Of a DNA stretch of 64,000 nt, positions 1 through 64,000 are shown one piece after another; position 1 is the first letter of the stretch, and each line of letters opens with the position of its first letter. Location: assembly GCF_011745625.1 (NCBI RefSeq), contig NW_027191464.1, positions 496,001 to 560,000 on the forward strand, written 5' to 3'. The notes below the pieces were generated by a model. The model was not told the origin of the DNA. It did not search any database and worked only from the letters and a program-made list of their open reading frames with translations. Source of the stretch: Cladosporium halotolerans. Lineage: Eukaryota. A program made the position numbers and the translations under genes.

Positions 1-385
1 AAAGCGCTGAGTTGCGTGTTCTCGCTTATCGCCTTAGGTAAGGCTCCATTGACAGGGTTGTTGGACGTGGCCGCGCTTGCGCCAACGGTCGGGCCGCTCA
101 GCCCCGGGGTTGACAGGTATATAGACAACCCTTCCCTATAACGAAAAACATGCACACGGCAAAGTCCATCCTGGAGCGAACGAAAGTCTAGGCGTCGGCA
201 CGATGACACGGGTGTGCGTCCTGGTTGTCCAGCGTCTCATGTATACAAACGGATGACCTGAGAAGACCGGGTCCACGGTGCTCGCCAGGATTCTTCTACC
301 GTCGTACCACCCTTGTGTTTTCTGATCCCTCTGCAAGCCACTTTCGTTTTGCCCATTCCTTTGGATCGATCTTACATTGACGAGA

Positions 386-1749
386 ATGGCTGACGCTTAC
401 GACGAAGAATTTTCCTCGCAGCATTCGACGATCTCTGGATATGCCTCGCAAACCTCTCTCTACGTCGTGGCCGTGATCTTCACGTTGATCGCTGGTCTCG
501 TCGTCCTCGGACGTGTGTATGCTCGCACGTTCGTTGCGAAGCAGGCAGGTCTAGATGACATCCTAATTATGCTCTCCGGTGTCCTCTCTATCACCTTCTG
601 TATTACTATCTACAAGCAGACGGAGTTTGGCATGGGCAAGCATGCGTGGCAATTCCCCCACAGCGACAAGGCCTACATCGTTCTCTGGTTCTGGGCGTCA
701 ATCTGGATCTACTACCTCTGTCTGGGTCTCACGAAGCTTTCAATCCTGATTCAGTATCTGCGTATCTTCCCGCAAGTCAACTTTCGTCGAATGTGCTGGG
801 CCATGGTTGGCATAATCATCGTTTGGACTCTGTGGGCCACTCTGAGTGCCATCTTCATGTGCACGCCAGTCAACGTCTTCTGGTCGTCCGCAGACTACTT
901 CGATGACCCTCGCTGCATGCCCAGATCGATCATTTGGTAAGTGTGTCGAGATATACTGAACTGGGGCAAGCCACTGACTTCTACAGGTACACCAACGCCG
1001 GCATCAACATCGTCACCGACTGCGCAATCGCCCTCCTGCCAATGAAAGTCATCCAAAGCCTCCAAATGCCCCGCCGCCAGCGCAACCTCCTCTACATCCT
1101 CTTCGGCGTTGGCTTTATGTAAGTCAAATGCCCCACCACACTCAATCCACCCCCCGCTAACCCTCCCCCCTCCAACAGCACCTGCTTCATCTCCCTCCTC
1201 CGCCTCGTCTACATCTACCCCATGGCCGTCAACCCAGACATAACCTGGCACTCCCCGCTCTTCTGCATCTGGTCCGCCGTCGAGCTCAACGTCGCCATCG
1301 TCTGCTCCTCCGCCCCCGCCCTCAAGAACCTCATCAAGCGCGTCTGGCCCCAGATCCTGCAGTCCTTCTCTTCCTCTGTCAAGCGCAGCGGTGGAAGTGG
1401 CGCCAGCGACTCCGCTGCCACAGCGATCAATTCCGCCAGCACGGTCTACAGCACGAAGGGCTCGACGCTCAAGGGCTCGCATGTGGCTTCCATCGAGGCG
1501 CAGACGATGGCCGCGCCAAAGAGGGGGTTTGTCAACCGGGCGCTGAGACTTTTTGGGCGTGGTGATGGGCGCGGCAGGCTGGGGAGTGATATTGCGCTTG
1601 ATGATGATGTGACGCATCTCAGGAGGGAAAGCACGAGTCCGCCGGCGTCGCATGTCGCGAGTAAGAGTATTGAGGTGCAGACTGCTGTTAATCAGAGGGT
1701 GGATGTTGAGGAGGGAAAAGGGGGGTTTGTGCTTGGGGAGCGGTGTTGA
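386..1749 (+). CDS. Pth11-like / rhodopsin-domain (SAT4-type) integral membrane protein, 3 exons (386-936, 987-1118, 1179-1749)
   Basis: Multi-TM pattern with family motifs RVYAR..GLDD, GMGKH, TKLSILIQYLRIF, CTPV..FW, NIVTD..LLP, WSAVELNVAIVCSSAPAL; GT-AG introns 937-986 and 1119-1178 restore one frame. Confidence 0.85.
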
Positions 1750-2271
1750 TGGGCTTCTCGTTTGTTCTGGTTGGTTTGCTGGGAGATGCTTCGATTCTTG
1801 GCCGTTTGGCGGTTTTCCCTTTCTACGCCGTGGTCATATTGGAGATTACGGCGATCCCAGACTGCATGTGTCGTCGATCGCGGCGGTGCAGACTTGGGTA
1901 ATTATTGTTTGGCTCGTTGGGTGGAAACAGTCCTTTCCATTTCTTTGCTGTCTGCTTTCTGTGTCTGTAAATCTAACCGTACTTCGACAACCTAACCTAC
2001 AAATTCAGAAGGATGAATCTATTCAGAATACGTTTCGCCATTGTGTCAATATTGACGGCCTGGGCAAGACCTCAGCTGCCGAGTGATACGTTGCTCGAGC
2101 ACTCATGGGAATGGGAGGATTGTCTGCGCACAAGTGAGATACGGTCGTTCATGAGTTTGAAAATCTGACTTCATATGGTACATTGCCTCCGACACTGCAG
2201 GCAAGATCGTCTGAGTTCGCACGCCCGCGTGCGTATGCGTATACATCCGCAGTATTACCCTCCGAATCATT

Positions 2272-3751
2272 TCACGCCTCTTCCTCCTCTTCCTCAGCAC
2301 CAACCTCCTCATCCTCATCCCACTCCTCCTCCCCACCCTCCCCATCCTCATACCCCTCCCCGTCCTCATCCTCCTCACTATCCTCTCCGCTCCCCTCGCT
2401 CTCCCCGCCCGAAGGATCATAGTCCTCCTCCTCCTCGTCCTCCGCATCCTGCAGCGCCTCCTCGGCCTTCTCCAGCTCGCCGCGCCCGTCGTCGTCGGCG
2501 GCCGCCTCCTCGCCTGCTGCGGGCTTGTTGACGTTGTACGCTTTCGCGCGCCGCTCGGCCGCCATGCTCGCGTCGTTCAGCGCGTGCGCGCGGATGTACG
2601 CGTCGATCGGCGCGAAGTCGGCCTGGTCGACCATGCTGAGCTCGTGCTCTTCGGTCTTCTCTTCGCTGCCGTTGGCTGCCGGGGTGAGGGTTGTGATGAC
2701 TATGTTGAAGGTGCGTTGGAGCACGGAGGTGAAGGAGATGCTTTCGATGGCGTGTAGGGGGAAGTAGCTGATGGGCTTCTTGAAGCCGAAAACTATGCCG
2801 GTGGAGAGGAGGAAGAGGTAGCCTGGGAGTTGGGGTGTTAGTTTCTATTGAGAGTGCGGCATTCCTTCACCGTGGACGAACCTTCTTTGCTTCCGCGGAA
2901 GGCTTTGGTGTGGAAGGCTTTCTCGCCTTTGCGGTGGCTCTGCGGGATCTCGCTCGCGAACTCGCGCTCGTCCGGCAGCACGAGCTTCTTCTCCAGGGAT
3001 GCCATGAAATGGTTCAGCTCCCGTCGCGTGACGTCTACAAATGTATCCTCCTCGCTCCCGTGTAATCGCGTCGACACGCTGACGACCTCCGGCTTTCCTT
3101 TCGTCTCGTTCATGGTCCAGACAAGCGGTTCTGCTGGTGAACCGTCGTAGCTCTGCGAGCCTGGGAGTGGGAAGACGACAAAGTTCTGCTGGCGTTGTGC
3201 TTTGTCGGGTACGGGCAAGCAGAACATGGTGTCGACATCTTCGCCGCGCAGGGTGTATTCGACGGCGCTCGTGGCTTGGTTGATCAGGCGGATTTGGCGA
3301 ATCAGCAGGTTGATGTTATCGTGGACAAACTGCAGCTTGAGCTTTTTGCGCAGTGGAGATGTGAAGCTGACGTCTTTACATTCAAAGTCGATCTCTGGCG
3401 GATTGGAGATTTCATAGCTCCCTGCTTTTGTCCTTATCGACCGCGCCGCAGCCTCGTCGCTTTGCTCTAGTTTGCGCTTCTTGGCCAACGGTTCTTCGGG
3501 CAATTGGTTGCCATTCCTGTGCGGCATTCCGTTGCTGACATGCTGCTGACTTCGCTGTGATACGACAAAGGTCGATATGTCCCTAAGCAGTTCGGGTATG
3601 CCGTTCTGGAAGTTCCCTGCGAAGTTGGTAAGTTGCGTTCGGCTTGTCTGCGTGAATGGATCAACACACTGGCAGCCTCTAGGATTCTGACATGCAAGTC
3701 GTGGTTACGACCAAATGCTTGCTCCACTATCTGCGCCGAATGAGAGTCCAT
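2272..3751 (-). CDS. RTT106: Rtt106-like histone chaperone (PH-like domain, acidic C-terminal tail), 3 exons
   Basis: Spliced product contains [64 protein letters not shown] and an E/D-rich tail; introns 3669-3617 and 2881-2823. Confidence 0.8.
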
Positions 3752-4842
3752 GATGCGCGAGTGGAGGTTTGCGAGTGGATAGAGCGCAGAGTATGCGCAC
3801 AAAGAAGTTCGAAAGCGCTCGAGGCGTCGAGTCGCGTTGCGCCGACACGCGACGTCAGCGTTGGCGCTGGAGCAATCAAATCGCGCCGGCAAGCCGTCAG
3901 ACAGCTTTCCGCCCACCAAACACCAACGATCGCGACAAATGCCACCCGGCCATGTCCAAATCCTACAGTTTCTCGCGCTTCGGGAACATTGAAGCCCGGA
4001 GTGCGGTGTGTATTCTGCTTCTTGCCTCACACGGATGGGCATTCCCCGCCTCGAAAGGTCCATAAATCTAGCGTTTTGAGGCTTGAAGCATCGCGCCCGC
4101 CATTGTACATGTACTTTCTCACCAAGTCACTGAAGATACAGCGAGCATTTCGTGAGTGGGACGCATCGGTTGCCACCGCTCCAGACGCATTGATCCATGA
4201 TCCAAATGGACGTGCCCTGTCTGGTGCGAAATAATAATCGCTCACGCACCCCTCAGCGCTCATAAGGCTGAGGCAATTGGCATTCCTTGGGCACGTCCCC
4301 AAACGGATCCCTGATCGCCAACCGCGGTCCGAGCCAAGAAGCGCGTTTGGCGGGTCGCAACCTCTACTTGCAGTACATGAAATGAGACGTCGCGACCTTC
4401 CAACACAGCCTGTCGTCAAACGGTCGCCCTCCCACGGCGCTGAGGTGTGCTCGTCCCACGGCCTCGGTCAGTAATATCCGATGTCCTCGGTAGGTCTATC
4501 GAACCCCAAAACCTGCTCAGCTTGCACCGCAGCGCCAAATGTTCGCGCGCGCCGCCGTCTTCCAAGCCTCTTGGCATGAGACAAGACTCTTGCCTACGTT
4601 ACGCAGTCCGTCGCCGGCAGGCATGGCCGTGGAGGTGTAATGGCGCTGTGTCTCTCCTTGCCATCGTCTTTTCCATCAGTTTTCATCTCTTCAGCGCCAT
4701 CTTTGCATATCAACCACCGCACGCGAGCCGCCGTGCAGCGCGAACCCTACGCTCAAGCCCGCCCGCGCGCTGCGACTTGCCTATCTGGGGCGTGATACCA
4801 CGTGCTAGCCGGGGCTGCCGCCCTTGCTTCCAGGGAGCCATT

Positions 4843-5739
4843 ATGCTCTTCAGAAATAATGTAATCTCTATTGTGCCCTTCCTCGCCGCTTGTAGTCTGG
4901 TCCTCGCCCAAGAATCGACAACGCAAGACGCATCACCCAAATCTTTCGCGACACCCGACCCATCACCATGGCCCACAGTCAGCGTCTTCTTGCCCGGCAG
5001 TCTGCACTTTCACGAAATGCCCGGGGAGGAGAAGAACTGGGCCGCTTCGGTCATCACCGCTGTATGTCGAGCACTAATCACAATGCATCACTCGAACGGA
5101 GCTTGACACTGACGAACCCACCCAGAACGATAGCCAAACCGCCTACGCCATAGGCTGCATCTCCGGTCCACTCAACGCCTCCACGCCCGTCTGCGGCTTG
5201 CAGTCCTCCATCACCGTCACCGGCGGCGAGAGCACCCTCATCTACACCTACAACCCCATCGTCACGACCGACAACGGAATGTACGTCTCTTTTCCCTCCC
5301 AGCCTTCCCTACCCCGTCGCCACCCAGACCCCAGTTTGCTAACCCCATCTCCAGGCCAGGCACATCCAACCCCGCCGCCGCCGGCCCTTCCAAACCCCCG
5401 CACTCCGGCGCCACGATCAACTGCAACCTCGTGGGCGGCACGCGCGCGACAGCAGCCACGTGCACTAGCAGCTCGCAGATTCCGGGGCTCGGGCTCGTGG
5501 GTTCTAGCAGTACGCTCGCGAGCACGCAGATCGATTATGCTACGCTGACGGTTACGGCGGGGAGGGAGTTGTTAGTGAGGGCGAGTGGGGAGGCGGGAAA
5601 TGGGGGTGGGGAGGGGAGCGCAGGGGGTGCAGGAGTGGGGGAGAGTGGTGCGAGGGGAGGGTTGGTTGGCGGAGAGGGGATGGTGGCGGTGCTTGGGGTG
5701 GGTTTGATGGGGTTGGTGCTTGGGGTGGGCGTTTTGTGA
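4843..5739 (+). CDS. Putative secreted GPI-anchored cell-wall protein, 3 exons
   Basis: N-terminal signal peptide (MLFRNNVISIVPFLAACSLVLA), AASVITA..T.YAIGC motif, Thr/Gly-rich body, hydrophobic C-terminus; introns 5062-5125 and 5281-5354. Confidence 0.7.
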
Positions 5740-6899
5740 AGGGTTCTTTTTTTATTTTTTTTGGGTTCTATTTTTTTGTTGCAACAGCTTGCGGCAATGC
5801 CCGGTTCAGCACGGCGATGGCGTTTGGGGCGTAGATTATTGGCTTGTAAGAAGTCCAGGAGATTTGATATCCGAGATAACTCTGGGAAACGGCTACAGAA
5901 GCGCCTTTTGAACATCATCTTCTCTATCCATGAGCATCTCCGGAAGCTGACTCCAGGCCCTTGCCACTCGCTTCTGACGCTTCGGCACAAGGCTTGTATT
6001 CCGACGAGAGCGTTCTGCATACGTCGACGGGGCCGCAATATGTTTTCATCAATGTGACCTCACACGATAAATATTGTGGGTGGGCAGATTTCGAAGGTCT
6101 AACCTATGCAAATGAGTAAGAAGTAAAAACCGGCTATTTGTCCAAGGAGCGACACATAGACTCAAAGCACGTTCACAGTGCCATGGGCCCACACAAAGTG
6201 GAGATTCGCAGGTTCTTGCTAGTACAGCGCAACACAGATGTCGTTGCCTTTTGTGTTTTCTACTTCTCAATTGCATGTCATCCCGCATCCAAGGCGATTT
6301 TGCCAATGCGGAGATGAAGCAAAAAGAGCGCAAGGTAAGACGTTGATTGAGGACGCGAGCGGCTCCAGGAGCGATGTCCGTAGGCCTTGCATCTTCATTT
6401 ACACGGTAGCCGATCGTGTTAGCAGCGCGACACAATCCTTACAAGAAAGCGCGCGGCGATGAAGGCAATGCCTCGAGGATTACTCTTCAAATGACCGTCT
6501 CTGACCCCGGTCCCATCTTGCGTGGCGGAGTCTCGACAAGTCTTTCTCTTGACGCATGTCTTCGAAACTACCTTTGGGCGTCGTTCTTGTTTCTAGCGCA
6601 TGTAAGCAAGACGCAGCAAGCAAGCGTTTGGTTGCAGCAAGAGCCGGGCGTCATACTGCGAATCGCTATCTTGCTTTCACTTCCCTCATGCCCAATGTGT
6701 CGCTGGGTGACCTGAGCCCATAGGCAGCGGAGGAATCGATTCTACCGACAGAAGAGTCGCTTCGCGATTCGGCTACGGCAGCGATTGCTTCGGAGCGATT
6801 ATGGCATTCCAGCAACCAGGACATCGATGAAAAGCAGCCAGGGTGCGAAGGCTCTTGCATCTTCATACAGGAAGTAGCCTGGCCTCTCCTGGCATCCAC

Positions 6900-9800
6900 G
6901 CCATGGATGGATGAAGAGTGAGCACACAACAACACGGACAGTCAGTCATCAGGAGCTGCAAGAGATAGAATACCCCTGAGCGGAGCCTGCTGGCAAGGCT
7001 TGGGAATGAATGAGTTGCATCGTGGCCATGTCAGCGGATGGCACTAAACCACGCTTTGTTTAGACACTTGCTTGACAAACAACGAAGCATTGGAAAGCGA
7101 CCAGCGCGGCGTCCAACACAGCAAATGCAGACCCTGTAACAATGGCCGGCGAGCTCGAATGCTTGAGCCTGAGTACTTGCTGCCATTTTAATCCTGCAGA
7201 ATGGAGACCCTTCTCGCCATTCGATGAACGCCCGATCACAACACCCTCGAAAGTCAGGGTCGAACAGGCTCTCAGCAATCCCCTGCCTCACTGCACTGAC
7301 AATCTTGAACGCAGACTCTGATCACTGTCCACGAAGATCGAGAAAGAGGAGGCCTTCCACATGATCACAAGAGCTTGGAGTAGCCGCAAGTGGCACATAG
7401 GGCTCAAGGAACCCACTCAAGAGGCGCGAGACATTTGAAAAAAGGCGAGCGAGCAAGGAGCCGACTGTTCGCCACCAGCACAATGGCAACACCGGAGGCA
7501 TGCAGGCTCGGGGCGCCACCGCAGATAGCTTGGAGGAATGAAACTCGGCTGCTGTGACCTGTCGTCTCCGTTCCATGATGATGTAGCCCGTACTTATGCT
7601 CTTCATGAGGTCGTGCGATCACTCGGAGCGCTGGCAGCTCTCCCGTCGCCTCCTCCGAGACAGAGACCTTCTGAAACGAGATAGACATTCGAAGATAGCC
7701 ATCAATTCCGAAAGACTCGTTCACGGTGCAGCTACAGGGTTCGATGAGCATGGCCCATAGCGTGATCTCCCATTGACCCCCTGCCCACCCCATTGCCGTG
7801 AGGATCCGCACGCTCACAGCCTCCGGAGCCCGTGAAGTGAAGTACAGCGTCGCTGCGATCACGCGGAACGCGGCCGCTCGCCGGCCATGGCGGTTGACCA
7901 CGCCCTCACAGCATGCCATGCCAATGCAAGATCCAATATGGCCTGGTAGATCGATCAAATCGTATGAGCTCGTTGCCATGACCCAGGGCATGCTCCCTTC
8001 GTGATCCTTGATCCCGTGCGGATACCACAAGAGGCGCAACATCGTCGCCGGGCAAGCAAGAGGAGCCTCAGGCACTGCAGCTCCAGGTGCTCACCTGCCT
8101 GCCGTCCCCATCGTAGCCGTCCGACCGCCAGGCGTATTTGTCTTTACGGTTGCCTGCAGAAGGCACCAGAAATGCCAAGAAGTCCGCGCTAGCGGGACTA
8201 TTTAAACCCCCTTCCCCTCCCTCCCCTTCTCCTGATCTTTCTTCCTTTCCATGTTTGCCACTTGACCACTTGACCGCGGTCGGTGGGTGTCGCCGTCCCA
8301 AGCACACCCAGCCACTGGCCCCTACGGGGGTTAGAAGGCGGTGTCGATCTTCGGACGATACCTCGACATAATTTTTGATTGCACCCCAGTCTTCGGACTC
8401 ATATACCTTTTTTCATCAGTTCATCCGTTGCTTGCAACAGGTGATTGGAGAAGAAAGTCATCGTCGTGATGTTATTGTTGTTGTGCACCGTGTAATGTAG
8501 AGCCTGTGTAGCCCCATGTTGTTGTTGTGCGCCCGCCCGTGGTGCGGATTGCGCTGGTTGTTGTTCATGGCGTGCGGTATGTGAGGCCATCTAGGCCCTG
8601 TGGAGGTTCATTGCCATATATTGAGGGTAGTAATGGCATTGTTATGGTCCTCAAGCACTTCTTGATGTCCCATTGTATAGTCAGGTCATCATGATAGACC
8701 GTGTTGGCGTTGTTGCGCTGCTTCGAGCCCGGGCACGTGGTCGCGGAGGACGACTGAGTGCCCATCGACCACCCTCACGCCCACGACGAAGGCGGCGAGT
8801 TCTCGAGAGGCTCTTCGATGGCAGCACTGCATCAGTATCATCATGAAGTTCTCCGATCCCCGTATCTCCTGTTGGCGGCGTCGTTTTGGCCATCGCCGCC
8901 TTGCCCACACTCTCGCTACCCTCACTCGAGCGTTTCGCCACCGCCGTCGGGCTTCTCTCGTTCTCTCAGTTGCATGCCCACAACATCGAGGTTGGCTCTC
9001 CCAGGGATAGAGAAGCATAATCGAGAGACAGTACTTCAAGCGAGCATACTGACAGTAGACCTCGATCGCCGACGACAGCGTCACTCGCGATGGAGCCACC
9101 CACGCGAGACCGACGGCGAGCTCCTCAGCCTGTCAGCCTCTGTATGATTGCGCCGCGCACTACGCAGAAGATCGCCGATACGACATCCATGCCACAATAT
9201 CTGTACAACCTCTTCGCTCTCTCAATTCAGCCGCAACCGGGCGACCCAGCAAGAGCATGTACCGAGTGTCCTCAAGCATGCTCCTGGCGATAGCTGATGG
9301 AGATCTCACTACAACGCCTTTGCCACAGCGTGAGTGAGGACATGCGGTACTGCGGCCACGACTGCACTCGATTGCAATGGAAGAAGCAAGGACAAGACAC
9401 CATCGAGTACAGATGCAGCCACTGTGAGGTGGATTGACAAATTGTTTCGACGATGGTCGCTTGCACCTCTTGAGATCGCAACAGCAAGAGTTGGATATGA
9501 AGCCACGGAACATGATGATCAGAGGTCTTTCTAGCAGGGCAGGCATCTTGAGCATACAGTACAGGTGTCAAGAGAGCTTTGCCGGACATAATCAGCGCGG
9601 CAGTATGTTGCAGACGCCGCAACACATTAACGAGCCCAGCATGCTGTGAGGTTGTGGACACCATGGCTGTATCATCTTTGAAGATCCGCGGGCATCAAAC
9701 ATTCAAGAGGTGGTTTGCATGTGCTCATTACTTTGGACACAAACTCAGTGAGGCATACCGGTGGCGAGCATGCATGCAGTACCCTTCAAGCCGTGAGAGG

Positions 9801-12100
9801 GCACGATCATCGGGAGGTGACAGCAAGCGCCATGAAGACGGCGTTTTCAGACCTGGTCTCGCAGCAGCATGCCGAGCATAGCTTCAACTTTGTTCCGTCA
9901 AATGGTACAGGTTTTCCGCTGGTTGGCCTTGATGGAGCTGCAACGCTGGCCCACGGTCCGGCAGTTTGATCACCGGAGAATTTGGAAGACGTTTGAGAGG
10001 ACGCAACTTTGGTTGGACAGGTGCGCTCATCATTTCTGGATACTTCGGACCTCCAAGCTGTGACAGGAACAAGATGCGTTGGGCTCTCAGAACCCAGGGA
10101 TCCCCTCCGTGAGATTGATTGCCTGGCGAAGGCGAATGTGGCACACCTCGACACATGTTGGGAGATGCTCTATCCGCAAGCCAGTCATTCCCAAGCTCCG
10201 CTACCGGCCATGCTTCATAGACTTCAAAGTGCTCCATGTACGCGTTGCGGCGGACATCTGTCCAAGAAAACGCTCGGAGAACGGAGTACATGGCGGGTAT
10301 TCTTGCCACACGATGCAGTTCTTCCTCTGCGGGGCCTGCTGGATACTCTCCACGGTGCATCATTCATATCATCCGGCTCCTAGTCCTCCAGATCCAGGTC
10401 ATCCAGGTCCAGTCCATCCAGGTCCAATTCATCCAGGTCTAAGTGATCCAGGTCCAATCAGGAGTCCCCCGGCCCATGAGCCACCAAAGGAATTCATTGC
10501 CGCGTGCCAGCCGTACCCCATCTCCTACGCAATGTCCCACCTCTTACATTGCTCGCCATTCAGCAAGCCACAGCAAGAACTAGGCTTTGAGCTCGCCGCA
10601 TACCTCTTGACGAAAAGGCATTTGCTTTGAACATTCCTGCCGCCCCACTGTAACCCACTTATGCTTGTTGCTGCATGGAGGCACGCTCTACCGGTCTGGC
10701 GTTGGCTTTTTCCAACAAGATTGCGCTGGAGATATGCCTCCGCTGCCTCCAACGTATTCCCTCTCTTCCTTCGCTTTGCGGAGAATGGTCCAATGGTGCC
10801 AGTGTCTTCGCTAACGATTGGTCGCATGGCTCGACGGGGCCGATTTAAAGGCTTAATGCTTCCGGAGTTGTCCTGTTCCGAAAGGTGACAAACCGTCGAG
10901 CTGTCTCCGCCACTTGAGATATGAGGCTCTTTCAAGCGCTCAACCTCGTCTCACCTACTGGTGTTGCGATGGGCAATCAGCCATGCGTCGTCCTGTAAAC
11001 GGCTCGCGGGTTCTTGAGTCGGCGGTATCAACTTGCCACGACGCCGACGATGTCGAACATGCTGGCACAAATGCCCTGAAGATTGTTGCTGCCATGGTTT
11101 CCCAACAAGATTGACCTCGCTGCTCTGGTCTACGGCCCTTGTGCAGAGTCGCAGAGCAGAAACTGTTTGGTTCAAGGTTGCCACGCCACCAAGCTCGCAC
11201 TGTTCTGCTGTACCCATGCTTTTGTGTCGATGATCAGTCTCCAAGGTCGGCTGTGCGCTCGATCAACCGTTGTACCCTTCGATCAAGATGTCTGTCTCTT
11301 CGAAGCAAAAGATGGATTCGAGGGTGGAGATTGTCGTTCTGTATGACCGTGCGTTGGCGAACCAGGTCAGCCAAACCTGAGCGACGTCTATTGTGCGCTT
11401 CATCATCGCCGAATCGCTCGCGATGGGGACTGAGAATTCCGGAAATCGGTACGGATGCGAGCGTGGTTCTCGTGGTTCTGCTATCGGACCATGCTTTGGC
11501 ATCACAGGTCACCCAGCCCGGTTGCTTTTTGGTGGTGTCTCTCGCCATGACTGTGGCCTCTGCGGTCAAGAAGTCGGAGTATCTGATGCAGATGATGATT
11601 TTGGCCGTCACCGTCGTCAACGAGCTAAGGGCTATCATCGTCGCTCTGCGTCATGGCCATTTTTTGCCGTTGCAGGTCAGTCTGCGTGAGCGAGGGTCGT
11701 TGTTGCGCTCAGCCACTGCCATCGCCACGCGCGCCTTTATGGCCAAAGCAGTGTCTTCGAAGTGTATGACGAATCTTACGATCGTTGTCTTTGAGAAAGG
11801 CGATGGATGTCGCTCAGCTTGCAAGTCGCAAGGTGAGTGAGAGCTTGTCGGTCAGCGTGGGCGTGGTGACCGCCCGCCGCTCTGTCTCCGCCAAATGGCA
11901 GCCGTGCCGGCTCGATCGGTGCTGAATCACTGCGGACTCCAGCGTATGAACGTTGCGATGTCCGTGACCATGTTCTGGTCGATGTTGCTAATGCGGCGGG
12001 GTGTCGATGCCTGGTGACCCCTTGCTTGCTGGTGGGAAGGTGTTGGTCCAGCGGATGGTGCGCGCCAAAAAGTACGCCAGCGGTCACCCGCTCATCCAAG
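6900..12100 (-). pseudogene. Apparent degenerate coding remnant(s) of unidentified gene(s) or element
   Basis: Protein-like frames continue across isolated stops (e.g. 7606-7031 in one frame across TGA at 7322-7324; LDLD repeat frame near 10380-10460 bounded by TGA/TAG); no intact long ORF; family not recognised. Confidence 0.3.
10388..10460. repeat. Degenerate minisatellite, 5 copies of core ATCCAGGTC, mostly 15-bp period
   Basis: gATCCAGGTC ATCCAGGTCcagtcc ATCCAGGTCcaattc ATCCAGGTCtaagtg ATCCAGGTCcaatc seen directly. Confidence 0.8.
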
Positions 12101-14983
12101 GGGCTCCGTCCGCGACCACAACAGACTCCACCAAAGCACCTACTTGGCCCACAGAGTCTGTTTGAAGTGCTGCAAATGATCGCTTCGACTGCGTGTCTCT
12201 GCGCGATGATTTACAGTGCTCCAGGAAGCCGTGCTCCTCTGTTATCCAAAAGAAGCCCCCTAAGCCCGCATCCTTGCGGCTCAGTTACACGGCAAACTAC
12301 AGTCACTTGCTTTTCCTTCAAGCCTCCTGCTTTCCTGCGCTGAGAAAGGCTTCGCAATCGATGATGGGGTCGATCAAGTGCCTGAGGGATATGCAAATGC
12401 CATCAGGTTGCAAGGCGCTGGCGATGCCCTGTGTGCAATGGGCGTGCTGCAGGCGATAGACATAGCGGTACGGTCGCAGCCTCAGTGCCGCCGCCCCATA
12501 CTAGGTCACAGCACTCTGGCAACAGACCGCGCAAGGGGCGGATCATCATCGCTAGCACTCTCGTAAAGGCGTGGGATGCACTGTTACGTCCTTTGAGCCC
12601 TATTGCTGCAGGAAACCGGTTGGGGGCTACCAGGCCTTTCATGCCATGGATGATCAGGTCAACATCGCAGCTCGCTGGTGGCTTCTACGCGAAGCATTCT
12701 CAGTGAGAACGATCGGTGACCAAGCACTGCAATAGGATTATGTGGCAAGCCTTTGGCACGAGCCTCAAGTAGTAGCAACAGCCTGCCGCATGGTCCCAAG
12801 CAAGGAGGTGACGACCGGGCACAATAGTCCGTCGAACCAAGCCGGTCCACCCCCAAAGACCTGAAGGTGTGTCACGTGGGCCTTAATGCATATAAGCGTT
12901 GATTGTGTCCAAAACGTCACCCTTCGGGGTTAGGCGTACAAATCCTGATGTCGCAGCGGTAGAGGTAAGGCCCAGACTAAGGATCACTTGGGTGCATCGT
13001 ACGCTGAAATGACACCTGCAATTTTTGGAAACACAATTCGAGCTGAGTTCAATTCTCGCCGACATCATCTTTTTGATGGCTTTTTGCACTTTGCCTTTGT
13101 CCGATCGACCACGGCATCTAGCCACACCATCAGCCGCTCGTGCCTTGCTCTTGCCGATGCAACAGAGCAGCTAGCTGATTGATGCGACAATTGTCACTAT
13201 ACAGTGACATTCCCGTGATGCGGTGGTTGGTAACCCTGCTTCGTAGATGTCTCTTCCGGTCGCCGTTCCGCCGAGCGCGGGAGTCTCCTCAAGCCTGTGG
13301 CCCTCGCTTGCAGGGCAACGGCTCTCCCAGCCACCACGGCAGGCCAATTTAACCATTCGAACGAACAGCCCGTACTCTTGATCATTCTTTTGCTCTTCAA
13401 GCATCAAGCAGTGCGAGGGCGGACCGCGCCGGATCACACTTCCCACCAGCGTACAGCATCAGCTCAAGGCAGGCCTCCGCACCTCCGAGGAGCGGGACCG
13501 CGATCTTGGTAGCCGCAAACCGATATGTGATCGGGGGCTACCGTGCAACGCTGGAAAATCAGACTGCTCGGGCGCTCTTTACTGCCCCAGCGCCCTGACC
13601 AATGCAACAATGCGGCCATTTTTGCACCAAGTCAACATCCATCGTCAGAAGCGGGCGGGTCCGGACCGCTTACTCGACAGTGGCCACAACTAGCAGCCTG
13701 GCAAGGCAAGGCTCCTGGAAGATTGTTCAAGGAGTTCCTTGTGGCATATGAAGGCGGCATGAGTGCCCACACGCCAGCCAGAACGCGACGAGACATGAGC
13801 TGGAGGTGGTTCCAATGGGCGGCGGACTGTCACGGCGGTCACGGCGGTCACGGATATCGAGTGTTCTGGACGCTTGCCGCTCGCTCTGACAACACATCTT
13901 GGTGGGCGAACCTTCGTGAATGGGATGCGAGAGTTCCGTTGAGCTTGCAAGGCTGAGACACCCGTTTTTGACTTCGTCTCTCAGCGATGTCAAAAGACAC
14001 CAACGTTCCAGCAACATCGCCGAGAAGCTTCTCCAGCGGCTGGCCGGCACTTTTGAGGACAGATGCTTTCGGATCCAGGAAGGAAGTTCATCTTATTCCG
14101 GAGGAGATTTGACAAGAGATACGCGGGTACCTCGGTCTGCTTTGGAAGGCTTTCATACAATGCTACAGGACATCCTCGCTAGGTGCGTATTATTTTGATA
14201 CAATGTCAGCGTGGCAGTGGACCGTTGCCCTACTTGTCATTCTCTGGATCGTTCCGTTCTGCAGCTTCGCCCGGGCTCTTCGTGCTTCTGCACCAAGAAA
14301 AGTATGGGGGCCATCCACAAGATCTGCCGGCACCCCTGGAACAGTGACCACAATTATCATGCAAAATAACAGATAACAACGACGTACATAGTGTTAAGTC
14401 ACGCGAGACTGTGAGATGGGCTGAAGGGCGAAGAGGTGAGGTCGAAATTTAGCCCTCTGCGTTTCCAGCCACGAGTGGGGGCCGGAGACTTCGAGCATTG
14501 CCTTTTTGTGCCATAGCGTAACTGACCTATCCATTTGCCTGACACGCACGTCTTTTGAAGACACATAAATACTTGATGCTTACTCCTTATTTCGTACATC
14601 ATCTGGTGATCAACCATGTGCAGAAAGGGCCATGCGGATTAGCACAGCACCTCAAGATCGATCCTTGGCACTTGAAGCCATTTTCCAGCTGGATCTGCAA
14701 GGCATTTTACGATTGCATTATTTGCAACGACAGGTGATATCAGGACATTCAACGTCGATCGTACTACCAGTAGTTCTGTTCCATGAGCTTCGCATACACG
14801 CATTACGGTTACGTTCACTCGAGGCGCACGAAAAGAGCATCGCTTTTGAATCAGCGGACTCAGCCAAAATCCGCTGCTGTAGCAGAAGCGCGTAAACTCG
14901 CTGTGGCACCTCAAGGAATTGCAGACGAGTTCTATTGCTCTTGTTCTATTTTTACTTATACACAATGTCGCAACCGCAGAATG

Positions 14984-16755
14984 CTAACCGCACTTCTGAG
15001 GTTCACCACCGCCTAATATGTTCGTCAGCAAAAAGCACTCTCAAATCAAGATCCTGAGGGATGGAAGGAGCTTACCTCGTATCATCTTCGCAATTGCCTG
15101 CATCAGACTAATCCCCATAACAATACAGCCGAACGTGATGCACACGTACGCCGCATACGTCTCCCACGTCCTCCGCTTCGTCAACTTGACGAAACACAGC
15201 GGCGGCAGAATGTACGCGAGCGCGCACGCGCTGGTGGCGCCCACGAGCTCGAACACGACGCCAATGTCGCACGTGATGAGCGAGAGGGTCATTGCCGAGA
15301 CAACGAGCGAGGTCGTGAAGATGAGGTGGCGGTTGGGCTGGTGCGGCTCGCCGGGGAAATAGTATTCTGTCATGACTTCACGGCAGACGAAGCATTCCAG
15401 GGGTAGCGTTGTGATCATGTTCAGGCCGAAGCAGAGGCGTGCGATGTTGACCATGACGTTGTCAGTGGGAAAGTTGTTGAGCACGTTGCCTTTGGTCATG
15501 TCGCCGAAGGTGATGTAGCCGCCCAGTGCCATGGCGAGACAGGCTACCATGGAGATGCCGGTGGAGTAGTGAGTGACGCGGGCGAAGCGATCCATTGTAG
15601 GCTTGCGCAGAGAGCCATAAATGAGAAGGCTGTTGTGGTGGCAGACGAAGGCGAAGGAGATGACGCCAATCGCTTGGAAGACGCCGTCGTTGATCAAGAG
15701 GCTGCCGCGGAGTTGGCCACGCATGTCAGGAGGTAGCCTTGGACCTTGCGTTACGATCGTGATCACAATGATCCCCATGCTTACGAGAGCGAAAGTGCTG
15801 GCTTTCGAAAGCTGTGAAGTGTTAGTAAGAGATTCGAACTAACTCCAAGCTGAGTGCATACCATTGCAATGTCTCTATACAAAGATAGCGGGTATGATAA
15901 CCCAAGCACGAAGATAACGATAGTCGCGCGCCGGTCTGTGAGCAGCCAAAGAATCGGCGTTTCAGGGAGTCCAGGGAAGATAGCAGCTAGCACGTGCGGT
16001 ATCGTGTCACCAATGATGATGCAGAAGGCTACCATGCCGCCAAACGCAAAGGCCCACTGTGCAACAGAGATCGCAACGAGGCCAGACTTGCCGAAACAGT
16101 GCTGCATCGTTGCTTGGAAAGAGTTTGCTCCGCTGAGCTTGGAGTTTGTGACAATCAGCCGGATCGTCCAGTCCACGGTCACAGTCAAAGCCACGAGCAA
16201 AAACACGCCAGTGAAGAGACCTGCTTGTCTGAAGGCATAAGGCTGTCCAATGATTCCGGCGCCAATGATACTGTTCGCCATGTTCATAAAGGCACTCTTC
16301 ATGCCACTCTTCGGCCGAGCGGATTCCAGGAGATCATCTGGATTAAAGTCCTCGGTGGCCACAGTAACACTGGGCGCCTCGATCTCGGTCAAGAGCGGTA
16401 CTCGATGTCCGTCATTCCCCCCGGGGGAGTCAAGGCTATGATCTTCCGCTAGGTAATCCTCCTCCTCGATCCAATCCCTTCCATTTGCGGTGCCATTCGG
16501 TTCCGCTGAGGCCCGCGGTGAGGCAACGTCAAATCGTACGCGGTTCGAGGTTCTCGGTGTACCGTTCGCTCTAGGCTGCGCGAATGAAGATTGCCGTCGA
16601 GGCAGTTGTTGTCTTGCGCCTTGTGCTTTCGGCTGGTTCACGGACTCAGGACCGGGCGATCCATCCCTAGACTCCTGGAGCAGTCCGGCTGCTTCTTCCT
16701 CGTCGCCGTCTCCGGCGCGAGAGGAGTTGCGAGCGTTGCTATTGTCTCTGGCCAT
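14984..16755 (-). CDS. AVT2: Vacuolar amino-acid transporter, Avt2/SLC38 (Aa_trans) family, 3 exons
   Basis: AFMNMANSIIGAGIIGQPYAF, FAFGGMVAFCIIIGDTIP, SFAFVCHHN, ELVGATSACALAYILPPLC motifs; introns 15861-15812 and 15075-15013. Confidence 0.88.
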
Positions 16756-17234
16756 AACATCGTTGCTGTGTAGTGTTCAATGCATCGTGAGAGTGCTTTT
16801 TGGTGAAGACGGAGAGAGTTGCACGTGACGGAAGGTCGGGTCCACGTAAGCCAATCGTTCGCCCAGCACGGGCGTCCAGCTTGTGACGCTCCACATCCGC
16901 ATCCGGCGGGGATTTCCGTCAGTGCCCTGTTCAATGATGGTATTTCTATTTTTGACGATGCGAAATACAAGAGCACACCAAAGAGATCAGAACGCAATGA
17001 TAGGTAGGCCCATGCATCCTCACACCTATCATCTAGAACATGGCAAGCAGTAATTGTCGGACCGGATCAATCTGTCTGAGCCGTCCATTCGCAGTGCACG
17101 TTCTCCTGAGATGACTTCGCGCTTGCGGCCTCATTGTTTACCTTGACGCGCTTTTTAAAATTCGCCGAATATCATGAAGTAACGACTATAGGACCGAAAG
17201 TGGACACCGGAATGGACATTGATCATACGAAGCC

Positions 17235-18278
17235 ATGAATCTCTCAGCATTAAAAGCAAAAACCCTCCAGCACATCGCGTTCCTGACCGGCGCGCCAACA
17301 GCAGGCACAAAGGCTAGCATAATATCAGACCTCCAGACATCCCTCCACCAACCACGACTCACCAAAAATGCCACCCGCATCCTCAGCGTCGACATGGGCA
17401 TCCGCAACCTGGCCTACTGCGTAATCGACGTCCCGCCTCAAACACCTTCTCCAAAAACCAAAACAACCCTCCACGCCACCCAATGGAAACGACTCGACCT
17501 CCTCTCGCGCCTCAGCTCCAGCAGCTCTTCTCCCGACCTCCCCTCAACAACCCCCGAGCCCCCGCGCAGGAAACTCACCACCGCCGCCGCCACAGCTACC
17601 CACCCCAAACCCTCCTTCACCCCCAGCACCATGTCCCGCGCCGCGCTGACCGTCGCCCTCGACCTCCTCGCCCACAGCCCGGACACAATCCTCATCGAGC
17701 GCCAGCGCTTCCGCTCCAACGGCTCCTCCGCCATCCAGGAATGGACCGTCCGCGTCAACATGCTCGAGAGCATGCTGTGGGCGTGCTTTGAGACGCTGAA
17801 ATCTGCCCGCTCCCAGGACGAGGGGAAGGCGTTTCCAAAGCTGCACGAGTGCAGTCCTAAGCGCGTTGCGGGGTTCTGGGCTGCGAGGCCGGGGGCGCAG
17901 GGCGTGCCGGGGGGTTTGTTGGGGGAGGGGTTTGGGCTGCTGGAGGAAGGGGCTGGTGTGGATGCGGGGGGGAGGAAGGCGAAGAAGGCGGCGGATGTGA
18001 AGAAGGAGAAGATTGCGGTGCTGCGGTCGTGGCTGGATGGGAGTGGGGGTGTGGAGCTTGTGTTGGAGGGGGAGACGGAGATGACGGCTAAGGCTTTCGC
18101 CCCGGGGGTGAGGAGGAGGGGGTCGAAGGCGCTGAGGGAGGGTGAGAGCTTTTCGAGCCAGGAGACGAAGCTGGACGATTTGGCGGATTGCATGCTTCAG
18201 GGTGCGGCTTGGGTGCGGTGGGAGGAGAATAGGCGTGCCATTTTGCAGGCTTTCGAGGAGCAGTCGAGAGAGCGCTGA
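17235..18278 (+). CDS. CCE1: Mitochondrial Holliday-junction resolvase, Ydc2/Cce1 family
   Basis: N-terminal SAP-like segment, RNase H-fold motifs ILSVDMGIRNLAYC, ILIERQRFRS, KLDDLADCMLQG; single exon 347 aa. Confidence 0.88.
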   Translation: MNLSALKAKTLQHIAFLTGAPTAGTKASIISDLQTSLHQPRLTKNATRILSVDMGIRNLAYCVIDVPPQTPSPKTKTTLHATQWKRLDLLSRLSSSSSSPDLPSTTPEPPRRKLTTAAATATHPKPSFTPSTMSRAALTVALDLLAHSPDTILIERQRFRSNGSSAIQEWTVRVNMLESMLWACFETLKSARSQDEGKAFPKLHECSPKRVAGFWAARPGAQGVPGGLLGEGFGLLEEGAGVDAGGRKAKKAADVKKEKIAVLRSWLDGSGGVELVLEGETEMTAKAFAPGVRRRGSKALREGESFSSQETKLDDLADCMLQGAAWVRWEENRRAILQAFEEQSRER

Positions 18279-18835
18279 GACCTTACGTGCCTCTTTGGGC
18301 CGTGTTTCGTGGGCAGAGAGCTCGACGTGGAGCAACAGTATTGGCATGCTCTAGTACCAACTCCAGCAGGACAACGCTTTGCATGAGGGCTTAGAGCAAC
18401 GTCAAAGCCGACACTACTACCAATGGCTCGAAGCCGACCACCAGAGAGGCTAGCCACCATGCTGCAGGCAACGAACGAATCGGATTGGAAAGAAGGCGCT
18501 GTAGGGTGCCTTGCCCCATATACAGATAACATGTACCGATCGGCACAGCGTCTCGAAACTCAGAGTGTCAAGGTTGCCGCCGCAGCATGGGTAGCTACGA
18601 CACGCCGAGGCGCTTGAAAGTGATGTACAGGCACGCTGGGAACGAACTTTCACAGCAAAGTTTACGAAGAACAATACAAAGACCAACGTGGGAACCATGA
18701 ATCTTCAAAAGAGAGTTTTTGTCAAAGGAAAATTCAAATACAAATTCGTTACGCTAGATGGGATCTCGCTTTTAAATCCAAAACCAAACAGAAAATTCAG
18801 GCCGTCGTAATCATACCTCCGCTGCCGCGAGGCAA

Positions 18836-20327
<1,492 letters not shown>

Positions 20328-21007
20328 TGTGAGGGTTTCTAGTGTGTGTTGTGCTGTTGGGGGGTGTTTACAGTCCAGGAGAGTGGTCGCGTGCTATGGA
20401 TGGGAGAGTTGCGGGAGATGGGGATGTGGTGAATGGGGAAGATGGAGGAGAGGAAACGAAAGCTCCCGTGAAGAGAGAGGGCACGGGTCTACTTGTACGA
20501 TCACGCCTCGTGCCAGAGCTACCTACCTACCGCGAGCCATCCGCGACTTTTTCTCAACGACGCTCGGGGCAAAAAAGCAGCTCGAGCTCACACGTCACCC
20601 ACGGCAGCCCTTTTCGGGGCTCCAGACAGACTAGCCCACCAGCCCACCAAGCGATCGCGGCGTGGCAGGACGCTCGTGAACGCAGATTGGCGAGCGGCGG
20701 GAGGGTCGGGAGCGACAGAGGGTACCGCATCTGGAGGCGGCGCTGATATGAGCAGCTGGCGGGATGAGAGGCCAGCGAGGATGGGTGTGGTCATTCTTCG
20801 CCTCAAGGGACCGGCACTGATAAGGCAGCGCGCGCTGTGACTGGCCGCGCGCGACCCGTGGACCCTGCGGGAGGCGGAGAAGGCGGCCAAGCTTCAGGTT
20901 AGAGTTGATTCGCCTGTCCCACACGTCTGGCCGACTGCGCCGTCGGGCCTCCCCGCAAATCCAAATCCAGCCTCGCCTCACTGCCAGCCTGGTCCCGTGA
21001 CCTCGAT

Positions 21008-21054
21008 CTTATCAATCTCACCGAGGCCGGCTGCGCTAACATCGCCGACAGCGG
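21008..21054. promoter_or_regulatory. Putative GDH1 upstream module: GATA site plus two CCG-N4-CGG (Leu3/LeuB-type) sites
   Basis: CTTATC 21008-21013, CCGAGGCCGG 21021-21030, CCGACAGCGG 21045-21054, about 700 bp upstream of the GDH ATG; second GATAAG at 20819-20824. Confidence 0.45.
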
Positions 21055-21676
21055 AAGGCCCATCTCAACCGCGGTGGTGGGGTGGCGTGGGCTGCCCTGC
21101 TCAACCACTCTTCAGCGGCGGAGACGGCAGCTCTCACACGCCCTTTGCCCTGTCTCCAGCCCCGTTCTCGCAGCCAGCACTGGTCGGCACGCGCAGTCGG
21201 AGATGAGCGGAGCTCTACTCTCGTCGCAGAGGCTGCCATGTTTCCGTACCTATCTTGCACTTGACAACACCAATCGAGTCATCTGCCCACGCCCGGCTCG
21301 GAGACTCTTGGCTTTGCTCTGCTTCGTGGCCTGCCACGCCTGCCTTTAGCAAACGTGGTTTTCACAGAATGACACGACAAATCTGCCCTCGCCGCAATTG
21401 CCGGTAGATTTACCAGCGCTATTTGTTCGTTGAGAGTTGATCGTACTTGGCTTCCAGCCGAGGCTGGCGTCGTTTCAGGAGCATGCAAATGGGAGAACAA
21501 TCTTCCATCTCTTGTTAGAGATGTCAAAACGGGATCTGCCCCGGGGCAGTGTGCACTCGTGAGCTTCGGCTGCGTCGTGAAGTACCCTTCAATGGATAAT
21601 TCTGTCCACTGTCAAGCAAGATGGCATAAGCTTAGATTTTCTAAATACCTTTCGCTGGCTCTCAATGATGAGAAGG

Positions 21677-22971
21677 CTATGTTCGGGGGACATCCGCCTG
21701 AAGCTCCGCCGGTTTTTCGCTATTTCCAAGCTCTGTGCCCATCCTACTCGCCACGTCTGGCAACTCCGGGCTGTACACATTACTAGAATCAAGCTCGTTC
21801 ACTACGCCTCCGTAACGAGGATCTGGTGCCGGGTTCTCGTGTGCTCTAGGCGCCACTGCCGCCTCGTGACTTGTTTTCACCTTCCTTTTTCTCCACCACC
21901 ATGCTACAAGCGCTAAGCAAATGATACTGACACCGGCTAGAACGCCAACCACAATACCAGCGATTGCTTTGCCACTTAGCCCGCCTTCCTCTCCCACAGG
22001 TGTCGGTGCAGGTAATGGCGGAGGCACGCGACTTCCCGGGCTATACTCATTGGTCCTCAGGCAAGACACCGTCGTATGAGCGCTTATGATCGTGATGGTT
22101 CGCCTTGCGTTCGCCACGGGCATGAACACTGTGAGTATAGGAAGGACGGTGTATGTAAGGTAGTCGTATACTGTCGCATTGCCGTACGCTGCGCCTATCA
22201 GATTCCACGTCTCGTTCGCGGAGGGACCGGTCGCCGTGCAAGGTCCACGGGGGTTGCCAAAGAACAGGCCCAGAGGTAGCGGCTGGCGCGAGGCATGGGT
22301 GCCGGAGCTTTCGTAGTTCATCGTCAAGGCATAGCCAGTAGCTGTGTACCAGCTCTCGTTCATGTACGGCTTGCATTTGTCGGGTAGGCGAGCTTCCATT
22401 GACTGGCCGATGCTATCGCAGACAGCTGGAAGCGAGTCTGCGGTTAGGTTGCTGTCCGGTAGTGGTTTTGGGTTCCCTACCAAATACAACGCGAGATCCT
22501 GGGACTGTTGCTCCAGGGCTTGGACGCATGCTTCGTCGAACAGCGCAACACAATCACCGTTGTCGAATTGACCGCGGCGAAGGGTGTTCTCCGTATACCC
22601 TGTGAGCGCGACACTACACACGTCATAGCCCAGCGTAAGACTGTCGGAGTAATTCAGACCGTTGGTGTTGTACCACCCTGCCAGCTGGACATTGCCGTTG
22701 GCGAAGTCTTCAGTGACCGTTACTGCCCAGGATGCGTTGACAGGTTGGATTGAAGTGCCAGGTGCAACGTCGGGATTGAACGGGTATATCCCGGTCTGTC
22801 TGATCGTTAGTAGGTCAAGGTCTATGCAGGCGTCGTACAAACCGCATTTGCATCATTCAAAGTCCCGTTACAAAGTAGGATGTCGTCCTTGGCGCCGCTG
22901 GCTTCGTCGATCGACTGCGACGCCACTTTGGAGGTCAATGCCACGACACAAGCTGCGCACAGAGCTCTCAT
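21677..22971 (-). CDS. Single-pass type I membrane protein with Cys-containing ectodomain, unknown function, 2 exons
   Basis: Signal peptide MRALCAACVVALTSKVAS, intron 22842-22796, TM GLSGKAIAGIVVGVLAGVSIICLALVAWWW followed by RKRK, cytoplasmic tail with repeated ExL motifs. Confidence 0.75.
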
Positions 22972-23269
22972 GTCGGAGAAAACGAGCTAACTAAAGCAAG
23001 CAACGTCGACTCGAAAAGACCGTGAGAGCTGGGAGCTTAGGGTCATCCTGAATTTCTGATGTTGAGCGAGTACGAAGGACTCGGACCTTGGCAATCATGC
23101 CACGCAGATGATGGTCACGCATAAGTGGAACGAGCTCGCGTATGCATGCGATTGATCATCCTTCTTTGATAGTTGCCTTGCGGTAAGTATTGCGAAGAGC
23201 TCACGCACCCGTCATCCTCTACAGGGAACGAATTCATCAACGAACAACCTATTTTGAGTACATAGATGG

Positions 23270-24100
23270 GCAGTAGCGAGAAGCGCCACTTCACATCACC
23301 TGCATATCGCCGCGTGCCATTAAGCGGGTGAACGAAACCGGTGATTGGGCCAGGGAACAGAGCCGCTAGCGGGTGGCCGCATGTTGGAGAAACTCGAGTC
23401 CTTTTGATTCTGGTATTTGATCTATGTCTCGACGCGCCCGAAGGCGCGAGCGCAGAGTCGCGAAAACCGCCGCTTCACATTATCCGCGCCCGCGAGCAAG
23501 TGAACAAAAGATCTGATTGGGACGGGAGCAAAGACACTAGCGGGTGGCCGCATATTGGAGAAACTCGAGTCCATTCTATGAATTGATTGATTTTTCGACT
23601 CCGCATGGGCGCGCGCGCGCGCAGTCGCGATGACCTTCACTTCACTTCACCTGCGCAATCAAGGGCGCGCTCAGTAGCTGATTGGTCACGGGAGAAAGGG
23701 CGCTAGCGGGTGGCCACATACTGGACAAACTCGAGTCCAATTTAGTTGATTATTCATTATTTTCGACGCCCATCGCGCGCGCCCGCGCGCGCAGTAACGA
23801 AACCCGCCTCTTCACTTCACCTACGCGGTGGAGGGCGCGCTCAGTGACTGATTTGTCCGTAGATAGCGGGCGCTAGCGGCTGTCTGCATATCGCAAAATC
23901 TCGAGTCCTTTTTCTCTGTTATTTAATTTTCGAGGCCGCGAGCGCGCGCGCGCAGTCGGGGAAACCGCCACTTCACTTCAGCTTCGCGACGAAAGGCAGT
24001 CAGAGCAGCTGATTGGCTGGCGAACAGCGGGCGCTAGCGTGTGTCCGCATATGGCAAGATCTCGAGTCAACACCCAATGATTTTGTTTTATTTGTTGTTT
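23270..24100. repeat. Intergenic tandem array of five diverged units of about 161-171 bp
   Basis: CTCGAGTC at 23393, 23564, 23730, 23900, 24061 (spacing 171, 166, 170, 161); each unit also has CTTCAC, TGATT(G/T)G, (G/A)CTAGCG and a T-rich tract in the same order, with (GC)n runs between units. Confidence 0.92.
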
Positions 24101-24894
24101 TTGGAGAGGATTGGGATATCGCTTCGCTTCTGAGAGCCGTAGATGGAGGGAATACATCGGCGAAACTTCCTACCCGCCCTGATTCATTCTCGCCGTTGTG
24201 TCACTCCAACAGATCCTTGGGTCGTAGCACGGAGGGCCTTGCAATCCCTCGGCAGTCGTGCATGTACGACGGGCTCCTCGGCGCCTATCTGTCTCCGAAT
24301 GTGTACGCACATCATGATGTCGCACAATCCCCTAACCAACATCTCACAGTGTCACACATCATCACACAAGATTCAAGACAGGAGGCAGGTCCCATCCTTC
24401 AATGAGAAGCAGGTAGGCAAGATTGGTAGGTAGGTAGTTTGATTTCCGAGTAGGCTCATTTGCGTATAGTACATCATTATCATCGTCGTATTCTTCTCAC
24501 CCTTCCCTTCCCGTATCTTGACCCGGCTTGTAGCTCGTCGATCGATCGTTCCGACAGAAGAATAGAAGCCCCTCCGCGCAAAAGACAAGAAATGCCCAAC
24601 GCGGCAAACCAGGGTATATATGTGTGTGCGTGTTCCCTCCCGCGTGCGTGCGCTCGAACGCGTGCCTCCAGCAGCAAAGAACAGGTTGAAAAAAAAAATG
24701 GAAGCGTCCAGACAGCCGTGTCCTGGTCCCTCAAGTACCGTTCCACTCCCCAAGTGATCCTTCCAAGGGAACGCGCTGGTCCTGTAGTAACCCAATCCCC
24801 ATCACCCATGCCCCGTCCTCGACATATTCCCACTGCCGCCAGACCCCGATCCCCACCTCACCGCGACACCAGGCCTCACCCTCCCCAGACTCTC

Positions 24895-27552
24895 CTAGTA
24901 GCCCGGTTTGGGCGGGATGAATTTCGCGCGCGTCACGGCCATGAGCTCCTCGACGAAGGTGTCTTCCTGCTTCGCCGTGCCGACGGCCGTTTGAAGTCCC
25001 AGCCCTCCGGCCGAGACGCCGAACTCCCGATTCTGTTCGCTCGTCGTGCTGTAGGAGGAGTCATTTCGCGCGTCGGATTGCACTGTCATCTCGCTGTCGA
25101 CCATAATGCCGCCCCAGAAGTTGTCGCGCCGGGCGCCTGAAGGGTCGTGGTCCGGTTCGACGCCTTCGGCGTCGCCCTCAGGAACCGGCGTGGCGTGCAC
25201 GGCGATGGGCTCGACTTTGTCGACGAGACCATTCTCCGACGACGCGTCGGTGTCCGTGTAGCTGGACTTGCGTTCCTTGTACATCGGCGGGTCGGTCTGC
25301 GCGGAGTCGAGACGCTTCAGCTTGCCACTGACGCCCGAGGCACGCAGCTTCGAGCTCGTCTGGGCTTTGACGATCTTACGGCCGAGCAGCGGGCCGAACT
25401 CTGAGTGGATGTCGCGCGCGAGGTTGGCGTGGTCGGGTGAGCCGGCGTAGCAGCGCTGGCGGGCGCTGAAGAAGGAGAGCGGCACGCGCGTGAAGGAGTC
25501 GAAGGCGTCGATGGCGACGTGCATGTCGGCCATGAGGCAAAAGGCGTAGATGACTGACGGCATTGCTTGGCCGCCGGTGACGGTGGAGTAGTGGGCGTTG
25601 TAGGGTCGGGCAAGGAAGTGGGATTGACTGAACCACTCTGGGGGAAGAGTGCGGTCGAGAGTCTGGACGGCGGAGATGATGGCCGCGGCGAATGTTCTCT
25701 CTCGCATCGCTGTTGGTGTTGGGTCTTCGCGCATTGCGAGACGTCGTTCCATTTGTCGTATACATGCGTGCGGCCTGAGACCATCGAGAGTCGTCAAGAC
25801 ATCATGCTGCCATGGTTGAGGTGGGCCCTTCAGTAGCTGGACATCCGGCAGCTGGTTCTGTGCGCGCTTGTTGACGACGATGTCAAATCCGCCGTGCGCT
25901 TTGGCGATGGGCGCGAATAGACTGAACCACGTTCCAGACTTGTCAAGCGTCTCCAAGTTATGGATGTAGCGTTGAAGCTCGTCGCAGTGAGACTCCAGAA
26001 CAGCCACAGGCACTTGCAGAGACTCCGCAATGGTACGAGCTACATTTGGCACAGCTGCAAATCGGAACCCGGCGTTGAGCAATTTGTCGGCCTCTTCGGT
26101 GTCCACCTGTCGAACAACGAACAAGATCTGACCCTTGCCAAAGACCAGCTTGCGCACGTTTGCGCCCATCTCAATGTCCTCTTGCTTGTTGCTAGTTCGC
26201 GTCCCACGTAGGATCGGATGCGTGTCCGGTAGGGTTGCGGTTTCGATGATACGGTCGTAAAGCACGCCAAGCTTCTCAAGGGGGATGTGCAAGCTGGACG
26301 CCAGGTTTGCTGCTGCCACGCAAAAGCGTTCGCGGAAGATGACAGAGTAATCGTTGTAGGTGGAAGGATGATAGATGGTGCTTGACGCCGGGCTGTCGGG
26401 ACGGGAGTCGAGGTCGTGTTGTTCTCTCTGAGCGATAAGATGGCTCTTCATCTTGGGGACCAAATCGCTGACGCCAGCCCAGTTGTAGGTCACACGGAAG
26501 ATCCAGTGGAGCACCGAGTGGGCGGTGTTGAACTCGTCTGTGAAACCGTAGGAGTTGTATCTGTCGGTGATTTCGCGTGCTGGTAGGGTACCATCCGTGT
26601 TGACGAGGATTCGGCCCTCAAGATCGAAAACAGCGCACGTGAGCACGACTTTTGAGGCTCGCTTTCTGTTGCTGCGCGCTTTGTGGCGTGTGAAGAACAG
26701 GTAGGTGAGGAATGTGAGTGCTGCGGCACCGCACAGGACGCCAGCGATCAGGACCTGGACATCTCGTTGTCGTCCGGCGGCAGCGTAGTGTTGGAACACG
26801 TATTGACACCCAACAGAGGCTGTGAAGTGCATCGCTGACACTCCGCCAGCCAAGAAAGAGGCACAGAACAGTCTCTTCCACCAGGAGTTGATCCATGCCT
26901 CTCGCCAGGTGTAAAACAAGACCAGCACAAGCAGGCAGTCGCCCTCGGCGATGATGAAAGCTGCGGCCAGGTATCTAGGGTTGTACTTTAGGGTGTAGTT
27001 AGATGTACCAAGGTTGCCAATGTAATGCATGCCAACGATTGATAGACCAGCAATGATTCCGGTGACGGTCAAGGCAAGCCAGTGATGTAAAGGTGTTGCA
27101 GTGCGGTACTCTGCTGCCGCAAACGCTGCCGTGAGTCCTATTACCGGCAGAAAAACGGACAGCGTCGTGAACCCAGGGGCGTAGGCAAGCTGTAATGAAT
27201 CTCGCCCATCACCAAGTGTGATCGCACGATTACTGCGAACTGTCAGTAACGACAATGCCACCGTGACAGCCATCCAACATACCCTATGAAATGCATACAC
27301 CAAATCCCAACAACCCCCATCGCTGCCGCGCATGCTATGGTCTCGAGCCTGGACATCGTCAGCGCTTGCGCGTCAAGGATCCAGATACGCAACTCACCAA
27401 CTCCGCAAGCTGCCAAGCGCTGTTCCACGACGGTGAAGCAGCTCGATTGTTAGTAAACATCCACTGAAACTAGCAAAGTATGATCCAACAACGATGGCAG
27501 GATTGAAGAAGCTCGAGACGATGTCGCCCGGCTGAAGGTTTTCGTAGGACAT
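24895..27552 (-). CDS. MHYT-domain membrane signalling protein, 3 exons
   Basis: N-terminal TM region with three MHYT-type motifs (GIWCMHFIGN, IVGMHYIGN, VSAMHFTAS); introns 27397-27349 and 27282-27233; long soluble C-terminal region. Confidence 0.88.
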
Positions 27553-30500
27553 CTTTGTGAGGGCCGAAATGGTTCCAAGGGCCCGGATGGTAGGGCGAGT
27601 CCAAAGAGCGAATGGCACGTCCGGCGGGCGTCAATGGACAAGTCCAACCGTACCCGCAAGCCCCAGAGATGCGCCAATAAGTCAAAAGGAGGAAGAACGT
27701 TAGGACGCCCTGGTGGATCGCATCCAGGGACGATGGTGACGCTTTCAATAAAGAGGCCGGCGCAGCAAAGGAGTGAGATTCCTCTATTGAAACGAGCGAG
27801 CCACCTATGCGCTGCGCATTGGGGCGGTCTGCCAGAGGATGTGAGGAGATAAGCGCGGATCCGGGTTCGAGCTGAGGAGCGTGTCCGTGTCCGAGTCGCT
27901 GGCAGAGGCGATTACGGTACCTGGGCGGCGCTGCTCAGCAGGTGATTGTCGCACTGCAGGGCCCGCGTCCAAGCTTGCTTCCTGTTGAGGGTGGTTGATC
28001 AGTCCGAAGGTGGCAGGCGGCGGATTATTGCATGCTCGTTCTCGCGCTGGACGATGCAAGGAATGGCTGCAAGACGAGGCGAAGAGCCGCAGTCACGTAC
28101 GACGCTGGGTGCCGGAGGTCGACGGTGACTTTTCACTCGCGGCGCAGGGAGCAGTGGGTTCGGCGGCGGAGGGGGTATATGAGCAGGGATGCGCTATGCG
28201 CACCATCTCTCAGGCTTGCTCCGACGGATGGGGCGCTGCGAGGCGGCGGTGGCCATCTCTGAGAGGCGAAACGCACTGGCGGCGCAGACGGGCGGACTGG
28301 ATGCAGGTGTGCAACTACCGGCGGGCTGGAATGCGTGGCGTCGGTTGGTGAGGCGTGCCTCCCGCCCTTGGCCGCTCTTGCATGCGGCCGCGGTGGGTGA
28401 TGCAGCGATGCTAGTGTTGCGAGGGAAGGGAACTAAGGTAGGGCCTGCGAGTCGCGACGCAAGGGCGTTCCCTGCGCGCGAGCAGTCGTGCCTGGGGCCA
28501 TCCGAGGCAGGCGGGCGGATGCCGTGCCGGGCTGTTGTCCGTCTGTCGTCCATCTGCTGGCGTCTGCCGGCCGGTGGTCAGGCACTCGCGGCACCCTGAG
28601 GCACAGGCGCACTGGCATATCTGGCGGTATACAATGGCGCGCGCGCCCCTCGCACACGCCGCAGGCTCCCAGCCCAGACGCAAGGGAGCACCAACGAAGT
28701 CGTCGCCAGCTCCACGGGGTGCGTCTCTGGTGCGCTGGACCCCGCTGATCGCTTACAGCTGTGTGACGCTCGCCTAGCGCCAGCGAGCCTGCGCTCATCC
28801 TCCGCCGCGCCCTCACCACACGGACCGGCCTGGCGACTCGCCGTGGTGTCTGATCGCTGTGGGGGGCCGTTTCTTCGAGTGCGCGTGCGAGATCCTTGAT
28901 CCCCCTCCGCGCCCGCTGGGCCACTTCTGTGTCTGGCATGGCCTTCCCCGCCGCGGCCCAGCATCGCGCAGATGAGCCGTGTCTGCAATACTCGCAACCC
29001 GGTAGCAATATCGAGAGTCGAGCGACGGAGACACGGCGGCGTGCAGGCCGCAGCCGTGTGTGGCCAGATGCGCTCATCGCGCCCAGCGGCATTAGCGGCT
29101 GGCGCGACTGTGGATGACGGCTACGTGCATCCGCGCCGGGGTGTCTGGCGGGCACTACAGACAGATCGCAATCATCCTGGTCAGCAATCCTCGTCCGCAT
29201 ACATACAGTACACAAGGGGTGCTCGCAGGCCCTGCCGAATGCCGTCTTCCGTTGTCTCAGCTGTGGGAGCAAGACCCGCGACCGACTCAGCGTTTGTCCG
29301 TCCGCTCCACGTCCGCGACGTCTGACGAGCAACGGCGGCCTTGGGCAACGAGGCCAAGATCCGGTGCATCATTTCCGGCGCCGTGGTTTGCCAATCCAGC
29401 GGGGCGCCAGCCTCCACGAATCCTCGGACGGCGCTCTCCGATCGACCCGAAGGATAGACTTCGCTGGGATGGCAAAGTCAATTGAGCATGGATGTAAGGT
29501 ATGGCACCTCGCCTCACGGCAGCGACCGCCAGACAACGCGAACACTGCCCTCGAGTCAAGCCGTCAACTTCAAACACTCAACCGACCAAGTCTTCAAGGC
29601 ACCAGCCGTCTTGGATCCTGTCTTCCTTGTTCAAGCTAGCGCTGCCAACCCGTCCGTCCCTGGCCCTAATCTGCTCCGCAGGTCCGGGGTCCGCGGCAAG
29701 GCACGGGCAAGGCTCGATCTACCGCCCACCCGCCGCGTTGAGCGCACACGCTCCTTTCGCCAGGAGCAATATTCGTCTTGGGTGTAGCGCGAACGAGCGC
29801 GCTCGTGCCTAGATCTACCAGCCGTGCGCTCGCTCCACCGCACCGACCTTTTGCGCAATACTGTTCTTTAGTCGCGATGCGATTTCCGGTTTGCCGGTTC
29901 GCGTGCCCGTCCGAGTTTCAGGGGAGTCTATTCTACAACGGCCCGGTGTGAAGACTGCTTAGAGCTAGTCGCGGACCATTGTTTGCGTCCGCGTCGGTCT
30001 GGCAATCGGCCAGGCGTCCACGGCACGGCTCATCCACGTTTCGTTCACGTGGCGATTGACTTCTAAGTTCTTCTACCGTTGAAGATATCTGAGATGCTCC
30101 ACAGGCGAAGTGGGTCGCTGTGTGCAAGCGAGCTGCCACAACCTATCGAAGAATGGGGGGGAAAATAGTTCGCCGGACACTGATGTTGGTATAGATGGAT
30201 GGTGCATGTGTGTGTGTTCTTCGGTTCCGACACTGTGCGTGTATAGTATCAAGCAGCTCATTACATGGCAAGTGCCCGTCGAGGTTGTCGGCCTTACTAA
30301 GATGCCGGCCTAACGAGATGCCTTTTAACCGTGCAGTCTTTATCCGCTCGGGCGCGCCGTCGCCTCCATCAATTCTTTAGATGAACCCCCAAAGTCTGGT
30401 TGCGAACGGAGTCTACCGAGATGCGGCGATGGATTCCAGACTTCACAAATAGCCTCCTACCAAGCGGCCCGCCCTTCGCTGTAATACGAGTCATTGGCAA

Positions 30501-30590
30501 TGGCATTGGCATCCTCCGCACCAAGTCTACCAGGCTCGCTTAGAGCGCGGTGACATTCTGATGCCGCATCCCGCGTACACGATGGCCAGC

Positions 30591-32303
30591 TTAATAAGAT
30601 GAGTCAAAAAGAGATGCGCCTGGGAGGTCGTCCTGGAGTTCTGCAGCCGCATGTGGCGTGTCCTCGCAAATTAGACAAGCGTCTGAATCCCACAGGTCTG
30701 CAAACTCAAATCCATCCTGTTGGTCCCAAACAGGCAATTGCAGAGCTTCGCGAGAGCGGTCGCAAAAGTCAATCGCATTTGGCTCGGTTTCAGCCTGCTC
30801 TCTTGCGTCGCTGACTTTGCTGGTCGTGCCCAAGAGGTCTTCGAAGTCGCTGCCGTCGCTGTTTTGACACAAGTCTTGTTCGGACTCGGCATCGTCGAGC
30901 AATTCATCGATCACTTCGCTCGGCGTTAGGGTGCCACCGATCTCCGCGTGCACAGAGAATGGTCGCAGCTGCTTCGCTGAACGCTTTTGGGAGTTTGATG
31001 CAACCAAATGCCAGAGTCCAACGGACAGGGCTGCCTGACTGTTGGTATGATCAAATTCATTGGACTGCAGCGCAGAGTTGCCATGCTGTCTTCGACGGAC
31101 CAGCTCTTGCACCTTACTATGCAGCCCAGCGCTTGTGGAACAGTGGCGCGCAACATTACTGATGGCGTGACTAAGCGTAGGCAAGAAAACCGCACGATTT
31201 GACACTGATCGATGATATTCCGGCATCCAGAGAGCGGGCGCGAGGGCTGACAGGCATTTGAAATCTTCGTTGCTGACCACACGCATTGAGCTGGATTTTC
31301 TGGCAGGCGTCCCGCGCACAGCGTGTCGCAAGCCGGTTTCAAGAATTGTCATCAGCCCCTTTACGATCAGCTTGCTGCAGTGTCCCTTCTGGGAGCCAGT
31401 GGACATGCTGCTCTGACTGCGCTCACATTTCTTTTGAGATGACGGCGGGGTCATGTACGCAGAGCTGTGCAACGTCGTGCACGTCGGCCTATCTGGCTGG
31501 CTGTTGAGATCTATAATGGCAGCTTCATCATCAAGTGAAAGCGCACAGTCAGTTTGCACATCGAGCATGTCGGAATCGGCACAATCCTCGGACCAGAAAG
31601 CTGATTCGTCGATTGCAGCAGTAGTGTTGCTGAGCAGTATACTCGATTCGATAGGCACATTGTCCGTCTCCATGTCAAGAGTTGACAGAGCATCAAAATT
31701 TCGTCCCTGAGGGGGTGTAGCAAGCTGTTGCACCACCATCATCTTCAGACGTATGCTTTTCAGAGTCACAACTTGCACACCAGCTGGAGGCTTCGTGTCA
31801 TAATACGGGACGTCTGATGCAATCTTGTGCAGACTTTTTCGAATCGAACGTTCTCTCTGCCGGCAATAATCCAAGCGAAAGGTCCATGATATTACATTGT
31901 CCTCCGACGGATGGATTGCGACCGAAGTCGCTTCAAGTCCCAGACTGCTCCAAATCTAATGGGGGATTAGCATGTCCAGGCAGACTCTCACTTCATCTAC
32001 TCATGCCTCTGATTGCTTCATTTTCACCGCGAATACCTGCGCAAATTCTTGATCTTCAGGCTCCAGATCGGCCGCCAATTCGAGATCAATGGTCACTTTG
32101 TAGTCATGACCTTTCACAACCCACGGTCTACGAGCTTCATCTTGATCGAGTAACCTGTCTCTCAGATGAGCGACACCAGCACCTTCGTCTCCGTTGTTCT
32201 CGAAGCCAGCAAATTTCGCCTCGCCGGACAGGTGAAGGAACAAGCCGTCATCTGCTAGGTGGAGTTCTAGCCTTCCGAGATCGAGGCTACCAGAGTCGCT
32301 CAT
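30591..32303 (-). CDS. Hypothetical protein (about 540 aa), 2 exons
   Basis: Intron 32036-31956 (GTATTC...CTAAT...TAG) joins ORF 32303-32037 in frame to the long ORF ending 30591; no recognisable domain. Confidence 0.6.
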
Positions 32304-32592
32304 GTTGAATGTTCGGGCAGCATCGGTATTATTCAAGACTCACAGTCCGCGAAGAGGATACGGGTTTGTGGTTGTTCCAATGAGAAAGGAAGAACGAGGT
32401 CGCACGAGGTGAAACCGGAGGGCATTTGGCCCGTGCGCGAGCCGCGGCCGCGACTTCCCCGTGGAGTTTCGCAGCAGCTCCGGCATGATGCATTTATTGA
32501 TCATTCGAAACAATCCAGATAGTTGATTACCTGCATTGCTGTGACTGAAGTAACAAGACTTCACTCGACATTTTAGTCTTTGGGCAGCCACA

Positions 32593-34104
32593 ATGGCGAC
32601 TCGATCACCACAGCTTCGCCTTTTCGCGCGTTCCAGCACGAGTAGAGCAGTCTCCAGCTCTCTTCATTTGCGCCGTCCGTTCTCAGCGTCTGCGACGCGT
32701 AACACAGATGGTGTGTTTCGTGCTCTGACGGAGAACAGAGTGCAAACGCCATGGGTTGAGGCTCTGAGACAGCAGAGAGAGGAGGGTATAGATCCCACCA
32801 AAGCGAGTGGAACACCAAAAACGCCCAAAGACCGAGATCTATCGCCTCGGACGATGTCCGATAGCTACCACAGTGTCGTATGTGCTGCTACACTCTGAAA
32901 GATTAGTCTGTTGTATTTGTCTGACCCTCTTCTAGATCCTCCCTCTCGCACAAGACCCATGGCTACTCGACACATATCTCAACTCCTCTGGCCACATCCG
33001 CTTCGGCACACTGCTAATGGATCTTGATGCCTTGTCTGGAGTCGTGGCCTACAAGCATACTGGCGATGGCGTTACCACAGTCACAGCAGCTTGCGATCGT
33101 ATCACAATTCAGCATCCCTTGACCGAGATCTGCGATCTTGAGCTCAGTGGAAAGGTCACGTACGCTACAGGACGCAGTAGTATGGAGATCACCCTTCAAG
33201 TCGCCAAAGCTCCCAAGGAAGGTCAAAAGCCGGAACCGGAAGATGTCATGATGACATGTCAGTTCACCATGGTCTCGCTGGATCCCGGAACCAAGAAGCC
33301 GGTCAATCTCCCGCCCATTCGACCGGAGAACGAGGAGGAAAAGCGCGTGTTTGCCCAAGGTGAAGAAAACAGCAAGCACAGGAAGGATCTCTCGAAGCGA
33401 TCGCTGCTGAAGCAAACACCTAACGATGAGGAGAGCGACTTGATCCATGCCATGTGGCAACGACAGCTGCAATTCCACGACCCCAACGATCCTCTCCGTA
33501 AGCCTGACAATGTCCAATTCATGGACAAGACTCAGCTGAGCACTGCGAGTATCATGCAGCCTCAGTACCGCAACAGGTATGGGAACACCTGCTTCCGCCG
33601 AACATATCAATGACCTTCTGACACCTCAACAGACACCACTTCATGATCTTCGGCGGTTTCCTGCTAAAGCAAACCTTCGAGCTCGCCTTCTGCGCCGCGG
33701 CATCTTTCGCTCACAGCCGGCCCACATTCGTTTCTCTCGATCCTTCGACTTTCCAAAACCCTGTACCTGTCGGCAGCGTCCTGTACCTGACCGCAACGGT
33801 AGTTTACACCGACCCGCCTCTCGTATCGGGTCAGTCGGACACCGATCTCAGCTCTGCGCAGTCTGGCAAAACACGCGTGCAGGTACGTGTCGACAGTAAG
33901 GTCCGAGACGTCGAGCACGGCGAGACCAAGCCTACTGGCCAGTTCAATTATACCTTTACTGTGGACAAGGATGTGAAGGTCATGCCGAGGAGCTATACGG
34001 AGTTCATGATGTATACGGATGCTCGCCGGAGAGCGAGGAGAGTCCTGGAAACTGTGAAGGAGGGCCATGCTGATGGTGGCGGAAAGGAGCGGGTAACTGA
34101 GTAG
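32593..34104 (+). CDS. Mitochondrial acyl-CoA thioesterase (double hotdog, ACOT9-like), 3 exons
   Basis: Arg/Ser-rich presequence, YLNSSGHIRFGTLLMDLDALSG, VTAACDRI, GRSSMEI, RNRHHFMIFGGFLLKQTFELAF; introns 32878-32935 and 33577-33632. Confidence 0.88.
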
Positions 34105-35333
34105 ATGTCTCTGGGCAGATGCCTGAGTTACATGATCTAATATCGGAGCATTTGCGTTTGGAGTTTGGCAGTCGGGTGCTTCGGCGCCAGTTCATTGGCA
34201 AATGCTAGTAATAGAATGTAAGATACATCTAGATAAGGTATTCGCCTTCAACCCATTATGCAAAAATAGGTGGCATCGTACTTCCGCGGCTCTCTCTGGC
34301 CGGAATCGATGAACATAAGCTGTGGGAGATAGCAGCACCTCAACTACCGCAGAAAGGCTTCCAAAACGCCTATACTAGGATTCCCAGATTCTGTAAGAAA
34401 AACACGCTACTACCATCACCTCTAAATCATCTGGGATAAGTTTGACTCGGAGAGCCCAGTAGACGGCGCACCACATTTGTCGGATGGGTTGTGGTTCTTG
34501 CCCTGCAAACCGGACAATTTCGTCCGATCTCTCAACGCTCGATGGTTCGTCCAATATTCTGTGGTCTAATAATTATGCGGTCAATGAGTCGTGAAATCGG
34601 TGCCCTTTCCGTCAATACCTCGGCGCCCGAGCCTACCTGAAATGCGATAGGACTAAAGCGGGAGTCCAGGCTGCTAGCAACAAGCATCTTGAGGAAGGAT
34701 AGCACTACATGCAATCCTTGAAAGATCTCCCGCAGCACCTCACATCAGCGCCCTCTTCCTTGTACTACTATCATCGGCTAACCTCTTACATCGTTTAGTA
34801 TCGAGCCTGCCCGTCGGTGTGTGACGCGGACAAAAGAAAACCCGAAGTCGATCTCCTTCCCCTCACAGCTGGTGGGGAAGAATCTGGAGATATGGGGTAG
34901 AGATCGTCGAGGCCCACTCCCACATGTGCTCCAATACCAAGCTCACAAGCATCTCGAGCCGCTCAGGCTTGGCTGCCGACAAGCTACTGTGCCGGCTTGG
35001 CCTTTTTTGGATGTCATCGCGTCAGTCTAAGGCTCCTTCGCCTGTTGCCGCTCGATGTCAGTGGCTGCACTTCCCTCGGTTCTGGCATTATGGTCGAAGA
35101 GTGGATCTCATCCATGCTCTGTCATGTCGCACAACGTGGAGGGGTTCCGGATTGCCCTCCCTCGGGACCCGGTGTGAGCTGGGAGCTCTTCGGGGAGAGC
35201 GCTCGGCAGATTGGCAGATTCCCAAGTAAAAAGGCTCTTGTTGCTCTTTCACTTTCCTAATCCTCTGACCTTCGTCTCTGTTTTCTCTTCCCTGGAGCCA
35301 ACGCTCAGCTGCGACGTTAGAATATCGTTCAAG

Positions 35334-36980
35334 ATGGATCCGAACGAAGAGAAGCTCGATCACGCAGAGGAGATCGATGAGAAGGATACATCAGGCACAG
35401 GCTATACGCACGTTGAGGATCCCGTGCTTGAGAAGAAGATCGTGCGACACCTTGACCGGCGAATTTTGCCTTGGATTTTTATCCTTTGGCTACTTGCTTT
35501 CATCGATCGGAGCAATGTGAGTTCAATCATGATAGCAATCTGAAGACAGCCTCGTCCTGACTGTTACTAGATCGGCAACGCGAAAATTGATGGCCTTATC
35601 GACGATCTCAACCTCACCGGCAACAAGTACAATGTCTCACTCACCGTGTTCTATATCCTCTACGTCCTCATCGACATCCCCTCAAACTGGCTTCTCAAAG
35701 TCGTTGGAGGTGGCAAATACCTGCCCATGCTCGCCGTCGCGTGGGGCATTGTGGGAACTTGCATGGGCGCAGTGAAGAGCTATGGAGGCCTGATCGCGTG
35801 CCGTCTTCTTCTCGGGGCTTGTGAGGGCGGCATGTTCGGAGGCATCATCTTGTATCTGAGCATGTTCTACAAGAGACATCAGCTGATGTTCAGACTTGGG
35901 GTATGCAGCGTCCTCAAACTCACTTAGAGTGGATGACTGACGTTGGCAAACAGGTCTTCTATTGCGCTGCTCCTCTCAGCGGAGCGTTCGGTGGTCTGCT
36001 TGCTACTGGTTTGGCTGAGATCAGATACGGAGGCTACAACAGATGGCCGTGGATCTTCTTCGTTGAGGGATCCATCACTATCGTTGTCGCTATTGTGGCG
36101 TTTTTCTTCCTGCCCGACACTCCCGGCAAGGCAAAGTTCCTGAGTGAAGAGGAGCAATGGTACATCGTGCATGTACTTCGCGCCGACTTGCAAGGTGCTG
36201 CGCAGTCCGACAGGATTGACGATGAGAAATTCAGCTGGAGCGCTGTGAGTCCACCTAACGAATCCTTTCCATGCAGAATTGGTGGCAAGAGCGTCAACTG
36301 ACTTATGTTAGGTCCGCATGGCTCTTCTCAACATCAACACTATTGTGATGAGCATCAATTTCTTCCTCATCCTGGTACCAATCTACTCATTCTCGCTCTT
36401 CTTACCATCCATCATCTCCGGTCTTGGATACCATCGGATCACAGCGCAGCTCTTCACCGTCCCGCCCAACTTCCTCGCCTTCCTAGTCGTGCTCATGGCA
36501 TCATGGATCAGCGACCGCATCAAGATGCGCGGTCCACTCATTGCAACCGGCCTCCTCGTCGCAGCCATCGGCTACATCATGCAGCTCGCCGCCAAAAGCC
36601 CAGGCGTGCGATACGCAGGCACCTTCTTTGTTGCCTCCGGCGTCTTCCCTTGCTCGCCGCTGATCCTCGCCTGGCTGAGCAATAACCTCGCACCGCACTA
36701 CGTCAAAGCGACGGGTCTCGGCTTCATAGTCGCTGTCGGAAACTGCGGCGCCTTCGTCGCGACCTTCACTTACCTCAGTGAGGATGCGCCGCTGTATATC
36801 ACCGGTCATGCGATCAATATCGGCGCGATCGGTATCAGCTTGATCTTGACATTGGGTAATATTTTGTACATTCGCTGGGAGAATTCTGCGAGGGCAAGCG
36901 GGAAGAGAGATGCTAGATTGCAGCATGGTAGGGAGAATGAGCTTGGATACAGACACCCTGCTTTCAGGTACACCCTCTGA
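35334..36980 (+). CDS. MFS transporter, Dal5/Tna1 (anion:cation symporter) family, 4 exons
   Basis: LDRRILP..AFIDRSNIGNAK, DIPSN, RLLLGACEGG, GAFGGLLA, WIFFVEG, LPDTP, HPAFRYTL end; introns 35517-35570, 35901-35953, 36245-36311. Confidence 0.92.
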
Positions 36981-37323
36981 GGAGCGCTTTGAGCTCAAGG
37001 TACATAGGCTGGTAATGAATACACAGACCTTTCGAGTCGCACAATTCGCACGCAGCCAATTTGATTGGACTTCCATGTCGGAACAGCTCCAGAGAAGCTT
37101 CACGGGGCATGTTTATGCCAGTCCTGAAGTGCGCCGTTCTCCATGCATGGTCTTTGGTGGTGACAAGTGTTCTGGCAGCTTTTCTTGAGCTACCATCGTG
37201 AGTATGCGCCAAGCGTTTTGCTGATTGTAGCCTCTCGTTCTGCTCCTCGCTCTGCTTGAGGTGCGTATGACAACATCTGGCTGATTGACACCCAATATCG
37301 GTCCTAGTGGCCTTTCTCATGGT

Positions 37324-38175
37324 TCAGTCATCATCGCTGCTGTCGCTTTCCTCCTTCTGCTTCCTCCTCTGCTCAGCGGCCATTTTCGCAGCGAACGGAG
37401 ATTTGCTGCCCTTGTACTCCTTCTGCTTCTGGAACACATAGCTCCTCGATTCTCTGTCTTCACCCTTCCATCCTCCGCCGCCTTCCAGATTGCCCAAAGT
37501 CCGAGCATGGCTGTAGCCCGGATACGCACTCGCCTGGAATTTGAAGCTTCGCTGAACCTCGAGTCCACTGTGCCTAGCCAGATCGCGGACGTTCCAGAGC
37601 GTATACGGCTCGCCTTCGAAAAGGGTCACAACGATGGTTCCATCAAGCGCAAGCAGGTTCTTCGCAGCGCCGAAAAACTTCACCAGCAATTCCTGATTGA
37701 ACCGAACCTGGCGGTTGACGTCCGTACTTTTGCCACCAACGTGCGGAAAATTGAACAGAATATGATTATAGAGGCCAGCCTTGCTGAGTGCCTTGTGCTC
37801 GTTGAGTTTCGTTGCATCAACGTTGTAGACGACCGTTTGACCTTCTTCTTCGAGGTATTGAATGTGCTCCTCGGCCTGCGGCTTGTACTTCTCGAACAGC
37901 TCAGCCTGGCCGTCGTAGCAGGTGGCCGTGACGTCGCAGCAGCCGTGATGCTCGACGATGGATTTTGCAAAAGAAAAGTCGCCTTCGCCGACGAGCAGGA
38001 TGCGGTCTTCCTCCGGGATGAAAGGGATCGTTGGCGCTTGCACCTTTTTCACTTCCTTCTTTGCGGGTTGGTGCCGAGTGTCTTTGGGCTTGGCGTTTTC
38101 CGGTTTCTCGTATGGTGTTTTGCGGAACCCAGCTTTGGCAGCATGCTTGCCTTTCATGTTTTTTGACTTCGCCAT
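37324..38175 (-). CDS. BMT5: 25S rRNA (uridine-N3)-methyltransferase Bmt5-like (DUF2431)
   Basis: ILLVGEGDFSFA, VDATKL, ILFNFPHVGG, NQELLVKFF, VTLFEGEPYTLWN, YPGYSHARTLG; start taken at MAKSK. Confidence 0.88.
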   Translation of the reverse strand: MAKSKNMKGKHAAKAGFRKTPYEKPENAKPKDTRHQPAKKEVKKVQAPTIPFIPEEDRILLVGEGDFSFAKSIVEHHGCCDVTATCYDGQAELFEKYKPQAEEHIQYLEEEGQTVVYNVDATKLNEHKALSKAGLYNHILFNFPHVGGKSTDVNRQVRFNQELLVKFFGAAKNLLALDGTIVVTLFEGEPYTLWNVRDLARHSGLEVQRSFKFQASAYPGYSHARTLGNLEGGGGWKGEDRESRSYVFQKQKEYKGSKSPFAAKMAAEQRRKQKEESDSSDDD

Positions 38176-38880
38176 GGTGAGTGGGTGACGCTGGTTGCGT
38201 AATTGGCGATTGGGTGTGGCGGTGTCGCGATGAAGCTTTGGTGTGCACCGCAGCCATGTGTTCGTGGGAAGAAGCTTGATTGCCCTAACCCTAACCCTTG
38301 TTACCCTTGCGACTTGCGGCCATTCGTCCCTCATGTGTTCGGGAATCCTGTACTCAGTGTTTGACGACCACAGACGGTCGTTACTTGGGATGCAGCATAT
38401 TCGAAGTATTTCTGACCGAATCTGAAGTTGGCCCGAGTGTCTTTCGGGTCCGGCTCTAGTATTCGCATTTCAGCACCGAGAACCCGGGCCACCGTCCACC
38501 CAGAAGTTTGGAGGTAGTCCAAATTCGAACCAAATGTGGCTTAGCAGATGAACTCAGCTGAAACACCTTCATACACTCTCAGTGGCAGACAATCATTATT
38601 CGCTTACAATGCTGCGGATATGAGCATATTGCAGGTTTATCTGAAGCAATTTGAAGCAATTCTGGTGATGTTCTCAATCATTGAAAATGGTGTACTTGTC
38701 GGTCTATGGAGTTCGTGACGTCAGCGGAGCTAGCGGGATCTCCCGCGGCCCCCAAATTTTGGACCCTGCGGTTCCAGGTTGGTCGTCCTCACAACCTGCA
38801 ACGCAGCAATGAAGCCGCGAATGAAGAAAACATTGGCAAAACAAAAACCAGCACATCCTAGGGTGAAAAGATGCAAAAAA

Positions 38881-38973
38881 TGGAGATTGAGGGAATCGAA
38901 CCCTCGGCCTTTCGCAAATCTTTTAAATCGTCGTGGATGCAAAGCGAACGCTCTACCCCTGAGCTAAATCCCC
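38881..38973 (-). tRNA. tRNA-Ala (anticodon TGC) with 21-nt intron
   Basis: GGGGATTTAGCTCAGGGGTAGAGCGTTCGC-TTTGCA-[TCCACGACGATTTAAAAGATT]-TGCGAAAGGCCGAGGGTTCGATTCCCTCAATCTCCA; G3:U70 Ala determinant; 72-nt mature length; T6 Pol III terminator directly downstream. Confidence 0.95.
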
Positions 38974-39268
38974 GATCAATAAAGACATTTTTGATTGTCA
39001 ATCTCTAATCTACAACATACATATACACCCACCCGCATCCTCTGAAAGATCTAAAGAATATTCAATCTCGATATCATCCTCCGTAGCTCTTCACATCCAC
39101 GGCGAGGTACCTTGCCTTACCTGAATCTATCCGGAGTGAAGCACACCACGGTTACCTGAGCTTACAAGTTTTGCCTGCCTCGAGGTCTTCGGTGAAAATT
39201 GACTTCACATTGCTCTGACGATGTCCAGGAAGAACGTCTCAATCGTGGAAGGACTGTCTACAATCATT

Positions 39269-40150
39269 CTAATCGATCTTCGCAACCTCTTCCAACAGCG
39301 CGTTCGCAGCCAGCTTGCCCAAATTGTTCGACGCCAGCGGCGAGTCGCCCGTCAGGACGTACCTATCGCGGTGCGTCTGACCGGTGATGCCTTTGTTGAG
39401 CAGCTCAATGCCGTTCTCGCGGAGTTTCTCACCTACGAGCCAAGGCATCTTGCCAGGGATATATCCAATGTCGATGTTGGGTCCCTTATCGAGCGAGTCG
39501 GGGAAAACGACAATCTTGTACCCTTCGTAGATGGACTCGCTGCCCTGCGGTGTCCCGACCTTGGCCGCGATCATGCAGGCAGGACCATGGCAAAGGGAAA
39601 TGAAGAAGCGCTTGTGCTCGTCGGCCCAGCGCAGAACACTGCCAACCGTCTTCGAGAATGGAATGTCGTTCATGACGCCGTGACCACCGGGAACGAAGAC
39701 CCCGATGTATGGGGTCTCGTTGGTGAAGCCGTTGCCCCAGACTTCTTCCAGGTTGAGCGGCTTGCGAAGCTTCTGCTTGTACTTCTCGTAGATATTTTTG
39801 ACAGCATCATCCTCCTTCGGGAAAGCCCACATCTCGAGCTTCACGGGGTCGCCCGACAGTGTGGCAATGTCGACGTCGAAGCCGGCGGCGTCCAGGTGTA
39901 GGACAGGGAGCAGCGTTTCAACGGGGTGATTCCCGGTCGAAAAAAATTCGCCGCCATCCATGCGCAGGTAGCGCTCTTGGGTTGCAATGAGGAGGATCTT
40001 CCATTTGCCGCCCGTGTAGCGGTTGGGGTAGTCGGCACTGTCGAAATCCGTCTTTGACGGCACGTACTGCGTGAGCGAGAACGGTGAAGGAAACCAGGCA
40101 TCGTCCTCGGCCTGATCAGCAACGGGCTTGCGGTCTGATGAGTTCGACAT
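39269..40150 (-). CDS. hchA: Bacterial-type Hsp31/HchA glyoxalase III (DJ-1/PfpI superfamily), intronless
   Basis: AEDDAWFPSPFSLTQY N-terminal extension, FSTGNHPVETLLP, VFVPGGHG, ISLCHGPA, LTGDSPLASNNLGKLAA, matching recalled E. coli HchA motifs. Confidence 0.88.
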   Translation of the reverse strand: MSNSSDRKPVADQAEDDAWFPSPFSLTQYVPSKTDFDSADYPNRYTGGKWKILLIATQERYLRMDGGEFFSTGNHPVETLLPVLHLDAAGFDVDIATLSGDPVKLEMWAFPKEDDAVKNIYEKYKQKLRKPLNLEEVWGNGFTNETPYIGVFVPGGHGVMNDIPFSKTVGSVLRWADEHKRFFISLCHGPACMIAAKVGTPQGSESIYEGYKIVVFPDSLDKGPNIDIGYIPGKMPWLVGEKLRENGIELLNKGITGQTHRDRYVLTGDSPLASNNLGKLAANALLEEVAKID

Positions 40151-40747
40151 GGCGTATGGTGGTTTTGCTCTACTTGATTGCAGTGGCTGGAATGTACGTC
40201 CAGTTTGGATGTGAGAATAAAAGATCGCTCATCATGGACACCTAATCGACACCTTTTATAGCCTGACAGCTTTCTGATAGAGTTTGGTAGCTGGAGCTGC
40301 CCTCCGGTGTAACTCAACGCTAGGTGGGATGCACAGCCTCTATACTTTGGGTATTGTGGGGACCTGACGTCTGCTGTGCCAGCGATCTTCGAAGTACTGT
40401 ATCCCAAGCACCACCGAATGATAACATGTGACGATGCCTAACAGCTCGGTGGACCTGGATGTTCGTGGCCTTTGTGTGCACGTGCATTCTTGCAAAGCAG
40501 CGCAGCTCAGACCCCCACGAGTGGGGATGCTGTTGCGATTCACGTGTCAAGCGCGCGATTGGAAGCCAACAAACCGCCACTCTAGGTCACCAACCAATCA
40601 AGAGCTCTGCGGGAGTGCGCGGAACTTGGTCTCAGTGTTAATAGCACAAGTAGGATGTCAAGACGACTGAAAGCAAGACGACTGAAAGCATTCGAGAACT
40701 TTCAATGGTTATTGGGCGGATGTGTCTGCATGTCCAATCCTGCATTA

Positions 40748-42667
40748 CTAAGCACCGCTCTGGCTTTCTTTCCTCTTCACTTCTGGGCTTTGGCCTCTGG
40801 ACCGACCCTCGGTGGGACTCATCATCCCGCCGCTCCTGACACTCAAAGTTGTACTGCCTCGTCTGCTCGTGGCTCCGCCAGATTCTGCTTCCCTTTCTAA
40901 GAACTCGCTCCAAAGTTCGGCCAGTGTTTCTCTGCTCGCGCCTCCAGGGCTCTCAGGAACGAATTCGCCCAATGCAGGAGTAGAAGGCGTGCGCCTGAAG
41001 GGGCTGACAGGAACTCGCAAAGATCCAACCCCAGTACCCTGGCGAAGTAGGCCTGCTTGCTCCTTTTGCTGCTCGTTCCAGCCGAGGAGTGCGGAGATAA
41101 GCTGTAGTACCTGAAACTTCTTAGGGTCGCTCCGGTCGAGAGCGAGGAAGTGGAGGAAGTGATTGGTGACCAACTGACGATCGACATTGTCCTCTGGTTT
41201 GCCCCGTTTGAGGAAGCGCAATGCCTTGGTCAGGTGGTCATTCAAAATCACTGCCTCGTGCCTCAGCTTGCCAATGAGCAAATTTTTTTCCTTGACCTCT
41301 TTCTCAAACGGCAAAGCGCGCTCAAGCTCCTTCTGTGTCGTTTCCAGCTGCGATTTCAGCTCTGCTGAGCTATCTTCAGCACCCTTCACTTGTTTTCGCA
41401 GCTCCTCAAGCTGGGCTTGCGATTGTTCCACCAATTCGCGGAGCTCACGTTTGCGCTCTTCTTGCACGTCACGTAATGCGCGTTGGAGACCATCCACTGT
41501 AGATCCCTGGGTGTCCACTTCGTTTCTCATCCGTTCGAGAGCTTCCCGTTGGCCGTTCATCTGCTCTTCAAGCTCTTGGGCTCGTTCGTCCGCTCCCTCC
41601 CGCCGCGAACGTTCTTCCGTAGCCAAGATCTCCCAATCTTGCATGGCCTGTCTGGCAACCTCGTACTCTTCGCGCACATATGCTTCGCGAGAGATGAGAT
41701 CATCGCGCTCTTTCGCCCAGTTTGTAGTAGAGAGGTTCGTTCGGGAACGAAGCGTTTCCACCTCAGAAGCTTGCGACTCAAGCTGGGAGTTCAGCTCAGT
41801 TATTGAGGATTGCAATTTCTCGTTCTCTCCAACAGCGACGGAATGTTCTTGCTCCAGCTCCTCAATGCGCCCACGAGCGGTCTCGAGCTCCTCGGCATCT
41901 GCCTTTAGGCGCTCTCCAAGCTGTGAGCGAATTGTGTTGACCTTGCTCAGCAAATTGCGATATTGCGTCTCAGCTTCTTCTTTTTCTTCTTGCGACCTTT
42001 CAAGCTCTTGCTGGACTCCAGAAACCTCTTCGCTGTGCTTCGTCTGCAACTTTTCGAGCGACTCTCGTAGTTGAGTGACTTCGGCGCGAAGATTGTCTCG
42101 CTCTTGTTGCATAGCGTCGAGCCGGCTCGTCGCATCTGCGTTACCCGTAAGGTTTTGCGAGGAGATTGCTTCATCTTTCGAACTATCCTGGGCGATCCGT
42201 GTGTCGTCTGGCTCGTCTTGTGATCGCTGTGCTCCGTTCTGTGCGGGTCGCTCTTTCGTTCCTTGCACAGGTGAGGACGGCTCGGGCGGCGAAGATGGCA
42301 TGTGCAGAGTGTCTTCGTTCTTCAACTGCTCCTGACGCGACGCAACCTAAACCATCGTCAGTGCTGATTCCCGTGTCCTTTGGTATGTCGACCGACCGTA
42401 GGTGTCTCAGGCCCTTCCTCCTCGTCATCCTCCTCTTCATCCGCGCCCGCAGGCTGATCTTTTACACCATTGGCTCCAACACTGTCACCGCCTTCCTGTG
42501 CCTTGCCATTCGCCTTCTTCTTGTTATTCTTCTTTCTTTTCTTTGCGGCTACATGATGCCGCGTCAGCCGAGTCCTATGTGTAAAGCTGGTGTCGCAACG
42601 CTGATGGTTGCGGGCGATTCATCTTACCTGACTTGCTTATTGAATCCGAAGCATTGGTAGCTGACAT
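40748..42667 (-). CDS. RUD3: Golgi matrix coiled-coil protein with GRAB domain (Rud3/GMAP-210 family), 3 exons
   Basis: Long coiled coil, KLRHEAVILNDHLTKALRFL, NVDRQLVTNHFLHFL, KKFQVLQLISALLGW, LAELWSEFLERE; two 5' introns near 42627-42549 and 42396-42347. Confidence 0.85.
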
Positions 42668-43014
42668 GATCGGAAAATATCAACAGACACGTCTTTCGTG
42701 GACCAATCTGTGGATGTCATGTACAATCTGGCATCTTGAACCGGTACGCTGGCCTGAGGCACCCGCGCTAGTGAACCTTAGCGGATTGCGTAACGCAAGC
42801 AAGCGAGGGCAAGGATTGAAGATAGATCACAACACCTCACTTCACGCGGTCGCTCGTGAGCGCATGGGCAAGCTTTCAGAGCAGAGTAGGAAGCTTGGTT
42901 CAAACACTGATACGCACTGATCTCAAACCAATTCCAAGAGCAGCTCTCTTTTGGCCTATCTAGGCGACCACAACTCATTATTGGATTGCCTTGCTCGTCT
43001 CTGCATAACACAAA

Positions 43015-44207
43015 CTAATCTTCTTGCATCAACGATAGGAGATTGTTCTCCTGCACGAAGTCTTCCCAAGTCTTCAATTTCAAGCCAGGGAGCTTCACAT
43101 CCATTAGCAGATTTCTTCCGACATGCAGCTTGGACTTTTCGATTACCTTGCTCGCCTGTACGAAAGCAGAATCATCATATATCATGCCAGTGCCTTCGAA
43201 GATCATCAGCTGCTCGGTGAAATCGAGAGCAGTGACAGGTCCCATTTTGGCCTCGAGGCTCTCCCGGAAGACTTTCTCGGATGTCTGCTCGTATCGCACG
43301 GAGATGCCGTAGGCTACGACCCTAACATCAGCTTCCGTATTCCCTACGAGCCCATCATGATCGCTTCTTACCTGATTCGAGAACCTTCAATTTATCAATC
43401 TCGCCAATACTTTGGGAGTTGAATGCGATGGTCCGCTTGTGGTACTCGTAGCCACATTCGATCAGGTATTTGACCAGTTTGCCGGTGTCGGAGATCGCAG
43501 CGTTTGGCAGACTCGTTTTGCCGTTGAGGCAGAACGAGCGTAGGTAGGTACCATCGCTTTGCTAACCTTCATGTTAGCGATCGGAGGAAGCACTCTGATC
43601 AAGGACCGCTCAAGACCCACCTCCCTCGGTAGATAGACGCCCGGGTTTGTCACGCAATTTTCGAAGTAGTTCGGAAACAGGATCTCGATCGTCTTCCCCC
43701 AAAGTCTCGGCTTTGAGTCGCGGATGTACTTCGCCACGGCCGCTTTGCTCTGCCAGTGGAATATGTTCGAGTACTTGCCGGCAGAAAGCGCTCTGCCGTC
43801 TGGCAATGAGGCCCAAACAAAGTGTTCCAGCTGAGGAAGGCCATTCGCTATGTTCGCAATGGCTTTACCTTGCTCGGTCTCAACATCCGCCGACATGCTT
43901 TGCCAGAAATCTGTCATTGCGTAGATGCTGTGGGCGCCCTCGAACGCCCGCTCTAGGCTGATGGCATCGCCTACATCAGCCTGCACGACTTCGACGCCTT
44001 GCGCGGCCAGGCCTTTACTCTTGTTGGAGTTGATATCTCTAGTCAGACCTCGGATGTGGTACTTCTCTGGGTCTGCGAGTAGTGACTGAACGACTGAGCC
44101 GCCCTGACAAATTCGATTAGTTTGGCGATCGTTTGGTATTGAAGCAGACGGTATACCTGTTGGCCGGTCGCACCAAGTACGGCAACGATCTTCTTTTCCA
44201 TTGTCAT
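43015..44207 (-). CDS. NmrA-like NAD(P)-binding Rossmann protein, 4 exons
   Basis: KKIVAVLGATGQQGGSV, IRGLTRD, GVEVVQAD, AFEGAHSIYAMTDFW, EQGKAIA, HFVWASLP, HWQSKA; three GT-AG introns; start could be 44201. Confidence 0.85.
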
Positions 44208-45166
44208 TGCGATCTCGAGAAGTGATTAAAGTATATGCGCGGAAATTGATGGCTGCTTGTCCAGTACTCCGACCGATTCTCTGTCAAATATATGGGCTTT
44301 TTCGACACGTCTCAAATAAACCCACGTCTCGAATTCTTCGTGCGTCGGATGCTACGCAGTTCCGGCTCCTGGCAATAGACGATCGAAGCGTTTGCTCTGA
44401 ACAAATCACAATGCTCCGTCTGACGTACAAAGACGGAATCACTTCCAGTCGCAACAGGTAAAGCCCCACTCTCTTACCAATCGCAATTTCTGGGCGCGGC
44501 GTCTCCAGAGATGATCCGGATCGCGGATTCACAACTTTGCCATCGTGGCTGAACGTAAAATCTGGCTTGGGAGATGTCATAATTCGATACGCTTGCACAG
44601 TAGCTCATTTCAATTTCGATGGTATCTCAAACTGATGTTACATTCAGAGTATGTGAATAATAGTGCGGGTGGCTTTGCCTTGTTACTCTGGTCCTCAGTG
44701 GTCGGACCGACGCCGACCAACGGTGTTACCGACCTCTCACGTTGCGATCATACCAGTTTGACAAAGGGAGGCTCCGCCCGTTCTTCTTGAATATTCATCA
44801 GCCTAACGTAAGTAGTGAGCCTCTTGGTCTGGCCTTGGCAATTGGATAGAACGATGTCAAAGGACATTCGGGGTTTCGCTCGATCCCGAAAGCTTCAACT
44901 CCCTCGCTCTGCCTTTCCACTTCCGGACCGCCAAGCGCGAGCTGGTAGACGACGGTCGATGGAGCACTTCACAACATCGCCATTTCTATTCCGATGGGCA
45001 ATGTCACGGTCGAAGAGATCAACGAGTCTCGCCTTCGGGTCATTCTGGGTGTCCGCGAGATGCAACGCGCGAGTTGAGAGAATCGATTATAAATGAGAGA
45101 TACCCGACTTTCAAGATCCAACAACAACCCTTTTTCTCAATCTTGATATATCAATCTGCTTTCACC

Positions 45167-46563
45167 ATGACACAGACTCCCACACTTAAGGTCATGATTT
45201 GCGGTGCAGGCATAGCTGGCCTATGCGCTGGCATCGCCCTAGCAAAACAAGGCCACCAAGTCATCATCCTCGAACGAGCGCAAGCTCTCTCTCCCGCAGG
45301 TGCAGGCATCCATCTACCGCCCAACGCAACCCTTCTGCTCAAGGAATGGAACATCCTTGACAAGCTCGCTGGCAAGGCAGTCGTTCCTGCGGGCTTTGTC
45401 TTTAGACGTTATGCTGATAGTTCGGTTCTCGCGAGAGCCGCGGAGAGGAAGAAGCAGGACGGAACGGGGACGGGAACACCGTAGGTCGATTGGACGGCCT
45501 GCGTCACGAGTTGATGGCTGACAAAGCGCTTAGGTACTGGTCTGTCAAGCGCTCTGACTACCAGGAAGTTCTACACGAGGCTGCTCTCGAAGCGGGCTGC
45601 GAGCTTCGCCTGGGCCAGAAAATCGCAGGCATCGACGAGGATGCTCCCGGTGTAGAACTCCAGTCTGGAGATGTTGTTCGCGGAGACCTCGTCGTCATCG
45701 CTGACGGTGATATCGCCCCCAATTCCTCTCTCCATCGAACTAAGCTGACTGGCAGCATTCTAGGCATCAAATCCGCTCTCCGCCAACTCATTCTCCCCTC
45801 CCAAGACGTCTCAGCCATCTCCCACCCCCTCTCCACCTACCGCGCCTGGGCACCCCTCGAGGCCCTAAACTCAGACCCCAACGTGGCTTCCCTCCTCAAG
45901 CAACCAGCAACGAACATCTGGCTCGGCCCCGCCCGCCACATGATCACCTACCCCGCCTCCAACAACACCATCCTCGCCATCAACGGCACCTACCCCTCCC
46001 GCAACGACTCCGCCGGCGAATGGAACCACGCCGCCAGCGTCGCCGAAATCCAGCGGCGCTTCCACGACTTCGACCCCGTCGCCAAGGCCATCCTCGCGCA
46101 CGCCCGCGACTGCAAGGCCTGGGCTCTCGCCGAGGTCCCGCGCCTGCCGCGCTGGCGCTCGCAGAGCGGCAGAGTCGTCTTGCTCGGCGACGCGGCGCAC
46201 GGCATGCTGCAGTTCCTGGCGCAGGGGGCGGCGATGGCGACGGAGGACGCGGGGGCGCTGGCGGAGAGTTTGGCGGGGGTGAAGGGGCGGGAGGAGGTGC
46301 CGAGGGCGATGTGGATCTATGAGCGGAGTCGGCGGTGGAGGTGTGAGAGGGTGCAGGCGCAGGCGAGGCGGAATGGAGATTTTATCCATATGTTCGATGG
46401 TGAGGAGCAGGAGTGTAGGGATCGGAAGTTGAAGGGCGAGGCGAGGGAGGGGGACTGGGAGGTTGATTGTGGTCCGTTGATGGATCCGACGTTCACGCAG
46501 TGGTTGTATGGGCATGATACGATTCCGCATGTGCGGAAGGTGAGGGCTGCCGCGGAAGTGTGA
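45167..46563 (+). CDS. FAD-dependent monooxygenase (salicylate hydroxylase-like, group A), 3 exons
   Basis: GAGIAGL dinucleotide motif, GAGIHLPPN, ADGIKS (after removing intron 45707-45763), VLLGDAAHGMLQFLAQGAAMATED; intron 45481-45533. Confidence 0.9.
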
Positions 46564-47128
46564 GTTGCTTTGAGGGAGGAGAGGGTCGTGAGTTCTGTGT
46601 TGAAGTAGACATGCACAATGCTGATGTAAGAAAAGAAAGAAATCGCAAAGTAGTCACATAATGCAAACCGTTTTGTTCAATTGCCCCTAAAGTTCGTATC
46701 TCGCTCAAACTTAAGATACAAGAGGGCCCGAGTAACTAGAGCAGAAGACGGGACAGACCGGAGACGGACGACGCAATCAGCCAAATACCGATCCGCCTCG
46801 AATCGCCCGCGAACCCGCTCGCCAGCCATGCTGGCATCTCTTCTGAAAGTCAACGAAACGCCATCGGCCAGGATATCTTCGCTATGCGCCCCTTTCGAGT
46901 ACCCGCCACGTTCCTGAGGGAGGAGCACAAAAACTTGGAAAGAAAAAGAGGCGCTGGAAGCTGTTGTGAAGCTTTCAACAGGGCAATAGCCCGACCTCTC
47001 TGTCGGCACTCGGAGTATGGGCCAGGTCGTCGTCGCTGGGCATGTCAAATGCCCAACGCTTCAGCCTCCCAGTTCACCCAACCCTGTCCTTGGCCAGCAC
47101 CTTTGCTCAGCTCAATGTCTTTGTCGAG

Positions 47129-50100
47129 TCAAAGCTCGTCATCATCAATCTCGCTGGGCTTGAGCAGACCGCCAACCTTCATGGCGCGAGAACGCTCCAT
47201 CTCCTTGGCATCTTGAGCCGCCTTCTCGCGATCCTCGGTGAAAAGCTCGGCGTTGTCGCCAGCAAACTCCTTGAGGGAGACGAGGAAGTCACGGAGGATG
47301 AGCTTGAACTTGGGCAGATCCTCGGTGCTGTCAAAAAGGCTAGAGATGAAGGAGGTGATCTGCGGCGCCTGCAGGTTGGGGAAGGCATTCGAGAGCAGGT
47401 TGGCCACGAAGTTCTGAAGGAAGTCCTTGTTCGACATGCCAGGGGTGCCAGCATCCTCAGTGTATATCGGGCCCTGAATCTTGCCAGTGCCAACGAGCCA
47501 GAACATGCGGGCTAGCAGCATAGACTGGTACTTGAAGCCAGCCTTGTGGTCGGAGTCCGTAAGGACGAAAAACACGTCCTGAAGGATGGTGGTGTAGAAG
47601 CTTTGGAAGAAAGCGTTGCAAGTCTCCGGGTTGGTATGCTCGGCCATGTTGCTGATCAACTCGATGCACATGTTGAGACCTTCACCCTCGACAGCGCGGT
47701 TGTCGTGCTTCGAGGCCCACATGCAGCTGTCGATGACGAGCTTGAAGTGAGCCTGGTCAAGAGTGAGAAGAGCAGGGAAACAGCGCTGGTTAATCTGGCG
47801 CAACAGCTTGAAGAACTCCACACGGTGCTCGGGGTATTCCGAGAAGTCCTTGTTGATCATGTCCAAAGTGCACTCGAAGATGGCGTCGAGAATAGGCGGT
47901 ACCTGCTCGGTCATCATGCCCTGTAAAACTGCATTAGCCGATGTCGATGCGATGGGCGCCATATTGCGCACCATTGAATATCTACTAGTATGTGGAGTCC
48001 AACGTACCTGAAGCTTGTTGATCAACACGGTGATGACCGCAAGCACTTCCGCCTCACGGGCGTCCGGCACGTTCCTCTTGTAGTCAAGCAGGACGGCTTC
48101 GAGGAGGGGCGGAACGACCGTCTGGTGAATCATCTCCTGATCATCAGCCTTCTCCACATAGGTGGTGATGAGCTTCAAAATCTCCTTCTTGATGGTCCTC
48201 AGACCTCGGACCTTGGGCATCTTGGTAGCGATATTGCCGTCTCTCTGGACAGCCTCGTCAATCAGCGAAGAGGCGGCGCGGTACATGGTGAGCATGTCAA
48301 CGTAAATGCGACCAATCTGCGGGTAGAAGTAGCTGCCGATCGAACTGCAAGCCGCAACGTTGGTCTTCATGATGTTGCCGATGATCTTGATGGTGTCACC
48401 GTCCTGGAGAATGTTGGGGTCCTGGCGCGCGGCCTCAATGATCTGATCCCAGGCCTGGTTGGGAAGAGACATGAGCTCGCCGATCAGACGCTCTTGTGTG
48501 TTCTTGGCGCCCTGTGCGCTGATCATGTAACCGCAGGCTTCATAGAAGGTGTGGATTTGCTGAGGAGACAGATCGCAAGTGATCTTTCTCATGGTACGAA
48601 CAATCTCGTCGATGAAGGCCTCAGACTCGCCGGGCTGCTGGATGACGAAGTGACGCTTGCACTTGTTAGCAATCTTGATGAAAGTATCACAAGCCATGTC
48701 CTGGACACCCTCGTGAGTCTCGTGCATGAACTCAAACAGCTTGTTAACGACTGTCTTGAGGAACTTCCAGTGCGCCTTGAGGAAGCGCGGGTATTGGCCG
48801 ACGATGTACATGATGTTGGAGGCGACGACAGCCTTGTTGTCTTTGCCACGCTTCATCTCGGTCAGGCCGAGGAGATCCTTGATGACGGTCACGAGGAAGC
48901 GCTTCTCCGTCTCCTCGTTCATAGCACCAGAAATGGAACCGATAGCCCAGCAAAGAGTGTTGCAGTTCGCCCAGCTCCATTCCGTGCCATCCACCTGTCT
49001 TGCCAGCTTCTCCGACATGATCTGTTCGGTATCGACGACATCCAAATGCGTAAGGAAGACCAGGCACTCTCTTGTGGTCTTGTAAAGCTGAATAGTGTCT
49101 GACTCCTTGACGAACTCTCTCACAATCTCACCCTCATCGTTCTCAACAATCAAGACTTCCTCCGGGCGAACCATCTTCTCGATCATGACCTGCCTCAGGT
49201 TCGAGAGCACGTCGGTGTACTTATGTTTTCTCAGAGGGTAGTTGGCCATGGTGGTAGGGTTAGGCGCGCCACCGTTAGCAAGTCCGCCAACGCCCATGCT
49301 GACAAGGGGGTTCATGTCTGTAATAGGCAGCTGCTGCATTTCATCATACAGCTCGCAAACCAGTTTTGTCCAGTACTCCAGGCAGATCTTGAAGATCTCA
49401 CGGTCCTCGATCTGGCTGATGCGGATGAGGTAGAAGTGGCCGTGAAGGAGGAAATCGCGGTTGGGAAGGGCTTCGATGACGGGGAGGTGGTTGCTGAAAA
49501 AGTTGCAGAGGAAGAGGGCGAGGTTTTGCACGAACTCCTGGTCCTTGCTGTTTGACGAGGCGTATGTGGTCTTGAGGTCGAGAGACAGAGGAATGATGTT
49601 CGAGATGGTAGTGAGAGTCTCCGTGAACATCTGTACAAGCTTCTCGTCCCAGTTGTGCTCGGTCTGCAAGCTACCAATCTCAGTCAGACACTTGAGGGTA
49701 ATGTTTCTGAACTCGGGTGTCTCCAGGAAACGGCTGCGCAGAATCTCGATCAGCGACGCGCCGCTTGGGGGAGTCTCGAAGATGTAGCCGAGAGGGATCC
49801 AGTTCAAGAAACGCAGCAGAGTCTCAAGGGTAGCCTTGATCAAGCTCGGAAGGTCGGCGGTGCGCAGGATCTCGGAGCAGAGGTTGTAGATGCTGGTGAA
49901 CTCGTCGCACATGCTTTGCTTAAGCTGTCTTGTCTTGGTGGAAGTCATCTGTTCCGCAGAGAAATCAAATACCTCTTCCGACAGCAAACGAAGGATGGCC
50001 ATGTTGTTTTCGCAAATGGGCAGGCTGCTCCTGCAGCTGGAGATGATCTCGTTGATGAATGTCGGCCAGTTGTGCGGCCACTCCTGCTTCAGAATACTGA

Positions 50101-50443
50101 CAAGCACAAGGTTGAGCTTGTTGAGAAGCGTCCTCTCTTTCTTCAGGTTCTCCTCAGTGCTACTGAGCTCGATGATGAAGTTGACGACGAAGTTCCTGAT
50201 ACCCATGCACTGTTCCCTCGGCAGGACCTTCCACCTCGTCATGATCACATTATCAAGGATCTGCAGGCCCAGAAACTTTGTCGAAGGGTATTGTGCATCC
50301 TGGAGGATCTTGTCGACAAGCAGCCATGCGTCCGGGTTCTCTTTGAATTGGTTGAGAGTGGCCTGGGCGGCCTTTTGTTGCTCACCACGGCCTTCGTAGA
50401 AGGCACGCACGGTGGCGTCGAGCTCCTCGATGCTCATAGACAT
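47129..50443 (-). CDS. CRM1: Exportin-1 (Crm1/Xpo1), 2 exons
   Basis: [86 protein letters not shown]; in-frame intron 48007-47921. Confidence 0.97.
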   Translation of the reverse strand: [1104 protein letters not shown]

Positions 50444-51193
50444 GTTGAAGTGTTGCGGTTGGCGGGTAGGAAGCGAAGATAGTAGCCCTAGCAGCGCGAG
50501 CAGTCTGGCTGCGAGACTGGATAGGGCTTGACGCGTGCAGACCGGTGCAAAAGGCCTAGTCGTGTATCATGCAGCGGCGGCGGCAGCAGGTCGAGGTGAA
50601 GGCGCGGCCGGCGTCAAGCGTGTGGTAGCGGCGGGCGAGAGAGCGTGTTGGGTGGGTGGGCGGTGGTATGGGAGTGAGTGAGTGAAAGCGTGTGTAGCTG
50701 GTGGGGGCGGTAAAGGTAGAAGTTCTGCGGCTGGTCAACGTGCAAGTGGCGGAGCGGCGCGTGTGGAGATCGATGGTTGGTGGCAGACGGACTTGGGTGA
50801 TTAAGCAGACGGCGCCGGACGTCATTCACGGTTTGGCTGCTGTTGCAGGCCGGTATTGAACCCAACGGCGTTATGCCGCTGAAAGATGCGAGTGAATGGG
50901 CGCGCTGCAGAGCTTGACTGCGCTGCGGCTCTGCAAGGGAAGGGGATCTTCCAGACCGCAGCGGTGGTGCAGCACCGCGACGAAACCACCGCTGCTCGAA
51001 GGTGCAGGTGGGCCCGTCGCTCAAAGCCGACCCCGCGCTTGACGTTTGCGCACACCCTTCCCTTCCACCCTTCAACCCTTCCTCGGCTGGGCCCGTCTTT
51101 AATCACCGTCCTTTCATGCGCTCTGACAAACCTGCGCAACACCCTTCCATCCGCACAAAAATTGCTGTCGCATCACAGCGGGAGTCAGGCAAA

Positions 51194-51694
51194 ATGTCAC
51201 CACATCAGCACACACACCTACGAGGCTCGGGCACAGCAACACCCACTGGAACACACGGCAGCCAAACAGTCCTCCAAACCGACGCCGGCCCCAGCATACC
51301 CATCCCCAGCGGCACTCTCCGCTTGCGAGCAGAACCTCAAGAACGAAGGCGTATTCAATGGGCAGAGGACGTGGTGGATAACGAGGGCATGGGCAAGAAG
51401 AGCAGCAAGGTGTGCTGTATCTACCACAAACCTCACGAACCTGGCGACTCCGACTCCGACTCGAGCGATTCAAGTTCTTCGAGTGATAGCGATAGTGATG
51501 ATGAGCCTGATCTGAGCAGGGCGCGGAAAGCTGGTGGGAGCGGGAGAAAGGGTCGGGGAGGTGGACATGGGCATGACCATGATCATGGAAATGGAGACTG
51601 CAATGGCAAGGGCAAGGGAAAAGCGAAGGAGAGGAAGCCCAGTCCGAACGCCTACGAGCGGCAACCGAAGCATAAGAGCAAGAAAGAGGGCTGA
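51194..51694 (+). CDS. YPI1: Type 1 protein phosphatase regulator Ypi1 / inhibitor-3
   Basis: [29 protein letters not shown] (RVxW PP1-binding motif), [11 protein letters not shown]. Confidence 0.92.
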
Positions 51695-52291
51695 AAGAGG
51701 GCACCAGACGTACCGGACATATCAATAAATCGCCAAAGAACTCAGTGTCGCATGCAGAAGGGCAGGCCCATACATACTGGCAGACAGCTGGGAAAAGATC
51801 ATCAGGCCCGGCCTCTCGCCATAGGTCGGTTGCATCCAGGTCTGACACGGTGGACGCCGGCAACATGGCTGGGAGAATAGATAGATGAAGGATAGATGGG
51901 AGTGGAACTCATGAAGGAGGTGAAGTGGTGCTTATTGAGCATTCTAGAAGAACCATGCCTCGCACTACACAATCAATTGCTCTCGGCTTGCATTTTTGAT
52001 ACAACCTATTCACAGCTTCACTCTCGACTCCCTTAAGCTCTCTCTTCAGTAAAGGACTGTACAGCTCGACACTGCGTCCTACATCCCTTCTTCACAACGT
52101 TTCCGGCTTGCCCCTTCTCGCCAATGCTGGGTCTTGGATTTCTCCCCACGCTGGCCACCGGGCGCGTCTGTAGGGCATTATTGTATTGGTGATGCGTTCT
52201 TCGGTCGCTTGCTGGCGTTGTCCCGTCGCAAGTTTCCTGCGCGATCTCCACGAGTCGAATATGTTTAATCGTTTTGTTCCGACTTCCCTCA

Positions 52292-52768
52292 TCAGCCAGC
52301 ACCTGCCGCAGCCTCCCTTTCTTGCTCTCGTTGCGCCGCCTCCGCCTGATGAATGGGAATTCTGACCAAGGTCTGCGGTAATGTCTGCGGCTCGCTTTCC
52401 GCCTCGCCATCTTCGTCCTCTTTCGGCTTTGGTATTTTAGCTACACGTTAATCAGCAGATATTCCTGTCTCGACGCGTCAATCTAATTCACCGCTCGCCA
52501 TGCTAACCGCCCTCAGGACGCTCCCCCAGTTCGCCATCACCGCTGCCACAGCCTCCGTTCCGTCACTCAATGTGCCCAGCTTCTCTTCCAGCTGCTGCAT
52601 CTGCCCTGCCAATCCAGCGCTCAGATCGCGCAATTGGCGCAGAGACTCGAGCTCGGTTTTCTTCTCGTTGATACGCGCTTGGAGCGCTGATGACTGGGAG
52701 TTCTGCGATCCGCCCAGTCCGAGACCAGACGAGGGGCGGATGGTTGTTTGGCGCGGGCCGAAAGACAT
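52292..52768 (-). CDS. DAD2: DASH/Dam1 complex subunit Dad2, 2 exons
   Basis: LQARINEKKTELESLRQLRDLS, LSDGTEAVAAVMANW..VLRAVSMAS, LPQTLVRIP; intron 52491-52441. Confidence 0.9.
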
Positions 52769-53199
52769 CTTGTGCGATTGAGATGCTCGTAACGTCGTCT
52801 GAATGTGCAAGGTACCGTGTATCTGCTCGAAGTCAAGACCCTCCCTCAGCGGGGCACGCGTCGCTCGGTAGTGGTGGAGCCCTCGGAGCCGCATGCGCTC
52901 GCTTCTCAGCCCTGCAGCGCGCGGCCGGCGGCGCCACGAGCCGGCGTTGCCTGAACAACCGGTGGAGTCGGCAACTTTTGGCTTTACGCGCCCAAACACG
53001 CCCGCCTGTCAGCCACGTTGGGCGAAGGAACAGGCCGGGAAGAAATAGTTGCTACTCGTAACTTACGCCGACAACATCTCATTTCGCGATCACGACCGCG
53101 CAAGCGAAAATCAGCATCCATCGCTAATATCACATACGGCACCCCATAAGAATCAACAACACGTTGAGCGCGACTGAGTACAGCAATCCCGGCGCCCGA

Positions 53200-55427
53200 A
53201 TGGCGAGACTCAACGAGCCGCCCGCCGCTCCTGCTGTGCCTGCAACAGCGCTGTCTGGAGGAGTAGGAGGAGGTGCGGAGAGCGTAGATGCCCGTAAGTT
53301 CACAAGATCTCGTCTTCCCACATCGGCCAAGCAAACATTGTCAATCGTTCCTTGCCATGTTCATCGCACGGCGAGACGATGCGCACGAAATCGCGCCCTC
53401 CACCGCGGACTACATCCGCTAACTTCGACGAAGTCAAGCGCCGCTTCATCCGCCAGAACCGCGACCTCGCCAAGAACAACTCGTCGCAGTCGTTGCGCAT
53501 CCGTGGGCTCGAGATCGAGGTCAGCAGGCTGCTGCAGACGAATCTCGAGCTGAGGGAGGAGCTGCTGCGCGCGCGAAATGCGGAGCACAATGCGCGGAAG
53601 GAGAGCTCGAAGGAGGGCGTAAGAGGGTTCAAGGAGGAGATGATGGCGAAGCTGAGGGAGTTGAGTGGGATTGTGGAGGGAATTGAGGAGATGCGGGAGA
53701 ACCAAGAGGAGCAGTTCGCGGAAAGGGAGGACAGGAGGATGAGCATACTGTCGCAGATGGAGTTTCGTGAGAGGCAACCGCTGGCGGATCTCATGCGGGA
53801 TTGTCAGATGCCGACGATTGATGAGGACAAGAGCCACCCTAGGCGGACGCTGGACGCGACGGAGATCAAGGCTATCAGGCTCAGTGATGGCAGCAGCAAT
53901 GGGAGCCCTGATCTCGGACCGCCACCGGTCGCCAGATTCGAGTGTCAAGAACCTATCAAGTTCGACGCACACGCTTCTGAGGACCAACAGGAGACGCAAG
54001 CGGAGGCAGAAGTGGAGCCTGAGAAGAAGACAAGCGAAGAAGACCTGCCTGCAGCTCTGTCAATCAACCTTGAGACGAGGCGGAAACGGAAGGACAGTCA
54101 GCCGAAACTTGAACTGCGGCGACACTCTATCCTTCCTCCTCCTTCACCTTCAAGCAGTGAAGGAGACGTGAGTGCACCTACACTTCGCACTGGCGCTAAA
54201 AGGAAGTTGGCCGACCGAGACCTGGACAAGCCCATCAAAGCCCCCAGCAAAACAGACTTCACCTTCAATCGCAAGGCTTCAACAGAACCGACGAAGACCA
54301 ACTCAGAAGAGCAGGTCGAGCCGGCCGAGAAGGAGGAAACGGTTGAGATCCAAGCTCCCGCACAACAGTCAACACGTAGAGTTTTGGGCGACAAGAGCGT
54401 CAACATGTCGCCCAGGAAGGCCGTCGTGGAATCAGGAAAGCCCGGCAAAGTCGACCTCAAGAAACCTGCGCAACCCAAGTTCGGCGCCGCTAAGGATCGC
54501 CCCCCTACTCGGAGACCCAGGGTATCAGCGATTCCACCTCCACTGCAAGGACCGGAAGTCAGTGTCGCCACCATCGAGCTCCCTCCCGCTTCAGAGCCTA
54601 CAAAACACTCCCAGACCACGGCACCCAACACTCCAGCCGCACCCGACCTCTTCTCGCCTACACCCTCCGAACCCTCCGTGGGACCAAACGAGCGAGCACC
54701 AACTCCTCCCCCCACCGGCCTTACCAACACAATGAGCGAGCCCGCTCGACCATCCCGCCGCGCCCGCTCAGCCGTCAACTACGCAGAGCCCAGCCTGAAC
54801 GCCAAAATGCGCCGCCAGGACAAGAGCCTCATGGACGCCGTCACGGGCCTGCAGCACCACCGCCTCGCTATGAGCGCGTCGGCGGAGCGCAAGGCGCGCA
54901 ACGCGGTTGTCGTCAAAGACGAGCCGGCCGACGAGGATGCTTGGAAGAATCTCCCCGAAGCCAGCCAGGCGGCTCTTTCGTCTGCGAGAGCTCGCGCAGC
55001 GAGTCCGCTGGAGTCCAGGAGCGGCGACATGGGCAGCATTGACTCGTTCGCGAAGCCTGAAGGCACTAACCACCAGGACTCTTCGACGGCTTCCGATTCC
55101 CGCTCCCAATCTCACCACCGCCGCCGCTCCTCTTCCACGCACGACCGCCTCCCCAGCTCGCACTCCGACGCCTCCCTCGACGACGCCGCGAAGAAACTGC
55201 AGGAGCTCGACCTCTACGACTTCAAAGACTCGTCGTCGTCGTCTTCGCCGCCCGAGGCCGCGGCTGTCGCGAGGGCTTCGGCTGCCGGCGCCGCGCCAAG
55301 AGCGCATCGGAGGCACTCGTCGATCCCGAAGGATGTGAGTAAGGGAGTTGAGGGGGCGAGGGGGAGTGCTGGGGGAGGAGGAAGGCAGGCGGGTGGGGCG
55401 AGTAGGCGGCGTAGTATGATGACCTAG
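53200..55427 (+). CDS. SGO1: Shugoshin, 2 exons
   Basis: MARLNEPP start, N-terminal coiled coil LKRRFIRQNRDLAKNNSSQSLRIRGLE, C-terminal basic SGO motif RPSRRARSAVNYAEPSLNAKMRR; intron 53294-53433. Confidence 0.9.
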
Positions 55428-57175
55428 CTTTGAGCCCTTTTGGGGGTTCTGGATGATTATGATGGAGTTTTGGAGGGGAGGGTTGTTTTTCTTTGGTATT
55501 TTTTTTTGATAATGATGATGGGGTTCGATCGGTTGGGTTGAATGCCTTGCTGCTGTTGTTCTAGCGTAACGAAGATTCTCTGTGTAGTTTGGACATATCG
55601 CTTCTCGATTCACATCGTTACTTACGTCGTGCGACATTGTCAGCCTTATTCTGAGTCAATGCAAGCACGCTTGAAAGGGTCACCGAGCAAAGCCCAAATG
55701 CCCGTGGAATTCTCGCCTAGCGTCACGACGATGCTTAGTCGAGACGAGCCATCACCAGAGGTGGCATCGAACAATGCCTTGCGTCACAGGAATCTGGGAA
55801 TGCTCACGAGGCCTCGCCATCCGCCCACCCTTGACCGACTCGCGAGATTATGGATATCGTAGACCCGAACACAGTTTATCACAGATCCATCTGCTTCATG
55901 GCTGCCTGAGGTTTCTCGCCTGATCCTTGAGTGAGATTCACGAGACGTGAGCTCACACGAGCTCACGCGAATTTCAGCTGAAGCGCGTCTCCCGCTGACA
56001 CGAACGCGCGTACGGCACGCAGAAGACGGTCTAGAACACAAAGACCAGCAGATGCTACTGCAATAATACCAGGGCATGTACTATTGTACATCACCACTGA
56101 CGTCGACGAGCAAGCGTCCGACTCCACAAGGCAGCATCATCACCCGCCCAGCGATCTCTCTGCCAACACACACAAGCAAAAAATGATGCTTCGCGCCGCC
56201 GATCTGCGCGCCCGGGGTGCTGAAGAACGGAGTGGAATACGGAGTGCTCGGCTGGCCGCAGCAAACTCCTGCGGCCCAAACTGCTTGCGAGGCTAGTAGT
56301 GCCCTGCGCGGAGGCTGCTCCCCCTTGTCGGGCCTAGTGGAAGTCTGGCACCGCCGGAGGTTTTGTCTGGGGTGCGCTGGCGCCCGCGGGAGCGATGGAC
56401 GATGAGTGGTGAAAATTGCCCGCCGTTGGGTTTTGTGGGATGAGGGTGGTGTAGTGTGGTGTAGTGTGGTGTGAGGTGGAGATGATTCACGGCGAGGATG
56501 CGCGTGGAGGAGATGGGGAGATGGGCCTGGAGAAGACGGCGGTATCGCCGATTGCGTCGAACACCTCACGCATGCTTCTCTGGTGAACACTCTATTCGCG
56601 GAGGGTGGTGCGGCATCAGGCGAAGATGAGCAGGGCTGCCACGGCTGCTGCGCGCGGTGCAGCGACGGTGGCGGCGCTCAGCGCAAGCTTGGAGCATCCC
56701 ACCCACCGAGCCACCGAGCCCAGACGCCAGGAATAGCCCGCTGAGCCCGTTACGAGTCCGCCGGCGCAGGCACCACCACGCCAGACTGCCACGGCGCCGC
56801 CGGCCGCCATGCCTCCACGCCTGCCCGGAGCCCATCTCCTTCTCTCCGCCTCGCTCGTAAATCACTCCGTCGTCAATACTACCACTGCAAACCACCAACT
56901 CAACACCACCCGGCTGTCATCCTAGCCCGGTCGCCACGCTCGCTTGCGCCCTCACCCACACCACGCCTCCCTCCAACTTCACTACCTTCGCTATACTGCT
57001 TCGGGAAGGAGCGTCACGAGAGCTGGAAATTGCACCCGCCAGCCAGCGCCATCCGCCATATTCGCCAATCAAACCCCAGCCGCACACCCTACCAAGAACC
57101 AGAGAATCTTCCACGCCGCCGCGCCCTGCAAGCGAGAGGCCACAGTCGCGCCGCACGTCTATCACTACCGCAGCC

Positions 57176-58225
57176 ATGCGACCTTCGTCTGTCATGTATT
57201 CCGCCCTCGCCGGCTTCGCGCAGATCCACGCCCAGGACATCCCTCAAGGCGTCATGCCGAAGCGACAGGTAGTTGGCACTGGTGTCACTACCAGCAGCTC
57301 TGTCGCGCCGACCACCAGCTCCGACACGACGTCTTCCGAGCCCACCACTTCAGAGACGAGCGCGACAACCACGGCGCCTACAACTTCCGAGACAGAGCCC
57401 ACGACTGCGCCGACGACAGAACCAACTACGACCGATGCTGGGCCTACCACACCGACTGACGGAGGCTCCACGACTGCGCCCACCACCACACCAACGTCGG
57501 AGCAACCATCAGAGACTTCTGCGACGGATGAAGAGACGGGGACGTCCGCGACACCGTCCGAGACACCTGAGTCCAGCACTCCCGTCACAACTACTGACAG
57601 TTCAGGCAGTACTATCACATCTTCTGTTCCCGTTTCCACATCTGCGCCCCGAACAACATCTTCTCCTGTCAGAACCACGGCTGACGGAGACGGGGGCGAT
57701 GTTGTCGTGATCGGCAGCAGCACCTTTGACCCTTCAACATTCTCCTCTGCCACGACAATTACCTCTGCCATCGTCCACCAGTCCACGGAACCTTACACCA
57801 CAACCTCCTTCTACACCGAGAATGGCATCGTCCGGTCGCGCGTCCTCACCAGCGATCGCGTCGTCTCTTCCACCGAAATCGCAACCGCAACCGTTGATCC
57901 CACTCTGGCTAAGGGCGGCAAGGGCGGCGGCGGTAGCAGCAGCCTGACACCGCAGACCAAGGCGATCATTGGCGGCGTCGTTGGTGGCATCGGTGGAGCC
58001 ATCCTCATTGGTGGTCTCGCCATTGTCGCCTGGCGCCTTTGGGGCAAGAAGAAGCGCGAGCGGGCGGAGGCCGAGGACGACTTCGGCATGGGCACTGCTG
58101 GCTCGCCGCACAATAGCATTCACCGCGAGAAGCAGCACCACGCCGCTTCCAGCCATGCCGCGACCAATTCGGTCGACTCGTACCGCAACCCCAACGGCGC
58201 GGTCAACACTGCCAGCAACTTCTAA
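57176..58225 (+). CDS. Mid2-like Ser/Thr-rich single-pass cell-surface protein
   Basis: Signal peptide, KR site, long S/T-rich ectodomain, TM IIGGVVGGIGGAILIGGLAIVAW followed by GKKKR, VNTASNF end. Confidence 0.8.
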   Translation: MRPSSVMYSALAGFAQIHAQDIPQGVMPKRQVVGTGVTTSSSVAPTTSSDTTSSEPTTSETSATTTAPTTSETEPTTAPTTEPTTTDAGPTTPTDGGSTTAPTTTPTSEQPSETSATDEETGTSATPSETPESSTPVTTTDSSGSTITSSVPVSTSAPRTTSSPVRTTADGDGGDVVVIGSSTFDPSTFSSATTITSAIVHQSTEPYTTTSFYTENGIVRSRVLTSDRVVSSTEIATATVDPTLAKGGKGGGGSSSLTPQTKAIIGGVVGGIGGAILIGGLAIVAWRLWGKKKRERAEAEDDFGMGTAGSPHNSIHREKQHHAASSHAATNSVDSYRNPNGAVNTASNF

Positions 58226-59084
58226 AAGGCTGTCTTTGCGAAGAGTACGGATGGAATACGAACACTCCCCGGCTCTGTCATTCTGCTTTCATCTGGATGT
58301 TCCCCGATCACGATCGGAAGGACATACTACCAATGCTGCATTTCGAGCGTCTTACGAAACCAATCTGCATATATCTAGGAGTTTGGAAGGAAGAAACGCA
58401 CCATACCAGGACATATGTGCAGATTTAAAGGGACACGACAACGCGACCATCAGGAGGAAAACCTTCCTCTTTGGACGATTTTTGGCGTTCCAAGTTCCAA
58501 AATTTGACCCGGCGTGGTCGACCTGTCTTCTGCCCTGCCACATCATTTGGATTATTTCTTTTTGTTTTGTTCATATTGTCCCTTTCTAATTCTGGCGGCT
58601 CCAGAGCCACCTTTTAAGACTAGTAATATATTTTTTTTTCACGATATATCCTGTTGATTTAGTATCTATATACTGTGCAGGCAATTCTGGTGCATGTACC
58701 GGGAACTGTTAATTAAGCTATATACGGCCTTTGACTCACTTCACTTCTTTCCTTTCAATACAATGTTTCCTTGCATGCAGCGCCAGGCTCGCTTATTTTG
58801 TCACTGGGCCTGTAAATTGGCTGTATATTGCTGCAGCAGCCAGTCCGGAGAGCTGACTTGCTGCTGAAAGCTTCGTACCTTACCGCGTGCGGTGTCGAGA
58901 TTCGGTTCGCCGAAGGAAGCGATCGATGTAACCTCACATGAGTGTGCATATTGTCTGCTTTGTGTTTGCAGGAGTGTCCACCTTTACAATTTGTGACTTT
59001 CTTTCGCTTCCCTTATCATTTCCGGTAGAGAATAACTACACACTTCAAAAGACTTCCATATCATAATACCGAAAAGCCTCCACA

Positions 59085-60081
59085 ATGTCAACCGACCAGC
59101 AACCCCCGTCGTCCTCAATCGATTACCAGACCCTCACCCGCGAACGCTGGGACGAGCGCGCCCCGATCGTAAGCAGACCATTTCCACCACAATTCTAAGC
59201 GAAACCCGCCCTTGTCTTCCTTCATTGACGATCCGCCCAGCACGCTTCCTCCCCAACCTACAACCTCGCCCACCTAATCGCCTCCCCCACCGCCCTCTCC
59301 GACGCCCTCACCTTCGACCTCCCACGCCTGCCCCCCCTTGCCGGGAAATCCATCGCCCACTTACAGTGCCACATCGGCTCTGACGCGCTCTCGCTCGCCC
59401 GCTTGGGCGCGCAGCGCGTCGTGGGGCTCGATTTCAGCGGCGCGAGTGTGCGCGAGGCGCGCGCGCTGGCTGGCAAAGCGGCTGGGGGCGAGAGGTGCGA
59501 GTTCGTCGAGGGGGACGTCTATGATTCCGTGGAGCTGCTGGGCGAGCGGGCGTTCGACGTTGTTTTTGTGAATGTGGGTTCTCTGGCTTGGTTGCCGGAT
59601 GTGAGGCGGTGGGCGAGGGTCGTGGCGGGTCTGATGAGGAGTGGTGGTGGGGAGTTCTTTATGAGGGAGGTGCATCCTTCCTTGCTTGCTGTTGAGGGCG
59701 GGGAGGGAGGGAGGTTGGCGGTCGAGTATTCTTATTTCGAGGTTGTGGAGCCCGTTGTGACGGATTCGAGCTGGACGTATGTTAAGACGGAGGAGGGTGG
59801 GGAGGTGCCGAAGGTTAGGAAGTGTGTGGAGTGGAACCATGGGTTGGGTGAGATTGTGAGTGCGTTGCTGGGGGAGGGGTTGAGGATCACGATGCTCGTG
59901 GAGCATCGGAGTGTGCCTTACGAGGCTGTTAGGGGACATATGGTGGAAATTGGAGGTGGTGAGTTTTGCATGTGTTTAGGAGTGGATGTCTTGCTGACTT
60001 GTATGCGTAGGTGAGTGGGCCTTGAAGGAGGGAAGGGATCGCTTGCCGCTGTCTTTCACCCTACGTGCTGTCAAGGACTAA
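59085..60081 (+). CDS. Class I SAM-dependent methyltransferase, 3 exons
   Basis: WDERAPIH, AHLQCHIGSDALSLARLGA..VVGLDFS, FDVVF, WLPDVRRWA, EVHP, EWNHGLGEIVSALL, RLPLSFTL; introns 59169-59240 and 59959-60010. Confidence 0.85.
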
Positions 60082-60554
60082 AGTTGCTTTGCCTTCACTT
60101 GACCTGACGAGATTAAGATGGCGAAAGAGCTCAACGGGATCCAAAATGCATCGTAAGGACCAAAAAAAAAAGAACCATTTTACACAACGGGAGTTGCTCA
60201 GAGCGAAGGGATGGTGGCCTCAGGAGGGGTTTCGCTCAAAGCCTCCCAGTTTACAGTGTAATGAAAGTGAAAGGTGTGTAGTGTTCATTCGCTCATGCTC
60301 TGTTTTTTTTCATCTCTAAATAGATTCGATATGAGACCCGTCAAGATGGAACCATAAACACGAGCGCGTCGTTGTGAATGCAAAATGTCACGACGAGCAA
60401 AGTTGGTGACATCCACAATACATATGCCCACCCTCTCGACCAATACAAAACCACATGGTAGGAGCTGAGAATATTCTTCCATAGGGCATTGCTGACATGG
60501 GCATTGCTGACGCTCCTGGCGTGCATCATGGTCGCTTCATTGTTCCACGAAACT

Positions 60555-61488
60555 TCAAATAGCCAGCCCAGCATCCACTTGCACATGCTGACCGGTAATG
60601 CTTGTGTTCTTCGCAAGCGAAACGAACATCTCCGCGCAATCCTGCAGATCGGTCTAAGAGGTGACATCAATTAGCCGTCCAAGACTCTGCAAACATCGAA
60701 CAAGGTCGGTGACATACCTCCGTCTTCAACACAGCCGCCTCTTTCAGCGCCTTAATCTTTTCCTCGCCGTACTCGTTACCCCAGTCCGTCAAGAGTAACC
60801 CAGGCAGAACCGCATTAACGCGAACCTTCGCGCCTTGCGTCTTCGCAATGCACTTGACCAAATGCAGCTGCGCCGACTTCGTTACAGAATATGCCATGCT
60901 CGAACCCCCAATCGTCCGCCCTGCAATCGAGCTAGTGACTAACATTACACCGCCGTCAGGATTCGCATTGAAGATCGGCATCGCGGACGCTGCCAGCTGC
61001 TTGACGCCCCAGACATTGGTCTTCCAGCACTTGTCCCACTCGGCCTCGCTCAGCGCGTCCAGGTCAGCGAAGTTCGAGAACCGCGTCCAGCCCGCGTTGG
61101 CAATGACAATGTCCAGCCCGCCGAGCGCTTCGGTCGCGGTTTGCACACATGCTTTAATATCGGATGTGGAGCCTGCGTCGGCTTTGATGACGGTTGTCCT
61201 CACGTTGTGGGTGGATTGCAGTTCTTGTGCGAGCGCGGTGGCGGGCGCTTCGCTGTTGGCGTAGTTGATCGCGATGTTGCTGCCTTCGGCGGCAAATTTG
61301 CGGGCGATTTCAGCACCGAGGCCTCTGTGAAGGGATGAGTGTTGATTATATTGCAGATGCAAGAAACGGGAAGAGGATTTGTTCCGAGAAGTATTGACCA
61401 AACCCGAGGAGTATCAGACACAGGGCAGAGATGCTTACCTGGAACCCCCAGTGATAAGGACGTTACGGCCTTTGAGAGAGTACGGCAT
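60555..61488 (-). CDS. Short-chain dehydrogenase/reductase (classical SDR), 3 exons
   Basis: VLITGGSRGLG, IANAG, YSVTK catalytic motif, RVNAVLPG, ITGQHVQVDAG; introns 61438-61325 and 60717-60654. Confidence 0.9.
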
Positions 61489-61818
61489 GGCGTCGTTACG
61501 ATCTCACGTATTCGCAGAAACTTGAGTGCTTTCGTTATTGTTTGAGCAAGTGCTGGCTGTTTGTCAATGTCAGACGTCCAGTTGTTTGCATTTGAGCGGC
61601 GGTTGTACCCCGCCGAACCTCGGTATGCATCACAGAACCTAGCGAGGAGCTAATGCAAATCAAGTGGAGTCAGGGACAGGAACGAAGTGTGTTGGAAGCT
61701 TGTTCAACTCCACAGAGCCTCGTCAGCTTTTATGGCTATCTGCGAGATATGGCTAATAATTTTGCATACTGCTTGCTGCCGAATCTGGGGCACAGGATCA
61801 GAAAGAAATGCTCTCCGG

Positions 61819-64000
61819 CTAAGTAAAGTCAAAGTCTTGCCCGAGATCACCCATATCAAGGCCAGCAAAGATATCTTCTTCGCCATTCTGTTGATCCCCT
61901 CCTTCGCCCGTGCCATTCTGACCGCCTTGCTGGACTGGCTGCCCAAAATCGATGTCGAGGTCAAACATGTTGCCCGAGTTGTCGAGCTGCATCATGTCGT
62001 TCGTATTCTGATTGAACGAGTCGCCTAGGTCCATCGAAGGGTTGGCGGCAGCGGCGAAATCGGCAGTACTGAAGTCCGTATTGACATCCTGGCCCAGGCC
62101 CGCGTCTCCGCCGAGCAGCGAGTTTTCTGCTGCGACGGGCGCGTCGCCTGTGCCCATGCCTAGGTCTTGCATCACTTGATCTGTCATGTTCTGGTCGTCG
62201 GTGGAAGTTGGAACCAATGCCATCTGAGAGACAGCAGACTGTGCTTCTACCTTGCGAGCCAGGCGGACGAGAGCCTCTGCATCTGCTACTGGCATGTCCA
62301 GCAGCTGGCGGATGTTCGAGGTGGCCAAACGCAGAGCATCCCGCAAGGAGAGACGGGGTTGTGAAGTCGGTGAAGGTCCCACGTTCATGAGCGTTGTGTA
62401 AGACGATGGATCTGGCGCGCATACTAGCGCTGCGGAGATGTCCAGTGCGATGGGACCGTTGCTAATGGTCGTCTGATCTCTGATCTCCTCGGTGACAGCT
62501 TGCAGCACCGAAGGGCTACCGCAAACTTGTAGACTACAGTGTAGAAGGTGTGAAGCGAATCTCGGAGGGGCGTCTGTACCGCCGCTTGCAGCCCACAAGG
62601 CAAGTTCGCGAACGGTGTTCTTGACCGCATGAGTTAACAGCCCGCTCGCTGCGTATCCGTCCAGCTCTGCGCGAGGAACGGCCATTGTTCTTTGCTGATG
62701 CAGATGAGGCTTCAGTATCTCGATCAAAGCATTAGCCTGATTCTTCTTCTCAGGTTTTCGGCGGGCTAGCTCTTGCAGAGCCGATTCCAAGGGAGTAGCG
62801 ACGATGGCGAGAATGCATTTGTGCATCGCTTGCATTTCCTGCGAGCTGCCTGACGGCTTGAGGAGCTTTTCCAGGATCTGCAGTAAGATCTCGGCATCAT
62901 TGTGGTCTTCCCAAGAGTGTTTAAGGAGCCAATTGATGCCCCCTACCAGGGATGGCAAAAGGAAAGGCTCGAGTAGGAACTCCAGTCCCCCACGCATAGT
63001 GTTGATTGGCAAAGCGTTCGACTTGCAGGCTAGAACACTCTGGTCGAAGAGCACAGGCACCAGAAGGTAGAAAGCTTGAGGCGGACATTGAGACATGACC
63101 TCGTCGCCTATACCAGTAGTCTCGCCTTGCTCATCCGTAGCATACAATCCCTCGATCCATTTTGCAAGCTGTTTCTTCTGCTCATCTGTCAAATCCGAGA
63201 TATGGATGCTTTGAGGGACCCGGAGCAGCATCTTCATGATGAAGTTATCGTCTTGGTTCAATGCAAGATCAGATGCTTGCAGATCATAGCGATGTATCGC
63301 TGCAAGCAGAAAAAGCAAAATACAGGCAAACTCTTCATAGGGCGGCTGGAATTCGCTGGAGTCTTGATCATGAACCCAGTCGTTCAATACATTGCAAAGC
63401 GGAAGGAGAAGATTTGCAGGTTGCGTGAAGAGCATGATGACGTCCAGATTGGGAAATTTCCTTGTGAGCGAGGTACAGACGGTCTTCAGCTCGGTCGTTT
63501 CCCGGTTCGCGCACAATTTGTTGATGGTATCCACGATGCAAGCGGAGATCGCCCCAGCATTTCCGTTCATGGAGTCAAGCTCCTGAATCAAAGTATCAAG
63601 GCGTCCAGTATTGTTGGAAGTCTGCGCATTAAGCCCGTCCTTCGTGTACTTTGTCACTTTTGGTACAGTCACTGACTGCTCATTGACCAAGCTCGCAATA
63701 GTACGCTCGGACACGAGAGAATGCAGCGAGCACGCAAAGAGGAATTCGAGTCTGGTCTTTTTCATAACATCCCGAGCATCCGTTGCACCTGTACTCAGTG
63801 GCGTCAGGGGATCCATAGTAATGGCCATGAACGACATCTGGATACAGTTTTCCACTGCATTCGGACCGCTGAACCCAAGAAGAGAATGCAATAGGAGAGG
63901 GACTTTGTTGCAGATGAAAGATCGGATGAATCGCACACTTTGCCTAGATTCGTGACGTAGCAGCGCGTTGGTGAGGACATCGAAAGATGCGATCAGTAGA
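61819..64000 (-). CDS. MED5: Mediator subunit Med5 (Nut1), 5' part beyond window edge
   Basis: LIASFDVL, RSFICNKVPLLL, EFQPPYEEFACILL, CPPQAFYLLVPVLFDQS, GGLEFLLEPFLLPSLVGG, acidic D/F-rich tail; frame open to the window end. Confidence 0.85.
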   Translation of the reverse strand, partial: LLIASFDVLTNALLRHESRQSVRFIRSFICNKVPLLLHSLLGFSGPNAVENCIQMSFMAITMDPLTPLSTGATDARDVMKKTRLEFLFACSLHSLVSERTIASLVNEQSVTVPKVTKYTKDGLNAQTSNNTGRLDTLIQELDSMNGNAGAISACIVDTINKLCANRETTELKTVCTSLTRKFPNLDVIMLFTQPANLLLPLCNVLNDWVHDQDSSEFQPPYEEFACILLFLLAAIHRYDLQASDLALNQDDNFIMKMLLRVPQSIHISDLTDEQKKQLAKWIEGLYATDEQGETTGIGDEVMSQCPPQAFYLLVPVLFDQSVLACKSNALPINTMRGGLEFLLEPFLLPSLVGGINWLLKHSWEDHNDAEILLQILEKLLKPSGSSQEMQAMHKCILAIVATPLESALQELARRKPEKKNQANALIEILKPHLHQQRTMAVPRAELDGYAASGLLTHAVKNTVRELALWAASGGTDAPPRFASHLLHCSLQVCGSPSVLQAVTEEIRDQTTISNGPIALDISAALVCAPDPSSYTTLMNVGPSPTSQPRLSLRDALRLATSNIRQLLDMPVADAEALVRLARKVEAQSAVSQMALVPTSTDDQNMTDQVMQDLGMGTGDAPVAAENSLLGGDAGLGQDVNTDFSTADFAAAANPSMDLGDSFNQNTNDMMQLDNSGNMFDLDIDFGQPVQQGGQNGTGEGGDQQNGEEDIFAGLDMGDLGQDFDFT

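What the first reader, a model, noticed from the sequence alone, without database searches (positions are those of the whole stretch)
17440..18280. Recurrent sharp C/A-rich to G/T-rich strand-skew flips inside genes, independent of gene orientation
Seen: in CCE1 the + strand has 31 C/9 G at 17521-17580 and 9 C/31 G at 18061-18120, with the switch near 17790. Synonymous codons change from C/A-ending to G/T-ending. The same left-C/right-G polarity recurs by eye near 1480, 2580 (minus-strand RTT106), 5450, 15240 (minus-strand AVT2), 36780, 46190, 51480, 53520, 55270, 59440 and 61110 (minus-strand SDR), often around a CG-rich core. The pattern is strand-symmetric, so simple transcription bias does not explain it. 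Known: this polarity matches leading/lagging-strand skew around bidirectional replication origins. Inference: long-lived origins, recombination/DSB hotspots with asymmetric mutation, or another bidirectional ssDNA-exposing process written into coding DNA every few kb.
Basis: partly seen in the sequence, partly recalled or inferred. Interest (0 to 1): 0.72.

Follow-up and report, generated by a model that had tools for sequence, protein, structure and literature searches.

The report
Mirror skew dipoles near gene ends
About a quarter of the genes examined in this fungus carry, a few hundred bases before their stop codon, a one-kilobase patch where silent positions flip from mostly C to mostly G in mirror image; this is an extreme form of a published but unexplained fungal gene bias and may mark spots where DNA is repeatedly broken and repaired.

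Summary
The flips are real. In CCE1 (17235-18278) four-fold sites go from C75/G10/A20/T7 to C8/G58/A1/T17. In 864 kb of this genome C-to-G flips outnumber G-to-C flips 86 to 24, and introns share the skew. They are not independent of genes: 79 of 86 lie in gene models, a median 308 bp before the stop, on either strand. McLean and Tirosh (2011) published a 5'-C/3'-G fungal gradient. Here it is a roughly 1 kb dipole anchored at the 3' end, with a GC peak and an intron-poor CGCG-rich core; its A-to-G shift is equal in both arms on opposite strands. That points to one bidirectional DNA process. I favour recurrent break repair or recombination (about 0.4, inferred, not shown) over transcription-linked mutation (0.3) and origins (0.12; yeast origin polarity is opposite). 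Close Cladosporium-like relatives lack it; many distant ascomycetes have it. The scan had noted the pattern before on other pieces of this genome (16 notes fit) and in other fungi.

The parts
17235..18278 (+). CCE1/Ydc2 mitochondrial resolvase gene, one exon, 347 aa; host of the dipole
   Evidence: Translation; Pfam PF09159 E 6e-61; homologs named cruciform cutting endonuclease 1
17330..17765 (+). Left arm, C/A-rich on the plus strand, T nearly absent at silent sites
   Evidence: Edge near 17329 and G-C = -99 in 300 bp; four-fold sites of codons 1-177 C75 A20 G10 T7
17700..17830 (.). Flip centre (best point 17765, 513 bp before the stop), GC 0.64
   Evidence: last run of C-ending four-fold codons ends near codon 168, G-ending from about codon 174
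17766..18240 (+). Right arm, G/T-rich on the plus strand, A nearly absent at silent sites; protein here shifted to Gly/Glu/Val relative to Cladosporium homologs
   Evidence: Edge near 18237; four-fold G58 T17 C8 A1; alignment; amino-acid index 0.66 vs mean 0.00 in 48 Cladosporium-like homologs
18836..20327 (-). Convergent neighbour, glutamate dehydrogenase; strong codon bias, no dipole (internal control)
   Evidence: Gene model, Pfam ELFV_dehydrog, step score 44
14984..16755 (-).
   Evidence: syntenic with CCE1 in Cladosporium-like loci
970..1800 (+). Dipole centred at 1442, 307 bp before the stop of gene 386-1749 (fungal rhodopsin domain)
2178..2900 (-). Dipole centred at 2556, 284 bp before the stop of minus-strand gene 2272-3527 (PH_18 domain, fits RTT106)
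5000..5863 (+). Dipole centred at 5430, 309 bp before the stop of gene model 5017-5739; G arm runs about 120 bp past the stop
45711..46609 (+). Dipole centred at 46162, 401 bp before the stop of gene 45167-46563 (FAD_binding_3)
59076..60038 (+). Dipole centred at 59402, 679 bp before the stop of gene 59085-60081 (methyltransferase domain)
54900..55592 (+). Dipole centred at 55252, 175 bp before the stop of gene model 53379-55427; the same gene has a one-sided step at 53502 near its start

Best explanation
Each dipole is the long-term footprint of one bidirectional DNA event that recurs at a fixed place about 300 bp before the stop codon (roughly 400-500 bp inside the transcript end) of some genes. 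On both sides the strand whose 5' end faces the centre has gained G for A and, less strongly, T or G for C, over about 500 bp. Shown: position, width, mirror symmetry, GC peak, effect on introns, flanks and amino acids. Inferred: the event is a double-strand break repaired by homologous recombination. The strand with its 5' end at the centre is the one resected and refilled, so either strand-specific biased mismatch repair in heteroduplex DNA (a drive, which best explains the amplitude) or unopposed G/T-gaining errors of repair synthesis would give this polarity. Chromatin at the 3' end of genes would set the site (inferred, untested).
For: Without any selection of genes, 61 genes >=2 kb show four-fold skew -0.43 to -0.49 at 1000-600 bp before the stop, +0.20 in the last 100 bp, only -0.24 at the start, and four-fold GC rising from 0.58 to 0.77. 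In genes >=1.6 kb 24 of 27 flips lie within 800 bp of the stop, 2 of 27 within 800 bp of the start; in 41 genes >=2.3 kb 13 have a strong step in the last 900 bp and 1 in the first 900 bp. In 81 strong genes of 299, the log-odds shift of A against G is -1.8 to -2.9 on the coding strand right and -1.2 to -2.6 on the template strand left, and tracks sequence context alike (Spearman 0.93 over 9 contexts; C retention 0.75). Four-fold GC peaks near 0.89 at the centre; the profile holds when centres are defined without four-fold sites. Arms are 571 and 470 bp (medians), close to Z. tritici conversion tracts of 539 and 432 bp (PMC10294615 passages). Z. tritici hotspots fall mostly in exons (1435 of 2578; 132 in introns) with no enrichment at transcription starts (PMC5844332 passages); centres here avoid introns (2 in 157 windows vs 53 in 436). 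Strain divergence is mosaic (0 differences in 1-1105, 213 in 1131-7425 for run X3), as in a recombining species. Yeast nascent lagging strands are G/T-rich (deduced from PMC3459929), the sign seen on the refilled strand. No link to a codon-bias expression proxy (rho 0.10, n 87).
Against: No break, crossover or conversion map exists for this organism and none was overlaid. The G arm ends a median 95 bp after the stop whatever the flip-to-stop distance, which looks transcript-bounded. Convergent genes carry more dipoles (35% of 159 vs 20% of 140, p 0.003). The C-versus-T shift is not symmetric (negative on the right, near zero or positive on the left). In Z. tritici GC-biased conversion is weak or absent and hotspots turn over fast (6% shared with a sister species), whereas CCE1 has a dipole in many distant lineages. 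Plain deamination of resected single strands predicts the opposite polarity (inference). Friedmanniomyces CCE1 has the dipole and I found nothing on its recombination (listing only). Neighbouring genes correlate only weakly (rho about 0.10, p 0.05-0.10). Gene models are my own HMM, checked by Pfam for 30 of 44 top and 34 of 42 bottom genes.
Confidence: 0.4

Rival explanations
1. Transcription-linked mutation or repair at the 3' end of genes (the McLean-Tirosh mutational model in sharper form): termination pausing, R-loops, or an antisense or cryptic bidirectional transcript starting at the CGCG-rich core exposes the non-template strands, giving A-to-G and C-to-T on the strand whose 5' end faces the centre.
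For: Anchored to the 3' end; G arm ends about 95 bp after the stop; more frequent in convergent pairs; published average gradient in most fungi; polarity equals single-strand deamination of a non-template strand; CGCG is 1.6-1.7 fold over synonymous shuffles and 20-23 per kb vs 5-7 in weak genes; canonical G-quadruplex patterns in 34 of 81 right arms.
Against: True 5' ends of the same genes show only skew -0.23 against -0.53/+0.50 in the arms, with C-rich (not G-rich) coding strand after the start, so a start-site effect has the wrong size and sign. No scaling with the expression proxy; the 30 most codon-biased genes have few dipoles (10%) and five HSP70-family genes show no G arm, though codon selection may mask it. 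One-directional transcription does not explain a mirror-equal arm on the template strand.
Confidence: 0.3
2. Replication origins in gene 3' ends, with a short-range mutational signature of initiation.
For: Polarity matches bacteria and human skew jumps. Human efficient origins carry a local GC rise, skews, breaks at the centre and polymerase delta on both strands within about 2 kb (PMC9645720 passages; PMC11874978 section 13).
Against: In three yeasts the leading strand is A/C-rich, so origins give the opposite jump, of 9% amplitude, decaying over about 20 kb; a large local jump at Candida centromeres was judged unrelated to replication for these reasons. Here arms return to baseline within 700-900 bp, flips occur about once per 10 kb and often 1 kb apart, and lie in exons.
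Confidence: 0.12
3. Selection on RNA or protein: a long 3' stem-loop, codon choice, C-avoidance for elongation speed, or amino-acid needs.
For: Complementary arms could pair; amino-acid composition shifts strongly (Pro 0.099 left vs 0.031 right, Gly 0.050 vs 0.128).
Against: Folding energy is no better than local synonymous shuffles (mean z 0.03, 40 of 81 genes folded); introns and 3' flanks share the skew; syntenic Cladosporium-like CCE1 genes lack it; no functional class stands out.
Confidence: 0.08

Closest known systems
Opposite GC skews at the 5' and 3' ends of fungal genes (McLean and Tirosh 2011, PMC3315797; parts 1-3 of 4 of the text read; supplement not read)
   Same: Coding strand C-rich upstream and G-rich near the stop; affects four-fold sites, flanks and amino acids; only some genes; cause unknown; data set included filamentous ascomycetes.
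   Different: The paper describes averaged 5', middle and 3' regimes with the strongest C bias at the promoter, flat AT skew and skew negatively correlated with GC. Here the C arm is tied to the 3' end in long genes, the unit is a sharp 1 kb dipole with a GC peak, A/T flips too at silent sites, and the arms mirror each other.
Replication-origin skew jumps (Marsolier-Kergoat 2012, PMC3459929, passages and section 16; Murat 2022, PMC9645720, passages)
   Same: Sharp sign change of GC and TA skew; same sign as human and bacterial origins; local GC rise as at human origins.
   Different: Opposite sign to yeast origins, far larger amplitude, range under 1 kb, exonic and gene-end anchored.
Intragenic recombination hotspots and gene conversion in Zymoseptoria (PMC5844332 passages; PMC10294615 passages and part 1 of 10 of Table S2)
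   Same: Exonic location, not at promoters; tract lengths of 430-540 bp match the arms; Z. tritici CCE1 shows the amino-acid dipole (0.41-0.45).
   Different: No skew reported (0 occurrences of the word in PMC5844332); GC bias weak; hotspots short-lived; no 3'-end preference reported in the passages seen.
C-rich skew at plant and fungal transcription starts (Fujimori 2005, PMC555766; abstract only)
   Same: A mild C bias is present before and after start codons here.
   Different: It is one-sided, weak, and a separate signal from the 3' dipole.
Local skew jumps at Candida albicans centromeres (as described in PMC3459929 section 16)
   Same: Large amplitude (74%), short range (about 3 kb), judged not replicative.
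   Different: One per chromosome and non-genic; here in about a quarter of genes.

Membership tests
McLean-Tirosh within-gene fungal skew | Coding strand C-biased upstream and G-biased at the stop, both orientations | tested here: met
McLean-Tirosh within-gene fungal skew | Present at four-fold sites and extending past the stop | tested here: met
McLean-Tirosh within-gene fungal skew | Strongest C bias at the 5' end or promoter | tested here: not met
   First 300 bp -0.23 vs left arm -0.53 in 30 long strong genes
McLean-Tirosh within-gene fungal skew | AT skew uniform along the gene | tested here: not met
   Four-fold A>T left, T>A right; introns TA -0.18 vs +0.35
Yeast-type replication origin skew | Leading strand A/C-rich (downward jump at the origin) | tested here: not met
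   Flips are upward; direction in filamentous fungi is not known to me
Yeast-type replication origin skew | Small amplitude, decay over tens of kb | tested here: not met
   Baseline regained within 700-900 bp
Yeast-type replication origin skew | ORC/MCM binding and fork-direction switch | not testable with these tools
   No such data for this genome
Recombination hotspot with biased conversion | Central GC peak at neutral sites over a tract-length scale | tested here: met
   Four-fold GC about 0.89 at centre vs 0.58-0.62 in interiors; arm lengths
Recombination hotspot with biased conversion | Fixation bias in allele-frequency spectrum | tested here: inconclusive
   Only 40 of 1554 variant rows shown
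Recombination hotspot with biased conversion | Excess of breaks, crossovers or conversions at the centre | not testable with these tools
   Z. tritici tract coordinates seen but no Z. tritici DNA available here
Recombination hotspot with biased conversion | Absent from non-recombining regions such as the mating-type idiomorph | tested here: inconclusive
   PF04769 search found nothing; locus not located
Selected mRNA stem-loop | Folding more stable than composition-matched synonymous shuffles | tested here: not met
   Mean z 0.03, n 40

The most novel reading that the evidence does not exclude
In many filamentous ascomycetes, recombination-initiating breaks fall inside the last few hundred bases of genes, and their repair carries a strand-specific conversion bias strong enough to rewrite silent sites and variable amino acids. 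The dipoles would then be a sequence-only map of long-lived hotspots, and the averaged fungal 5'-C/3'-G gradient of 2011 would be largely their smear.
Probability: 0.33. Interest if true: 0.82.

Novelty: new variant of a known kind. Interest (0 to 1): 0.52.

Why it matters
The fungal within-gene skew has had no cause since 2011. Resolving it into a sharp, 3'-anchored, mirror-symmetric unit with a definable centre turns it into a direct overlap test against existing crossover and conversion maps. If it is recombination, hotspots could be read from one genome, and a strand-specific form of biased conversion would be new. Whatever the cause, it shifts amino-acid composition (Pro/Thr/His before the flip, Gly/Glu/Val after), which can mislead codon-bias, selection and phylogenetic analyses in these fungi.

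Tried and rejected
Gene-independent placement: rejected (79 of 86 flips in models >=100 aa that cover 54%). Mid-gene or 5'-to-3' gradient, my first reading: rejected by long genes. RNA hairpin: rejected. Functional class: none seen among 44 of the top 45 and 42 of the bottom 45 genes scanned (1 and 3 left out as edge fragments or for length). Expression link: none with an upstream codon proxy (87 of 299 genes long enough). A specific motif: only alternating CG words are enriched, which may simply follow from context-dependent loss of CC on both strands. Polarised substitution spectrum from four runs: the variant table showed 40 of 1554 rows, chosen by support; by my hand count of 10 singletons in arms, 7 went against the arm bias and 3 with it, too few to use. 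Lower contig depth of run X7 over dipoles is not interpretable. Mating-type test failed; searches for GAPDH, EF1-alpha, enolase, actin, PGK and SPO11 got no answer. In one search, 47 of 80 ortholog loci were dropped for lacking an unbroken frame with both motifs; one search covers all 80. Paper searches for a description of a 3'-anchored dipole or its link to recombination (two gave no paper) found none; the library lacks most subscription papers. PMC3845650 and PMC13712754 (passages) did not bear on it.

Full report
Setting. The window is G000:C35:496001-560000 of a 27.9 Mb assembly. The gene at 17235-18278 encodes a 347-aa Ydc2/CCE1 resolvase; the nearest named homologs are from Cladosporium at 54-57% identity, so the organism is a capnodialean Dothideomycete that I did not identify further. 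I analysed 864 kb of the genome (C35 96-560 kb, C1 400-600 kb, C2 200-400 kb) with a self-trained gene finder: 303 models of at least 150 aa, 299 with neighbours on both sides. Pfam hits in the predicted frame were found for 30 of 44 top-scoring and 34 of 42 bottom-scoring genes.

The observation. In CCE1 the flip is at 17765; four-fold sites change from C75 A20 G10 T7 to G58 T17 C8 A1. The 12 listed positions all show an upward step, six strong, three moderate, three weak. Upward two-armed flips number 52 against 18 downward in 464 kb, with about 1 of each in 60-nt block shuffles, and 86 against 24 in 864 kb. Introns in left arms have skew -0.51, in right arms +0.19, in gene interiors -0.09.

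Where the flips sit. 79 of 86 upward flips lie in gene models that cover 54% of the sequence; 23 of 24 downward flips lie between genes (10 convergent, 7 tandem, 6 divergent). Flips fall in plus and minus genes alike (35 and 39) at a median 308 bp before the stop; in genes of at least 1.6 kb, 24 of 27 are within 800 bp of the stop and 2 within 800 bp of the start. With no selection of genes, 61 long genes show four-fold skew near -0.48 at 900-600 bp before the stop, +0.20 in the last 100 bp and four-fold GC rising from 0.58 to 0.77. McLean and Tirosh described the averaged gradient in 2011 (PMC3315797; parts 1-3 of 4 read). My first reading was a mid-gene gradient; earlier notes of this scan pointed to the gene end, and searches confirmed that independently.

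Anatomy. In 81 strong genes of 299, four-fold sites reach C 0.68, T 0.05 on the left and G 0.64, A 0.04 on the right; two-fold pyrimidine codons go from 96% C to 64% T, two-fold purine codons from 56% A to 92% G; GC peaks near 0.89 at the centre. The profile holds when centres are defined without four-fold sites, with most of the transition within about 150 bp on each side. Arms measure 571 and 470 bp and the G arm ends a median 95 bp after the stop. On the strand whose 5' end faces the centre, the A-against-G shift is nearly equal in both arms and follows context alike (Spearman 0.93, 9 contexts); the C-against-T shift is weaker and not equal. Centres are rich in CGCG (1.6-1.7 fold over synonymous shuffles) and poor in introns (2 in 157 windows vs 53 in 436). 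Real 5' ends show only skew -0.23. These features differ from the published three-regime model and argue for one bidirectional process.

Which genes and lineages. Dipoles are commoner in convergent genes (35% of 159 vs 20% of 140), unrelated to an upstream codon-bias proxy (rho 0.10, n 87), rare among the 30 most codon-biased genes (10%; 13 of 15 scanned had Pfam hits, among them ribosomal L5, eIF4E and peroxiredoxin) and absent from five HSP70-family genes; codon selection could mask them there. Among 80 CCE1 loci from metagenomes, the closest ones (L042-L050, L052, 65-94% to named Cladosporium proteins; several keep both neighbours) have no flip at the threshold in the gene or in flanks up to 21 kb, whereas many distant loci do (for example L055, L073, L082, L088, L100, L115). 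In 20 of those loci, 7 of 7 flips in long gene models (two are one gene in near-identical loci) lie within 800 bp of the stop (models from a finder trained on another species). An amino-acid index that tracks the four-fold step (rho 0.63, n 28) is high for this gene, its 93% relative, Friedmanniomyces endolithicus and Zymoseptoria tritici, and near zero for Cladosporium and Hortaea.

Mechanism. Selection on RNA folding is rejected (mean z 0.03, 40 genes). Origins: in three yeasts the leading strand is A/C-rich, the jump is 9% and decays over 20 kb (PMC3459929), all unlike this; human origins do carry a short-range signature with GC rise (PMC9645720 passages), so the idea is not dead (0.12). 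Transcription at the 3' end fits the anchoring, the end of the G arm and the convergent excess, but not the weak and oppositely signed signal at true starts, the mirror arm, or the lack of scaling with expression (0.3). Break repair fits width, GC peak, exonic position and mirror symmetry; Z. tritici tracts are 432-539 bp and its hotspots are mostly exonic, and strains of this species show mosaic divergence. Against it: weak GC bias and fast hotspot turnover in Z. tritici, and no direct map. The polarity needs biased heteroduplex repair or errors of refill synthesis, since deamination of resected ends would give the reverse; that polymerase delta favours G:T mispairs, that CGCG is a yeast RSC motif, and that mammalian hotspots show a skew flip are recalled, not from any call. 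I give this 0.4; about 0.1 is left for causes not listed.

Novelty. The averaged phenomenon is known; eight paper searches found no description of a 3'-anchored mirror dipole or of a link to recombination, within a library that lacks most subscription papers. Supplements of PMC3315797 were not read and may show related profiles. The scan had noted the pattern on other pieces of this genome and in Elsinoe. Verdict: real, gene-end anchored, a new variant of a known and unexplained kind, with a clear test on published Z. tritici data.

Noticed in passing
window 5740-14983: About 9 kb with no gene model of 150 aa or more, no strong dipole, and the highest strain divergence seen (146 differences in 5783-7425 and 128 in 8779-10435 for run X2).
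   Followed up: no
window 56213-56900: An upward step at 56213 and the window's strongest downward flip at 56694 (arms +68/-86, GC 0.71) lie outside gene models, upstream of gene 57176; possibly an unannotated gene end next to a C-rich 5' region.
   Followed up: no
G000 C35:125277, 150202, 300192, 451383, 452739; C1:456980; C2:241228: Seven upward dipoles with no gene model; 18 open frames over them gave no Pfam hit. They may be unannotated or non-coding genes, or true gene-free dipoles.
   Followed up: partly
window 1-1490: Run X3 is identical to the window over 1-1105 and differs from 1135 on, so a haplotype boundary falls in or near the dipole at 1442; a single case.
   Followed up: partly
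window 1176-1316: A 141-bp piece of the rhodopsin-domain gene matches a second contig at about 90% in the laid runs, suggesting a paralog.
   Followed up: no
81 strong genes in 864 kb: TGA stops are 51 of 81 in dipole genes and 38 of 87 in weak genes; canonical G-quadruplex patterns occur in 34 right arms (coding strand) and 30 left arms (template strand).
   Followed up: partly
window 17890-17990 (CCE1 residues about 220-250): A Pro/Ser/Ala/Asp-rich stretch of Cladosporium homologs is replaced by a Gly/Glu/Leu-rich one, while catalytic motifs are kept: the bias rewrites variable protein sequence.
   Followed up: partly

Follow-up and report, generated by a model that had tools for sequence, protein, structure and literature searches.

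A 0.85-kb array of five diverged units, arranged head to tail in the same orientation (23262-24110; MAFFT alignment), lies upstream of a minus-strand membrane-protein gene in the 64-kb window of Cladosporium halotolerans DNA, that is, the whole stretch that was analysed. The array is best classed as a tandemly repeated promoter module whose age and nucleosome-length period are unusual. Judging from the sequence, we put at roughly 0.5 the probability that an upstream regulatory module of the gene at 21677-22971 was amplified in tandem long ago at this one locus; the amplification is taken to be old because the units are only 55-71% identical. Within the units, the motifs and their spacing are better kept than the bases between them, which supports constraint. 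The features discussed below are collected in Table 1.

Table 1. Array, repeat units and neighbouring genes (positions in the window)
Feature	Position	Strand	Basis or remark
Whole array	23262-24110		five units; 55.4% GC; CpG observed/expected 1.37
Unit 1, 181 bp, closest to the downstream gene	23262-23442		MAFFT alignment, unit HMM
Unit 2, 169 bp	23443-23611		MAFFT alignment, unit HMM
Unit 3, 170 bp	23612-23781		MAFFT alignment, unit HMM
Unit 4, 161 bp; CCAAT box altered to CAAAT (TGATTTG on the plus strand)	23782-23942		MAFFT alignment, unit HMM
Unit 5, 168 bp, distal; long T-rich tract at its end	23943-24110		MAFFT alignment, unit HMM
Core module, unit 1	23342-23401	-	GGACTCGAG, 21 bases, CGCTAG, about 18 bases, CCAAT box
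Core module, remaining units	23514-23572, 23679-23738, 23849-23908, 24010-24069	-	same motif order
AT-rich tract after the core (example)	23739-23764		T-rich on the plus strand, A-rich on the gene's strand
Downstream membrane-protein gene	21677-22971	-	RNA-run X15/X16 contigs cover 21079-23009
MHYT-domain protein gene, main exon, upstream neighbour	24895-27372	-	spliced RNA-run contigs from 24462 upward

Repeat units and conserved blocks

A preliminary description of this DNA had placed five homologous units here, and all of their positions were recovered. The motif CTCGAGTC is found at 23393, 23564, 23730, 23900 and 24061, which makes five of the seven copies in the whole window, and the distances between successive unit motifs (171, 166, 170 and 161 bp; mean 167) agree with the period of about 167 bp proposed there. 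Adjacent units are 0.67-0.71 identical and the two end units 0.545, the identity declining with distance along the array; mean column identity over the five MAFFT-aligned units is 67%. The repeat search recovered three to five copies of each block family. Because the units are diverged, TRF reports just 2.2 copies, limited to the best-kept part of the array (23513-23879, period 170, 77%). On the other hand, a 35-column pattern of invariant positions has five matches in the 64-kb window and none in 100 shuffles of it, and a unit HMM matches exactly five array copies in the window. No decayed extra units were found in the flanks of the array (nhmmer --max, E up to 1000).

The array is not an artefact of one assembly, since another study's DNA metagenome run (X3) yielded contigs identical to its proximal part (23199-23526); in the depth table, cover extends to about 24037. 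The strain comparison consists of this one independent DNA run, which is identical wherever the array is covered. A low-depth X3 contig tracks the window to 23963, at the start of unit 5, and then continues with 124 unlike letters; the first 30 of these, which are the ones printed, have no match elsewhere in the window. This contig could be chimeric, or it could come from a structural variant of the array in another strain.

On the strand of the downstream gene, each unit consists of an A-rich tract, a core of about 60 bp, a GTGAAG(TGAAG) block and a CpG-rich (CG)n run. The position upstream of a minus-strand gene was missing from the preliminary description, and it changes how the motifs are read: TGATTGG becomes CCAATCA(G), a forward CCAAT box, and the T-rich tract becomes A-rich. 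TGATTGG is present at 23342, 23514, 23679 and 24010, with the variant TGATTTG at 23849. Hence CCAAT is found in four of the five units, and its extended form CCAATCAG in three, always forward relative to the downstream gene; because the box of unit 4 is mutated to CAAAT, the CCAAT motif is not strictly kept. CTCGAG is matched in all five units. Of the motif set claimed for every unit, CTCGAGTC thus held in five of five and TGATTGG in four of five plus the variant, but TTTTCGA occurs in only three (23592, 23760 and 23927). The distance from TGATT to CTAGCG is 24, 23, 24, 24 and 24 bp in units 1-5, and that from CTAGCG to CTCGAGTC is 27 bp in all five. With these near-fixed spacings the core is nearly free of indels in every unit, whereas the two other spacers vary (39-53 and 71-80 bp). 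The core motifs are also concentrated in the array: CCAATCA, GGACTCGAG and CGCTAGCG each occur four times, against 0.09, 0.013 and 0.013 copies, respectively, expected from the rest of the window when scaled to 849 bp.

Across the five units, 56 of 148 ungapped columns are invariant, and they include runs of 8, 6, 6 and 5. When the columns were shuffled, the observed sum of squared run lengths had p = 0.0013, and four or more invariant runs of 5 or longer had p = 0.00095. Neutral evolution was also simulated in 300 histories of five units with substitutions and indels, each realigned with MAFFT, because the aligner alone can produce such blocks. Neither the observed sum of squares nor four long runs was reached in any of the 300, and a longest run of 8 or more appeared in seven. 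Rates are uniform and the tree is ad hoc in these simulations, and the simulated units are slightly more diverged than the real ones (mean identity 0.61 against 0.64 observed). Mutational rate heterogeneity could explain part of the clustering, and the result of the simulations is supportive, not final. In general, the divergence is not evenly spread but leaves clusters of invariant columns, and the earlier claim that motifs persist while the intervening bases diverge is upheld by the shuffles (p of about 0.001), by the simulations and by the fixed core spacings. Degradation of a duplication by repeat-induced point mutation (RIP) was rejected as a source of the divergence: summed over all ten pairs of units, transitions (247) do not outnumber transversions (325), and the array is enriched in CpG (observed/expected 1.37, compared with 0.99 in the window).

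The base composition of the array alternates with a similar period. Four AT-rich minima (30-bp GC of 0.30 or less) fall within the array, near 23584, 23749, 23917 and 24091, and another falls just beyond its left edge, at 23246; the weaker tract that follows unit 1, around 23400-23419, goes down to 35% GC only (20-bp bins). The minima recur every 165-174 bp or so, and the autocorrelation of GC content peaks at lag 170 (0.21). Fungal nucleosome repeat lengths lie near the 161-171 bp period of the units. By general rules of nucleosome preference, the alternation of AT-rich and GC-rich DNA probably places one nucleosome on each unit.

Gene neighbourhood and related loci

Both flanking genes run on the minus strand, which puts the array upstream of the membrane-protein gene and downstream of the MHYT gene. 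It begins 291 bp upstream of ATG 22971 and 253 bp past the last base of the downstream gene covered by an RNA contig (23009); at the other end, the stop of the MHYT gene is about 0.8 kb away, and the RNA-run contig cover of that gene, whose 3' untranslated part extends from the stop at 24895 to at least 24462, comes within 352 bp. RNA contigs (X15/X16, from one study, and X20) lie on the flanking genes and none on 23010-24461, which is missing cover and no evidence that the stretch is silent or otherwise; small RNAs would in any case escape libraries such as these. In the gene neighbouring the array, stretches of about 50 nt are spliced out of the RNA-run contigs.

In the downstream gene, exon 1 begins at ATG 22971 and encodes a signal-peptide-like N-terminus; the main exon spans 21677-22852, with the stop at 21677-21679, and a short predicted intron (about 22800-22842) separates it from exon 1. 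The start codon is backed by alignment to the N-terminus of a homologue (P0003) annotated in a Cladosporium species. A low-depth X16 RNA contig (22794-23008) crosses the predicted intron without a joint, and the X15 contig begins at 22847, short of the intron; the X16 contig could derive from unspliced transcripts or from another splice pattern. The product is a predicted single-pass membrane protein with a signal-peptide-like start and a C-terminal membrane span. No Pfam family matched it. Among its 17 homologues, one is 97% identical and the next are 45-46% identical; its matches in the protein atlas all score below 0.9 and serve as leads only. By its sequence, it is a fast-evolving signal-peptide/transmembrane protein.

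The window is gene-dense and also contains genes for NADP-glutamate dehydrogenase, an amino-acid transporter, a mitochondrial resolvase, exportin CRM1, shugoshin and Med5. Its sole RNA family match is a tRNA-Cys(GCA) gene at 38881-38973 on the minus strand, the length of which (93 nt) suggests an intron. Upstream of the MHYT main exon, three blocks (27956-28070, 28160-28341 and 28725-28772) are 70-86% identical in related loci while the surrounding DNA is unaligned; the first is matched in ten of the 12 loci, and since RNA-run contigs reach about 1 kb past 27500, these blocks may be 5' exons or leader elements. The stretch at 28-30 kb of the window is unusually GC-rich (65%).

The nearest relatives recovered were 12 metagenome loci with orthologues of the MHYT gene (60-82% protein identity). 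Their DNA aligns with the window upstream of the MHYT gene, to about 34.1 kb, and the similarity ends at the stop; gene order, too, is shared exactly as far as the MHYT stop (24884-24895). Downstream of it, the relatives (loci L002, L004, L005, L007 and L011) carry a 2EXR/F-box-like frame and a gene for an AMP-binding enzyme, in the place of which the window has the array, the membrane-protein gene and glutamate dehydrogenase. The array therefore sits at a break in gene order relative to these loci. The membrane-protein gene is absent from all 12, and, being without the downstream gene, they are silent on the conservation of the array.

The search with a unit HMM that the preliminary description had proposed was run on the 64 kb and on the 99,346 bases of the 12 related loci, and it returned the five array copies only. 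Similarly, a pattern of 23 invariant core positions had no match in the metagenome contigs, nor in the prokaryote genomes and viral contigs, the latter collections being without fungi and carrying little weight here. TRF, run on seven of the 12 related loci, found three small arrays only (period 24-28 bp, 2.0-2.2 copies), none of them alike, and it would overlook repeats diverged as far as the units of the array. No such element is described in the available parts of the literature on Cladosporium promoter tandem repeats with CCAAT, or in those on fungal intergenic tandem repeats, nucleosome repeat length and minisatellites.

Alternative explanations

It is conceivable that an intergenic segment of about 170 bp was amplified long ago by replication slippage or unequal exchange, and that the array is now a functionless minisatellite, slowly decaying and drifting, in which the kept blocks reflect uneven mutation or local gene conversion. 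We regard this as somewhat unlikely. It would fit the occurrence at one locus in the 64 kb and nowhere else in the collections searched, the fall of identity along the array, as expected from stepwise duplication or exchange between neighbours, and the CCAAT box already lost from unit 4. Drift does not readily account for the fact that the same blocks are invariant in five of five units and that the core is almost indel-free when the rest is not; clustering of this degree was absent from all 300 neutral simulations, and the five units have persisted at about 36% pairwise difference without collapse. Low mutability is no obvious cause of the kept blocks, because they contain CpG (CTAGCG, CTCGAG). 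Two further explanations start from the period. It is rather unlikely, and we propose it only tentatively, that selection maintains the array as a regulatory element with a nucleosome-length period, its five units forming a boundary or a switch-like enhancer. One nucleosome would then be positioned on the GC- and CpG-rich body of each unit of about 167 bp, with the AT-rich tract as the linker; a rigid composite of three motifs (CCAAT box, CGCTAGCG and GGACTCGAG) would be presented at the nucleosome edge, and the five units would cooperate through competition between nucleosomes and factors. In such a natural fungal enhancer, chromatin would dictate the repeat length, and the array would have been kept long after the duplications. 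A chromatin element independent of the downstream promoter, i.e., a boundary or insulator, a replication origin or a nucleosome-phasing array, has a still smaller probability. The closeness of the period to fungal nucleosome repeat lengths, the regular AT-rich minima with the GC autocorrelation peak, and the location between the 3' end of one gene and the 5' end of its neighbour are in its favor, but nothing in the array is specific to an origin or a boundary, and a phasing effect would suit the promoter reading as well. Of the forms this explanation could take, a centromere is the least likely. Centromeric satellites have nucleosome-length monomers, e.g., of 171 bp or about 180 bp, and, like them, the array has monomers of about one nucleosome plus linker joined head to tail; unlike them, it has just five units (0.85 kb) at a single locus in 64 kb of a gene-dense region. 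The centromere option of the preliminary description found no support: the array is far too short, active genes with RNA-run contig cover lie too near it (253 and 352 bp), and the region contains housekeeping genes and neither transposon genes nor a large AT-rich tract. The broader suggestion of a phased protein-binding element survives as the most reasonable reading.

The remaining explanations place a gene or a mobile element in the array. A protein-coding repeat was rejected: the open frames are short and inconsistent among the units, whose lengths (181, 169, 170, 161 and 168 bp) are not all multiples of three, and a search of the protein collection with an 81-aa frame spanning units 1-2 returned no match, in line with the earlier statement that no credible ORF is present. 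That the units are tandem genes for small non-coding RNAs, either of Pol III type with A- and B-like boxes and T-tract terminators or snoRNA-like, is very improbable. It is true that TAGCGGGTGG and CTCGAGTCC bear a loose resemblance to A and B boxes, that each unit has a T-rich tract after the motifs and that the core is without indels. However, the box-like motifs are 27 bp apart and directly precede the T-tract, which would give an RNA of only about 45 nt; to our knowledge, this distance right before a T tract fits no known Pol III gene layout. The first T run follows the motif after 0 to 26 nt, so the position of a terminator is not fixed. In the array, no Rfam family reached its gathering score, the two matches obtained with E up to 10 are at chance level and not tRNA-like, and ARAGORN found no tRNA. 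The check for covariation among the units that had been proposed for this option turned out unfavorable: the RNAalifold consensus folds are weak, with covariation terms of +1.08 and +2.04 kcal/mol (both strands), and the minimum free energy z-scores of the ten unit-strand folds range from -1.67 to +1.25, none of them beating the shuffles. These structured-RNA tests rest on five paralogous units and have low power. Lower still is the probability that a mobile element left the array behind, whether as subterminal repeats of a DNA transposon, as an internal LTR array or as a repeat derived from a MITE. Elements of these kinds can bear tandem subrepeats and often insert in promoters, and the array does lie where gene order breaks. 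Nevertheless, it is not flanked by terminal inverted repeats, the inverted pairs present being (CG)n runs or short chance matches; a second copy was found neither in the window nor in the related loci, and the metagenome, prokaryote-genome and viral collections contained no match. None of the 27 long frames of the window matches a transposase, integrase or reverse transcriptase family in Pfam, which bears out the earlier remark that no transposase is nearby.

A repeated promoter module and known systems

As a promoter module, the array would multiply the binding sites for sequence-specific factors upstream of the membrane-protein gene. The CCAAT-binding complex (HapB/HapC/HapE, NF-Y in animals) has as its target the CCAAT (or CGAAT) pentamer in promoters, and the motif suggests that this complex would occupy the CCAAT boxes, and that other factors would bind the CGCTAGCG, GGACTCGAG and GTGAAG blocks. 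Candidate CCAAT boxes in four of the five units liken the array to CCAAT-box arrays bound by the complex, from which unit 4 departs in having no pentamer. No HapX-type partner motif was seen, by eye, at the expected distance past the CCAAT box. An Xbp1/APSES-type factor may perhaps bind CTCGAG, a six-base match that serves as a lead only; CTCGAG/A is given as the site of the yeast repressor Xbp1 in one report (PMC3814307). The multiplied sites would set the strength or the condition-dependence of transcription of the downstream gene, and the AT-rich tracts that alternate with GC-rich bodies would probably also phase one nucleosome per unit.

Tandem repeats upstream of single fungal genes offer the closest comparison. 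In Penicillium digitatum, five tandem copies of a 126-bp promoter enhancer are described as raising the expression of CYP51A (PMC11122302; also PMC4336317), and in the Aspergillus fumigatus cyp51A repeat TR34 the unit contains a site of the CCAAT-binding complex beside the sites of another factor (PMC4954732). The array resembles the P. digitatum repeat and the A. fumigatus TR34, TR46 and TR53 repeats in being head to tail upstream of a single gene, its 5' upstream location being that of a promoter repeat, and it shares with the described P. digitatum case the number of copies and a unit of 100-200 bp. In contrast to these repeats, which are recent, essentially identical, strain-polymorphic and fungicide-selected at a known target gene, the units of the array are old and far from near-identical copies. 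Promoter tandem repeats alter the number and spacing of binding sites and nucleosome occupancy, according to a review (PMC3899988). The yeast promoter repeats of Vinces et al. 2009, as covered there, are similar to the array insofar as they change site number, spacing and chromatin; they are mostly short, unstable and AT-rich and located in nucleosome-free regions, whereas the array, free of signs of recent instability, has GC- and CpG-rich units of about 167 bp that each contain a single AT tract.

The value of the array is limited, because it is one locus in one lineage beside a gene without an assigned function. If the promoter-module reading is true, a promoter once multiplied a module five-fold and has long retained it, with the factor-binding blocks and their spacing fixed while the rest drifted. 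It would be an old example showing that such amplifications can turn into stable parts of a promoter, and its five paralogous units would provide a ready-made footprint of the bases that matter.
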